DNA of 64,000 nt, taken from assembly GCA_907165135.1 (NCBI GenBank), contig OU015566.1, positions 12,834,001-12,898,000 on the forward strand, read 5' to 3'. Under the pieces are notes generated by a model. That model saw nothing but the letters and a program-made list of their open reading frames with translations. It was not told where the DNA came from and ran no database searches. Source of the DNA: Oikopleura dioica (taxonomy: Eukaryota; Animalia; Chordata). The first letter of the stretch is position 1; every line of letters starts with the position of its first letter. Both the position numbers and the translations under genes were made by a program. Of the stretch, positions 1-64,000 are shown one piece after another.

Positions 1-550
1 ACTCAAGTACACTTCATGAAAGAAATTGTCGTATCGAATCCTGATGACATAAAAATAAAGGTGTCTTCTTATGCCATAAAAAGGGCATCTCCAGGAGACA
101 GAGTAGCTACTTATTTGAAACTTTCCGTACCATGAATTTGAGTATTTTACAAATTTCATCATTTTCATCCTTTTCAAGGGTCATTTAAGTTCAGTAAACT
201 GATGAACTAAGCGTGAGGGTGACGGCTCGCCTCGGGACACTTCAAATGAAATATATCATATATATTATATATCTAAATAAAAAATTTGGAAATAATTTGA
301 AAAGATATGATCGAAGACGTCTAATTAGTTATTTTTTATTTGACCTTCAAAATTTGACGTTTTCTGCTGATTCTACCGAGCCCCTATCGAACGCGCGATC
401 CAATTTCTTATTTGTGTCCTTGAATCAAGAACGCGAGAAGTTGAAACTTTCGCATTTCTCTTGCTTATTTACGTCAATGCTGTTTATTCATCGCCGCAAT
501 AAAACAGAAGGCAGACTTCAAAATGATCACACCATAAAATTTTCATAAAA

Positions 551-2154
551 ATGAAAGTTTCAAAATCAAAAAGTCCAATCTTTTCAACTTCCCTAAAATG
601 GGCAACGATCCCGATCTTTTTCGCCGTCCTTCTGAGATATGCTCCTGGATATTTTTATGGAAACAAAAGAGTTTTGGAAAAACCGATTGCTTACGAAATT
701 ATCGACGACTTTCTTTCCGAAAGCGATGTTCTCGATCTCCGAGAATGGGTCTTCAACGAGAGGCGATTCGCGACTGTCATTGATGCTGCTGCAAGAGGTG
801 TCCAGAGTATCGGAGAGGATGAACCTATCAAACCAGATGGAACCTGCGACGACATGACATTTACTGCTTCTCCTTCTTCGCCAACCTGCAAGTTTACTGG
901 TCGCTCGGACATAGCCCAGCATTTCGTCAAAACAGGCGGACATCGAGGAATGAAAGAAACTCCAGATAAACTGATCTCTTCAACCCTTTCTTTCATCAAC
1001 TACTACCCGGACAAGGTCAACGACCCTGCAATCAAGAAGCTCTTTGAAAACAAGGAATACTTGGTGAGTAGCTTCACAAATTTCAATTTCACTAATAAAT
1101 TGAATGTAGAAAAAAGTCGGAAACATCTGCCACGATGGTTGGGGAACTCGAGGGCCACGAAAAGAAGGAGACTTCATCTTCCGCCCTACCCAAGTCAACA
1201 TCGTTCTCGTCCCTCCCGGGCAAGATCTGCCTCTTCATCAAGACAACCAGTGGTACTGGGGAATCAATCAACTCAGCCAGCCTGATTGGCTCCTTCACAC
1301 AGTTCAAGAATCCGGGCTCTACAAGGACAAGATGATTCCACAAGCTCAAGGTGAGAAATTTCCCTTAATCCACCCCTAGAATTCTTTCAGGCGTCGCATA
1401 TCTTCACGGGACAAAAGAAAAGCCCTACTATGAAAACGGCGGCGAATACGTCTTCTTCCCTTATGGACCCGGGGCCGACGCGATGGAGCTCAAACCAAAA
1501 CGAGGTCAGGCGATTCTCATGGATGGCGGGCGAATGATTCATGGCGTCGCTAGAACAGCGCCAGGATACCAAGTGGCGGCGATTGATAAGGACGTTTTCA
1601 ATCGAATTGAGTACCAAGGAAACGAAACCTGGTACCTTCTTTCTGACGATGAGCTCATTGATGTCTTCAAAACTTCCGATCTCCGAATGACTTTTGTTTG
1701 GCGAGGACTGTGCTTCCACGATGAAGCGGAAAAGGCGAAATTCGAACAGCATTTGAAAGATGAGGTAGCTTTTCACAAAGAAATAGCTTTTTTTAATCAA
1801 TATTTCAAGGATTACGTTCCACAGTACACTCTCCTCAAACAACTAGAAGAGCACATGCACGAAACGGGTCGACTTCCAAAGTCCAAAAATCTCGAGAACA
1901 TGCCACGAAAAGAGTTCGCCCAGTACTTGTTCAGCAAATACCTCCAGTATCCATTGGATACGATGAATACGGCCTGGTTCCCGATCAACTACTGCGCAGC
2001 GTCTCTCGGCAAGCCCTGGCTGAAGGCCCTCTTATCGCCATTCTGTGTTGACAGAAAAGAACGCATAGATTTGAGCGATCAGTATCCGCCGGCGAAAGAG
2101 TTCTGCGCAGAGGGCAGAGGTGAAAGATACCAAACAAATTGCAACAAAATGTAA
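551..2154 (+). CDS. 2OG-Fe(II) dioxygenase-like protein with N-terminal hydrophobic anchor (spliced, 2 short introns)
   Basis: Joining the exons gives PLHQD (HxD, ~1233-1244) and a distal MIHGV (~1535), matching the 2OG-Fe(II) facial triad. Hydrophobic WATIPIFFAVLL lies near the N-terminus. Confidence 0.7.
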
Positions 2155-2720
2155 ATACCACTACAAACTGTCCGAAAATGACTTTTCTTCTGTAAATAAT
2201 TCAAATAAAATACTGAAAAACATGTAAAAGCGAGCTTTTGAAGGGATTCATTTTCAAACTTATTATTTTATTGTTTTTTAAATTCATCTACTCTTGTTTT
2301 GCTAGCTCTTGTTTTGCAGTTTATGTTCAAGTGTATATGTACAGCATTTAAATAAAATTAAGTAGCAGTTACTGTAATTAACATATGATTTAGTAGTTAA
2401 AGCTTGGTTGCTGAGGTCTTGAAGGTTTTCTTCAAACTTGAAAAGTGGTCGTTTGATGATTCTGTGTGCGTCAATGACTGTTTTGCAGGGCTAAACTCGA
2501 GAATGGTCGTTTTTACAGTAGAAGAGAATAAATTTAGAATTTGCGAATTGATGGAACATTGGAATACGCTTTATTAGGTTTGACAAATTAGTTAAATTGA
2601 TGATCAACTCAGGCGCGTAACTAACTTAGAGCAGCGCGACTTCGACCTGAGCGACTCGCGCGAATATCGATGAAAATAATACTTTAGAAACGAATCAGAC
2701 AGATTTTGTTTCAATCGATC

Positions 2721-5700
2721 TCATCCTCCTGTTCCTCCCTGTTCCTGTAATTCGTTGGCAGTTTGCGCAAAAGAGTTTGTGCCAAGTTCCAGCTTCCCAG
2801 AAACTGTATCGGCTTTGTTGTCTATATTTATGGTGATGCAGTCTGATTTTGAGTCAAGTGACGGCATTGGTGTGAGATTGTGCTTTGTCATTGACGACTT
2901 GTCGATGTCACAATTTCGAACGACGGTTGCACTTGAGACATCGCTGCACGGGGAGTTTTCTTAACGAAATTACCGCTGCTCGTGACCAAGGGTAATTATA
3001 CCTAATGAAAGCGATCCGGAATGAACAGAAGACGACGGTATCCTGCTCATTGGCGACGGGATCGAGTTTTTCTTTATATGATTTCGTAGAGATTTATCTT
3101 CAACAGCTATAATTACATTGATTAAGATGATGAAGATTCAAGGTCAAACTTACGAGTTGAAGCTGACGAATGCTTCGAGCTCCGTCTAAAATAATGATTG
3201 AGCGAAAAAAACATAGAAGAAAATGTATTCTTGTAAACAAGCGGTTTTCGCAGCACTTTGCCTGCCTGTCACGTGTGAATAGCGGCGACATTACGGACCG
3301 CGCGCGATGTCATTCGATGTCGATCGAGTGTCCACGAAAGTCAAAGCTTTAGAAATGGGATAAAAGGCGTTTAGACCATGTCAAGTGGTTTTGGATTCGT
3401 GGAATTATACATTCACCAATTATTGCCAAAAAGGTTCCAAAGAACAAAAATCACAGCCTACCTTGAGGATCCTTTTCTAGGCGACTGCGATCGTTCCAGA
3501 CTCATTTTCCGACTTAGGAAGCTCTTCTGCCCTTCAGATGATAAGTTTGACCTTCGTAGATCATTTCCCAAGGTCAACTTGCTCGCGCGTTTTGGAATAG
3601 AATTATTCTGTTTGCTCTTCATTAGTCTTTCTTTGATTTGGTCCTTGAACAGATTTGAGACAATTTTCGAGCATCACACCATACCTCGATCTTTGCTCTA
3701 AAATTCTTCTTCTCTCTTCGCTTTTTGATCGCCATCTGGAGGAAAGCACAGGCATTTATGATGAAAAGCAAAAGTCCGATCGACAGTGTGACTGAAATCT
3801 CCAGCCCAACACCAACCTCCTAAAAATCTAATGAGTTGATGATATTTTCCAAACTGTACCTTGTCTGCTTCTTCCTGTAGCTTCTCTTCAAAACTAATAA
3901 TCGTCACATTGTTCATGCTCTTCAAATCGTCGGCAATGGTCGCTGTCTCATCTGTCGGCTCTGGGTTGAAAGAGTTGCTTGGAAAGTTGATCTTTGCCTT
4001 TTGAACAGGCTCCATCATTTTTGGAATCAGACTGTTCCAGAGCTTCATTCTTTGAGACGCGTAATCTACAAGTGTTCGTTCTACAGGTGGCGAGTCACGG
4101 TACAGTTTCGATCCTCTCAGTGAGAACTCCATGGTTTTCCGAGTCGAAGGGGTAAATTTAGGCCAGGATATTCCAGAATAGAGATTTCTAAAGAACAAAA
4201 ATGATAACTTTTGCAGTCTAACAGACGATAACCTTGGCCAAAATCGCTCGCCAACAATGCATTTGTTGTTTTGAATCATTTTATCTGACCCTCTCGGAGA
4301 CGGATCACTAAAATCGTAGAGTAAATTTGAATTAGAGTCTACTTCAATACCCATAATTAATGAAGTTAGCAAAATATGTCATCATTGAACAGCTTAACGT
4401 CTTCTCCTCAGGCGACCACACGATGGAATCAAAACCGGGTGCGAAGGTGTCTTTTCCATAAAATGGTATTCTAAATAGACTTGATTGTACTATTGTGTCT
4501 TTCCGTTAAATTTACCCGAATAAGAATGCTATCGCCTGATTAGTACCGGCGCGGTCAAGCTCTGACGGTCGATATGATTCGGAGCCCATTCGATGGTCGA
4601 ATAAGTAAACGAACGTGTCATAGTTGAGCCCGGAATGTAGCTCAGCCGTGCGGACGGCGTTCGATGTCCAGCCAAAGTCGGAGAACATCTATCGTAATTT
4701 ATTTTCTGTTGATTGAATTCAACACTTACTTGGAGGCCTTTCTGTCGCGGGGTAAGCTTGGTGGTGTTGCTGTTCCAGCCGCTGTAGACGAAATCGACGA
4801 CGTTGGAGATGTAAGAAGCGGAAGGAAGGGACTTAAAGTTTGTTCGGATCAGCTTATTCAGAAGTTTTGTCCAGCTCTGATCAGAATTGTCGCTGGATTG
4901 ATCGTAATTGTACTGCGACGATTGTGGGACAAAGAAGATCCCTTCCCCTTGGTCGACTCCAACAAGAACCTAGAAGTGATGATGAACAAGAATGTTATGA
5001 TTAGATCTACCTCATAGTCGAAGTATTCTCCACTCTGCATTCTTTGAAGAGGACTTCCGCTATTTGGATCTGAACTGAGCACAACGCCGTCTAGAACAGG
5101 TCCCCAGATGGGCGAAAAATCGTTGCCAAACATCTTCATATCAATTTCGACAAAATCGGACCATGTTGACTTTGACTGGAGACATTCGATCGTCTCTGTG
5201 ACGTTGAATTTTATCGGACAGCCAAGTTGCTTCGCGAAGAATTCTGCTTTTGTGACTGGGTCGTTGGCGAAAGCCCAATTTGCAAGAGCGCTTCCAGAGA
5301 GCATGATTACTCTTTGAAAGAGCTCTAAATGAAATTATGAATTTGGCAGGTGAAAACAACGAAGAGTACGTACTCGTCTTGCTCTCTGAAATCATGAGCA
5401 TTTGAGCCATCGCCGCCCCAGCACCGCTTCCAACAATGGAGACCTTGCTCGGGTCTCCTCCAAATTGCCCGATATTATCTGTTCGTGATCGACATGTTGT
5501 CTGACAGATGAGGTCGTTTACTCATTTTCACTTTTTTTTTGATAAAAAGTATAATCGATCCGGACCTTTCACCCAAGTGAGAGCCAACTGCACGTCCATC
5601 AGCGCCAAATTACCACGTAATCCATCTCTTTTTCTCGGGTTTACATGGAAGCCTCACGATGCTTGAAAACTCACAACTCGAGAGCAATCTGCAAGAAATC

Positions 5701-6188
5701 AATAATAATCAGATAAAGTCCCTGGCCTGAGAAAACTGAGCCAGCCAAAAGGACCTAGTCTATATTGCACCAGAACAACGATCACATTCCCATAAGATAC
5801 GAGCGCCGACGGGTCCATCCAACTGTTCGCGCCATCTCCAAACGTATGTCCAGTTATATACACGAGAATTGGCAGTTTTTGCTTTACATCGGAAAATGAT
5901 TTCGCACTTTTTTCTACAAATTAAGTTTGTCAAAAGACAGCTCAGCTATTTCAAATCTGCTTATGGCGCCTTGAAAAATGTAAGGCTCTATCTTACCATG
6001 GTAAAATCTTGTTGGAACAATGACGTCAAGAAAAAGACAATCTTCATCCTGCGTGAACTTGTCACTCTCCAACAAGCTTCTTCTATTTGGACGATCTCTG
6101 AACCAGCTTGGCTGGAGAAAATCGGCGATGAAGTCCAGTCTCTGGGGGCAAATCTTCGCTGATCAAAGTGCTGAATACCCTTTTCCAA
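2721..6188 (-). CDS. NLGN: Neuroligin-like non-catalytic cholinesterase-fold membrane protein (multi-exon; 5' end uncertain)
   Basis: Minus-strand exons give EDCLFLDV, LPILVYITG, SYGNVIVVLVQYRLGPFGWL, GNLALMDVQLALTWVK and GSGAG (neuroligin-type, no catalytic Ser). A TM segment LEISVTLSIGLLLFIINACAFL is followed by a Ser-rich tail ending at TGA 2723-2721. Confidence 0.8.
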
Positions 6189-6607
6189 CGAATAATAGCT
6201 ATTATGTCAGATGAAATTATTCTCAGCGCCTTTTTCCTTGGACATTATTTAGAAATTCGGTCTTGGCACAGGAGGTCGACTTGGGCACAGGCGGTTTAAA
6301 TCGTAATTTGGCAGTTGGCGGCTCCGCATAAGGGATATTGAGGTACTAAAGCAGTAAGTTTATGTAAGGTTAGGTTAACTATCGAACAAAGTCTGCTCGG
6401 ATACGAATAATATTAAAATCGAATGAATAATATATTTTTTGGGTACGACAGCAATTATTATAAAGGGTTCTATCGAGGTCAATTTCAAATATTTTCACAT
6501 GAACCTTTATTATAGAAAAGTCTACCGGGAAGTTGAATTTTCTATACATATGAATCTGGGAGCGATAATTCCAACTCAATTATAAACCTCCCAATTAATC
6601 AAAAATA

Positions 6608-9600
6608 ATGGTCGAGAAAAATATAATTTTCACCAAAATTTCCAAACTTATTTTTTTGTTTTCTCTATACTCTAGATGTGTTCTAGAGGTCCTAAAACCC
6701 CCCTTTCGCCAGAAAAAACCACGTGAAGCAAAGAAAAAAAATCGATTTTTTCGACTCGAAAACTCGAAAATCGGAAATTTTCACCAGCCAATTACTCATC
6801 CTTATCGATGAGTCAGCATGATGAATCATACCTCATTAGATAGCTCAGAGTCTGAACTTGTACGGACCGTTGAGAAACCGGTGCGGACTTCAACCGGTTG
6901 GTCACACGGTAAGGTTGAAAGTTGGTCAATTTTCCGAAATTTCAAAAAATGCCCATCTTCAAGCGATGATTACTCATACTTCCTGATCACTAATTTTGGC
7001 CAGTATATGGCCACTTATGGTCGACTTTGGTCAAGTTTGGCCGGAGGACCCCGGAGGACCTCCCTGGTGGAAGACCATCCGCTGGAAGACCAATACTTAG
7101 TATTTCAATATATGGCTGTGCTCGGCCAATTAATGGCCACGTATGGTCAAATTTGGTCTCGTTAGGCCGAATGATTCCCATTGGCATCTTTTAAAAAATA
7201 AAATCGGATAAATTGATTATTCCCACCTCATCAAGAACAATCAAAACAGGACAATTATTTCTGTCAGTATTCACATTTGTTAAAATTTTTTTGAAGATAT
7301 TTTTGGAAAGGTCCAATTGCTTCTGGTACCATGGCGGAATTGACCAAGGTCCTACTGTTTTACCAAAGCTGTCCTCGTTTTTGGAACGGTAACAAGTAGA
7401 GAACTTTCTTGGAGGGGAGTATTGTTTCCATTCATCGAAAGTTCCTAAATTCCGATAATAACTATAAATGAGTTTAATTTTTTAAGCTTTTACCTATTTT
7501 TATTGTTTTGTTTGGTTTATTCTTGAGGATTATTTCGGCCAATTCTGTTTCTCTTGTATAGTCCCAAGCCCATTCTGACATAAGAAATAAAAAAAATTTC
7601 TCTGCTTTTCTTCCCTGCTCACTCGCGCAAGAATTGTAGTATCCATTAAAAATTCGACGCATGAATTTTCACAACGAGCCTGAATTTTTGAAATTTTTTT
7701 CCAGATGAGGTCAGAGTCATCATAGGCTATTCGAAATTCCCCCAATAAAGAGAAATGAATGAAAAACAAATCGCAGATTATAGTCTGGACTTGGCGATCT
7801 GTGTAGTAAACCTTAGTAGAGTTCCGAAGAGCGTTAATAAAAAGTTGCATTGTTTTAAGAAATATTTTTAATTTAATTAAAGCTTAGAGGTTTCTTCCAA
7901 ATCCGATATTAATTTGCTAAGAATGTTCTTTATTCTCCGATTTTTGAAGAAAAGTGTCTTTTTATTTACGCTCTAATAATTCTGCCTTAGGTTTTCTGCA
8001 AAAATTACCAAGACCAGTAGAAAACATGCTATTGAATTGGCAAGAAAATTCGAAAACGCACTAGGTCTCCTCATCGGGCCTATGGACTTTTTCCAGGAAA
8101 AAATAATACGATGCAAGACAGGGATCTTAATTTTTTATGCAAAAACTTCGGAATTGCAATGCGATTGCAATATTTTTACGAAAATTTAAAATCCCTGATG
8201 CCAGCGTATTTTATGGGAGACAGGAGTTCAAAATTATGCAGAGTTTGTTCTCCTCGAAACGGCACGAGAAATGAATGATGGGAGCATCAAACGCAGGTTC
8301 TCAATTGCGTCAACTGAAGTTGGGGACATACTTATTCCTGATGAGAACTGGCGATCAAACGAGAATACGCACATACTGTCTCATATCTAGGGCCGACGCG
8401 TAAAAAATCAACCCCCAGAAAGCATCAAGGTAGAGAGCTGAAACAACGTGATATAATGAAGTTCGACCCTACTAAAAAAATTGCTATTGAAAATTTTTGG
8501 TTTGGTCACGTGGTCACGTGATACAGACCTCCGAAAAACTAAAAAAGCTTGACGACCTTGAACGCATGATCAAGGTCGATCAGCTCATATCTCAGAAGAA
8601 AGAGCTAAAAAGTTATTCTTATTAATATTTTTGGTGGCGCAATCACGTGAGACAGTAGAAAGGAAAAAGATGACCCTGAATTCAAGGTCGTCAAGCTTTT
8701 TAGCTTTCCGGAGGCCTGTATCACGTGACCAAACCAAAAAATTTTCAATAGCAATTTTTTAGTAGGGTCGAACTCCATTATGTCACGAAGTTTAAGCTCT
8801 CTACGTTGATGCTTTCTTGGGGTTGAATTTTTACGCGTCGGCCCTACTCATATCTACAAATTAAAAGATCCGACCCTTATGCTTAAGGATGCCATGATTT
8901 TGAAAGGCCACTGGACGCCAGCCCGATTGACGCAAAAATAAAACAAAAATTTGAAGAGGAAATGAAGAACATCCTTGAGGAGATCGGAGAATACTTGTCG
9001 ACAGAAAATGAGGATTAAAAATTGTCATTCATTATTTCTGTTCAAATTGTTTTTCTTTTCGGTTTTTCATCTTCGTTCTTAAATACTTGTTCATTTTTTG
9101 ATAAATATATGTTTGTCTATTGAGATTTTCTTAATTTGAATGTGGTCTGTTCTGCAGAAATTTGAAATATCAACACTTTTTCGCAGGCACTTGCGACCGA
9201 CCGATTTATTGCCGCACCGGTTTAGTATTTTTCTAGAAAGAACAGATATTAAGCTTCTTATCAGTTAACCTTTTGAAAATACAGCCTGACTAGACCAATA
9301 TTGACTATAGGTGGCCATAAATTGCCCGAGCACAGCAATCTATTGAAATTCTAAACATTGGTCTTCCTGCAGATTGTCTTCCACCATAGAGGTCCTCCGG
9401 GGACCTCCGGCCTGACTAGACCAATGTTGACCATATGTGGCCATAAATTGGCCGAGCACAGCCATATATTGAAATTCTAAATATTGGTCTTCCAGCGGAT
9501 GGTCTTCCACCAGGGAGGTCCTCCGGGGTCCTCCGGCCGAACTTGACCAAAGTTGACCATAAGTGGCTATATACTGGCCAAAATTAGTCATCAGGAAGTA

Positions 9601-9968
9601 TGAGTAATCATCGCTTGAAGATGGGCATTTTTCGAAATTTCGAAAAATTGACCAACTTTCAGCCTTACCGTGTGACCAACCGGTTGAAGTCCGCACCGGT
9701 TTCTCGACGGTCCGTACAAGTTCAGACTCTGAGCTATCCAATGAGGTATGATTCATCATGCTTACTCATCGATAACGATGAGTAATGGGCTGGTGAAAAT
9801 TTCCGATTTTCGAGTTTTCGAGTCGAAAAAATCGATTTTTTTTCTTTGCTTCACGTGGTTTTTTCTGGCGAAAGGGGGGTTTTAGGACCTCTAGAACACA
9901 TCTAGAGTATTGAGAAAACAAAAAAATAAGTTTGGAAATTTTGGTGAAAATTATATTTTTCTCGACCA
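6608..9968. mobile_element. Non-autonomous DNA transposon with ~550-bp terminal inverted repeats (Mutator/foldback-like)
   Basis: 6608-7160 is the reverse complement of ~9410-9968; near-identical mirror ORFs MVEKNII.. and MMNHTSLD.. appear in the track. A ~120-bp subterminal unit is tandemly repeated at 9285-9590. The flanks give only an imperfect AT-rich 9-mer (aaaaataat / aatattaat). The interior holds decayed coding fragments. Confidence 0.85.
8388..8846. mobile_element. hAT-type MITE nested in the long-TIR element
   Basis: TIR TAGGGCCGACGCGT / ACGCGTCGGCCCTA extends ~170 bp inward. Exact 8-bp TSD CTCATATC at 8380-8387 and 8847-8854. Removal restores a short reading frame (..THILSHI|YKLKDPTL..). 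Confidence 0.92.
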
Positions 9969-10002
9969 ATATTAATCAATAGGTATCGAACGTCTCATAG
10001 AA

Positions 10003-10837
10003 TCAAATGATCATGATCGAACTTGCCTTGAATACAGGGTAAAGACCTAATGATTCCGGCTCGATCTTCTGGTTCGAGCCCCGGATCTTGCAGGCGTTTC
10101 TGTCCAGTCGAACATCAGGTGCAAAGATCTTCGTCGCCGCTATAATTTTACTCTTCTGATAAGCGACTTGATAACTCCAAACGTTGTTGAGTTGGACGAA
10201 GAAGAGAAGATTTTTCATGATCTTCTTTTTAAGGTTCAGATTTATGCATTTCAAAGGCGTGTCAGGTATTGATTAAAGGAATAATCAGTTTAAAAGTGGC
10301 CAGAAAAGCCCTTTTAAAAAGTCAAAGAATGATCATAAATAATTATGAAAATGAAAAATTTTGAACCAATAACTTCTTTCATCACTATTTGAATTTCTTC
10401 AGTATCTTACTCTCTTTTTCCATATTTTTCTTCCTCTTCTTGTCTTTGGAAATTCTCTTCTATGATTTCAAATTCGGACCAACAACAACAACGAGATTTT
10501 GGTAAGAGATTCTTCAGTGTAATTTGTAATAACAAAGATTTATTATTTTTATTTTGTTTTTACAACTAAGACGATAGCTAAGCGGATAGTTTGTTGCTGA
10601 CGGAGGGCGGGTCGTTGCGCCCTCAGGCGAGTGAAATCGATCCGTAACATCCCTTTGCGCGCGACAAGTATGGATCTCTGTAAATATGGCAGGCCTACGC
10701 TACTTTTCATCAAATATTCAGCAGCAATCCGAAGCAACTAAGACTCCAATTATCATCTCTTCTTTGTTGAATTCAATCAAAAATCATTGAAAGTGTAAGT
10801 CTGGTCGACAACCTTCGTTTTCGCGTGATGATGACAT
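10003..10837 (-). CDS. Hypothetical spliced protein
   Basis: Several short coding-like minus-strand segments are separated by intron-sized gaps; no recognisable domain. Confidence 0.35.
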
Positions 10838-11582
10838 TTTGATGTCGGCATTGAATACATTATTGATGAAAAATAATGCTTCGTTAAATTTTAAGTTAGC
10901 GTTGAACTTGAAATTGACAAATATGACCGTCTTTACGCAGATTCTAGACACAGAATGTTTTTCAATTATCTTTCCAAGACACCATTTCAATCAGGAAAGA
11001 GAAAAAGATGCACGACAGCATAAAATTCAAGACAAAGTCTGGCAGCGGAATTGTCCTTGTGGTGAGTGATTGCACGTAATTTTGGCGTTATGCCAACATT
11101 CTGACCGCGAAAAGACACGACAGTACCAGAGTGTTTAATTTCGAGTTTACTAATACTTGAACTTTTAGTCGATCTTCATGATGCTTGCGACTATGTGGCT
11201 TATGGCGACGACGATTCATGGAAATGAAGCAATTTGCTTTGCTGTAGTCGGTAAGTAGGGGATAATCAACTGCTTGTTAGACGATTTTGAGGTGGATTGA
11301 TTCAATCTGTCTGTGGATTTGCTGTTGGACTAGGGAAGAACTGCAAGGAAAAACGATCACAAGAATGCTTTACAAAGGAAAGCTTTCAATAAAGATAATA
11401 TGAGTGAGTAAGGAGTTGAAGAGTTGAAAGCTTAAAAGTTCGACTTTTGCCTCATGGTAGGAACAAGTAGTACTGTAACAAGTTACAGTTGTTAAAAGAG
11501 CCGATTATTCGGGCTCGGTTTTCGTTCGTGTGAACTTGTTGTCAGTTTTGATTTGTGGAATGTAAAAAATTAATGTGCTCAG

Positions 11583-11912
11583 ATGGCGTTGACAGCTGCG
11601 ACGATTCTATTCATTTTATTTTGGATCCATCAATTCTTTCAACTCGGCGTTCCCGATGATGCTTATTCCTATATGCAATGTATATTCAATCAATTTTCAA
11701 TTATGTTTTTATGCTTTTTAGTGCAATTTATCATCGGCCTGCTTTATTTGCCGATCCTCGGTAGTTACTATCTCCGAACTTGCTTTGACGATGGCGTAAG
11801 TAACCGACCAAGTGCCGAAGAAATACTCGCAGAATATGGCAACACGGGAGGCCGAAAATTCTCCATGCAATCGAATCACTCGAGAAGGAAATGTTGCAAA
11901 AACCAAGGATAG
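11583..11912 (+). CDS. Hypothetical membrane protein (two hydrophobic segments; 3' end uncertain)
   Basis: ORF MALTAATILFILFWIH..FSIMFLCFLVQFIIGLLYLPIL. Confidence 0.35.
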   Translation: MALTAATILFILFWIHQFFQLGVPDDAYSYMQCIFNQFSIMFLCFLVQFIIGLLYLPILGSYYLRTCFDDGVSNRPSAEEILAEYGNTGGRKFSMQSNHSRRKCCKNQG

Positions 11913-12818
11913 ATCAAATCATGTTCTGATGATTTTTGAACATAAAAAAAGCTCTGGAACCAACAGCCGAACAAAACTGAAGCGATCTTCCTCAAGATGA
12001 GAGTTCAGCAAATAAATTTTTCAAAAAAGCGACTCTTGTTTCAAGCAAGGATTCGATGGTGAACCCTTTTCATAGAAAAAATAGCCAGGTTGAACCTGAT
12101 GATATCAACGATCTGAACTCTGAAATCAGCCGTCTCACGAATCTTGCCGTTTCGCCAAGTGCAGCTGGAAAGAAGGATCTCATCAGACCAATCGTTTAAA
12201 ATGCATTATTATCTGCCTTGCTTGAAACTTTCAAAACTGGAGACATAGAAGAGAGAATAGTAAATATACGCACAATAATTCCTAAGGAGCTTATTTATGC
12301 AGTTTTTTCTAAGTTTTTTGAATGTTTATTTTCATAAGAAAAAGAAGGGAACATCAGGAGCAGTATACGACGTATGAGAATAGAATCAAGCAATTAAATA
12401 AACTCTAAGAAAGAGAGGGAAACGGAAAAAATGAATTATCAACTAAAAATTTATGCTGTAAGAAAAGGCAGGAAAAATGAAAGATAAATCGAGAAACTAA
12501 AAGTGTCCACTTGTATAACGTGGACGAACAAAATACTCAAATAACATATAATAATTGTTTTTCGTCAAAGGAAAAAACGCGACGATCGGCTGATTGACGC
12601 AAGAAAAAAACCTTTGAGCAGTGCTAAGAAATCTTGATCATGGCTAGCAAGCCAAACTATCAAATTTCCAAGCTGTCGATTAATAAACTTAAAATGATGA
12701 TGAAGCAAGTAGTAAGGCATAAATTATGGCTTTAACATAATATTTAATATCATATCTGTTGTCTTAAATATTTGAAATGAAAGAGAAAGTGGAACTAAAA
12801 ATCGAGCTGTAATAATAC

Positions 12819-14725
12819 TCAAGCAGTTGAATTTCCGCCGCTTTTAATAATCGGTGGCGACAGAGAAAGGTCGGAAAGTTTTTGGTTAAAAGAATCTTGA
12901 TTGTTTTCTGGGGTCGGTTGCGCGTGTTTGGGTTCTTGACTTGTTGTCGGAGCTTCTTCTGTGGTACTGGAGCTTGAGCCATCATTGTTGGCTGGTTTTT
13001 CATCTGTCGGACATGTTGACTTATCTTCGGGCTTTTTATCATTTTGTGGAGTTGTTTCGGAGTCTTTGACGACCTAGGCGAGTGTATAATTTGATGGATA
13101 ATTGAGAGAAGGATTACCTGTCGAATTTGGTTCGCTGGAAGAAGGAATGGCTCATCTGAACTTTCCCATTCATCCTTAAACGGCCTCGTTAGTTATCTTT
13201 TCCGGAACTCTCGCAAACCTTTAGAAGCAAATAGAGCTCCATCGTTGTCTTGGCATCTTCCAACGCGCTGTGGCTAGAAACTTGAATCTCGGCGTCCAAA
13301 TAAGTCTTCGCGGCCTTTTTTAATGAAATTTTCTTTCCTTTCTAAAATGGGATTTAGCTCAAATGTCAAAGCTGATTTCTTACCCATCGGAGAAATTGAC
13401 TAGTGTCGCGGATTCCTTGACTTGGAGGGCCAAAATGCTGGAGAACGCAAAGATCGTGTTCAATTGAGTGACCAACTAGGTATTTTCCTTGAATTATTTG
13501 ACGGACTTCGGCAAGGACTTGTGAAGCGAGTGGCTGAAAAAACGATAGAAGATGAGTTAGAAAAGATCGACTACCTGGTAGTCGAGATCGCCAGGCCTGA
13601 TTCCAGTGATCCAAGTTCTCAAATCTATGCTTGGTCGATCGAGTGTTCTGTCAATCGGAGGCGAGTATAGCTTCTTGAAATGTTTGACTGATAACTTTCC
13701 GGTTTGCGGAAGAAAGTCTGGGCGGCAGCGACGGTGATATACGGTGTTCAAGTTCGAGTCCACAATACCGACTTCAATCGGAAAATCGAGCATCACATGA
13801 TGTCCCCATTGCGGGTTGGCGATGCCAATCATTTCAAAGTCGATACAGAGCATGTTGTCAAGCGGTGCGTTTCGTGGAAACTGGCTAAAACCAGGAATAC
13901 ACATCAAAGATTAAAAACAACCATTCTTACCGCGGCCAGATGATCGTATCCATTGGTGGAACTCGCGCTGCTTGAATTTCTTTCGCCACGTCTTGATTGA
14001 TGCTGATCTGGCAAGGCGTTATCCCCTGAGAAGAGGCATTCTTGAGTCGTCGGTGAGCTCCATACTTTAGCAACATCGCCGCCATGTCTAGATTGTTGTC
14101 CGCCACGGCGAAATGAAGTGCTGTATTCCCCATGCGATTTTGAGCGTTTGGATCTAATCGCAAAGATAGAATAAAAGTTGATGACTTGAAAAGCTTACCT
14201 GCTCCTTCTTTCAGAAGAATTTCAGCGATTCGCGGATTCGAACAGAACATAATCGGCGTTTGCCCTGTTGGTAACGAGCGGAAGTTGACATCACTCATGC
14301 GCACCTTGATTAAGTAATAGACTTGGTCTTCCATGTTGTGTGCACACGCTGCTATCAGTTCTTCGCCAGCTGAAAGAAAGATAAGGTAGTAATTGATGGA
14401 AAGAAGATGTTGACTTACTTAACAGATAGTTCTGGGTCTGGTGGGGCAACTGGTGCTGTATTAAGTTGACATTGAAGTATTCAGGCATTCTTGTGGGGAT
14501 AGGCGCCCGGGCAGGATCAAATCGCTTCTCTTTTTTCGACATTCTGTTCCTTTCCTCCATCCTCGCATTCTTCAGCGTAGCAAATCCAGGTGGCCTCATC
14601 TTGTGTCTAATGTTTTGAGATTCTTTGTTCTCCTGTGCTGGAGACGTTCTAGAAGCTGCCTGTGGTTCACTGCTGCTTATAAGAATCGGAGGGGTGGGAG
14701 CGACTCCGGGCCCGCCGGAGCTCAT
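12819..14725 (-). CDS. Ankyrin-repeat + DEDDh 3'-5' exonuclease (REXO4/ISG20-like domain) fusion protein
   Basis: Ankyrin repeats (GQTPIMF, GNTALHFAV..MAAMLLKYGA) are followed by ExoI IDFEM, ExoII LVGHSIEHD and ExoIII HSALEDAKTTMELY (~13240-13280). Acidic low-complexity tail ends at TGA 12821-12819. Confidence 0.8.
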
Positions 14726-15009
14726 GGTTGGACGAAAAAGTCAATGAGTCCGAAAGAGCGAAAATGCTTATCCGATTGCCATGCTCTTAACGATCTTTGT
14801 TACTAATTGATTCAACGAACAATTTGTTTTCTGTCATTCCCTAACAGTAAGAGAATGCCGAGGCAGTTTATTAATGAACTGACGGTTTTGGGAGGCGAGT
14901 GAAGATCTCCCTCTGAAGTGAAAATGCGCTCGTGAACTTTTTTTTTGTTTCAATTCAAAAATTTGGTATAATTTGAACTTTAGTGGCAGTTGTGAAGTAA
15001 ATGGCAATT

Positions 15010-18000
15010 TTAATCGGAAGAAAGAGTGCTAAAAGAGCTTCTGGAAGTGTTGTATTCGGTGGTGTCAAGTGCTAGCAACAGCTCATAAAGCGGCAGTTGG
15101 AAAAGCGATGAGCTGACATCTAGTGTGTAGAGATTATCGCGAATCTTTATTGTGCAGTCTTTGGCTGCAAACATGGCCTTGATTTGCTCGACTTGGGCAG
15201 TGTTGAACATTGTGAAATCATCACCGAAGTCGAAGGTGATTGCCAGCTGCGGAGTTCGGCGCAGATTTGTTGGCAGGACTTTTATCGAACAGCCAGGAAT
15301 GTAGACGATTCCGCCCTGAATAGATGATAAATTCGACCCTCTGCTATCTGACTTACAGCATCGAGAAGCATGACTTTGTATGCTACGTTGAAGACATCGT
15401 GGGACATCTTCTCGAGGATCCTGCCCCGGTACCATATCTGCGATGAATGCAACTTGGCAGCTACGACGTCTCCTTTTTCAATCGATGGAGGCTTGTAGTC
15501 GTTATTTCGAGCAGCGAAATATGTCTCTTCCATATGATCTTGAAGAGCGAGGTACACTTCTTCTGTATGTTTGTGTCGAATGTGTACCTAGAAAGAGTTA
15601 ATTGCTTTACATAAAATCGCATCTAACCTGGGCTTGCCGAGAGTCGACGTAAAGCAAAATACAGTCGTTAACAATCGCTTCATTCGGAGCACTTGACCAG
15701 TGCGGTTGAACTAAAAATTCAAGGGTAGGGTTGATTATCATCAACTTATACTTACGAATTTTCTTAAGGTCCGCTCGAGGCTGGCAAGTATGCCAGAACG
15801 GCATCCCAATCAGATCTGTATCTTGGGACACTGGCTTCAAACTAAAACAGGAATTAAGACAGAAAATAGAAAACTAAGCTTACTGGAACCCATATTTCTT
15901 AAGATCGATTCTGAGAACAGGAAGCCCGTTTTTCTGACCCTCTACTTTGGCGATAACTCTATTGCGCTCGGTGCAAAATCTTCGAAGCTTCGCCCATTCA
16001 TATTCTTAAAAAAGTCAGCTCCGTAAAGAGGGAACTCTTTACCGTTAAAATGATCAGTATCGCAAAGCGTGACAGCGGAAGATTGTGCAGGAATCTTGAG
16101 CAACTCAGCCGATGGAATAATCATCGTCCCTCCAGACTTGATACTAAATCCATCGTCCACGCAAAAGAGAGCCTTCTTGGAGGCAGTCTGCACTCGACAG
16201 GGACCGTTTCGCGTGATAACAACACCGATGTGGTGAGGATTCTCGGGAGCTTCCTCTGCATTTTCCACGCAATTTGCGAGCGCGTCATCGAGGGCGCTGC
16301 GATCGTTGTTACACATGATATTCACCACCTAATTTGAACCGTTTACTATGCAAGAAATAATGGCTTTCTACCTTCTCTCCGTAGACTTCGGAAACACTAC
16401 ACATTGTGACGACGATTTCTTCTCCTTTTTTGAGAGTCTCAGACGCTATCCAACTTGTGAAGGTGAAAATTGGATCTTCAAACATCGGGTAAATGGGCGC
16501 TTCGTGACCAGCTCCAAAGCTTCCTACAACACAAATTATAAGCTTTCAAAGATTATTGAGCTTACTGAAGGATCCGATGAGCGACTCGGATAGGGAAAAT
16601 AGGTCGACAATTAGGATTTTCTTTCCGTTCATGACGGCAGTAGCGATGACTTTTGCGGAAAGATTGTTTGTTCCGTGCTTGACGACGAATTGCTTGAGGA
16701 TGTGGTCGACAAAATCTTCCTTGGCTTCGTCGTAGAAGCCATAGGTTGAGCTGAATATTATGAAGGGTCGATATTGTTGCTTTTCTTACCAATAAATAGC
16801 TTGAGCCGGGAACTTGATCACGAATGGCTTTGGCAGATGATGGACTAGATGCTCCGCCTGAATAAGTGACAAGGCGGTGTCAACGCAATGAACTTGGATC
16901 TGATGGCCATCATCAAGAACTCGCTCGACTTCTCCTCTCATGTAGCCGTCAGGAGTCATCGTCGCGACCGCGTCACCAACATTGAATTCTCGCAATGTAG
17001 GCATATCCAATGCACGAGCTTTGTAAGCTTCAAACTCGTCGTGGAAAGTATCGCGAAGACGGTAGTGCTCCTTTGTCTTTTTACGAATTGCAAAGGTTCG
17101 TGCGCATTGAGCTCTAATGACCTAAAGCAGGAATAAAAGTGGTTCTCATCGTTGATTTCACAAACCTGAACGTCCAAAAGAGCTCCCACTAAAATTGGCT
17201 CACTCGCATAAACAGATTTGCGTCCGGTAAAGTCCATTTCCATTCTCATTGTATCATTCAATAACTTTCCTTCTGAATAAATCTCCACTGAGAAAACTCC
17301 TTCTTCAATTTCGTCGATAAATTTGGCAGTGAATTCGCCTTCGCTCAATCTAGCGACAACTCTGAGCCGTTCCACGCGTAGATCAGGGTTAAGAAGCTTG
17401 CACGAAATCGTGCGCTTTCTCATTTCGACGAAGCGATCTTCAAGTTTGACCATTTGGTCCACATTGATTCTGCGCAGCTGATCTGAGTGGTCAAGAAGTT
17501 CTACTTCTGCGTTCTGGGACGTGATTTTTTCAACGACGCGGCATCGAACCCAGCCGAAGAATGGAATATTGGCGCCGACGATGAAGTTGTGTGCGTTGCC
17601 GGAAAGTGACGTCACAGAAGGAGCATTCTCACAAGCTTCGGACAGCTGCGACTTGAAGAGTTGAAACTCTTCGACCTCATCTTCCAAGTAGAGGAAGAAC
17701 TTGTCATCGATGGTATGATTTTCAATTTTTACCTGAAAACGTTGAATATAGTCTATATTATATAGAGTAGAGTAGGAATGTAAAATTACCTTCAACATCT
17801 GCTCGTTGCGGCTGAGCTCATCAACGTTCCTCTCTTGAGTTTTAATTTCCTGGTACTTGTTGAAAATCTCCGGCGAGATCTGATACTCGCAATACTTGTC
17901 AAAATCGCAAGTCCCTTCGTAGATCAAATTCTGCGCACATTGTTTCACCGCTATTATGTTTAGCGTTATGTATTTTCCGACCAACGCTTCAACATTTGAT

Positions 18001-18491
18001 GATCGATCACAAATCGGAATCTGCACGCTGACGAATAATGGCGGTATGTTCATCACCTCTCTTGGCAGTTCCGCCACGAATTCGTCAAGAAGAATTTCAC
18101 GACTTCCAAGATCCAAGTATCGGACTTCGTATTTGCAAGAGAACTCGTAGTTCAAGTCCCGAAATGGATAAACTTCTTCCACCACAGCTCTACACCAGCG
18201 TTTGCCCATCTTCGCAGCCACATAGTCGCCGACGAAGAATTCTTGAATGACGTTGTTTGTCGCGCCTAATTTCGTGTTTAGCGTCTCGTGGATGTCTTCG
18301 AACTCGTTTTGCTTCGATAGTGGAATTCCTTTGAGCAACACGGATCCCGTCTGTCTGCAAACTTCTTTCAGACAAATTTGCTGCTCGCCAAGACGAAGAC
18401 AGACGATCGTCTTTTTCGTCGGTAGCTCAATCATCGGATTCCCATTGTTGAGGATGTTGATCGTGTGTGGCTGGTTTGAGCAGCATGGGAG
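15010..18491 (-). CDS. Multi-Tudor domain protein, 3' portion (TDRD/tudor-like)
   Basis: Extended Tudor motifs include GDYVAAKMGKRWCRAVV..YEVRYLDLG, GWVRCRVV..VELLDH, GDAVAT..RGEV..VHCVDT and GDVVAAK..WYRGRI. The exon opens at a phase-0 acceptor (tttgtag, 18492-18493). Confidence 0.88.
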
Positions 18492-18709
18492 CTACAAAAC
18501 TTGATAAGGACTGCGTCAGAGACTGATATAATTTTCTCCGTGAATAGGCGCTGTTCTCAACCCTCTATATATATAAAAAATCACTCATTATAGGATACCT
18601 TTCATCTAATAAATGAATTTTATAGCTGAAAATATTCAAGCAAAAGCTGGTACGATATTAAAAAAAAGTAAATACGTGCTGAAAATCAAGAGAACCGACT
18701 CCAGTACTA

Positions 18710-20437
18710 ATGGAGCTTTGGCATCTAGGGAACTGTGCTCTTGCGACTGCTATAGATTGTCGCAATGCATTTGGAACTGTTCCCCACAGCTCTATTATTA
18801 GATTACTTGCTAAATTTGCAAGGGGAAGTGCGCTTCAGCTCCTAAGTGAATCACTTGGTAGGAATGTAAAAGTGGTACAAAGAGGCTTCCCATCCCAAGT
18901 CAATCCCCTCCTCCCCTATGGAATCCCCCAAGGGGGAATTCTTGCCCCTGTGATCTTCTCACTCTATGTCAGCCAACTAATGGACGTTCTAGGTGAACTT
19001 CCGGAGGGCACAAAGATGTCTATCTTCGCTGACGATCAACTTATTGTCATCACAGGAAGAAACCATGAAGAATTGGTTCTCAAAGCAAATATGGCACTGG
19101 ATGTTATCGTGGGGATGGTCTCGAAGCTTGGAATGTCATTAGTTGCGCGGAAAACTGTATGCTGTCTCTTTGGTAAGCAATACAAAGGTGCAACCCTGGC
19201 TGACCTTCCCAAAATAACCATAGATGGAACCCTTATACCATACTCAAAGAACATGAAATATCTGGGCTCATTCCTTGGGTCTAGGGATGGAGCCTTGAAC
19301 TTTGAATACAATAACCAAATATTACTCGGTAAATGTAGGGGTATAGTAAATAGGATCTTTGGCCTGTCTCAGTTTATTGTAAAAAAGGAAAATGCAGAGC
19401 TACTAAGAAGCTCCCTTCTTGGTACTATCCAACATAATTTCGCCTTCCTCCCCCTATGGAACAAGAATGAGTTCTGTAAATTCCAGAACATATTTCACAC
19501 GGGTCTAACCAATTCGCTAAGCAAGGCCTGGTGGATGACTCTGATCAATCGTAAAAATAATGAAGACTATGCCAAGATTAGATCGGATGAAATTGCGGAT
19601 GTCCTTGATAAGTATGGAATCATGTCGATGTACCAAATTAAACTGTCCCTTTTTGCGAAAAGTATATGGAAATGTCTAATTTGGAGGAGGAGTAATGCAC
19701 AGAGAAATCTCCTCTTCAATGCTATTAAATTTTTCTATGTGGACTCTGGTAGGCCGCTATGTAAGATACCAGACTTCCTAACGTTCTCCAGACTCAATAC
19801 AAAAATTAAACAAATGAATGAGATCTTTGGTGAAAATATCTCATTACTAGATGTTCACTATGATCTAACTGTTCTTAAGAAAGTCTTTGATAAACTACTT
19901 AGCACAAATCTCATAGAAATCAAACTAGTTAAACACAGGAACAGAAACTCAGCTGAGGCAAAAAAGTGTTGGCCCTGGTTCATGGAGCCACATTTTAATC
20001 AGCTCCCCCAAATAGTTAGAAACTCAATCCTTGATAAAAACTTTGATAATATCCTCTCTAGGGAACTTAAAAAGATGCACCCCCACCCTGAGCCCTCAAC
20101 ATCCTGCATAAACTGTAAATCTAATGTGGAAAAGATCCCGTTAAGTGTGAGAGCACAGACGGAACTTAGAACTGACTCGGAATTAATTAAATGGCTAAGA
20201 GGCTTTGAATTCAAAGAACAGCAAATAAGCAAGGAAGAGAACAAAATTCTAGGAACAATTAGGGAGGTGCTCTGGGATGAGATTGAGCATCAAAGTCCTA
20301 TTTCCGCTGCCCTTGGGGATTTTGCACTCATACTTATGAAAGGCTCTGCCCTCAGCTCTGACTTAGTCATTAATAAACTCCTAGAAATTACCAATGCAGA
20401 TCAGCTCCTCAGCCAAACCCCAACAATCTTTGATTAG
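18710..20437 (+). CDS. Non-LTR retrotransposon-type reverse transcriptase, 5'-truncated/degenerate
   Basis: RT3 AIDCRNAFGTVPH, RT4 GIPQGGILAPVIFSLYV, RT5 FADD and RT7 KYLG are present, with a downstream HxH..CxxC. No endonuclease domain lies upstream. Confidence 0.92.
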   Translation: MELWHLGNCALATAIDCRNAFGTVPHSSIIRLLAKFARGSALQLLSESLGRNVKVVQRGFPSQVNPLLPYGIPQGGILAPVIFSLYVSQLMDVLGELPEGTKMSIFADDQLIVITGRNHEELVLKANMALDVIVGMVSKLGMSLVARKTVCCLFGKQYKGATLADLPKITIDGTLIPYSKNMKYLGSFLGSRDGALNFEYNNQILLGKCRGIVNRIFGLSQFIVKKENAELLRSSLLGTIQHNFAFLPLWNKNEFCKFQNIFHTGLTNSLSKAWWMTLINRKNNEDYAKIRSDEIADVLDKYGIMSMYQIKLSLFAKSIWKCLIWRRSNAQRNLLFNAIKFFYVDSGRPLCKIPDFLTFSRLNTKIKQMNEIFGENISLLDVHYDLTVLKKVFDKLLSTNLIEIKLVKHRNRNSAEAKKCWPWFMEPHFNQLPQIVRNSILDKNFDNILSRELKKMHPHPEPSTSCINCKSNVEKIPLSVRAQTELRTDSELIKWLRGFEFKEQQISKEENKILGTIREVLWDEIEHQSPISAALGDFALILMKGSALSSDLVINKLLEITNADQLLSQTPTIFD

Positions 20438-20488
20438 AATTTTGACGTTTTCCTAGGTGCGGTATGCTCTGAAACCATCCTTGAAGCA

Positions 20489-21403
20489 GTGGACAACCTC
20501 AGAGACCCTCACACCATTGATAGGCTACTGCTAATTGAAGTGGACAGCAGATCCATCTACTTTGTCAATGAACTCATGGAAAAAACAGGAACTTGGTTGA
20601 CCCTCCAAGCCTCTTTCAAAATTATCCCAAGCTCGATTGGTAAACTCCTTGAGCCTGAGCGATGGAACAATTACCATGATGAAATTGAAGAGCTTGGGAA
20701 AGGAATCCTGAATCTCTTTGGAGAAGAGCACTGGAAACAATTCAGAAAAATGCTTAGCGAGACGCCTAAGAATGACGATCCTTGGTCCTGGATTCTGCCA
20801 AAGGAATGCTCTCTCCTTCCCACTGCGCTCTGGCTAGTTAAACATATTCAAGCGAAAAACGCTCTGGACGACCTTCATGGCAATGAAACCTGGTTTCCGC
20901 TCAACATTGGAGCAAGTGAAAATCTATGTATCTACGAACCAGCACCTAGCCCGTCTCTCGCTCCTGAAATTCAGTTGAAACTTGGATCCGAGCTGATAAT
21001 CCAACTGAATGCTCTCATGGCAAAGGGTGGTCGTTTTTCCATGGACAGCTGGGGCAATAAAAAGCTTCATATACCGCGCAGAATTGGCAGCTTCCTTGGC
21101 TGTCTCACCCTCAAAGTCCTTCACTACAAGAAGATCTCTGAGCTTGATGACTCCTTGCAATCTGAACTTGTCAAGATGGCTGAGCATAGAAACAAAGGCT
21201 ACATCTCGTCAAGAGGACAGTTCTGCAATGACATCATTGCACACAGGAACACGTTGGATCTGCTTATTAGCAATGGGCTCTACTCAAACTGCCAAGCACT
21301 TCTTAACAACATCTTTGCAGCTCTTGTAACCCCAGCAGGGCCGCCAGAGCTTGTCTGTGAAATCTGCAACGTCATGAAATTAGTCAAAACTAATTCTCCC
21401 TAA
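20489..21403 (+). CDS. Island ORF2, orphan; same frame as RT and separated from it by a single TAG
   Basis: Frame is open from 20438 to 21403; C-terminal CEIC; no recognised domain. Confidence 0.65.
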   Translation: MDNLRDPHTIDRLLLIEVDSRSIYFVNELMEKTGTWLTLQASFKIIPSSIGKLLEPERWNNYHDEIEELGKGILNLFGEEHWKQFRKMLSETPKNDDPWSWILPKECSLLPTALWLVKHIQAKNALDDLHGNETWFPLNIGASENLCIYEPAPSPSLAPEIQLKLGSELIIQLNALMAKGGRFSMDSWGNKKLHIPRRIGSFLGCLTLKVLHYKKISELDDSLQSELVKMAEHRNKGYISSRGQFCNDIIAHRNTLDLLISNGLYSNCQALLNNIFAALVTPAGPPELVCEICNVMKLVKTNSP

Positions 21404-21542
21404 CCCCTATCTAAATGACACTGTATACACATGAGTTTAATGATTCTCCCTGCCAGTAATATATGATCTGGGTTTTTTAGACCAGAATAGACAATCCCTG
21501 GATTAACAATCTTTTTTTCCTAGATAAGCCTGGAATCGGAGT

Positions 21543-23306
21543 ATGAAGATTTACAAAGGATGGAATGCAAATGCCATGGATCGCCCAGCCGCCACAAACA
21601 AGGCCACAAAGCTTGGATTCTGGCTTTCCAACACGGCAGCGACCATTGTCCAACCAAACCTTCATGCAGCCTTGGCTGCCATCAATGAAAAGCTTAGCAA
21701 AATCCGCCTAGCAGCGGGTCCCCTGGGACTTGACTACCATGTTTCGCACCCCAAGGCTGGTATTATCTTCCAACTCAAAGTGGGAGACTGGATAGAAGAA
21801 GCGATCAATGATGACATTCCCCCGGCGCTGGTTGACTCGTTAGCGATAGTCACAGAGCAGTTCGAGACAATTTATTTTCTCAGTTCCACAGCAGTGCTTA
21901 TGGGAGCGCTTGATGACATAGTACCGCCGAGAGCAAATGCTGGGGATGACCCGGGGAAGATGCTGATCCCTTCTGGAATCTACCTTGCTGAGGAGCTAAT
22001 CAATGATCAGAATCTTACCACACAATCTATGGAAGAAGAAATCAATGATAGCAACTCAATAATACTGAGCATTCTCAAGAACTCTGGAAGAGATGCGGTT
22101 AAGTCCTGGTTCTCCAAATACAATGCAGGCCCCATTCCTTTTGAGGCTGATGAACTGCTTGCTGAATGGTTCAAACCTGAACCCCTGAATTGCACGGACC
22201 TCAGAGCTATCGTCCAAGCCATAACCAAGTCGAACGTATGTCTGCTTGATGGACCCTTCAAAAGACCAGCTGGTGCACCAATCTGGTCTGTGCCAACTGG
22301 ACTAACACTGCCTCATATTCTTCACCACCCCTCCCCCTTGGTAGCCCCAAACCAGGATATCCTTGACGTAGCCGTACAATCCAACTCTCTGACTAAACTA
22401 ACGACCAAGGTTACCAACCCAATGCTTCTTTCTCCTCTTCTCCTCTCGTACTACACCTCAAATCGGCATGTATTGGAACTTGGACTCATTGCCAGTGAGG
22501 ACTATGTGAATACAGTTGGCAGATTGCTTAAAATCAAAGCTGGACTGATTCATGCAAAACTTAAAGCATGCCTGGTGTTTAACCGGTTTATCCGAAACTG
22601 TGGTGAACCTCTCAGTGGAGCCATCCCGACTGGAAAAGCTCTGGACACAATAACAGAGTCAATGCTAAAAAGACCGGCAAATGAACTCAGAATCGCAAGG
22701 CAGAACTGTGTATCAAATGATGCAATGTTCCTGAAGCCCAAGAGACTTGCCATTGCACTAGCGCAAAACAACATCACGAGAACCACCTGGGAAGAAGTGC
22801 TCATGGAAGTCTATGGAGCCAACCCTGCTATCATTGACCAAGTCAAAGCTCAGCTTCGCACGGAGCACTACCCCTGCTTTGAAGAATGGTTCACTAAGAA
22901 GCTAACCCTGGAGAAGTGGGAACCTGGTGAAGCACAGATACTGAAGCACGACATCAATGGAGCCCTCTTCCAGTTACTAACGGAATCCAATGAAGTATGG
23001 GCGACCAATGACCTGCTGGAAAGGGCAATTCTCAGAATCACGGGAGCCTCAGGCATAGCGGCAAGTGTTACTGAGGAAATAACTCTTCTAGCGGAGAGAA
23101 GGCGTGGATCCGCTAGATCCATCAACCCTCCCGAACTCTCACTAATTCCTGGTTCATCCAACATGGACAGTGACCCTGATGAATCCGACAATGGCAAAAC
23201 GCCTCCTCCAAAGAAACGCAAGATCAACCCCTGCTCGGCGGGAAAGACACCAATGAAGCTAAACCAATACCAGGATTCTGAAGAAGATGATGATGACCCC
23301 CGCTAA
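21543..23306 (+). CDS. Island ORF3, 587-aa orphan with C-terminal NLS-like PPPKKRK and acidic tail
   Basis: Intronless ORF; the ATG lies 19 nt after a ttttttcctag acceptor. Confidence 0.8.
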   Translation: MKIYKGWNANAMDRPAATNKATKLGFWLSNTAATIVQPNLHAALAAINEKLSKIRLAAGPLGLDYHVSHPKAGIIFQLKVGDWIEEAINDDIPPALVDSLAIVTEQFETIYFLSSTAVLMGALDDIVPPRANAGDDPGKMLIPSGIYLAEELINDQNLTTQSMEEEINDSNSIILSILKNSGRDAVKSWFSKYNAGPIPFEADELLAEWFKPEPLNCTDLRAIVQAITKSNVCLLDGPFKRPAGAPIWSVPTGLTLPHILHHPSPLVAPNQDILDVAVQSNSLTKLTTKVTNPMLLSPLLLSYYTSNRHVLELGLIASEDYVNTVGRLLKIKAGLIHAKLKACLVFNRFIRNCGEPLSGAIPTGKALDTITESMLKRPANELRIARQNCVSNDAMFLKPKRLAIALAQNNITRTTWEEVLMEVYGANPAIIDQVKAQLRTEHYPCFEEWFTKKLTLEKWEPGEAQILKHDINGALFQLLTESNEVWATNDLLERAILRITGASGIAASVTEEITLLAERRRGSARSINPPELSLIPGSSNMDSDPDESDNGKTPPPKKRKINPCSAGKTPMKLNQYQDSEEDDDDPR

Positions 23307-23819
23307 TCTCTGACACTGCTGCAGGCGACTCCAATCCAATTGGATAATTTTCCCTCATTGCCTAAACCATTAAAACAATGTCTACTCCTGCTCCTGCTCT
23401 CTCAGCTAACTATTTCTCAAACAACTCTAAACTCTATGACTCTTTCCCTTCATGGCTCCCTTGCCTCAGCTATGAATTCAGAAGTACTAGAGAACTCCTT
23501 GAACTAGAAAAACTCAGTTAATATCAATTACCCTACTCTCTCAGACTCTCTTATCTGCTCAGAAGCAGAAAATTCACCATAGTACTGCTCTCTGTACATC
23601 GGCTACCCAGTCAGTTTCAATCTCTCCCCTCGATCTTCCCTGCTACCTTGAAACTGGAAAACTCCCTGCAACAATACCAGTGAAGTTGCACTGCCAACCC
23701 AGTCCTTAGAAAATCACAACTCTGATGCTTGTACTTTTTGCAATGCGCCAATAGCTAAAGCCCAATAAATAGACTGCCCGAGAATAATCACTTTCTTCCT
23801 AGAACTTGAACTGCTTGGA

Positions 23820-25718
23820 ATGTCCTGGAATGGCTATACTTCCTGGACGAGCTCTGCTGAACGGCCGGAAGCAAAGGCCTTTCTCCGCTCTGTTCTGTAC
23901 GGGATCTACATGGATGATGTCGATGACCTGTTAAGAAGCCTAACGAATCTCCAGCGTCAAGACGAAGACACTCTCTGTGACCTGGGATTGCATCGGATCT
24001 CCATGCGTAGTAGAGCTGCATTGATCTACAGAATTGACGTGAAGTCCTGGTGGGCGGAAGCCATCTGTGCGAACATCCCGCCTCAGCTGGTCCCGCAATA
24101 TGCTGTTGTCAACCCAGCGGCAGGTTCCCTTAATCTGCATAGCGAATGGTCCCTCCGCTGTGGAAGTCTGAGCACCCAACTGGAAATCGATCAACATCTC
24201 TGTCTAATTCCTTCGGGGATTCATGGCAAGCTATATCGAGCTGCTGAGGAAACCTTCAGCTTTGACAGGAAACCCTTTGATGACTTCATTGCTGAGCTCC
24301 AAACACTAGTTAACCCTGAGAGATTGGAAAACTATCTTAGATCTCACGTGGGGCTAGTAAATACCAACGTAGCTGGGCTCAATGCTTTAATGGCTCCACA
24401 GGAGATGGATGCCGATGGACTCAGTGAGATTGTCAGAACTTGCAGGCTCCGAAGGAAGAACGTGTCTGAGAAGTTCAAACTCTGCTTTGGTCCTTGGCAT
24501 GGCGTTAAATCACATGCTCCCTTGCTCGGAGTAAAACCCACTGTCCTTCCCTCTCTGACGTTCCCTGACTTTAAACTTGTTGCCAAATCATCAAAGTACA
24601 GTGGAAGCATCAAGATCCCCAACCCTGAAATATTCTCCACTGCTAATCTAGCGATGTTGTCGACTGCTAGAAGCACACTGGAAGTGGCAGCCAAAGCCAA
24701 GAACCTGCTTTGCACACTTATCAGCAATGACCTGAGCAAAAAAGCACAGGCAACTCAGTGTGCTATTGAACTGGGCTTAGCTATGAAAAGAGCCACACAC
24801 CTCCAGATTGACCCTGCTCGTGAAATTGACGAAGCTATCCACAAAAGTGCCAGCTCTATCAACACCCAGTTCAAAACCAAAGTTGCAATTGTCGGTAGCA
24901 TGGTCTCTAGCATTGTCGAGTCTGCTGACAACGCACTCCTGAAACCGGAAATGATACTCTGGAAGAAAATCACAGATGAAGACTTCCCGGCCTTCCCGTG
25001 GACCAACTTCCTCAGGGTCAATCTTGGCATCCCAACCACTGTGATCACGGAACTGGAGGCTGAAATCAAGCGACGAACAAACTACAGTCTGGAACTCTTC
25101 GTTGACAAGGTCCTTGGAACCATTACATGGATGCATGGTGACTTTGACTTCTTTTCTCAGGAAAGAGCCTGGTATGGCTCCACGATCAAGGCTATTCCTC
25201 ACCAAGTACGCAATGCAGAAATAATCTCTACTCTGATCTCAACTGTTACTGGGAACTTGGTCCAAGCCAGAGATGCTGCCTACTTCCTAACCACAGAATG
25301 GAAGCCCTGCAGGACCAATGATCAAACGCACACCTATGATCCTTCCCCGAGAAAGCGCCCAAGAAACACGCTGGATGAAGTGGAGCCTTTCTCATCTAAG
25401 TCCATCTCTCCAGTGGGTAACGCCACTACTCCAGCTACCTTGACACGACAAGAAGGCGCGCTCACAAATTCTAAGGAATACGAACGACTGGGGAATCTTT
25501 CAGAGAATCAACAAGGAGTGAACCTGTCAACTCTGAGTGCAGAAAGTGCTGAAACATCCAAGTACACCTGCTCGCTCAATAATACAAGCAGCTCTGATGG
25601 ACTTGGTGATGTGCAACCCAAGCAAAACCCAACTAAAAGAAACTCTGCCAATCTCATCAGCCTTGTCAACCACCAGAGTGATGAAGAAATCGAAGATGGT
25701 CAAATCTGTGGAGAATAA
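23820..25718 (+). CDS. Island ORF4, 632-aa orphan, distant paralog of ORF3, with NLS-like PSPRKRPR
   Basis: Intronless ORF preceded by AATAAA (23764) and a tttcttcctag acceptor (23802); shares an ungapped 48-aa block with ORF3. Confidence 0.8.
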   Translation: MSWNGYTSWTSSAERPEAKAFLRSVLYGIYMDDVDDLLRSLTNLQRQDEDTLCDLGLHRISMRSRAALIYRIDVKSWWAEAICANIPPQLVPQYAVVNPAAGSLNLHSEWSLRCGSLSTQLEIDQHLCLIPSGIHGKLYRAAEETFSFDRKPFDDFIAELQTLVNPERLENYLRSHVGLVNTNVAGLNALMAPQEMDADGLSEIVRTCRLRRKNVSEKFKLCFGPWHGVKSHAPLLGVKPTVLPSLTFPDFKLVAKSSKYSGSIKIPNPEIFSTANLAMLSTARSTLEVAAKAKNLLCTLISNDLSKKAQATQCAIELGLAMKRATHLQIDPAREIDEAIHKSASSINTQFKTKVAIVGSMVSSIVESADNALLKPEMILWKKITDEDFPAFPWTNFLRVNLGIPTTVITELEAEIKRRTNYSLELFVDKVLGTITWMHGDFDFFSQERAWYGSTIKAIPHQVRNAEIISTLISTVTGNLVQARDAAYFLTTEWKPCRTNDQTHTYDPSPRKRPRNTLDEVEPFSSKSISPVGNATTPATLTRQEGALTNSKEYERLGNLSENQQGVNLSTLSAESAETSKYTCSLNNTSSSDGLGDVQPKQNPTKRNSANLISLVNHQSDEEIEDGQICGE

Positions 25719-26090
25719 CTGCTTACTCTTACTTAAATCTATGATCCCTTAATCCACCAAGAATTACCCATTTCACTGCCAGCTAGGGATTCTGGCTAAT
25801 AGCTTTTCCGTTCAACATGGGCTGTTACCTCTGCTCTCTTTGGGACCCTTTCTTACTAAGCTACTGTTGTGCTTGCTCTCCTAGATAAACTTTGCTTTAA
25901 CCAACATCCCAGATAGGTAAATTGCACTGCGATGAATAAATTATTAAACTCTACTCTTTTTTGGTAGAACAGCGATATCAGAGCTGTTGACAACTTTGAC
26001 TTTTATATCTATGCAGCATGTTACTTTATTGCAGAAGCACTCAATAGTATGCCACAGAATAAATAAATCATATATCATTGCCATGCACAA

Positions 26091-29000
26091 TTACAAGAAC
26101 TCTTTGCAAGCAAATTCGCGGGTTGAGTACCGCTTCCAAGAAACATCGCCTCGCTTGCCTCGGTAGGCCGTAGAAGTCATGTGGCCGTAATCCAGGATTG
26201 GAGATGAGTTCTCAGCGGAAGGATTGACCAATGTAGGTTCCTCGTGCATAAACACCAACTGCCCCACAGAGTTTATACGCCCAATCAACTCTGAGGGAGG
26301 GACCGGGTCGTTGCTGGGGGCATCGCGCTCTGAAAATTAGCTTGCTCCGTGAATTGAATATTCTTAACTTACGGAGGAACTGCTTAACTAAGGGGCCCTC
26401 CTTTGTTCCCTCAGGCCAGAATAATCTCTCATCGTTGTATACCCCGAAGAGCAAACGTTCGATCTGCTGCTCCCAGCGAGGACCCACAACTCGCTGAACA
26501 AGGGAGATGTTGCGACGCCAAACTGGGTTGATCAAGCCTGCACTGTACTTCAATGAAGTAAAGGCCTCTGAGCGGATGTCGCCGTGTCTCTTCTCAGCAC
26601 AATATGCCAAATATCGATCGCGCAGTGGTTTCTGATGTTGAGCTATGAATCCTGCTATTCCTTGCATACACATGAGCTAAATAGTATTAACTTAGACTTC
26701 CACTGACTAAACCGACCTCTTCTCTACGCATTGTTGTTCCGCATGTCAAGCGAGCCAAGTCCCCTAGACCACGCTCCCCCCGCTCTTCGACGAACTCGTA
26801 GCTGAAGCCAGGCCAGATTGTTCTAAAATTACTATTAAAATTTGTCCAAGGAACTGCTATTCTTACTTTTCCCAGCGAAGTAACTTTCCATCTGAGTTGT
26901 AAACTGGGTGCCAATCATAATCGTGGCCCGGATTAGACTCCTGAGGTAAGGTCATGGAACCAGGAGGGGCTCCAATGCTAGTATCCGGGACTAACACTGT
27001 CTCTGTCATCGACTGCTTCTCTTGCTCGCGACGTTGTTTGTATTTCTCCAAAGTCAGACCCATAGATTCAGCTGCTCGGAGTCCTTTTCGCTCGACTGCT
27101 CCACAAAGGAAAAGAATTCCCATGCGACCGGACATCTTCATAGACCAATAAGAATTAGGTCGTTCAGCTCCAATTGACATTGCAAAATCCATGCAACATC
27201 TCCCAGGGCAAAATGCATCGTAAACTCGGCGCTTTTCACCATCCAAGTTTTCATTCCAGAATCGGGCCATAGTGGACAGAGTCCCAACTATGGACAAAGT
27301 GAAGTCCTCAATGTTCTGACCATGGGAGTCGGCATGGGCTATCTTACGCAACCAAGGACGATTGGAATACTCAGGAACATCGGTGGGCTCAAATGAAATC
27401 ATGGGATAGATCTTCAAAGCGCAGATTGACCCATTGAAAAAATCACCGTCGCTATCCTGGCAAGGGACATCATTGCATAGTCTGTCAATGTCTTTCCCAG
27501 TCAACTTAGTGCGCTCTTCTTCACTCATCTCTGGATAACCCTTGCTGTGATCATGCCATGGAGCCACGGGCTGGCAAACATCGCGGATTATAGCCTGCAG
27601 AGTTCCCTCTGGGGTGTAAAATGTACCATGATGCTGTCGAATGTATCTCTCCTTGATGCGCTGGAAATCCCCTGGATTGATGTCGTCCGCCCGCATTGGA
27701 GTCGTATAGATAGCAAAGGTGGTTGTAGATAACTGCTCCTCGCTTGTACTCCGATGCTGAGGAACTCCATTCTCAGGATATGAACCATCGGCATGACCAT
27801 CAAAGGGCAATACATAATCTGGGAGGACAGTAAAGCCCTTAGTAGTGTGCTCGTCGTCCAGATTACGATGAAGCTCAACCCTCTCTCTGGCGAGCCGAGA
27901 AAAGTTCTCAGGCTGTTCGTTCATCACATCGATGAAGTCTTCGTTGTCTAGGAGCTCTTCTGTTGGAAGAACGCTTGTTGCATAGTATGGACCCTCTCGG
28001 AAATTAACAAGATCCACACCGTCCTCCTCTGGGTTCTCTTCCTCCTCCGGAATTGCCACTTCTGTGACTATCTCACGGGTCTGCTTCTTGGGGAATGGTG
28101 GAACTGTTTCCTCCTGGATGCTCTCTGCGGATGGGGGATCCATGTTGTCCCATGCGGCTACCTCAGCCTGGGTAAGATTCTCGGATTGTCTTGGGAGAGT
28201 CTCGCGCCGCAAGAGTGACACTTCCTCGTCAGAAATGTCGTGGTGAACATACATGGCCGGCCCAGTAAGGGTTGCAGGTTTCCCGGGTTCGACGGTGACA
28301 TAGGCGCTTCGACGTTCAAAATCCTGGAGTAAACGTGTAGCTTGGAAATCGGGCTGACCCTGAAGTGACATGGCATCGAAATAATTCTTGGCGTCAGCCT
28401 CCTGCAGAGTCTCCCCAGGCTTGAGAGTTGATGTATCAATGAGTAGGTGAACAGGGTGATCTGGAGGCAACTCGTTCAAGTCGCCGACCACGGGGCAGTT
28501 ACATGGACCACTCTGCATACAGGTCAAACAGGGTAGAACATGACTTCCTAGATTTTCGCCCAGGTAAACCAAAGTATCAATGCAGGGGCAGATGGATCGC
28601 TCTGATCCAAAAAGGTAGTCGGAAGCAAATCCCTCGAAGTCACCCTGATCGGAGATGGTATCGGTAGACAGGGGTGACCATTTGGGCAAAAAATTATCGT
28701 CGGGCCAACCAATTGCCCGCCCAATACCAAAAATCAAGACCCGGGCCCACCAAATGCCCGACCAGTCCAATGTGCCCAGAATGCCCAATCGGGCGATTGG
28801 GCAATTTTTCGGGCAAAAATTTTCCCGGCATTTCAGGCTTCTTAAAACTTTACTTTTTTACTTTTCTTTTAATAATTTGTTTCAGTTGAAGTGATTGAAC
28901 GAATTTTAAGCAAAAAAAGGCTCTTGAAAGGTTTGAAAAATATTTAAAAGGGGTCGAAAAAATAATTATGTAAAAGTTCAGTCCGGTTGTCAAGAATAGA

Positions 29001-31573
29001 CAGCTAACCATAAAGGTCCACTTCACACACTCTTGCATAACCGTCTCGAACAAGGGGTTCAAAAATAAGGGATAAAAAGGATCTGGAGGTCAAGGGTAGA
29101 GTCTACCGTAGACAGCTAACCTTCAAGGTGCACTTCACAGACCCTTGCAGAACCATCTCCGCAAAAAAGTCGAGTTAACGGGGTGGATATTTTCATAAAA
29201 GGATCAGGAGGTCAAAGGTAGACAGCTAACCATTGAGGTCCACTTCACACACCCTTGCAGAACCTTCTCCTTATATCTTTTTTTTCTTTGCGAGCTTAAC
29301 GACCAATAAGCGGGCAGGAAAACGCCCACGTTCGTGATTTTCCCCGGTGGGCATTTGCCCAGCTGCCCAATGGTGCCCAACTGCCCAGAAAATGCCCAAA
29401 TGCCCGACGTATCCCATGTTGCCCAGCCTATTTTCAGGAATTGAGCCGACCAAATACCCGCCCAAAAGCGTTTTTGCCCGAAAATTGCCCGATTTGCCCA
29501 AATGCTCAATGCCCAAATGGTCACCCCTGTCGGTAGATGAGTTGTATGAGCTGCCCTCCTCGCTACCTTCTTGGCAACGGGGTCTACTGCGACACTGAAG
29601 ACAGCCATTGTAGATCTCTGTAAACTGCACAACTGGGCAATGGCGAAACTCTGTTATTGGGCGCCCCTTCTCATCTTGGCTCTCGTAAACGTGGAAGTCC
29701 CATGGATTTGGCTCGTGAGAATTGCGAACTTGTTCCCGTACTTCTAAGTATCTTCGTAAGCACTGACATTGACGATCCAATATTTTGAAAGAGCCAGCGC
29801 AATCGTTACATCCAAATACGCGCTCATTATTCTTTGCCATCACTGACCACATGATACTCAAAGGATTTCTCAGGAATACAAAACCGAGATCCCACATCTC
29901 CTTGATGAGTGCGCTGAAATCTTCCCCCTCCTGTGTTCTTTTGCGTAGAAGACGAGTCTTCATTTGTGACAAAGTATAGGCAAGATCTTGTTCAGCATTG
30001 CTCTGCTCGGCGCTGGGGACCCCGAGCTGTTGGGCCTGCTCAGATACAGCGCGAAGACGTGCCATCTGATCTCGCATATCCCAAACGTAATCCTTCATAG
30101 CAGTGATTCGACGCTCGAGATCCCCTGCAACGCGGCACTCCAGGAACGATCTCAGAATCTTGCGCTGTGTTTCTGGTACATTCTGTACCTCGTCAACCAT
30201 GGATTCGTGGGCCAAACGGAGCTTCTCGACCTTCTGTGCAATGAGCATCTTCCGGGCGTTAAGATTTTCTCGGTTGGTTGACTGTGATTGAGTAGACTCC
30301 TTGTGCTGTCGTAATGATGCTGCAGTTGGAAAATACTCAGATGAGCGACCAGGTACCCTCTTGTAAACGTTTCCAGCGGTTTTAAGACCATGAGTTTCTG
30401 AAGTTAGAGCATACTCGCCAACTTTGAGTTTGAGCTCTCGCTCAGTTCCAATGAACACACACGTTCCTATGCATCTCCCTCCACGGATAAACTCCAGGAT
30501 GAAAGTTTTCCGCTCATTCTTCGGTAAGATCGTCAATCTCTGGCAGGAAATCGAGAGATCCTCTGGAGTCAGTAGATTCTTTGAATACGGAAGATCTTCC
30601 CTGGTACACCCTAATCCAGCTCTGATGCCCTCCCGATCGCGGAACTTAGGAAATGCGAAGCCAAATCGACTGAGTTTCAGTAGTACATCTTGGCAGCGGA
30701 AGAATCGCTCACCAGCGTTGTGTTCTCTGTTGGACGGTCCAATTGCTCCTAGAAAGCCGACATAAGCCTCTCCATCCTCGGCGTGATTTCCACCATGAAT
30801 GACCAAGAGGTCTCCTCTGAACTTTGAAGAACCCGGATTCAGTGACTCCAACACGGAATCGATACAAAGCTGCAAGTACTTTCGATCCCTGGCCTTCCAC
30901 TCGGTCTACAAAAAGTGTTATCCCTGACCAAGTAACTAACTCTAATACCTTGAATAAATCCATTATCCAGCGGCTTCTCCCATTCAATGAATGTCTCAGG
31001 GAGATGTCAGCCTCAATGCCGGATGACTCGGCCAGACGATAAAATCGATACCATGACGAGGGAATTCCCACGCGGATCCAATTATTTTCCCGGTTCCTCC
31101 GTGACTCGGCGTTCTTGAAGAAGATATGCTGAGCGGATGGACCAAAGCTCTTCTTGAGCACTTTGCTTTGATAGTTTGGCTCATCTACAAGGGGCTCCAC
31201 CATCTTAAATTCCTCGTCGGTATCAAGATATGGTGGATTCTCTGGGCTTGGAGGTCGACTGCTGAGTGCACTATGTAAGGAATTAAAAATCGTATTCAAT
31301 GTAAAATTGTTGTCTACTATGTATAAATGGAACATCTACTTACGAAGCCTGATCCTCCAAGAGAACACACATCTGGAGGGAATGAGCCTTCCACTGCTGT
31401 GCCTTGACCGCGTCGGACACTGTTGGATCCTGCACAGGACACAAATCCTGGTAATTTTCATGGTCCAGCGAAGAAACTTGCTCAGTTATCTCCTGCAAAT
31501 AGTCCTTGCTTTTCACCAGCGATCGATATCCTGAGGTATAACGAGAATACTGCGGTTTGCCGATGCCTGACAT
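26091..31573 (-). CDS. Island antisense gene: 6 exons, ~1,456 aa after removing a MITE; Cys/His clusters and coiled coil, unknown function
   Basis: Exons 31573-31344, 31270-30949, 30905-26867 (minus the MITE), 26822-26717, 26676-26373 and 26329-26091. Five GT-AG introns (73, 43, 44, 40, 43 nt) all have compatible phases. Confidence 0.78.
28669..29529. mobile_element. hAT-type MITE inserted in exon 3 of the island antisense gene
   Basis: Perfect 20-bp TIR CAGGGGTGACCATTTGGGCA; exact 8-bp TSD TCGGTAGA at 28661-28668 and 29530-29537; subterminal TGCCC/GGGCA arrays. Confidence 0.95.
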
Positions 31574-31967
31574 GTCCTGGATCTGCTAGCTCTGAGAATG
31601 GTCACAGATCTCCCTCATCACAAAACTTGTCAATAATGGTGTAAATTTAAATTCTCATAGAATCTCAAATACTCCTAAGATCACTACCTAGTAATAACTT
31701 ACTCTTTGTCAACTAACCCTCTCCTGATCTGTGTTAAAGATGAACTGACCCTCTAAGGAATTTTCCCCCCACAATAACAATTGTTCTAGAGACACTCTGT
31801 CACTAGGACCTGAAATTAACTTGGCCCTCCTGGATGGAAGCCTAGAAACTCCTTCACTTCTCAGGTGTGATCAACTATCCAACAACAAACTGCTCTAGAA
31901 AGGCCCAAATAACAACCAAGATTCAACATGTTGCTAATTTTTCCTTGCAAATCTCTCTGTCTCCCTA

Positions 31968-32171
31968 ATGGCTATTCAGGAGTTTATCTTTTTCTCCGCA
32001 CTATGGATGATTATTTTATACTTTGTTTTTATCCTTTATTATTATTTTTCAAGTGTCAAGAAGGCTGAGGAATGGTGCAGTGACAGCGGGAATGTGACGG
32101 TCATGGTGGTGAAGCGGTCTTCAAGTCTCCTGGTGTGGCGATTCGTACTTCACTTCGGTGGTCCAGGATGA
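31968..32171 (+). CDS. Small single-pass membrane protein candidate (67 aa)
   Basis: Hydrophobic FIFFSALWMIILYFVFILYYYF is followed by KK; the stop overlaps the next ATG (ATGA). Confidence 0.45.
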   Translation: MAIQEFIFFSALWMIILYFVFILYYYFSSVKKAEEWCSDSGNVTVMVVKRSSSLLVWRFVLHFGGPG

Positions 32172-32353
32172 AGACGGCAGTAATACCTCCTAAAGACTCT
32201 GTCATTAATATTTACTGTAATTATATTCCCTGCTGCTCCCCACTGTACCTTCTATTACTCACTGTACTCAGCCTTCCTGCGCTTATAGGGCAAAGGATTA
32301 GGTCTTTTCCTTTTGCTCCTGTGCCTCTGGCGATCATTGATTGTCCAGGATAA
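32168..32353 (+). CDS. Second small hydrophobic ORF (61 aa from ATG 32168)
   Basis: MKTAV..CCSPLYLLLLTVLSLPALIG..; ATGA overlap at the start and TAATG overlap at the end. Confidence 0.35.
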   Translation: MKTAVIPPKDSVINIYCNYIPCCSPLYLLLLTVLSLPALIGQRIRSFPFAPVPLAIIDCPG

Positions 32354-32558
32354 TGCCCGAAAGGGGGCCCAATAAATGTAAACAGAACAGAACCGTGATT
32401 GACGTAGTTAAAGAAAGATCTGCTGTCGAGGAAGATAGTGTCCAGGAAATAAAGACAGATCCAGTTTCGGTTACAATAATATTTAAAGTTTAATGCACTC
32501 TAAATCCATGTAACCATTAAAAGTCGACGATCTTGTTGCGAAAATTGAAAAACTGAAA

Positions 32559-33150
32559 TTGAACTCAAAAAGATGCGATGAGAATACCCTTGCTCTCAAT
32601 GAAATTCATGATTCAATGATTACTTCTCTTGAAGCCTACAAAAATATGGAAGAAACTTTTAAGAAGCACCAAGCAAATTCTTTCGTTTCTGAAGAAAAGC
32701 TGCAAGAAAAAACAAGCGTTCACATTTTGACGTTAAAAAATATAGAAGCAACGCAAAATTTTTGTGATTCAATGTTATCAATGATTGCCCGGTCAAGAAT
32801 CAAAATTGCCGCTCTAAAGACTGAAAAGGAGACTACCAAAGAGGAGATCAAAAATATTCGTCGAAAGACGCAACCAGTGCTTTCCAAGTTAACCGACGAC
32901 GAAGATGACGAAACTACAAACGATTGCGATATCTGCTTTGAAAAATTCAATCACAGCGATCATTGGCATTCATGCATTACTGTGTGCGGTCATCGATTTG
33001 GAAGCTCTTGCATAAAGGCGGTTGAAAATTTTCACAAGTAAAATTTTTAATCAAAAATTGAACCGTTCAAAGAAACAATTCGAAATCAATGCTAGGTGCC
33101 CCAAATGCGATCGCCATTTCACCGAAGAGAACATTTTGACTCTGTTCTAG
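32559..33150 (+). CDS. Coiled-coil + RING finger protein (RFWD3-like RING pattern); start uncertain, possibly 32353
   Basis: CDIC..CGHRFGSSCI, then a short intron, then RCPKC; stop TAG at 33148-33150. Confidence 0.75.
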
Positions 33151-33161
33151 CTATTTCCTAC

Positions 33162-35002
33162 CTTGAGAACTTCCATGCCCACAACACGCTCATCCTGTTG
33201 AATCTCCATTAACTCTCTCGTAATTCCACCATCATGACTTCTGTAGTCACCGCTCATTTTGCGAAGCAAGGTGCAGCGAATCGCTTGTTTTGGCAGTTGT
33301 TTGAATTCTGGGGGCAAGTAAAAGAGATTTTCGCTGGGATCGAGTCTCGAAATAATAATTCTTGTTCCGCTATCTAGAAGATGAACGACTGTTCTTTCGC
33401 TGTAGACGCCTAGAATTTCCGCTCGATACGCGTACTTTCTCTGGTCTTTCTCCCAAAGTGCCACACACGCTCGACCAGCAGTTATGTCTTCGTCTCTCAT
33501 GGCCTCCAAATTTGCCTGGGTTAGTTTTTCATTCAGGGAAGAAAGTTGTTCTTCGAATTCAGTTAGAATCGCGTAAACACCATTTCCATTTTCGCTATAT
33601 TCGTCGACGTTTTCAATCTTTACATCGTAAAGGACCCCAGGCGAGACTTGAACTGTTTCCATCTTTTCTGACTCGTCACTCGAAGCGGTAGAATATCCAC
33701 AGTCATGTACATTCCACATATACTCGGAGATCAATTCCTCACACAAGTTGTTCCCGTCAAAAAACAGGTCTGTTCGAGTAGGATCTTTAGTAGATGGCAC
33801 AGATTCGAAGATTCGCCTTTCTGCTACTTCGTCACCTTCAACTGCGTAGTGAGCGAAATCGTAAAAGTCAGCCTTTGCTTGCTTCACAATTTTCTGGGCA
33901 AAGGGGCAAGCCATTTTTGCGCATCGAACTCGAGATTTCAACCCTTGCAGAGCGTATTTCTTCACCATCGGAGGATGAACCTTGACAATGTCGCTGATTT
34001 GAGTGATTTCGTAAATTTGAGTGAAGGGAATTCGCTCTCGTCGTCCATAATCGACCAGTTGAACAACTACGCAGCCTTCGTCAACTTGTTTCTCGACGTA
34101 AAGAATGTGCCCGCGGGCGAGTATCCGATCATCGTCGCGGTTGGCAAAGGATTGTTTGTCGAACTGATAATATGGGCTGATATGTTTACTGTAAACGAGA
34201 CAGAGGACACCGCGGCGGATTGATTTCTTGTGCAATGGCTTGATTTTCGAAGTATAGTGCTCGTGGTTGATGATGTATTCTAGCAGCCTCGCGTCGCCCT
34301 CCGAAGAAACCGGAACGACCCAGAAGCTGAGGGGCGATTCAATGTGCCAGATGCGGACATTTTCTGGCTTTCTTTCTCCGTTTGTTGGGGCGTATTTCGC
34401 GACTTTATACGTGAACAGTGTTCGCAAGACATCCTGACATTCGCCTACATAAAGGTCGATATTTCTCGGCCCTTCGCTTCGCCGAACAGTGATGTCTTCA
34501 ATTAAGACAGTGTGGTGCAACAGTGTGCCAAGCGCGTCCATTGCGATTTCGCACCAGAGCTCGTTCGACTGAGGAGGCTTGATTCCCTTGAGCTGGAAGC
34601 ATTTTGCGGCGCCGAGGAGGTTTTCGTCGTCCGTGACGATTAGATCCGCGTAGGACTTGGTCGTTTGGCCGCCAGTGTCGATGAAGAGAAGGCGAGCGTA
34701 GTTCATGTGGGTCCGGTCGACGAGCTCCAGAACGCGGCAGCGGTACCAGTAGCCATCTTCGGGGTCAAGTGAGAGGTAGATTTTGTCCGGAGAGATGGCG
34801 TTCAAAGAAGGCGATGTTCCTTCAAGTATTGCTTCTCTATTGGAAGGAATGGAGTATTCTGAGCGCTCCTTCAGCGCAGAATTCCCCCAGACCTGGAGAA
34901 ACCCATCTAAATTCAACACTAAGACCAGGAAAATACAACAAGTCGCTTACCAGAAGTGAGATGAACAGCAGTTACGAGAATCTGCTCTGTTGGGCCACTC
35001 AT
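33162..35002 (-). CDS. Multi-Tudor domain protein, 5' portion
   Basis: ATG at 35002 lies 8 nt after a tttttag acceptor, followed by a 44-nt intron. Three Tudor motifs follow (WYRCRV..LFIDTG; ARGHI..LVDYG; YRAEI..LLDSG). The exon ends at a phase-0 donor AAG|gtagga at 33161. Confidence 0.88.
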
Positions 35003-35699
35003 CCTTTCATCTAAAAATTGAGAGCTTTATCAATCAAAGTTTTATATTAAATTTGAATAGATTTCTTCATGATACAGCGTTTGATACATACAGTACCCTA
35101 AGAAGCAGGGTATCGAGAACTTGATTTGCGGTATGAGTTTTTTCGGAGTTTTTTTTTTCTTGAACAGTTTTTTTCTCGAGCAATTATTTGGCATTCGGCG
35201 AATTTTTTGATATTTATCATTTTGTGATTCTTCTTCATATATAGTTAAAAAGGGAGGAAACAGTGCACAAGATTGTTTTAATATTTTTTTTAATATTTTG
35301 AGGGTTTTGTGGAGCAATGAACACTTGCTGGAACGAGCAAGAAAAAGAAAAGAAATGTAGGAATATAATTTATAAAAACAGTTCAAAAACGTTTCTAAAA
35401 CAGTTATAAAAAGCTGAAAACGGGTGGAATTCTTCTAATTTTTGTAGGTTTTGCAGCACGATTTTGATTGAACTTAGCAAGCGGTTTTCTTCGTTGTTGT
35501 CATTTTTCGTTTTTTGTGTTAGTACCAAAAAGTTTTTACACACTCATTTTTCCGTCAGAAATCTGTCACTTTAACTGCACACATGGTCACTCTATGCTCA
35601 AAGAAATCACATAATCCCACGCTTGAAGACGAAAAAACGCTTCAAAGAATCACTTTATGGGTACTTTTCAGCGAATGGGAACGTCGAACAAGGAATAGT

Positions 35700-37303
35700 T
35701 CATGAGGTCAAACTATCATCTTCCTATTTTATCGCTTCTCTATTACAAAAGATCTCTGTGACCTGTCCCTATGTCATCTTGTTTGCTATTGGCATTGGCA
35801 TTTGTATACTCTTCTGCTTCGGGCAAGCTTAATTTTTAGATGATACATCTGTTGTCTAAAAAGTCGCCTCACCTGCAAACGAGGCCGGATTTTTGTGTCT
35901 GAACGGCAAGGTTCTGAATTGATACGGCGATGCCATTCGGCAAATTGGCCAGGCTAAGATTTCCTTGACTTTGAGACGCGCGCAGATCCATTTCGCTATG
36001 TCCTAGGGCGAGTTTTAGAACAAGGTTTGAATGAAAAAATGTACCTATGTCGTTGCAACTGCCGATAGAAACAGATTCTATCTGCTCGTTGCCGATGAGT
36101 TTGACAACTTGGCTCGTGTTGTGATCTTTTCGAACGATGTAGTTCTTGGCGCGTCCGTTCGTTTCGCCGTCGTGGAAAGCATGAGGATTTGTGACTTGGA
36201 ATGATGGCAGATTATTGATAACTGAGGGTGGAATTGAATTACTGAAAAGAAGACATTAGCACTTGAATAAGCCCTAAATGAATTACCAAAAGGTCCGATG
36301 CCAATTGAAACTGCAACCTTGGTCGAAAGGGGATTCTTTTGGATAACGGGCTGAGAACTGTTCGTAGGTCGTCCGACCATTTGTTATCAGGTAAGTATGG
36401 AACATCTTATCGAGCATTTTATGATAGAAGGAAAAGCGAAACCCTACCGTTAAACCGCAGACGAATAAAAATAATAAGAAAACAAGTGAACAGATGATGA
36501 TTGATATAACAACTTCCTTCTTCGTCTTGAAAAAAATCGAATCAAAATATAATAGGTATTCCGGTTACTTACAGCACTAAAGTCTTCGTCTTTCTTTGCA
36601 ACAAATATATACACTAATGAACATGTGAAAGTAAAGACCATGTGGAGCGTCTTTTTCGAGGATACAAATTTAAAAACGATGCGAAAATAGAAAAAGAGAG
36701 CATATAATTTTTGTATCCAAAACAAAGTGGCAAGATACCAGCAAAAGAAGCGGTAATTTCTCCTTCCAATACAGTTCCCCAGCCATGGACAGTGGTGATC
36801 AAAGTCTTGGACGCAGTTATCGCAAACAGAACAGTGCGAACTCCTAGGAAATGGATGGAATTAATAATAGAGATGATCAAGTACCTTGGAGGGCGATAGA
36901 ATTTACATGTACTGCACCACTTCATTTGGACGGCAACGTTGTTGATGTTGATGTTTTTGTACAAGGGCATGAGATCGTCTTCGACTACTTCTTCCGGTGG
37001 CACCCTTATTTACGGGTTAGGAAAAGGGCTGATGAAAGAGGCAATACCTGGGAAAGATGCCAGGATCCATGGTAGAAGCAGTAATGAAGTGAACCATGGT
37101 GAGGACGAAGAGGATAATGTCGACGAAGGTGAAGCACCTAAGCCCTTCATTTTCCTCGATATTGAGCAGCTCTCGTCCGGGATAGCTAGAAATACGGGTG
37201 ACATATTATTCCAGGAGCTGTTCTACCAATAGAAGGCGACAGTAATTCCAATTTTTAGCAGCAGCGCCACCGCCACTGGCACGAGCCGCTTGAACGTTCC
37301 CAT
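35700..37303 (-). CDS. DHHC palmitoyltransferase (ZDHHC5/8-like; 3' end approximate)
   Basis: [14 protein letters not shown] and [19 protein letters not shown] (DHHC at 36789-36800), with flanking TM segments. Confidence 0.88.
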
Positions 37304-38275
37304 CAATTCATTCTTTAACCTTATCAGCTTTCGTTATCAGTTGATTTTGAGCTTGAGTTTATTAATCGGATTCACGAGTTTATTTACCGGCCGTATATTG
37401 TATGAAGAACTTTGTTAGAAAATAAAACAACGAAGTTGAGTTTGCGTTAAAAATTAAGGGTAAATCGTTCGCAGAAAATTTTACAGGAAGTGTTAATTAG
37501 AGCCTCTTCTACGCCAAGTACAGTAAGAATTGCAGGACCATACTGTATCTAGTCGGCGTTAATTGGCGCTCAGAATCATCAAAGATATTTTTTTCTTTGA
37601 AATAGAAATTTTGAAATTCGGATTTTTTAACAAAGCTGGGTTTGAACATTTTGCCCAAATAAAAACGAAAATGAAAGTTTATAAATTTACAGTGAACATA
37701 TTGTTGTTTATACTCTTGCGTAATTTTTAGGTGAGAAAAGTGATGGGATAAAAAGCAAGAAATTGGAGGCGGAATTATAATGGCATTATTTTGAATGAGG
37801 AAGATGCATCAGTTTGGGACGATTGATCGGTCAGCAATTTTATAGTAAGTTGGTTCCTTTTTTTCTTGAAAAAGAAAGGGTTGTAAACAGCAAGCCAAGA
37901 TCAAATCATTAATCAAGGTAAATTAATACTAGCTCCACTGTCGGAATCACACGACGTCATACGATCCCTGTATATATGAGTTCAAGGAGTGTTACAGTCA
38001 CGTTCGAGTTTGAGTTATGGAAAAAGTGAGTAAGAACATGATGGTTATAGAAAAAAAATATAGAGATGGTAATATAGTGACAGAGTTATAGAGGAAAAAG
38101 GAGTAGTAGTAACATGTGTGAGGAAGAATTATTGAAGATTTGAGCTGACGGGAAAGCTAAAAAAAATAAGCGTTAGAAATTTTTCTCTGTGACTATATGT
38201 GTTTTTAAAATAAAGTTGAGCGTTCTTTTTATCCGATAAAATAAGATAATTATCCAATAAAATGATAAAAACTTA

Positions 38276-38590
38276 CCGTGCGTGGAGAAGTTATGAAGGG
38301 TTTCCATCTGAAAGTGGATTATCTATCATGGAATCGAGTAAAGTTGCGTTTTCTGATGTATTTAAAGTGGAAGAGTACGAAAGCGAGGCTGCTGAAGTCG
38401 TTCCGCTAAGCGGTGCGGGAGTCGCTAGAGGATCTGATGTTGTCGAGTGCTCACGAAGTGGGCCCTCGTCGATGTTTCGTCCAGTCAAGACGATTACTGT
38501 CACGACGATTGCGATCAGCACTGTGCCCCAGAAGACGAGTGAAGCGATGATTACTGTTTTGTTGTTGTAGCGATTTGATCGCGACGTCAT
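38276..38590 (-). CDS. Exon encoding a type II membrane protein N-terminus (TM + Ser/Thr stalk); downstream exons not identified
   Basis: TVIIASLVFWGTVLIAIVVTVIVLTG; gtaag donor near 38275. Confidence 0.5.
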
Positions 38591-38766
38591 ATTTCCACTG
38601 AAAAAATGAATTTCGAATATCTAAAGCTAGAATTTTCAGGAAAGAAAGCGTTCTACAAAAGCAAAATATAACTGAGCTCTTCTCTGTGAATATATACTGC
38701 CTTTAGACTAAGAGTGTGAGAGTTTGATAATGTAGAATTAATGGGAAGACGTCACAATATCTCAAG

Positions 38767-39738
38767 CAAGGTCTCGAATTTGGTGTGGCCCGCTGTGCGA
38801 GAAAATGAGTCCCCTGAAATGTATCACAAAAAGATGTGCGCGGGATTCGAGGATCACAGAAACTGCTGTGATTCACTCGCGCACATCGCCAAATCTGATG
38901 TGGCCGGTCACAGCTCTCGATCACAGATTGATGTGATCGAAAATTTTCAGTCACAAATTTCGCGTGATTCAAAAGTGAGGGATGGGCATTGATGACTTTT
39001 AAAACAACAAAATTATGAATCATGCGCCTTTTTTAGCTGACTTTTTTGAAAGTTGCTTATTTAATTCATTTATAATATTCATAACCTATGAATTATAACT
39101 TATGATTCATAAGATTAATTGATTAACACGGACCCGGAACTCGAATTGTTTTATTGATGAAGCCTCTAACCTCTCGCACCGCCAAAAATAGGTCATGGTC
39201 ATCCCTCTCAGTGGCGTTTGGCGCCAGGAAGTGTCAGTAAAATCAGATTGGCTGGAAAAAATATAAATTTTTCGTCTTCGAACAGCCATAACTTATTGAA
39301 ACCAAGTAAATTTGTTTATAAGTAAACTTATGTAAAATAAGGTATCAATCGAAAGTTCAGATTCTGACTCCTGAATCAGGAGTTTATTTGTCTATTTCAG
39401 TCATAGGATAAATTTTGTCCATAAATTGAGAATAGCCATAATTTAAATAATTTTCTCTACTTCTTATTATGATAAGAATACTTTAAATTCAATAAATCAA
39501 ATTCATGATTATAATTCAATTGAATAATCTATTTAATTGATGAAGAAAATCACCAGAATTCGGTCGCTGTGACTCGATCACAAAAATATGTGCGCGAGAT
39601 TATCCCTAAAATCCGCGGTGTGATCGAGCCTCGATCGCAGCTCCTTTGCGCTCCGAAAAACCAGCGCACATCTTTTTGTGCGCCACTTTGGAAGAACCCT
39701 TTTCGCGCACAGCGGGCCACACCAAATCCGAGACCTTG
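38767..39738. mobile_element. hAT-type MITE
   Basis: ~39-bp TIR starting CAAGGTCTCG(A/G)ATTTGGTGTGGCCCGCTGTGCG; exact 8-bp TSD ATCTCAAG at 38759-38766 and 39739-39746. Confidence 0.92.
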
Positions 39739-39846
39739 ATCTCAAGCTCAAATCCGAGATTTTGACTGAGAGTCGGGTTAATTTGATTCCATTACTTCTC
39801 GTTTAGAATTGACCTTTAGAATCATTCTGACTAGTTGAAGCGAATT

Positions 39847-40209
39847 CTAGCGCAGTGAGGAATCATGTGAAAACCTTTTATTGAACCTGTTAGTGCGTAT
39901 TAGTTGAGTATCTTCCGCCGGACAAGGTAGCGATCGGTCGCTTGCGCCCGTGTTCGATTTTGACCTGGAACCCTGCGCTTCCAGATCGAGACAGTCCTCG
40001 CTTCTTGTGCATGTTTCTTCGAGGATTTCTGTCGACTGTGGCTCACTCGCGTTCTCACATGGAGAAACTGTTACTACAGTGTCCAAGGGCCTCGTTGCTT
40101 GGATTTGTTGATTTTGCGGTTTTTGATCTATAGCAGATTTTGATAAAAGAAAGCTGAAAAACTGATAAGCACCTGTTATTCCATCGCCATCTTCTACCGA
40201 AGTCGACAT
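39847..40209 (-). CDS. Small hypothetical protein
   Basis: Ser/Thr/Glu-rich ORF with no recognised domain. Confidence 0.35.
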   Translation of the reverse strand: MSTSVEDGDGITGAYQFFSFLLSKSAIDQKPQNQQIQATRPLDTVVTVSPCENASEPQSTEILEETCTRSEDCLDLEAQGSRSKSNTGASDRSLPCPAEDTQLIRTNRFNKRFSHDSSLR

Positions 40210-40416
40210 TTTCCGCCAGACCAGGCTGAACAAATAAATTTTAAAGCATCAGCTCAAAAGAGATAGTAACTTTTTGACTGAATTTGAAGATAACGAGGGA
40301 TTTTCTTTGAGAAATACTTTATTGCTGATAAATAACGAAATCTTAAAATGCGCATATGACAGTGGAAAAAAGCGGAGAAGAACAGTCACAATAACTGTGA
40401 AAATAAATAGGATAAG

Positions 40417-41640
40417 TTAATAGTTAGGGTAATAGTTGTACATGCCGCCCATTCTGTAATTGTAGAATCCATAGGCGGGAACCTGGGGCTGCATGAAAAC
40501 CGGCTGGGGCTGAGGCTGTGGCTGCTGGACAATGATGGGCTGTTGGGGCTGGGGTTCAGGTTGTTGGATGATAATTGGCTGTTGTGGCTGAGGCTGGGGC
40601 TGTTGGACGATGATAGGTTGCTGGGGTTGCGGTTGAGGTTGCTGAACAATGATAGGTTGTTGTGGCTGAGGTTGAGGTTGTTGGATAATGATTGGCTGCT
40701 GTTGTTGAGGCTGGGGTTGAGAGTGGTTGATGATAATTGGCTGCTGTGGTGGAGCGGGAGGTGCGGTTAGGTTGATGACGGTTGGAGGAAGGTTGACGTT
40801 GACTCGGTTGCATCCGCCAGAAGAACCAGCGCCGAACATCATCATGAAAAAAAGCAAATCTTCGTTGTTGGAAGAGCCGGAGGAGTCCATGAGCATGAGT
40901 GGGAGCATCATGTTAGATCCCATCGCACTTCCAGGAGCACCACTCTGCAGGGCCATCATAAGAACGAGCATGGAAGTATCATCAGTGGCACCAGTAGTAT
41001 CGTTCATCAAAAGGAAAGGAAGGAGCATGTTGAAGGAGTTGTCGAAACCGCTCTGAGTGTTCATACCGCCAGTCATAGAGTTCAAAAGAACCATTGTGAG
41101 AATTTCATCCATGCTGTCTCCGCCAAGAGTCGATCGTCGTTTTCTGCTGTCGTCGGAGAAGAGATCCATCATGAGGAGCGTGCTCATGTCCATTGCTCCA
41201 CCGCCGCTCATGCTGGAGAACATGAGCATTGTCATGAGCGAATCAGTGCTGGATGCAAGCGCGCTGCCATCATCGGAGAAAAGTAAAAAGGGAAGAAGAT
41301 TGGACATGGCGTTGTTTGTGTTGACATTGCAGTCGCCCTGGATGGTCGAAAGAAGCATGAAGGTAGAAAGCATGTCAGTATCGCCAGTGTTGTTCATCAA
41401 AAGAAGTGGAAGAAGCGAGTCCATGCTGCCAGCGCCGCCGCTCATGAGAAGCATCATCAATTCGTCGGAATTCGCATTTCCATCGCCCATGAGAAGGAAA
41501 GGAAGCATGCCACCCATCTGGCTCTGTTGAGAAGCAGACATGCCACCGTTGCCAAGAAGCTGCATGAGAAGAAAGTCATCTGAAGCGAGGTCGAAGGATT
41601 TGACGCTGCTGAGAGCGAAGAAAAGGCTGAATATCTTCAT
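40417..41640 (-). CDS. Secreted low-complexity Met/Leu/Ser/Asp/Gly-rich protein with C-terminal QQPIII-QQPQPQP repeats
   Basis: Signal peptide MKIFSLFFALSSVKS; recurring (M/L)LP(F/L)LLM units; six QP repeats; Tyr-rich end; intronless. Confidence 0.85.
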   Translation of the reverse strand: MKIFSLFFALSSVKSFDLASDDFLLMQLLGNGGMSASQQSQMGGMLPFLLMGDGNANSDELMMLLMSGGAGSMDSLLPLLLMNNTGDTDMLSTFMLLSTIQGDCNVNTNNAMSNLLPFLLFSDDGSALASSTDSLMTMLMFSSMSGGGAMDMSTLLMMDLFSDDSRKRRSTLGGDSMDEILTMVLLNSMTGGMNTQSGFDNSFNMLLPFLLMNDTTGATDDTSMLVLMMALQSGAPGSAMGSNMMLPLMLMDSSGSSNNEDLLFFMMMFGAGSSGGCNRVNVNLPPTVINLTAPPAPPQQPIIINHSQPQPQQQQPIIIQQPQPQPQQPIIVQQPQPQPQQPIIVQQPQPQPQQPIIIQQPEPQPQQPIIVQQPQPQPQPVFMQPQVPAYGFYNYRMGGMYNYYPNY

Positions 41641-42390
41641 CGTTTGTGCTTTGCTTTTTGGTTTGTTGTTTTGATTGTTGTTTTTGAAGTTGGAAGTGAG
41701 TTGATGATGATTCGGGAATTCGTGCTGGATTTATACTTCCAAGGCCACCAAGCGGTGACCCAGAAGTTCAGGTTGATAGCGTGCCTGATTGAAGCACACG
41801 ATACGCACGATTAATGACCGATATGATCCGTTCTAGCGAATTCGAACCATTCGCTTCGTTCTCTCTTTTTCTGATTGTTAGCAAGAAAAAATGAACAAGA
41901 GACATATTATTTTCTTCTACTAGGAAGTTTATTGGTTTGTTCTGTATTGTTTTCATATTGCACATAAAATTCTTTTTCAATCGATCAGTTATGAATATCC
42001 TTTAACTGATTTTTACAGAAGCAATAGTAACTCATAAAAAACAAGTTGATTTTTGACTTGGAAATTCCAGCACTCAAAAGTTTTGAACAGATATTTATGG
42101 AGGGAACAGAGGGCAGGAAATGAGTCTTTTTTTTCTTTTATGAGTTCGGTAAAAATAGTAATTTAAATAAAAATACTTTGACTAACGTAGTAACGGAATA
42201 ACTAAAGAATGATTAGTTTGAACAAGACAGAAGCGTAAACGAATATTGTCTAAAAATGGAACAGATGTTTTTTTGTTTTGAAGAAGCGAAAAGGAGAACG
42301 AAAAAATGGATTATCTATAATTGGGATAATCTAAAAATAAAGGTAGTGACAAGAAGAAGAATAAATTTATAATTTCTCTAAGATGATTTT

Positions 42391-45300
42391 TTAAAGTTCT
42401 GAGCCGTCGTGCGTCGTATCTTTAGCTGGCTCTTCAGTCGTCGTTTCTTCGGCGGGTTTTTCTTCCTCGCTTGCTGGAGCATCTTTTGGAACTTCCTCGC
42501 CTTCCTCAGCGTTAACTTCTTCTCCTTCTTCGCCCGTGGTAGTCGGCTCGATCGTTGGTGGCTCAGTGGGCTTTGGTGGCCTCCACGTTCGAATCTTCTT
42601 GTAGAGAATCTCTCCGGCGTTTGAAAGGGTCTTCTCTTTCACCTGAAATAGATAATATTGTAAGATGGGGATTCATTTTATTGGAGTTTCTTTTTTGAGT
42701 ACGGCGAAACCTCGCAAGCTCATTAACAAATAGTCCGGGGGTCATAAAATTAAACTAAATGACCCGTCAAGTGGATCTTGGGAGGTTTGAAATTACCTGA
42801 ACATCCATGACCTTGAAAGCAGGGTCCTCATGCTGGGCCAGGGCTGCTTGAGCTTCAGTCTTTTCCTTGAGCCAATCGGTGACTTTGTCGAGCTTTTCAG
42901 ACATTTCGAAGACGTCTTCTTGGCTGAGAGCAAGACCCTCGCCGGTTTGGTTCTTGTAGGTTTCCATGAAGAGTTCTCGCATTCCAGAGATCATTTTCTA
43001 AAGAGCAATTTTAACAAAGTGGATCGATCGGGGTGCGAGGCGAAGTTAACCGTGACAGTATTTATAAATTTTACGCTTCCTAGCTTTCGAGGTCAGAATT
43101 AGTCCTAAAATGACCGCTACGAGCTATTACGAATAGCCTATTCGGCAAAATTAGTTTTTTTTTATAAAAGTGTAAAATGAAATCCCTTTTTAGAAATTTT
43201 TCTACTAATTCATCGTCGATTTGAGAATTTCCCCCTAAAATTTTACCTCGAGACGCTCAACAGCTTCAGGGCGCTTTTCATGTTCTTCGAATCGTCGCTC
43301 CCAATCGCGAGTCAGCTTTTTGAGCTCGGCAAGCTTGTCGTCAAATGTCACAGCGGTTGGTTCCTCGACATCCCAAAGCCAATCCGATGCAGCCGAGAGG
43401 GCCGCGGCGACTTCTTCTCGCTGTTCTTCACTGTGAAAAAATATTTTAATGATAAGTTATAAAATGTATCAAAGATATATTCATTTGCTCCAATCGGTAC
43501 TGGGACATATAAGGTTGTATAAGATTATGTGACTTAATAGGTACCTGATAGCATCAGTCCATCCTTCTCTGTACAACTTGTCTTGTCGATCGTAAATAAA
43601 ACTTTCCAAATCGTTGAAAGACTTTTCCTTCGCCAATCGATCAGCATCAGCTTGATCCAATGCCTAGAATAGTCACTAAAGAATCTATGTTTCCACTTAA
43701 AAATACCTTGATCTGATTGTAAATGGCTTCTCGCTCGTCTCCAGAGACAGATTCCAGATCGTGGTTGACAGCAGTTGATTCGAGAATGACGGAGAATTTC
43801 TTGATGACTTTCTTTGGTTCTTCAGCTTTTCCCTCCTGAAGATTTGTTAAAATTTATCTCCCTGATTCTTACTTACCACAGCAGCAGGTTCAGCTTCACC
43901 ATCCTTCGGTTCTTCAGCTTTTGCTTCTTCGGCTTTTGCGTCTTCAGCCGCGGGTTCCTCAGCTTTGGGCTCTTCCTCTTTGGCAGCTTCCTCCTCAGGT
44001 TTTTCTTCTGCAGCTGGCTCGTCGGAATCAGTCGAATCTTCGCCCGTGGCTTCGTCTCCAGCTGCTCCTTCAGCATCTTTCTTTTCCTTTGCTGCCTTTC
44101 CGAGCTCTTCAAGCACTTGTTCGGCAGTTTTTCCATCGGTATCTTCTCCATTGAAGAATGATCCAAACTTGTCCTTGATCTTGTCCAGCGTGCTCTTGTC
44201 GATATCTGGCATATCAGGCATCTTTGCTTTCTCATCCTTTTTCGGGGCTTCTGGCTCTTCGAAAACTTCGTGTTCAAAAGTTGCATCGGCGGATTCGAGG
44301 ACAAGGATTCCAGAGTCGTTCATTCGGAAATGAGCTTCAATTGTTTTAATAAGAGATTAAAGCTTTTAATCTACCTTTGACTCCCTTAGGATCGGCGTGC
44401 GTGTTGTTCTCATGTGCCCCTTTGACGCCTGCAAGATTTACAGTCTCCTGGAGTTGTCCATCAATGAACACACTGAAGCTGAAATCATCCGCAAATCGGT
44501 TGAATGTGATTGCTTTCTTTTGAGGATAGGGATTCATCTTTTGGAAAAGAGTTCGCTTAATAGTCTTCTTGGTGACGCCATCTTCTTGGATTTCTTCGGG
44601 CTCGAGGTCACGCTCAAATCGGACCTCGACGGGCTTTTGGACGGCATCCTTGATGAACATCGTTTTCACTCGGAAAACCTGTATTTTGGTTCATAATTTT
44701 TTTACAAATGCCAGATTGATTTCTGACTTTTCCTGCAATAGAACATCCCCCTGGGCGTTTATTTGAACCGTTCCTTTGATACAAAAGCCGCATGATAAGA
44801 TCCACCAAGAGCAGCAGCCTCATCAGCATTAATATTGAAACTGAGTTCAGCTCCATTCAGTTCCTTCTTGAGCGCTTCTTGAATTGCAGGCACACGCATT
44901 CCACCGCCAAACATGATCACTTGGCTAATTTCGTCGTTGGACATTCCCGAAGATTTGAAGGCCTCTCGAACAGCTTCCATGGCCTGTTCAATGTCTCCTT
45001 GGATGGATGCTTCGAGTTCGTCTCTGGTGATTTTCGCCTTGAAGTCTTCATCATCGATGAGTTGCTGGACTCCGGCCATGTGTTCCTTATTCGCGGAAAG
45101 GACCATTTTCGCCTTGTTCGCCGCTACGAGCATTTTAGCCATGGCTCGGCCAGTTTTCTGTGTTTTGATATCTTGACTTGTCTTTTTCGTCTCTTCCCAC
45201 TTCTCGACGAGTTTGTCTCGCACCGTCAAATCAATTTTTAAACCGCCAACTGGTGCGACACCGACGCCCTTGATAGCGACTTGAGGAGCTGTCTCTGTCT

Positions 45301-48300
45301 TTCCCTTGATGATTTGATACTGGGCGATTGTTGCTGTAGTTTGGGAAGCTCCCATGTCGAAGAAGAGGATGTTCTTGGCTTTGGACCAGAGTTCGAAATC
45401 CCGCGTTTGCCCGGGGGAAGATACGGGCACGGGCAAGAAAGTGAAGATTCCCGAGGGCAAAAGCGGTCACGGGCAAAAAAACGAATTTTCCCGCGGGCCA
45501 AGCGGGCACGGGCACAATAAAAAATATTCCCGCGGGCAAATTCGGGCACGGGCAAGATTCCCGCGAGCTTAAACGGGCACGGGCAGATTCAATGCACCTT
45601 ATGAAAAAGTGTTTAAACTATTTAAATAGCGTGGAAATAGACACCAAATACCTGAGGGAGTATATTGAAAACAAATCTGCATACAGAACTGTTATGACGT
45701 GCTTTTTTTAAGGTTAACGAAGTTTTCCAGCTCATTTCCGTCTTATAGACCCCCGAACATTATACCGGTATACCTTTACAAATCAACAGAAAATTTAAAG
45801 AACTTTAACGGTTCAAAATTCTAGAAAACTCCACTTCCGGTCGGTTCTAGAGCCGGAAGTTGACGTAATTTAGGTGTTATGGTGAAGTGTGACCTATCAA
45901 ATTGATGCTCAGACGATTTTCTATCATTTTAGACCTAGAATCAAGACCAACCGCGGTAAAATAAACCCGAAAAAAGTGAAAAAAAAAATTCATCACTTTA
46001 TGCCTTTTTTACATAATTTTAACGGTCGGTTTGACCAGGTTTGGGACTGTTTCTTCTGAAATATTGATTTTAGGATGACTCGAAATCTTCTGAGCATCAA
46101 TTTGATAGGTCACACTCTACCATTATAACTAAATTTCGTCAATTTCCGGCTCTAGAATCGACGGGAAGTGGAGTTCTCTAGAATTTTAAACCGTCAAAGT
46201 TTTTGAAATTTTCTGCTGATTCTAAAAAAGTATGGTGTTCGGGGGTCTATAAGGTGGAAGTGGGTTGGAAAACTTCGTTAACCTTAAAAAAAGTCAAAAA
46301 GGCGAAATTTTCAACTCCTGGAAAGAATTCTTTTGAGCGAAATTTTCGCGAAAATTTTCGGTAAAAAGCGAAAGCGAAGCGAAGCGAATTGAAATTACAA
46401 AAAGCGAAAGCGAAGTGAATTCGCTTCGCTTCGCTCATGAGCGAATTCGCAAAGCGAATCCAAGTCGCCGTTTCCCCAAGTTGGGCAAACGGAGATCTTG
46501 GGCAAACTCAAAATTTGGTTTGATCGATTCTTCCCCAAAGTTGCAATAAAACTCAAATCGCCGATTGAAAACATCTAGGCAATAAAAATACCATGAGATT
46601 TTTTTCTAAAGGGAGATCTGAGAATCTGAGGGTCCCAAGCCCTCTGGGACTCTCAGTTTAGCCGCGCGCGCCTAGCGCGGCTAGCCAATCAAATGACGGT
46701 ATTTTTCCGCAGTGCGCCGCACTCTAAATTCTTTATTCTGAGGTACCCAACAGGATCTGAAAGAAATTTCTAGACTTCCCCGAGAGTGAAACGGGGAAGC
46801 GAGGCCAGGGGCCTTCTCCCTCTTTAAAAAAATCTCATGGTAATTTCACAAACCGTTTTAGAATACGTCCAATTTTAGCTCAAAAGTAAGTGGAAATGAA
46901 CTGCGAATTCAACAGTTCCTGTCCGAGTGGTCTCAGTTTGCCCAAGTCGCCGTTTGCCCAAGTCGCCGTTTGCCTAAATCGCCGTTTGCCCAACTTGGGG
47001 AAACGGAGATCTTGGGCAAATGGCGATGTGAATAAATTTAGTGTGATTGATCATGTAACATTATTTGGCTTCTCAAACGTCAATCCTGAATTCTTCAACG
47101 CTAATCCTGGCTTCACCAACTTCAATCATGTCTTCTCCACTATCATTAATATTATATCAATTATGGTATTTCCAACGTCGATTCTGGGTCAACATCGTCA
47201 ATCTTAGCTTCACCGACTTCAATCATGGCTTCTCTAATGTCAGTCCCGAGTTCTTCGACGTCAATCACGACTTCTCCAACGCGAATCCCGTTGACGTTTG
47301 AGCCACCAACATTGATTTCTGAAAAGCTCGGATCGAAGTTGTTGAAGCCGGGACTGAAGTTGGTGAAGCCAGGATTGACTGTGGAGAAGCCAATACAACA
47401 AAGTTATATGATCAATCAATTTAATTAATTCACATCGCCGTTTGCCCAAGTCGCCGTTTGCCCAACTTGGGGAAACGGAGATCATTCGGTCGTAGTTTCT
47501 AACTAGCTCCTAAAATTTGCGATTTAAAAATCCGAATTGATTCAGGGTCTTATTTTGGAAAATATTTAGCAGTAGAAAAAAATGTTCCCCCGGGCTGCCC
47601 TCGGGAATATTTCGTGCGGGAACGCGGGCAAACCGCCCGTGCCCGTTTATGCCCGCGGGAATCTTCTCATTCATGCCCGTGCCCGTATCTGCCCGCGGGA
47701 AAATTTCTTATAGTGCCCGTGCCCGCTTGGCTCGCGGGAAAATTTGTTTTTGTGCCCGTGACCGTTTTTGCCCCCGGGAATCTTAAATATTCTGCCCGTG
47801 CCCGCCCGCCCGCCGCCCCCTTGCCCGGGAGCCGCAAAAATTTCGAACTCTGCTTTGGACTCAATTTGTTTTCGATTGAAGACTCCATAGTGAAGGGCAA
47901 CGGCGGTGTTGGTGTTCAAAAGTTGGTGGAGCTTGATTCCAGCGAGTTCGGCAGCCGCAATTACTGATTTTCGCTCGACCTTGGAGAGAAATTGCTATTT
48001 AGAAATCTGGAAACTGGTTTTACCTGTCCCCAATCAGAAGGAACAGTAATAACAGCATCGTAAATTGGTCCTTCAGCAAATTTCGAGGCAATTTCTCGCG
48101 CATGGCCGAGCACCATCGCCAACAATGACTCCACTGTGTAAGTGACATCGCCTTCTGGATGCTTGAATGCTACTGTATTTCGCTCTGTAGGAACAAGCTC
48201 ATAGTACCTAATTAATACTAAAGGGGAATTCAAGTGGATAATACTCACGGGAATTTCTGCTGGAAGTCTTTAACAACTGGATCGTCAATAGATTTGCCGA

Positions 48301-48760
48301 GGATAAGTGGGAAATAACGGTAGCTAAAAACCGTCAACATGACCCTTTCTTTTTCAAACAAACCTGTTGTGTGGGTATCGATTGCCAGAAGTAACAGCAT
48401 CGCTTCCAAAAAGTCGCTCTCCATTTCTCATAAAAACGGCGACTGGGGTTTTTCTTTTCGATTCTTTGTTCAATGCGATTTCCATTGGAACACCAGGCTT
48501 GACGATGGCGACCTAAAATGATCGAAAAATCAAGAAACCAGAAAGCCAAATTTGGTAAAAAATTTATATAAATTATATTATGACGAATTAGACTAATCAA
48601 TAACTAGAGTTTTACGCTACTCTCGATATTTTCGAAAAAGCTATAAATACAAACGTTCGCTAAAACTAACCTTGAACCATTCGGAGCCTAAATCAACGGA
48701 CATGACGCCCAAACCGGCGGCATAGCCGAGCAATGCCACGGCCAGAATGAAAAACCTCAT
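42391..48760 (-). CDS. HYOU1: Hypoxia up-regulated protein 1 / GRP170 (ER Hsp70-family), interrupted by an exonic hAT insertion
   Basis: Signal peptide followed by [43 protein letters not shown] and [10 protein letters not shown]; long acidic insert; ends ..HDGSEL. Confidence 0.92.
45742..46253. mobile_element. Palindromic MITE (~170-bp TIRs) nested in the hAT element
   Basis: CTTATAGACCCCCGAACA / TGTTCGGGGGTCTATAAG ends with long imperfect inverted arms; possible TA TSD. Confidence 0.8.
46460..47485. repeat. Nested inverted and tandem repeat cluster (CCAAGTCGCCGTTTGC units; ~21-nt internal tandem repeats; small inverted element at ~46588-46846)
   Basis: Inverted match between ~46990-47050 and ~47400-47460; ATACCATGAGATTTTTT / AAAAAATCTCATGGTA pair. 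Confidence 0.7.
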
Positions 48761-49205
48761 TCTACAAATTCAAATTATTCCTCTTCTCCTTCTTCTTCTT
48801 TCAAGATCTCTACACAATTCGTTTTACAGATAACAGGAGAAAAAACTATCGGAAAGCGAAAAAACTGGGAAAAATGTGACTCAGCGGGAAGTCGCCAGCG
48901 CCACATCAGTACTCGTGAGCCAATCAGCGCCGCGGAAAGGGGCGAAAGAGCCAGTGAGAATCTCCCGTCGAGGTTGACAAAGCGATTTTCCCCTAATTCT
49001 TCCAGTAATTTCCAGTTTAGTCGAGAACATGAAAAAAGCTTACCCGACAACACGAGAAAAGGAATTTATTTAGCCAAATATGCGATTGCAACCATTTTTA
49101 TTGTTTTATTTGGAGTAGAAATTCCGATGCAGTATCTAAGCAGTTTTTTGTTTCTTCTCGGCATTTGGCTAAAAAATGATTGAGAACTTCACTAAATTTT
49201 TCTTC

Positions 49206-49672
49206 TTACCGTTTCGGATGCATTTGATTGAGGACGTTTCTTGGCGAGTCGTTTCTTGCAAATCTGCATGTGGCCGGTAATCCATCCAACCTTTTGGCAT
49301 TCCTGAAGATTTTATAGAAATGCATTTTCAGTGGGAGTATACTTACTTTGGAACAGTAAAAGTGGTTCAAGCAGCAATGGCCAAAAGGTTTCTCGCCGCA
49401 AATATCGCACTGAAGCATGGCCACAATCTTGTCTTTATCAGACTTGAGCTTCTCATAACGACGGGCCGAGTTTTCTAGTTCCTTTCGAAGTTCGGCGATG
49501 ATCTTCTTGTCATCTTGATTGCGAAAAGTGTCCGTTTGAACACCCTTAACAAAGTTGTTCTTTCAAGTTATTCTGGAGAAATAGCCTTTACCTGATCACG
49601 TCGTTGAGGTCTGTCATCAGGATGATATTCCTGTTTGATCTCCGGTTTTTCTCTCTTTACTTTGGCTTTCAT
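49206..49672 (-). CDS. Small coiled-coil + MYND zinc-finger protein (last exon undefined)
   Basis: The spliced product reads CDICGEKPFGHCCLNHFYCSK|ECQKVGWITGHMQIC, a ZMYND8/11-type pattern. Confidence 0.75.
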
Positions 49673-50023
49673 CTTGTGTGTGTTCTTCTCTCTCTCTGTT
49701 TTTAGGCCTCTTGGAGCTTTGATATTCCGAAATAAAATTTCGAAAATTCAAAAGGGAAAACCTAAAAAAATGGGAGTAGCCAATCTATGTAGCCTGAATT
49801 GAATCACTCCAAGATTTTGAGATATTTTCCAAAAAATTGCGAATTAATGGAATTTCTCTCGGAATCGGCTGAATTGGCAAGAAATCACAAATTTCAAAAA
49901 ATCAGGATTAGCACCTCCGCTGTGATAAAAAAAATTTTGATAACGGAATTGATGACGAAATTGATGGCTTAGAATGATTTTTGCAACGTAGTGGGAAAAT
50001 GTAAGCAAACTCGTTTTTGAATT

Positions 50024-51090
50024 TTATTGTTTGAAGTTGAAAAGTGCTTCTTCGGTAATTTTCTTCACAAAATTTTCGTACTCGACGTTGTCATCTCGTC
50101 TTCCACCAACAGAGTCCAGGAAGTTCCAGAACTCATCGCTTTCCTGCTGCGAAAAAGGCTCTCCATCTGTCAGTAGTAGTTCTCGAAGTCGTCTTCGGGA
50201 CACGAAGGATCGTTTTCTGTCTGATTCTTTCAACTTGACAAATGTCCTTAGAACATCAACTTTACTTCACAGCGCACTTTAAAAACTGGTATTTACCGCT
50301 TGTCAGTCGCGCCGTAAGATTTCTCGTAAAAGACGGGCTTGAAGTCCGAGTCCTTTTGCTTCGTCTTCTCGACCGAGTAGAATGTCGTGAGTCCTCGTTG
50401 ATGTCGATTTCTGAACCCTCTCTCTCTTGCCCGTTTCTACATCGTTCTTACTGTACCTGGCAGTATCGACAGCATCGATGCATTCAAAAGCGTCGAGAAC
50501 TTCGCTTTGCCGATCGTTGAGTTTTTTCAGCTGAGACATCATCAGTAAAAGCTCCTATTCAGAGCTCTCTCGCGATTTTTTTTACTACTGAAATGGATAG
50601 TTATGCACTTATCCTTCTTCCTCTTTGACAGGTAAAATGATAAATAATGACAACTCTTCCTGAAAATTTATCTCGCCATCGTTGTTAACATCGACCATGA
50701 GCATGATGCGATCCACCCTCTTGTCTTATCAAGATTCAGTCATCAAGTGAGCTACTGACTGTAAAGGATAAATACCGGAGTTGGTCGTGGAAGTGAACCC
50801 AGCAGCAAAGAGAGCTGTTCCAAGTTCGTCCCGGCTAATTGTTCCGCTAGAAGCGGGTTACAAATTATTTATTCATCAAGCTAGAAAATCGCCTCGAAGC
50901 GATCACTTTCTTTCGAAACCCTTCTTTTATCCAAATCCAGCGACTCAAACACCTCCCAATAGCTTTGAATTTCAAACTTATTGAAGAACTTTTCCCACTT
51001 CTTGTAATCAAAGTTCTTCAACCCATGTTCTTTCTTTTCTTTGACAGGTTTTAGGTTGAAAACCAGCGCTTCATTCTCTTTTTGGGACAT
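50024..51090 (-). CDS. Calmodulin-like EF-hand protein (EFCAB2/DRC8-like)
   Basis: SGTISRDELGTALFAAG, EVLDAF and LLTDGEPFSQQESDEF..NVEYENFV across short-intron exons. Confidence 0.6.
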
Positions 51091-51771
51091 TTTTTTCGTG
51101 TGACACTGTCAGATCTCAGCAAGGATTCTGGTAATTTTGCCCAATTTTGCTTTTAAATGTCACCGATCAAGGCGAGATTACCCCCTCAGACTCACAAATA
51201 TCGGGAACCACTTGCTCCAATTTTCCTTTTTATTGCCCTGATTTCTGGCTAGAATTAGACATGAAGACAACTGGCATCAATTTCATTTTGTAATAAAGAA
51301 ACTCTTTTATTCAAATCAACATTAATTTTTGAATTTTCAGCAAATAATTCATAAAACAGGACTCAAAACAAAATGCAATCAAATCAGACAGAACCAAATC
51401 AAAAAAGAATATTTCAAACAGGCAAAACAAAAAGGTGCAAATTCGCATTTCACGAATGTCAAATTAAATAAATATTGAACTCAAAAAACATCAGAAGAAA
51501 GCAGACAGTCACAGACAGACACAACCATAAAAAAACAATAAAACTTCAAATCAAAATTCAATCATCAAAGGTTAAAAAGAAAAGTACGTTGAAGGGTTTT
51601 GGAATTACACTTACTTTTTAGTCAGTTAAGTGGTCTAGTCTTCAACAAGTTGTCCACAGCTATTAAGTCGTTTGATGGCGCGTTCTTCCGCCGGAGTTTG
51701 GCGCAGTTGCTTGGCGTATTTCAATAGCCCACTAGAACCTTTTTAGCACAAGAAAAAAGGCGGATAAAAGG

Positions 51772-52417
51772 TTACCTTCGAGTAGTTTTGTGAGCATCAG
51801 TCATGACGAGTTCCTCCTCTTTCATTCTTCGTCGCCATGCTTGGATTCTCAGCAGCTCCCCTTTTAGAAATTCTGGTGTCCACACTCCGATTCGCTGGAT
51901 GTAGGGGAACAGGAAGATGTCGAGGAAACCAGGTGCTTTTCCGCCAAAGTAGCGGCCGCATCGAATCAATTCGTTTTCGAAAATTGCTAGACAAAAAATC
52001 AACCAAAAACTCCTTAAAAAATTCTTACCAAGAGACTCCATGAACAAATGAAAGGCGTCGTTTCGATGGACATTGTCTTCCATCATGACGCCAAAGACCT
52101 GAACCATTCTCTGATTGAAGCCGAGCGCGAGCTTCAATTGTCGTTCTCGCTTTCTTTCTTCTTCTGGGAAAAACTTGATCCCAAGTTGTTCCAGCGCTGC
52201 TCCAAGCTCGATGATGTTCTGAAAGCTTCGCCCCTCGACTTGTACTGTGCCAGACAGTGCTTCATCTGTGACGAGTGAGGCTTGAGCGCCAAGATTTGTC
52301 AGGCTGAGGCGCATTTGCTGGGCGTAGATGCAGCCGGGGGTCGAATACAGAGTGATTTCTAAACGGAAAGTTTTAGTTTTGGCCTGGATCTCTTAGAATA
52401 AACGTACCGGTGTCCAT
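51772..52417 (-). CDS. Glutathione S-transferase omega-like protein (3' end uncertain)
   Basis: LYSTPGCIYAQQMRL at the N-terminus; YFGGKAPGFLDIFLFPYIQRI..WRRRM in the C-terminal domain. Confidence 0.65.
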
Positions 52418-53178
52418 GGTCTTTTTTTGCCTCTTGTCTCTCTCTCTCTAAAGCGCAGTCTGATCTGCGAAAACCGACCGAGGTCGGGGCGGTGCCTGCT
52501 GCCTAGGGGGGTTTAGCCGAGGTGGACTCTTTGACGTCACAACTCGGACACGATAGCCAAAAAACGTGAGTTTTAGAACTGCTCTTCTACGAAAAGCAAG
52601 ACTGTATTTTCTTTGATCCGTTCTAGAAAAAAGGCGTGCTTTTATACGAAAAACGTATTTACGAAAATCTCGTGTTGAAGTAATACACGACGTGTTCAAA
52701 TAATGAAAATTGCTAAATTGGCGTTAGATCTGGTTTTCTCCGGCCGTAACCCGACTAGATGAGTCCAAAGAGTTAAGACACGAACCTGGAATAAATTTCG
52801 AAAATGACTCCTTTTCGCAATTCAAGCTAAAGCTCTAAGAAAAAAATGAACGAAAAAAGCAAGAAAATCTAACGTTTGAGCTTTCAGAGCCGTAAAAAAG
52901 TAATCATAAGACGTGTTACGTAACAGTTATGAAATCGAAAGCGTTTTTTCAGATTTAAGGGCATAATAAAATTATTAATACATATAATAATATTGTTGCT
53001 GAATAACGCACAATGCGTAAGGGACATTTTTCCCTTCAAAAAAAGAGGGAAATTCTCAGTCGGAAAAGTCTCTAGACGCATTTATTGTGAGCGCTCTTGT
53101 TTTCAAGCGATAAACAGATTTATCAAGAAGCTACTCTTTCCCAGGAACACAAAAAAAATCTTCGGGAATAGATCAAAC

Positions 53179-55878
53179 ATGGGCAAAAACATGCAAAGCA
53201 AAACATATGACCAGAGAGAATGGGTCAAGCAGTTTCTAAAGAATCCAGAGTTGGTGACTCCTCTGGCAGATCAAAGGATGAGGTTGTTGGAGACGATCGA
53301 CAGGAAGACTTTCAGGAAGGGATAGCAGCGTTTCTTTCCGGATTTCTTACACTAAGACGGTTTCTATTCGTATGTAAAGAGAAGCAAAGATGTACCGTGA
53401 ATGGAGGTACTTGAAATTTCATGCAGAGGGCAAAAACATCTTTGGAAACCTCTACCGTTCTGCAAAAGACATCAACAAGCGAAAACGCATGGACGTTTGG
53501 AAAGCCTCTGTGTCTCAGCGAATCATTCTTGAGGAAAGTCCAGAGCTATTGAATGTCATTATTGCCAAAGATTTCATCCCGGAAGACACCGACGCGGAGG
53601 AAGTGGAGAAAGAAGAGATTGAGCGGCCAGCATCGAATGAGACAATTGCAAACTATGGCGGCGAAAGTAAAATATTCTACCAGAAGACGCCTTTTGCTGA
53701 GGAAGATCTTGTCGTCAGAGTTCAAGCGTTTGATCGCGGGCTGTTTTCGAAGCCGTACGAATTACGAGTTTATATTCATTTTGCAAAAGGTAAGCAGTTT
53801 TTCCTTAGAATTTACAAAAATGGTTCGATATTCCTGAATCTCGCGATTGTATATAGGTCAGATGTACCGATGGATTGTTCCGGTAGCACCTGCAGCCAGT
53901 AGCAGGTGCTCCCGTAGACTCCAGTAGATTGTGCCCTCATTTCGTCGTTCATAAATAGCGCAAAGTAGTCTGATACTCAAAATTTAATTCAGAAAATGAA
54001 ACTTTACTAATCCAACTTCGTACGCATTGCTCTTTATTATTAAACATTTTTCTGTTCTATAAAATGAAATTTCTTATGTTGCATACAGATTTTCGAGTCT
54101 TTCAATTTGAATTAAAGAAAATAAAATTGTGTTGAAGATCTCTTGTTGAGGCTATTATTATTAATTTTAATGAGGACTGACTCCTTTGACACTCATGTCA
54201 CAAGAACAACAATCGATATTTAGATTTTCCAACTGCCGTAAACGATGAATCAGACCCAGACAAGTGCATCCCTCGCAATCCTTACATAGTCGAGCATCTT
54301 GTCAACGTAGAAATCTTCCACAGAAAAGACAACAAAATGCTCGACTGTATCGGCTGGGTCACCTTCATGCCAAAAGCAGAATGCGATTTGTGGGACATTC
54401 TCAAAGAAAATCGACTGACCTGGGAGCCGCGGAAGATCATTTTGAAAAAGTACTACGATGGATTTGGATACTTGCGACAAATGGCAGCAACCGTTTTGCC
54501 CGTTTTTCCGTTCTGCCCAAATGCCGTTTTGCCCAGAATTCCGTTCTGCCCGTTCAGGGCAAAACGGAAAAATGTGCAGAACGAATTTTCGGGCAAAACG
54601 TCATTTTCGAAGCGAAATTTAGAAAATTATTTTGAATTTGATGATGAAGGCGAAGATTCGGTTGGCCCAACCCCCGCCGAGTGAGAACATGCAGCAGGTG
54701 TCGAGCCCAGTGAAGGAGATGTAAGGGACCACGCCGCCGGTGTTAACTTCTGCAGAGGCTGCCCCTGGGCCCAAGTTGGAGCAAGTCTCGGTGTGAATCC
54801 TTGAGTAAACATAAACTGGGGGCATCCTGAGCTGGGAATTGTGATCGAGCACGGCCCAGATCATCCTCAAGACTGAAGATATGAAAGATTAAAAATTAGA
54901 ATTTTAATTCTGCGCTATCGTTAAAGTCTTTTGATGATAGATTTTTGAAATCACTTCCAATTATTATCAGCTGCTTAAATCAAAGTAACTTTCTTAATTA
55001 CTTCCGGTTTGGGATTAGGGGGAAAAGGAGAATCTACCTGCACATTTGGTTGCGCAGCTCACAGAGGCCTTTTACCCTAGTTGGTAATTTTTCAGAAAAT
55101 TCAATTTTTGCTGTCTTCCACATCTTCATTTTTGAAGATCATCAAGGCTGAGCTTGATCATGATCTCTGGCTCAAGATGCCCCCAGTACTCAAGGAATCA
55201 CGCCGAGACTTGCTCCAACTTGGGCCCAGTCTCTGCAGGAGCTCACACCGGCGGCGTGGTCCCTTGCATCTCCTTCACTCGGCTTGACACCTCCTGCACG
55301 TTCAAACTCGGCGGGAGTTTGGCCAACCGAACCTAAATTGATGATTGTACAGGAGAAAAGATTTGCATTTTTAAAAATGAAGCTTTACTTTTTGAAATTT
55401 TTCATTTTCCAAAATGCCGTTTTGCCCAATGCCGTTCTGCCCAAAATTCCGTTCAGCACATTTTTCCGTTTTGCCCTGAACGGGCAGAACGGAATTTCGG
55501 GCAAAACGGCATTTGGGCAGAACGGAAAAACGGGCAAAACGGTTGCTGCCGCGACAAATCGGCCTGAGATATTATGATCGAAAACCAGCGAACATTTTGA
55601 TGCATCATGGAGAGCCGAAGATTTGCGATTTCGGTTTGGCTTGCATGTCAAAGCCGAAGGAGTCGTTTCAGCAGATGGGCTATCTGAGGAAAGGGGCCAA
55701 GTTTCAAAGTGAGATGGGAAGAAGTCTTGGAGCTGGTACTCCTGGTTTCTGCTCGACTTGTCAATTGTTTGATGGCTGGAATACGATGATACCGATTTTC
55801 CGACTTACTGTCTTCTTCATTTTTGACTGGCCTTCAGGAACGGTCCTTGAATTATCAAATACTATTTTGATGCAGTAA
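53179..55878 (+). CDS. Atypical protein kinase / pseudokinase interrupted by an exonic Mutator-like insertion
   Basis: GGESKIF, MPKAECDLWDIL, then after removing the insertion GYLRQ|IGLRYYDRKPANIL..KICDFGL..GTPGF. Confidence 0.65.
54483..55550. mobile_element. Mutator-like non-autonomous element with long TIRs
   Basis: Ends GGCAGCAACCGTTTTGCCC / GGGCAAAACGGTTGCTGCC; exact 9-bp TSD GCGACAAAT at 54474-54482 and 55551-55559; inverted arms extend ~390 bp. Confidence 0.92.
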
Positions 55879-56176
55879 TTCAATTTGAGAACCACAATAA
55901 AAGCCTGGCAAATTCTGTACAATGGAATCGACGAAAACGAACGAGAAGAGTACAACAAAATCATGTCCAGTTGTGGGATGAAAGACACGTGCTACTGGTT
56001 ACGTAATCTGTTCCGAGTTTACTTTGATGGTGGATATGCCGCTCATCAGGGATATAAAATATGGCCATTGACGTTTTTTTTTTAATTCTCAGAACTTATG
56101 TTCGATCGAGGGTTAGTCAGTTCTTTCACTGAAAAATAGGTTTACATTTTATATCTCTGCTGCTAATGACGAGTTC

Positions 56177-56794
56177 ATGAACAATCTTCCAAGCCACGTG
56201 ACAATGATCAAACTGCCAATCTCCGAAGCTGCCAATTTCGAAGCCCTGCGAAAACGAACCGAGAGCGTCTCTCTCCAAGCAATCAATCATCAGCTCTTGA
56301 AAAAAGTCGACCCTTACCAAGATTTCGGCGTCAGCGATCAGAAAAGCGCAAATCTCTGCATGGCTCAATCTGCTGCAATGCTACTGAAACACGCTTTCGA
56401 GGAGAAAATCGCGAAAGACGGCACTAGAAACATGACGACAAGGGAAGTGAGAATCGACCGCATCATTTTTTCACTGACAATGGATTTGATACCGATCGGA
56501 ATGAACGGCATCGATCCGAATTTGACGAAAGAAGGCGAGAATGTGCAACAATTAGAAATAATGAGAGTACTCAAGCGTTTGACACACGAGAGCTTCTTCG
56601 AACCAGAGGGGTGGAAAATGATAGCAAAGAAGCTTTATCTGAGCAAAAAGCACAAAGACCTTTTTGGAGAACCAATCGACGATCACAAACTCACCTACGA
56701 AAGAGGTACCAAATCTGAGCTCAGCACCCTGTGTAGAAAACCTGAGTCAGGGTTTGAAAGATCTGTAGTGAAAAGCCGCGACTTCCAACCCTGA
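56177..56794 (+). CDS. Hypothetical protein, possibly downstream exons of the kinase gene
   Basis: 205-aa ORF with host-like codon style; further coding-like segments lie at 56855-57304. Confidence 0.45.
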   Translation: MNNLPSHVTMIKLPISEAANFEALRKRTESVSLQAINHQLLKKVDPYQDFGVSDQKSANLCMAQSAAMLLKHAFEEKIAKDGTRNMTTREVRIDRIIFSLTMDLIPIGMNGIDPNLTKEGENVQQLEIMRVLKRLTHESFFEPEGWKMIAKKLYLSKKHKDLFGEPIDDHKLTYERGTKSELSTLCRKPESGFERSVVKSRDFQP

Positions 56795-59291
56795 GTCAAG
56801 TTTTCTACACAGGTTGCTGAGCCCTGAACTAATTTAAAAATCTTAAATCATTCAGTGTTGCTTCACGAAAACTTCAAATTTACTCGTCCACTGATTGTCA
56901 CTGTTGCCCACTGGATTCCGTCAAGAAACAAAGTCTTCTTCTTCCAATCCGTTTTGGAGAAGATAGAAGACGAGAACTATGTTCTGGCGAATAATGCTTT
57001 TGTCAAAGGATCCGAGGAGATTCATATTCCGCTGAAAAGTCCTTACTATAATTGCGATCGAAAATCGATGCGAAAAATGATTCAAAGGAATGGCTTCTAA
57101 GATACAGGCCTTGAATCTTCCTTGACAGAATTATTGACAAGCCAAAAAAAAAGACAGAAATCGAGCTTATACGAAGACAATAACATGAGAATCCACTTTG
57201 TCAACGAAAAAGAAAAGCCTCAAGATGGCAAGATTGACGTCCCTGAAATGGAACCTGAACGATACTACCTCATATCCGCTGCATTTTCACTTCAATTCGT
57301 TTAATTTTCCCAAAACTGAAAAATATATTCAAAGCACTTATAAAAACCATGACGCTTCTAGATCGAAATTCTAGTGGCAGTTGTTGCATAAGTACATTTA
57401 ATTCATTCCTAATTCCAAGAAAAGACTGATGATTTTCTAGAGCTTCGTTTATTATTCGTCCTATGACAGTACTCCAAGTTAGTTCGTCCATCTGTTCCGC
57501 TCAGGTTAGTACTATCACAGTACAGTGTCTTCCCCTTGTCTTGGACTGTAGACGGTTTAATACGATGTCATTAACGCGCATATGCTGAATTGAGCGTATT
57601 GTGATCATTTGTCATTTATCGACTTCTGTTGGCTTTTGAGCCGCTGCTTACTATATATAATACATTGATAATGGTCGCACGCATATCGTTCGCTGCCTTT
57701 TTCGCCCTTCGCTTTTTGATCCTCCTTTTTTTCTGAAGAAAAATCGAACAAGAGAAATGACATCTTCCATGAGGACAATTTGTCCTCCATGATTTCAATT
57801 CAGCGAAGATTACTAATTGATGTGAGTAAATTCTTAATGTTTCAGTTAATCGCTTCATTTTTAAAACGATTTCGATTATATTTTAATTTATAAAAAAGAA
57901 GATTTTAGAAGATAGAATAGTCGAGAAAACTTTAGTGAAAGCTAATACGTAAAACAGCCGACGAAAATAGCTTTTTTTGGGTAACTCGAATCGGAGCCCG
58001 AAATCGTGAAAAATTAACGCGGCAGCGGCGTCAAGCTACCCTCATCGACAGCGCGTAACCATCTCTTATTCAACTCATATAGAGAAGTTGGACATCGCAG
58101 AATTGAATTATCTTAGAACAAAATACGCTTCAAAATGTGATCAATTTTTGATGGATACGACCATTTTAGGTGATCATAACAAAGAAAAAACTGAATATTC
58201 ATATACAATAAGAATCTTTAAAAATCATCTAAATACAATATTAAACAATAAATTTTTTGCCTTTAACAGTTATTTTCAGGTGTTTTAAAGCGAAACTCAG
58301 CTCCCGATTCAGCCTGAAAATTGGTAAGTTTTTTCGTATTAAAAATTATTTATTAATGAAAAAGCCGGCTTTTCTTAAAAACAAAACTTCTTTTCGGAAA
58401 TTAGTGACGCCCTGTAACAAATTGGCAGCTTATATGTATGTGCTCCTTGTTGATTTTGAACTTGCCAATTGATTCTGAATTCATGCGCCAGTCGCGAAAT
58501 GGGCAAATCTGACGTTGATTATTATCGATAAAAACGGCCGTATTTTTCACGCATGCAGAAATTGTACAATAAATCAATGTTAGTAATAATATATTCAAAG
58601 TATATTTAACACAACAGCTTTTTTGTTGATCGTTTTTTGAAAGCCCCTTTTTACCACAAAAATCCTGAATGATACGTTTTCGTCTTGTCTCGTTTATTTT
58701 TTTAAACAATTGTTTCTAGTTTGTTATCTTTTTTTTGCTCAGCAACTGATAGATTTTATTCAGAGAGAATATGTTGGACTGTTTGAAGGCAAGGCGAAAA
58801 ATGTTCAAAATAGTAGCTTAGAACAAAATCTGCTCTAGAACATAGAACATTAATCATTTGTTTTTTCACTGATTAATGATTTGTAGCTCCGTGAAGTATT
58901 ATGGCCATTTTCAATAAGAAACCGAAAAAGGAAGTGGCGCCGAGTACAGTCTCAAACGTAAGTACACACTTGAATTATACAGATTATATACAGAATAATA
59001 CAGTATTGGCTCGAACTCATCGCGCTCAGAATTATTCAAACAAAAAGTTGATTTGACGTCATTTTGATGTCAGGAGTCCAAGAGAGCTGATGGCCCTTTC
59101 TCACGTGATAATTTCGTCAATTTTTGCAAAGCGTCAATTAAAAGTAACATCAATTTATGGATTTAAATAATCAGATGACTAGTATTGGCCCTCCTAGTTT
59201 ATTTAATTTTCGTGTTATGAAGCCCCGTCTCGATGGCGGAGGTGCGCTAAAAACAGCTTAGTCAGCGCAAAGCTACTTCAACCCTGAGACC

Positions 59292-62200
59292 ATGTCTCAA
59301 AAAACTCAAAACTCAATCATCAGCACCAAGAGACAAAATGGGAGTGGAAATACGTACGTCATTCAAAGAGTATTTTTGCGTGTCTAAACTTCAGTCTCAA
59401 ACTTTTTTGTTATAGAGAAAGTCACGTGAGAAACGAAATTTTTTGGGGAGATGGTCGATGGTCGAGAATTTTATTGCACTTTTGAACCGACTTATAATTT
59501 CAATCCGAAATTTCAGGCAAACGCAAATGCAAACGAAGTAAACGAGTTGAAAGCTCAACTTTCCGAAGCTCAAAAACTTGCTACCCAATACAGGTAAATG
59601 AGTACAGTTATTCATTTCTTCAATGAATGTAGAACTGACTTGGAACAAGCGCAAGCATGCTGCAGAAAGATGGAACTCGAGCTCGAGAGAGTGAAGCTCA
59701 CTTCCTCCGTGAAAACGATGTCGCCATCTACAGCGGAACAGACATTCATGGCCAAGCTAGAAGAGCGAGACCGCGAAATTATCAAGCTCAGACAAGAAGT
59801 TGCCCAGATTACCGACAAGATCAACATGGTCATCGACACAAAAGATGCTCAAATCAGAGTAAGCCGGTCAAATTCCTCTCTATATTGACCACCCATTCTA
59901 GCGACTTCACGCCCTTGGTGGCACCGACAGCACAGTCCCCGCCTCCAACGATGACAAGAAAGCACGAAACCTCGCCATTTCCGCCGAAACCGAAAGCGGC
60001 GGCGTCTCCGTCCCCAAAATTGAAAAGTCCGAAGCCGAAAGAGAAACTATCAGAGTCGCTATTGCGGCAAATACCTTTATGAGAAGCCTCAATAAAGGTG
60101 TGTTTTCGGCGTCTATAACAGGATTAATAGGCTTACGCGTGTTTTTAAGCTCAAAATGCGAAGATTACCGATGCAATGAGCAAAAAAGTCATTCCAGCCA
60201 AGCAAGAGATCATCACCGAAGGAACGACCGGTGATTGCATGTACATTATCGAGTCTGGAGAAGTCCAGGTCTTCAAGGTTTGTCAAAAAGCTCTCGAAAT
60301 ATTTGCAAAAAAAACTTCAAGCTTCCTGCAATTTTTTATAAAAAATCAAAATGAAACTTAGAGAGCAATGTGCTGGCACGTTTTTAACTGCTTAGTAAGT
60401 CGAATGATTTTGATTCGGTCGCTTGAGCCTTGAATGTCTGACATGAACAATTTCAATTGTTTTTGGCTGTTTACTAAATGTTATTCTGAGCATGAAATAT
60501 CTACCGGTAGTAAACCAAAGAAAAAACATGTATTGCAAAAAAAATTCAACTCAATTTTCAGGGAACTGGTGGAAGCAAAAACCATGTTTGCGACCTTGGA
60601 CCCAGAACACTTTTCGGCGAGTTGGCGATCCTTTACAACTGCAAACGAACTGCCACGATTATCAGCAAGACCAGCGTCACCGTTTGGGTCATCGAGCGAG
60701 CGATCTTCCAGGCCGTCGTCAAGCAGGCGGGTCGAGAGGATGAGGAAGAACGATTCCGCTTCATTTCTTCTGTCAAGGATCTTTCTGATGTAAGAACACT
60801 TCTTTGTTGTTTGCTCTTTAGCCTTTTTTCTAGCTCCCCGAAGCAAAACTTCGAAGAATTTGCGATTGCCTCGACGAAGAAACCTACGAAAATGGAAGCT
60901 GTATCATTCGACAAGGCGCAAGAGGTGATCTCTTCTTCATGATCAAGAGCGGAAGCGTCAGAATTACAATCAACGAGGGCAAAGGTTTGCGTTAAAAAAC
61001 ATAACTCTGAATTACCATCATTTTTAGCTGAGAAAGAGGTCGCCAAGAAGGCCGTTGGCGAATACTTCGGAGAGCGAGCCCTCATTCAGGAGGATGTTCG
61101 ATCGGCTAATGTGTATGCTGTTGGCAAGACTAGCTGCTTTACTTTAGGAGCGGATATAAAAACGAGTTGTTTCGAAATTTCATGATTCTAGTGACTTATT
61201 CTTTCCTCTGATTCTGGAATTTCAATCTGAACTTTCCTGATCAATTCTATTCACCCTTTTTCACGAAGATCGTCGACGATTATAACATAAATTCAAAACA
61301 AAGAGATAATATGGAAGTTTTATACCCAAGAAAAGACCGAAACGCTTTTAACAGCCTCGTCGGTAAACTCGGCGATGCAAAGAGTACAACTAAAGTTGCG
61401 GTTGAAAGTGATGAGCCCACGAGAAAGGTGCACGATGCCTTGAAAACTTGCAGTTTCAACGACATGGAGGTCCTCCGACCGATTGGTGCTGGTGGTTTTG
61501 GTATTGTCAAGCTTGTCAAGGTTGGTTTATAAAGGCTGCCACTGATGCAAATGGAGTTTTTTAGATTAAAGGCATCGAAGACCGATCTTACGCGCTCAAA
61601 TGTATCCAAAAGCAGCGTGTGGTTCAGTACAAGCAGCAGCGTCATATTTTGGACGAGAAGAATATTCTCATGTCTTTGGAGTCTCCCTTTATTGTTGGTC
61701 TTTACAGGACCTTCAAAGGTACTCTTCCTTGATTTCACACTCTTGTTCATTGTTTTTAGATCAAAAGTATGTTTATCTTCTTCTCGATGCTTACTTGGGT
61801 GGCGATCTCTGGGGCGTTCTTCACAACCAAGGACCATTCAACGATGCCATCGCTCGATTCTACGTCGCCTGCGTCGTCGAGGGCTTCGGCTATCTTCACA
61901 AACGTGGCTACTGCTACAGAGATTTGAAGCCAGAGAATCTCATGGTCGACAACAACGGCTACGTTAGAATCATCGATCTTGGTTTTGCCAAGAAAATTCA
62001 AGGCAAGCTTTGTTATTTGAACTCATTTTTGAACGTTTAGTTTAGCTGGACAGAAGACTTACACCTTCTGTGGTACTCCTGAATACATCCCTCCAGAGAT
62101 TGTCTCCAACTCCGGCCACACCATTGCTGCTGATTACTGGTCCCTTGGAATTCTTGTTTTTGAGCTCTTGTCTAAGAAGACTCCATTCGCCGGTAAGAAA

Positions 62201-62661
62201 ACTTGAATCTTAGGCTTGTCTAAAATTTATTTAAGCGCGGGCGGATTTGGAAATTTACGAAGGAATTATGAGAGGCATTCATAACGTTGCCTTCCCACAG
62301 CATAGAGTTACTCGAAAGGCTGAAAGCATGATCAAGGTCAGGATTACTTATTGAAAGTTGTTTTTGACCGATTTCTAGGCCCTGTGCAGGCAAGAACCCT
62401 CAGAGCGACTTGGATACCAAAAAGGTGGCGTCGATGATATCCGTAAACACCGATGGTTCCAGGTAAAATTGACGCAGCCTTATCTTCTTTGACCCTTCAA
62501 TTTAGGGTTTCGATTGGGAAGGTCTTCAGCAAGAGAAGATCGAAGCTCCATTTATCCCCGCCATCAAGAATCCCTTCGACGTCCAAAACTTCGAGCCCAT
62601 TCCTGACGAGGATTGGAACCGTGTGCCAGCTGACAACTCCGGATGGGACGCTGATTTTTAA
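59292..62661 (+). CDS. PRKG1: cGMP-dependent protein kinase (PKG)
   Basis: N-terminal coiled coil; two cNMP-binding domains ([35 protein letters not shown]; [17 protein letters not shown]); kinase [22 protein letters not shown] and TFCGTPEY; ends DNSGWDADF. Confidence 0.95.
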
Positions 62662-63689
62662 AGACCACTGTTATCTTTTAATTGTATTTGCTGCGCAGGG
62701 AGTTTTTATTATTTACTCTTATCTTCACAGTTGTACAGAACATTCCAATAAAGTTAAACTTGTAAGGCATTTCTGAAATTATGAATATTTTGTAACGCTA
62801 AAATACTTAACCGCAAAATGACAACGCTTTTAATTTAAAAAGTGGTAAAAATCAAACGATATCATTTTTTATAAAGACTCTTTATTAAAGAGTACCATTA
62901 TCGAGGAAAATCAGATAAATTTTTAAATCATCAATTCTCACATTGATCATTGATATTAAATGATGATGAAGAAGGTGTTTAAACCTTCCATCTAGCTGCA
63001 AATCATCAATTATGAAGCATTCAAGTGAATATAATCCGCCGAAAAGCTAAAGTTAATCAAATAAGTGTTACTGAAAATGTTATTGTCTCTTTTATCATCA
63101 ATTTTTGTTCCATCTTTGGCGCTTTATCGGACAAAAGGAAGGTTTTCAACCAAAATTACTAGTAAATCTTACTCTATTTTGATAAGACATTGCTTGAACC
63201 TGTAAAGCTTTCGATGCTCTTATTCATCCGCAGTTCGGAGGACCAAACATTGACCCACAAGGGTACAAACTCGAAGGAGAGTTCAATAATTTTCAAGTTT
63301 AGTAATTCACAAGTGACCTCTTTCTAAATTTCTATAATTATTTTCATCTGTACGATATGAATATCTCACCAGATCAAAATAACCAGAAATGGATCGTCTA
63401 CAAAAGAAGTTTCACCTACCCAAGCGCTGCCTTGATGTACAATGGCTAAAAAGATACTGAAATAAAAACGCATCTTTCTAATTTTCTGAGTCAGACGAGT
63501 CCAAGAAATCGCAAAGTTCACGGCCTAAACTCATCCCAAAATCGTTTACTGAATCAGTTCCGGCTAAGTCAACCTTTAGCGCTCAAGCAGGAAATAGGCG
63601 GCTTATTGAATTATATCAAAATGCAAGAGAGGTAACGTAATTTAGAAAATTTGTGGTTTATTAGAGCATCCGGAATGGCGCACTAAGTT

Positions 63690-64000
63690 AGTTTATGAAA
63701 ATGTGAGCTGAATAATTGGCGGTAAATATCGTTTGTGATATAAAGGCGCGCTCGGTTGAGATTGCAGTAGAGCGTGATGGCGATCCACGAGAGTGGCCGG
63801 TATGGGAAGTTTCTTTTCCTCGCAGGAACCGTGATCTATTTTGACAGGTATTGAACAGAGAGGTTTATTGAAATCACGGCACAGGCTTGCTCATACTCTC
63901 GTCGGTAGCAGCACAGGAAGTAGACCCACCGCAACTGCTCGATGCGCGGTCTTTCCGGTCCAATGCGGACAGGATACAGGCCATTCTGCAGTTCCATGTA
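63690..64000 (-). CDS. 3' exons of a hypothetical gene running off the window edge
   Basis: Open coding-like frames YMELQNGLYPVRIG.. and ITVPARKRNFPY.. are separated by an intron-sized gap. Confidence 0.4.

Follow-up and report, generated by a model that had tools for sequence, protein, structure and literature searches.

A region of chromosome 1 of Oikopleura dioica contains what is very probably a single 5'-truncated insertion of a giant non-LTR retroelement of the APE type. We analyzed a 64,000-nucleotide window of the OKI2018_I69 assembly, and the remnant occupies about 13.7 kb of it (~18.69-32.39 kb); complete copies measure 18-21 kb. The gene order of a complete element is a 5' UTR, ORF1 (700-970 aa), an EN-RT ORF (~1,700-1,850 aa) that overlaps ORF1 in the -1 frame, an ORF2-like region, and one or two ORF3/4 paralogs (~600 aa). 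These are followed by a convergent gene of ~1,300-1,480 aa, which has spliceosomal introns and its own upstream region, and, at the 3' end, by a block specific to the subfamily, AATAAA, and a tail of short tandem repeats. Instead of a two-ORF layout with a short 3' UTR, we found ~12 kb between the RT stop and the 3' end, holding three sense coding regions plus the antisense gene. We file the element as a variant LINE, taking the compact layout as the usual anatomy of LINEs and not as strictly defining.

Other classes of retroelement did not fit. A repeat search of the window found no LTRs, TIRs, or flanking direct repeats around the island, and a Pfam scan found no integrase, protease, or RNase H domain in any ORF, which speaks against an LTR retrotransposon or endogenous retrovirus. 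A terminon or Penelope-like element is contradicted by the APE and non-LTR RT, the (AACAG)n tail, and the absence of a hammerhead match; no Rfam family, hammerheads included, matched at E <= 0.1 across 18400-32600.

The array is apparently copied as one unit: it recurs with common ends and differing flanks, and its parts have co-diverged under purifying selection. We found the same gene order at seven other loci, in O. dioica from Norway and Okinawa, and on a contig from a marine metagenome, again with different flanks. In L006, L010, L004, L007, L008, and JGI contig 3300072015, and partly in L003 and L005, homologs of ORF2, ORF3/4, and the antisense gene come after EN-RT. The preliminary description had read the island as a cargo-bearing giant retroelement and proposed a search for dispersed copies with the same ORF order, common ends, and different flanks. 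That search was positive, and the reading is supported by the collinear dispersed copies, their common 3' ends, and the bracketed unit at L004 described below. Trees of the RT and of ORF3/4 recover identical clades. Between L007 and L008, the pair on which selection was measured rather than on the window copy, dN/dS was 0.05 for EN-RT, 0.16 for the ORF2-like region, 0.10 for the ORF3-like region, and 0.03-0.14 for the antisense exons. dS was 0.9-1.3 in all modules of these two copies, which have different flanks. We found few copies, all strongly diverged (22-64% aa identity), and no near-identical pair indicating very recent movement. No homolog of the antisense gene was found in the DNA examined for L003 and L005 (clade B), and the antisense gene of L007 and L008 resembles that of clade A in one short stretch only (E 1e-5).

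The EN-RT remnant lies on the + strand at 18683..20437 from stop to stop (ORF 18710-20437) and was identified by Pfam RVT_1 and by homology to full copies. The RVT_1 match (E 4.8e-15) begins at residue 4 and covers only profile positions 62-202; the RT is therefore 5'-truncated, without ORF1 and without the endonuclease. The truncation also removed the RT N-terminus. What remains is the C-terminal portion of the RT domain and the thumb/C-terminal region, together with an HxH...CxxC motif whose H/H/C/C columns are invariant in the alignment of copies. Its amino acid identity to other EN-RT ORFs is 44% (L006), 39% (L004), 30% (L005), and 29% (L003), and the L003 RT matches RVT_1 at E 3e-27. A sequence search of the PDB with a single EN-RT sequence gave no match. 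Searching solved structures with an RT profile gave R2 RTs as the best matches (E 1e-7), which together with the Pfam match bears out the original recognition of a non-LTR-type RT.

Full copies carry the EN and RT Pfam domains in one ORF, with the endonuclease (Exo_endo_phos) found in L003, L005, L006, and the JGI contig. This ORF has a long (~700 aa) N-terminal extension and is overlapped by ORF1 in the -1 frame in five copies. The RT was initially taken to come first in the element's layout. It comes first in the window because of the 5' truncation, and full copies have ORF1 and EN upstream of it. The left boundary first placed at 18544 also needs revision: homology to full-length copies is detectable only from ~18728, inside the stop-to-stop ORF starting at 18683, and the exact 5' junction falls somewhere within ~18545-18728. 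The truncated RT directly abuts host DNA, with the start of a Tudor gene at 18434.

A candidate splice donor (GGTAAG, 19172..19177, + strand) lies in phase 1 within the F-G-K codons of the RT, and the putative intron would start at 19173. The GGT AAG codon pair is present in five of six aligned copies (joint chance 5e-6 given each ORF's codon usage), and the public gene model g3516 (P0003) uses a junction at this donor. The ORF2-like region (~305 aa; 20457..21403, + strand) lies directly behind an AG acceptor at 20455-20456, and the acceptor is in phase at the same aligned position in the window, L006, L010, L004, L007, and L005. As an ORF, the region measures 304 aa from a GTG (20489-21403, table 11) or 321 aa stop to stop from 20438. 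Its homology to other copies begins upstream of the first ATG, and identity to the L006 counterpart is 26% (E 6e-23). A single in-frame TAG forms the border between the RT ORF and the ORF2-like region in the window, with no tail, poly(A), or repeat between them. The three + strand ORFs first reported as intact and intronless are all open, but this one is probably not a separate gene: because both the donor and the in-phase acceptor are conserved, it probably serves as a 3' exon that splicing joins, in frame, to the N-terminal portion of EN-RT. The N-terminal domain of the ORF2-like region is related to ORF3/4 (hhalign 86%, E 5.6e-6).

ORF3 (587 aa; 21543..23306, + strand) belongs to the ORF3/4 family and has orthologs after the RT in L004, L006, and L010. 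The predicted protein has an acidic tail and, in its C-terminal part, a basic patch resembling a nuclear localisation signal. A profile search returned 12 relatives, all from O. dioica or marine metagenomes, and a word-index protein search found no other relative of ORF3; a search of the annotated OKI proteins turned up no second copy of the window's subfamily. An AF2 model of ORF3 (pLDDT 67.7, pTM 0.72) gave no Foldseek match below E 0.1 against the PDB or BFVD. ORF4 (632 aa; 23820..25718, + strand) is a distant paralog of ORF3 (25% identity, E 5e-6), and the tree places it in one group with its counterparts from L006 and L010 (support 92). The ORF3/4 profile matched no PDB sequence, and Pfam searches at E up to 10 returned nothing credible for any accessory ORF, ORF1, or their relatives. 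A relationship between ORF1 and ORF3/4 was not borne out by profile-profile comparison.

The antisense gene occupies 26091..31573 on the - strand and is represented by a public model of 1406 aa. It had been described as a convergent gene of six exons; it is convergent and spliced, but its exons number at least seven. Long exon ORFs lie at 31573-31344, ~31270-30880, ~30870-29460, ~28840-26867, and ~26670-26373, a micro-exon lies near 26820-26725, and the gene ends at 26091; the exon borders come from a per-junction scan and are approximate. The exons are collinear with those of L006, L004, and L010 at 26-41% identity. A GT donor after W(E/Y)(K/Q) is kept in phase 2 in five copies. This conserved intron position backs the earlier argument that intronless sense ORFs beside an antisense gene with retained introns are what copying through a sense RNA would produce. 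The largest antisense intron contains three ~110-nt tandem repeats (28982..29269, family D5 of the repeat search), and L006 has one continuous ORF across the corresponding point. No exon of the antisense gene matched Pfam, a profile of its protein matched nothing in the PDB, and the AF2 model of the protein (pLDDT 33) was unusable.

The segment at 31574..32269 (+ strand) is a non-conserved part of the 3' UTR; on the opposite strand it constitutes the antisense gene's upstream (promoter) region. We found no conserved ORF, no sequence common to the copies, and no Rfam match in this segment. The small hydrophobic ORFs initially pointed out near the right end show no conservation among copies. Next come the conserved 3' terminal block and tail at 32270..32392 (+ strand), with AATAAA at 32371-32376 and (AACAG)2 at 32381-32390. 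The block and the (AACAG)n tail of the window align at the DNA level with those of L006 and L010, and the flanks diverge directly past the tail. The proposed AATAAA-(AACAG)2 right end is thus conserved in related copies beyond chance. Predicted stem-loops in the block show few compensatory changes. The last 146 nt plus tail occur alone in metagenome contigs L012 and L024, next to another flank; a metagenome scan with a 17-mer from the 3' block gave 17 hits, 15 of which were matches by chance. L007 and L008 have a different 3' block in common, past which they diverge.

The candidate target-site duplication (TSD) of the window copy, CCGTGA (left 18538..18543, right 32393-32398, + strand), is unsupported: its length is expected by chance, AGAACCG (18691 / 32389) is equally good, and 23% of shuffles give a match of at least 7. 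A TSD search at L006 yielded only an 8-mer. At L004, the 18,040-bp element is bracketed by a flanking duplication of 1,177 bp that is 99.75% identical. The edges of this duplication coincide with the element ends, starting at the 3' tail and stopping at the 5' end, and only ~520 nt precede ORF1 inside the bracketed unit. The duplication has the geometry of a TSD but is unusually long for a LINE. It lies in the second Norwegian assembly (GCA_000209555.1), and there is a residual chance that it is an assembly artefact.

We propose target-primed reverse transcription, in which copying of a full-length sense RNA would start from its 3' block and tail at a nick in the target. The introns of the antisense gene would survive this copying because they cannot be spliced out of a sense RNA. 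For the window copy, reverse transcription would have stopped inside the RT region, leaving a copy that could not move by itself and whose accessory ORFs are still open. Splicing from the donor in the RT codons would express the ORF2-like region as an EN/partial-RT/ORF2 fusion isoform, resembling alternative splicing in retroviruses. Pyrimidine-rich AG acceptors precede ORF3 and ORF4, and splicing in cis or SL trans-splicing may release them. Some of the accessory proteins have predicted NLS-like basic patches; as a group they most likely act in the element RNP or its control. We infer the full-length template RNA and every splice from sequence, and internal AATAAA signals would need to be bypassed in such an RNA.

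Could the RT be an unrelated dead LINE fragment beside lineage-specific host orphan genes? The public annotation treats g3516 and its neighbors as ordinary genes, the accessory ORFs are intact despite the truncated RT, and the word-index search added no relative of ORF3. We nonetheless consider this explanation extremely improbable. At the seven other loci, where the flanks differ, the same RT lineage precedes homologous genes in the same order. Beyond the antisense gene sits the conserved 3' terminal block, the trees agree, and dS is equal across modules. The explanation might be revived by supposing that the loci are segmental duplicates of one host locus, but their differing flanks argue against this. 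A different possibility is that a site-specific LINE inserted into a second mobile or virus-derived element bearing ORF2-4 and the antisense gene. A composite of this kind is very unlikely, although it would suit a 3' module unlike any LINE, accessory proteins that are orphans by Pfam, PDB, and fold comparison, and clade B copies (L003, L005) that may be without the antisense gene. Against it, no tail, poly(A), or repeat separates the RT stop from the ORF2-like region, and the conserved RT donor is predicted to splice in frame to that region. The ~520 nt ahead of ORF1 in the L004 unit and the direct contact of the truncated RT with host DNA in the window also count against a composite. Finally, the sole tail-bearing 3' end follows the antisense gene, and its last 146 nt have been mobilised alone.

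The window copy might also be an exapted remnant of the element as described, with accessory genes kept since the host now uses them. All ~2,900 codons of the accessory ORFs are open in a copy that cannot move by itself, and its subfamily has no second copy among the annotated OKI proteins. A recent insertion would look identical, however, and selection was measured between other copies (L007, L008) and not on this one; we regard exaptation as unlikely.

We compared the giant retroelement, our preferred reading, to known systems. Canonical APE-type LINEs (L1, CR1, Jockey, I-like) measure 4-7 kb and have two ORFs and a short 3' UTR. Like them, complete copies of the element have ORF1 followed by an overlapping EN-RT, with the APE on the N-terminal side of the RT and a Cys/His motif at the C-terminus. 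The element also resembles them in undergoing 5' truncation and having no terminal repeats, and its 3' block and simple-repeat tail are like those of LINEs whose RT recognises its own 3' end. Unlike them, it has ~12 kb past the RT, two to three paralogous sense regions, a ~1,400-codon spliced antisense gene, and an EN-RT that is extended N-terminally by ~700 aa and contains a conserved splice donor. Complex retroviruses (e.g. HTLV-1 with HBZ) have a sense RNA genome and, at its 3' end, a spliced antisense gene with its own promoter. The antisense gene at the 3' end of our element may be analogous, as may its predicted alternative splicing from one donor to downstream acceptors for accessory proteins. 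The element differs from these viruses in having no LTRs, integrase, protease, or env, and in its replication, which we infer to be target-primed rather than cytoplasmic reverse transcription followed by integration.

Terminons, the giant Penelope-like (Athena) elements of bdelloid rotifers, likewise have many accessory ORFs downstream of the RT, copies that are often 5'-truncated, and a specific 3'-terminal fold. They have a PLE-type RT without APE, telomere attachment, and a terminal hammerhead ribozyme motif (PMC6431247), whereas our element combines a non-LTR RT with APE, is interstitial, has no Rfam match, and bears a spliced antisense gene. Tor Ty3/gypsy elements, from the same host, carry a third (env) gene and also represent retroelements with a gained extra gene expressed via its own mRNA (PMC4402516). 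They are LTR elements with gag, pol, and env and are unrelated to our element in RT type, ends, and accessory proteins.

Odin (Volff et al. 2004, cited in PMC4122922 and PMC8008620) is reported as a non-LTR lineage found in Oikopleura only, and the citing papers describe it as the only non-LTR lineage of O. dioica, with divergent low-copy lineages. The element's lineage is probably Odin, and so are the EN-RT elements described here by their RT, given the statement in PMC4122922 that Odin is the sole non-LTR lineage of this host. The comparison was made via citing papers, which mention no size of 18-21 kb, accessory ORFs, or antisense gene. The literature accessible to us, with the primary Odin description outside its scope, gave no account of Odin's structure. 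The novelty of the element is thus uncertain, as it is set apart from Odin through those citing papers.

The usual picture of a LINE is a minimal element with two genes. No non-LTR example appears in reviews of giant transposons (PMC6431247). We lean toward the view that a LINE lineage has independently arrived at retrovirus-like complexity, and that the element exceeds every known non-LTR retrotransposon in size (18-21 kb) and gene content, unrecognised in the accessible literature and public annotations. It would combine a -1-frame ORF1/EN-RT overlap, an RT-internal splice yielding an EN/partial-RT/accessory fusion, two to three paralogous accessory proteins whose fold is apparently new, and an antisense gene of ~1,400 codons, introns included, inherited via sense RNA. 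LINE-type machinery here carries ~12 kb of extra genes under purifying selection, which would indicate that large units with many genes and complex expression can be sustained by target-primed retrotransposition. The element would also be a natural case of an intron-bearing antisense gene passed through an RNA intermediate. Its accessory proteins form a new family without known folds and offer an entry point to the question of which functions a LINE requires when its host has the most compact genome among animals. At least four annotated "genes" of O. dioica OKI and several unnamed Norwegian proteins are parts of a mobile element, which bears on counts of genes, on studies of orphan genes, and on analyses of synteny in a species whose genome is known to be scrambled.

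The three plus-strand ORFs and the convergent gene of the preliminary description were present in the window. The reverse transcriptase (RT) ORF that precedes them (18710-20437) matched Pfam RVT_1 with an E-value of 4.8e-15. The match begins at ORF residue 4 but only at profile position 62, which shows that the RT lacks its 5' part. Neither ORF1 nor an endonuclease was found upstream of it. Public gene models in this region comprise g3516 (379 aa, 18980-21403, plus strand), a 587-aa gene (ORF3, 21543-23306, plus strand), a 632-aa gene (ORF4, 23820-25718, plus strand) and a 1406-aa spliced antisense gene (26091-31573, minus strand). At 25% identity (E 5e-6), ORF3 and ORF4 are distantly related paralogs. 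No Pfam match to any accessory ORF appeared, even with the cutoff at E 10. A single TAG (20435-20437) separates the ORF2-like region from the RT ORF, which is in the same reading frame. The frame is also shared in L004, a related copy, and in a JGI contig; the frames differ in copies L006, L010 and L007. Tudor-domain genes flank the element on both sides (15010-18434, minus strand, a public gene model, and 33147-34919, minus strand), and a small RING-finger gene adjoins it (~32572-33150, plus strand). A public 621-aa Tudor model (32121-35002) extends over the RING gene into the 3' UTR of the element and is probably an annotation artefact.

We looked for relatives of these ORFs at other loci. 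ORF3 matched nothing but itself in a word-index protein search. When 1.84 billion representative proteins were searched with a profile built from ORF3 and ORF4, 12 relatives emerged, all of them from Norwegian O. dioica assemblies or marine metagenomes. Directly upstream of each lies an EN-RT ORF homologous to the window RT, and a large convergent gene follows most of them. Searching with the window ORFs by tblastn gave complete collinearity with L006, in which both ORF3 and ORF4 are present, and with L004. Identities to L006 and L004 were 44% and 39% for RT, 26% and 27% for the ORF2-like region, and 22-24% in both copies for ORF3/ORF4. The antisense exons, whose borders are approximate and which were compared one by one, showed 27-41% in both. 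An additional copy, L010, has the same module order and lies on the same Norwegian scaffold as L006, to which it is 64% identical in EN-RT, 53% in ORF2, 35% in ORF3, 40% in ORF4 and 45% in the antisense gene. The 18.7-kb JGI contig carries EN, RT, a 304-aa ORF and a 612-aa ORF, then fragments on the minus strand. Host genes around the copies vary by locus (ARID, astacin, p450/SH3BP5, Tudor). Dispersed copies with the same ORF order and different flanks, as proposed for a cargo-bearing element, are thus borne out by the tblastn matches and the fetched loci.

The modules also share a history. The RT tree separates the window copy, L004, L006 and L010 from L003, L005 and L007, with support of 100 on each side. 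The ORF3/4 tree shows the same split, and window ORF4 groups with ORF4 of L006 and L010. L007 and L008 are 76-88% identical in nucleotides and have different flanks. Between these two copies, dN/dS was 0.05 for EN-RT, 0.16 for the ORF2-like region, 0.10 for the ORF3-like region and 0.03-0.14 for antisense exons, and dS was 0.9-1.3 across all modules. The trees and these values indicate that the accessory genes travelled with the RT and were kept by selection while the element propagated.

In full copies, an ORF1 of 700-970 aa is also present, and the EN-RT ORF includes an APE endonuclease. The element is of LINE type: its RT is non-LTR and accompanied by an APE endonuclease, ORF1 lies upstream, 5' truncation occurs, and the 3' end bears a tail. 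Its RT profile matches solved R2 RTs. We did not find LTRs or TIRs at the borders of the window element. Comparing ORF coordinates in five full copies, we found that the EN-RT frame is -1 relative to ORF1 and that the two overlap where ORF1 ends (L006 3036-3063, L004 3435-3471, L005 2714-2768, L003 12802-12811 and L007 1230-1269). The arrangement points to programmed -1 frameshifting or to coupled translation. Odin is the sole non-LTR lineage of O. dioica according to reviews (PMC4122922), so the element probably belongs to Odin. The OKI genome paper describes LINE/Odin as nearly absent from the assembly that holds the window, OKI2018_I69 (GCA_907165135.1) (PMC8008620), and no giant non-LTR element is on the list in a review of giant eukaryotic transposons (PMC6431247). 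Extra ORFs may already have been noted in earlier Odin work.

The right end proposed for the window element was confirmed, with AATAAA at 32371-32376 and (AACAG)2 at 32381-32390. Over its last ~120 nt, the window element can be aligned as DNA to the 3' ends of L006 and L010. Common to these three copies are conserved 3' blocks, AATAAA and a tail of (AACAG)/(AAACAG) units, past which they diverge. RNAalifold predicted stem-loops in these 3' ends, with little covariation from three sequences. L007 and L008 have a different 3' block in common and diverge after it, and L004 ends in AATAAA and an ACATAC-type tail. The proposed CCGTGA target-site duplication (TSD) fared less well. The pair exists, yet the 7-mer AGAACCG (18691 and 32389) matches equally, and matches of at least 7 arise in 23% of shuffles; a TSD in the window is therefore not supported. 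At L004, an element of 18,040 bp lies between copies of a 1,177-bp direct duplication of flanking host DNA that are 99.75% identical (L009, the locus sharing the duplication, 8303-9479, and L004 18771-19947). The start of the duplication falls precisely at the tail, and its end precisely at the element 5' end. This geometry would be the product expected from one insertion of the whole array; its length is unusual, far exceeding that of usual LINE TSDs. In two marine metagenome contigs (L012, 3069-3213, and L024, reverse strand), all that is present of the element is the final 146 nt of the L006-type end, 92% identical to that type, plus the (AACAG) tail, set in an unrelated flank. Such a remnant is either a copy truncated almost to its 3' terminus or a non-autonomous, SINE-like rider that shares this 3' end.

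The preliminary description held that the sense ORFs are intronless and the antisense gene retains its introns, as copying through a sense RNA predicts. Our comparison agrees with both: the sense ORFs lack introns, and antisense introns recur between copies. One donor, located after W(E/Y)(K/Q), keeps its codon phase in five copies (the window copy, L006, L004, L007 and L008), and a micro-exon carrying a W.GF motif comes next. In our reading, a second intron, past a conserved FL, is also common to the copies. The largest antisense intron of the window contains a 110-nt minisatellite of three units (28982-29269); at the matching place in L006 the ORF is uninterrupted.

On the sense strand, one splice does appear conserved. 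Five of six copies spell the F-G-K of RT as TT(Y) GGT AAG (joint chance 5e-6, given the codon usage of each ORF). A phase-matching AG acceptor occupies the same aligned position in six copies, at the exact start of ORF2-like homology, which begins 5' of any ATG. The junction of public model g3516 (P0003) runs exactly from the RT-internal donor to this acceptor. From these signals and the g3516 junction, the ORF2-like region is best read as a 3' exon joined to the N-terminal part of EN-RT. The L003 copy has no donor motif in RT and no ORF2-like ORF. Pyrimidine-rich AG sites lie 1-40 nt 5' of the ORF3 and ORF4 ATGs in most copies and may be used by cis- or SL trans-splicing.

A comparison by hhalign relates the N-terminal ~75 residues of the ORF2-like region to residues ~76-158 of ORF3/4 (86%, E 5.6e-6), and the three sense accessory regions therefore form one family. 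The antisense family has members solely in O. dioica and metagenomes. Profile searches of PDB sequences with ORF3/4 and the antisense protein found nothing. The AF2 model of ORF3 was of moderate confidence (pLDDT 67.7, pTM 0.72), and Foldseek searches of PDB and BFVD with it gave no match; the fold comparison covers ORF3 only, as the antisense protein model was unusable. ORF3 and ORF4 each end in a basic patch followed by an acidic tail, and we interpret the patches as resembling nuclear localisation signals. Our best guess is that the accessory proteins serve the element in its RNP or as regulators.

Other repeats occur elsewhere in the window. A 566-nt inverted repeat (6604-7169 and 9408-9973) shows 96% complementarity. 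Its arms are separated by 2.2 kb, a 126-nt tandem duplication lies at one of them (also 9284-9535), and the whole, of ~3.4 kb, resembles a TIR or foldback-type element. Nested inverted repeats occur in two more sets (45406-45565 with 47623-47805, and 54483-55550), which consist of ~39-nt GC-rich units and may be foldback-like. A 39-nt tandem repeat with at least five copies of GCTG/GGTTG-rich units (40503-40764) probably reflects repetitive coding sequence on the opposite strand.
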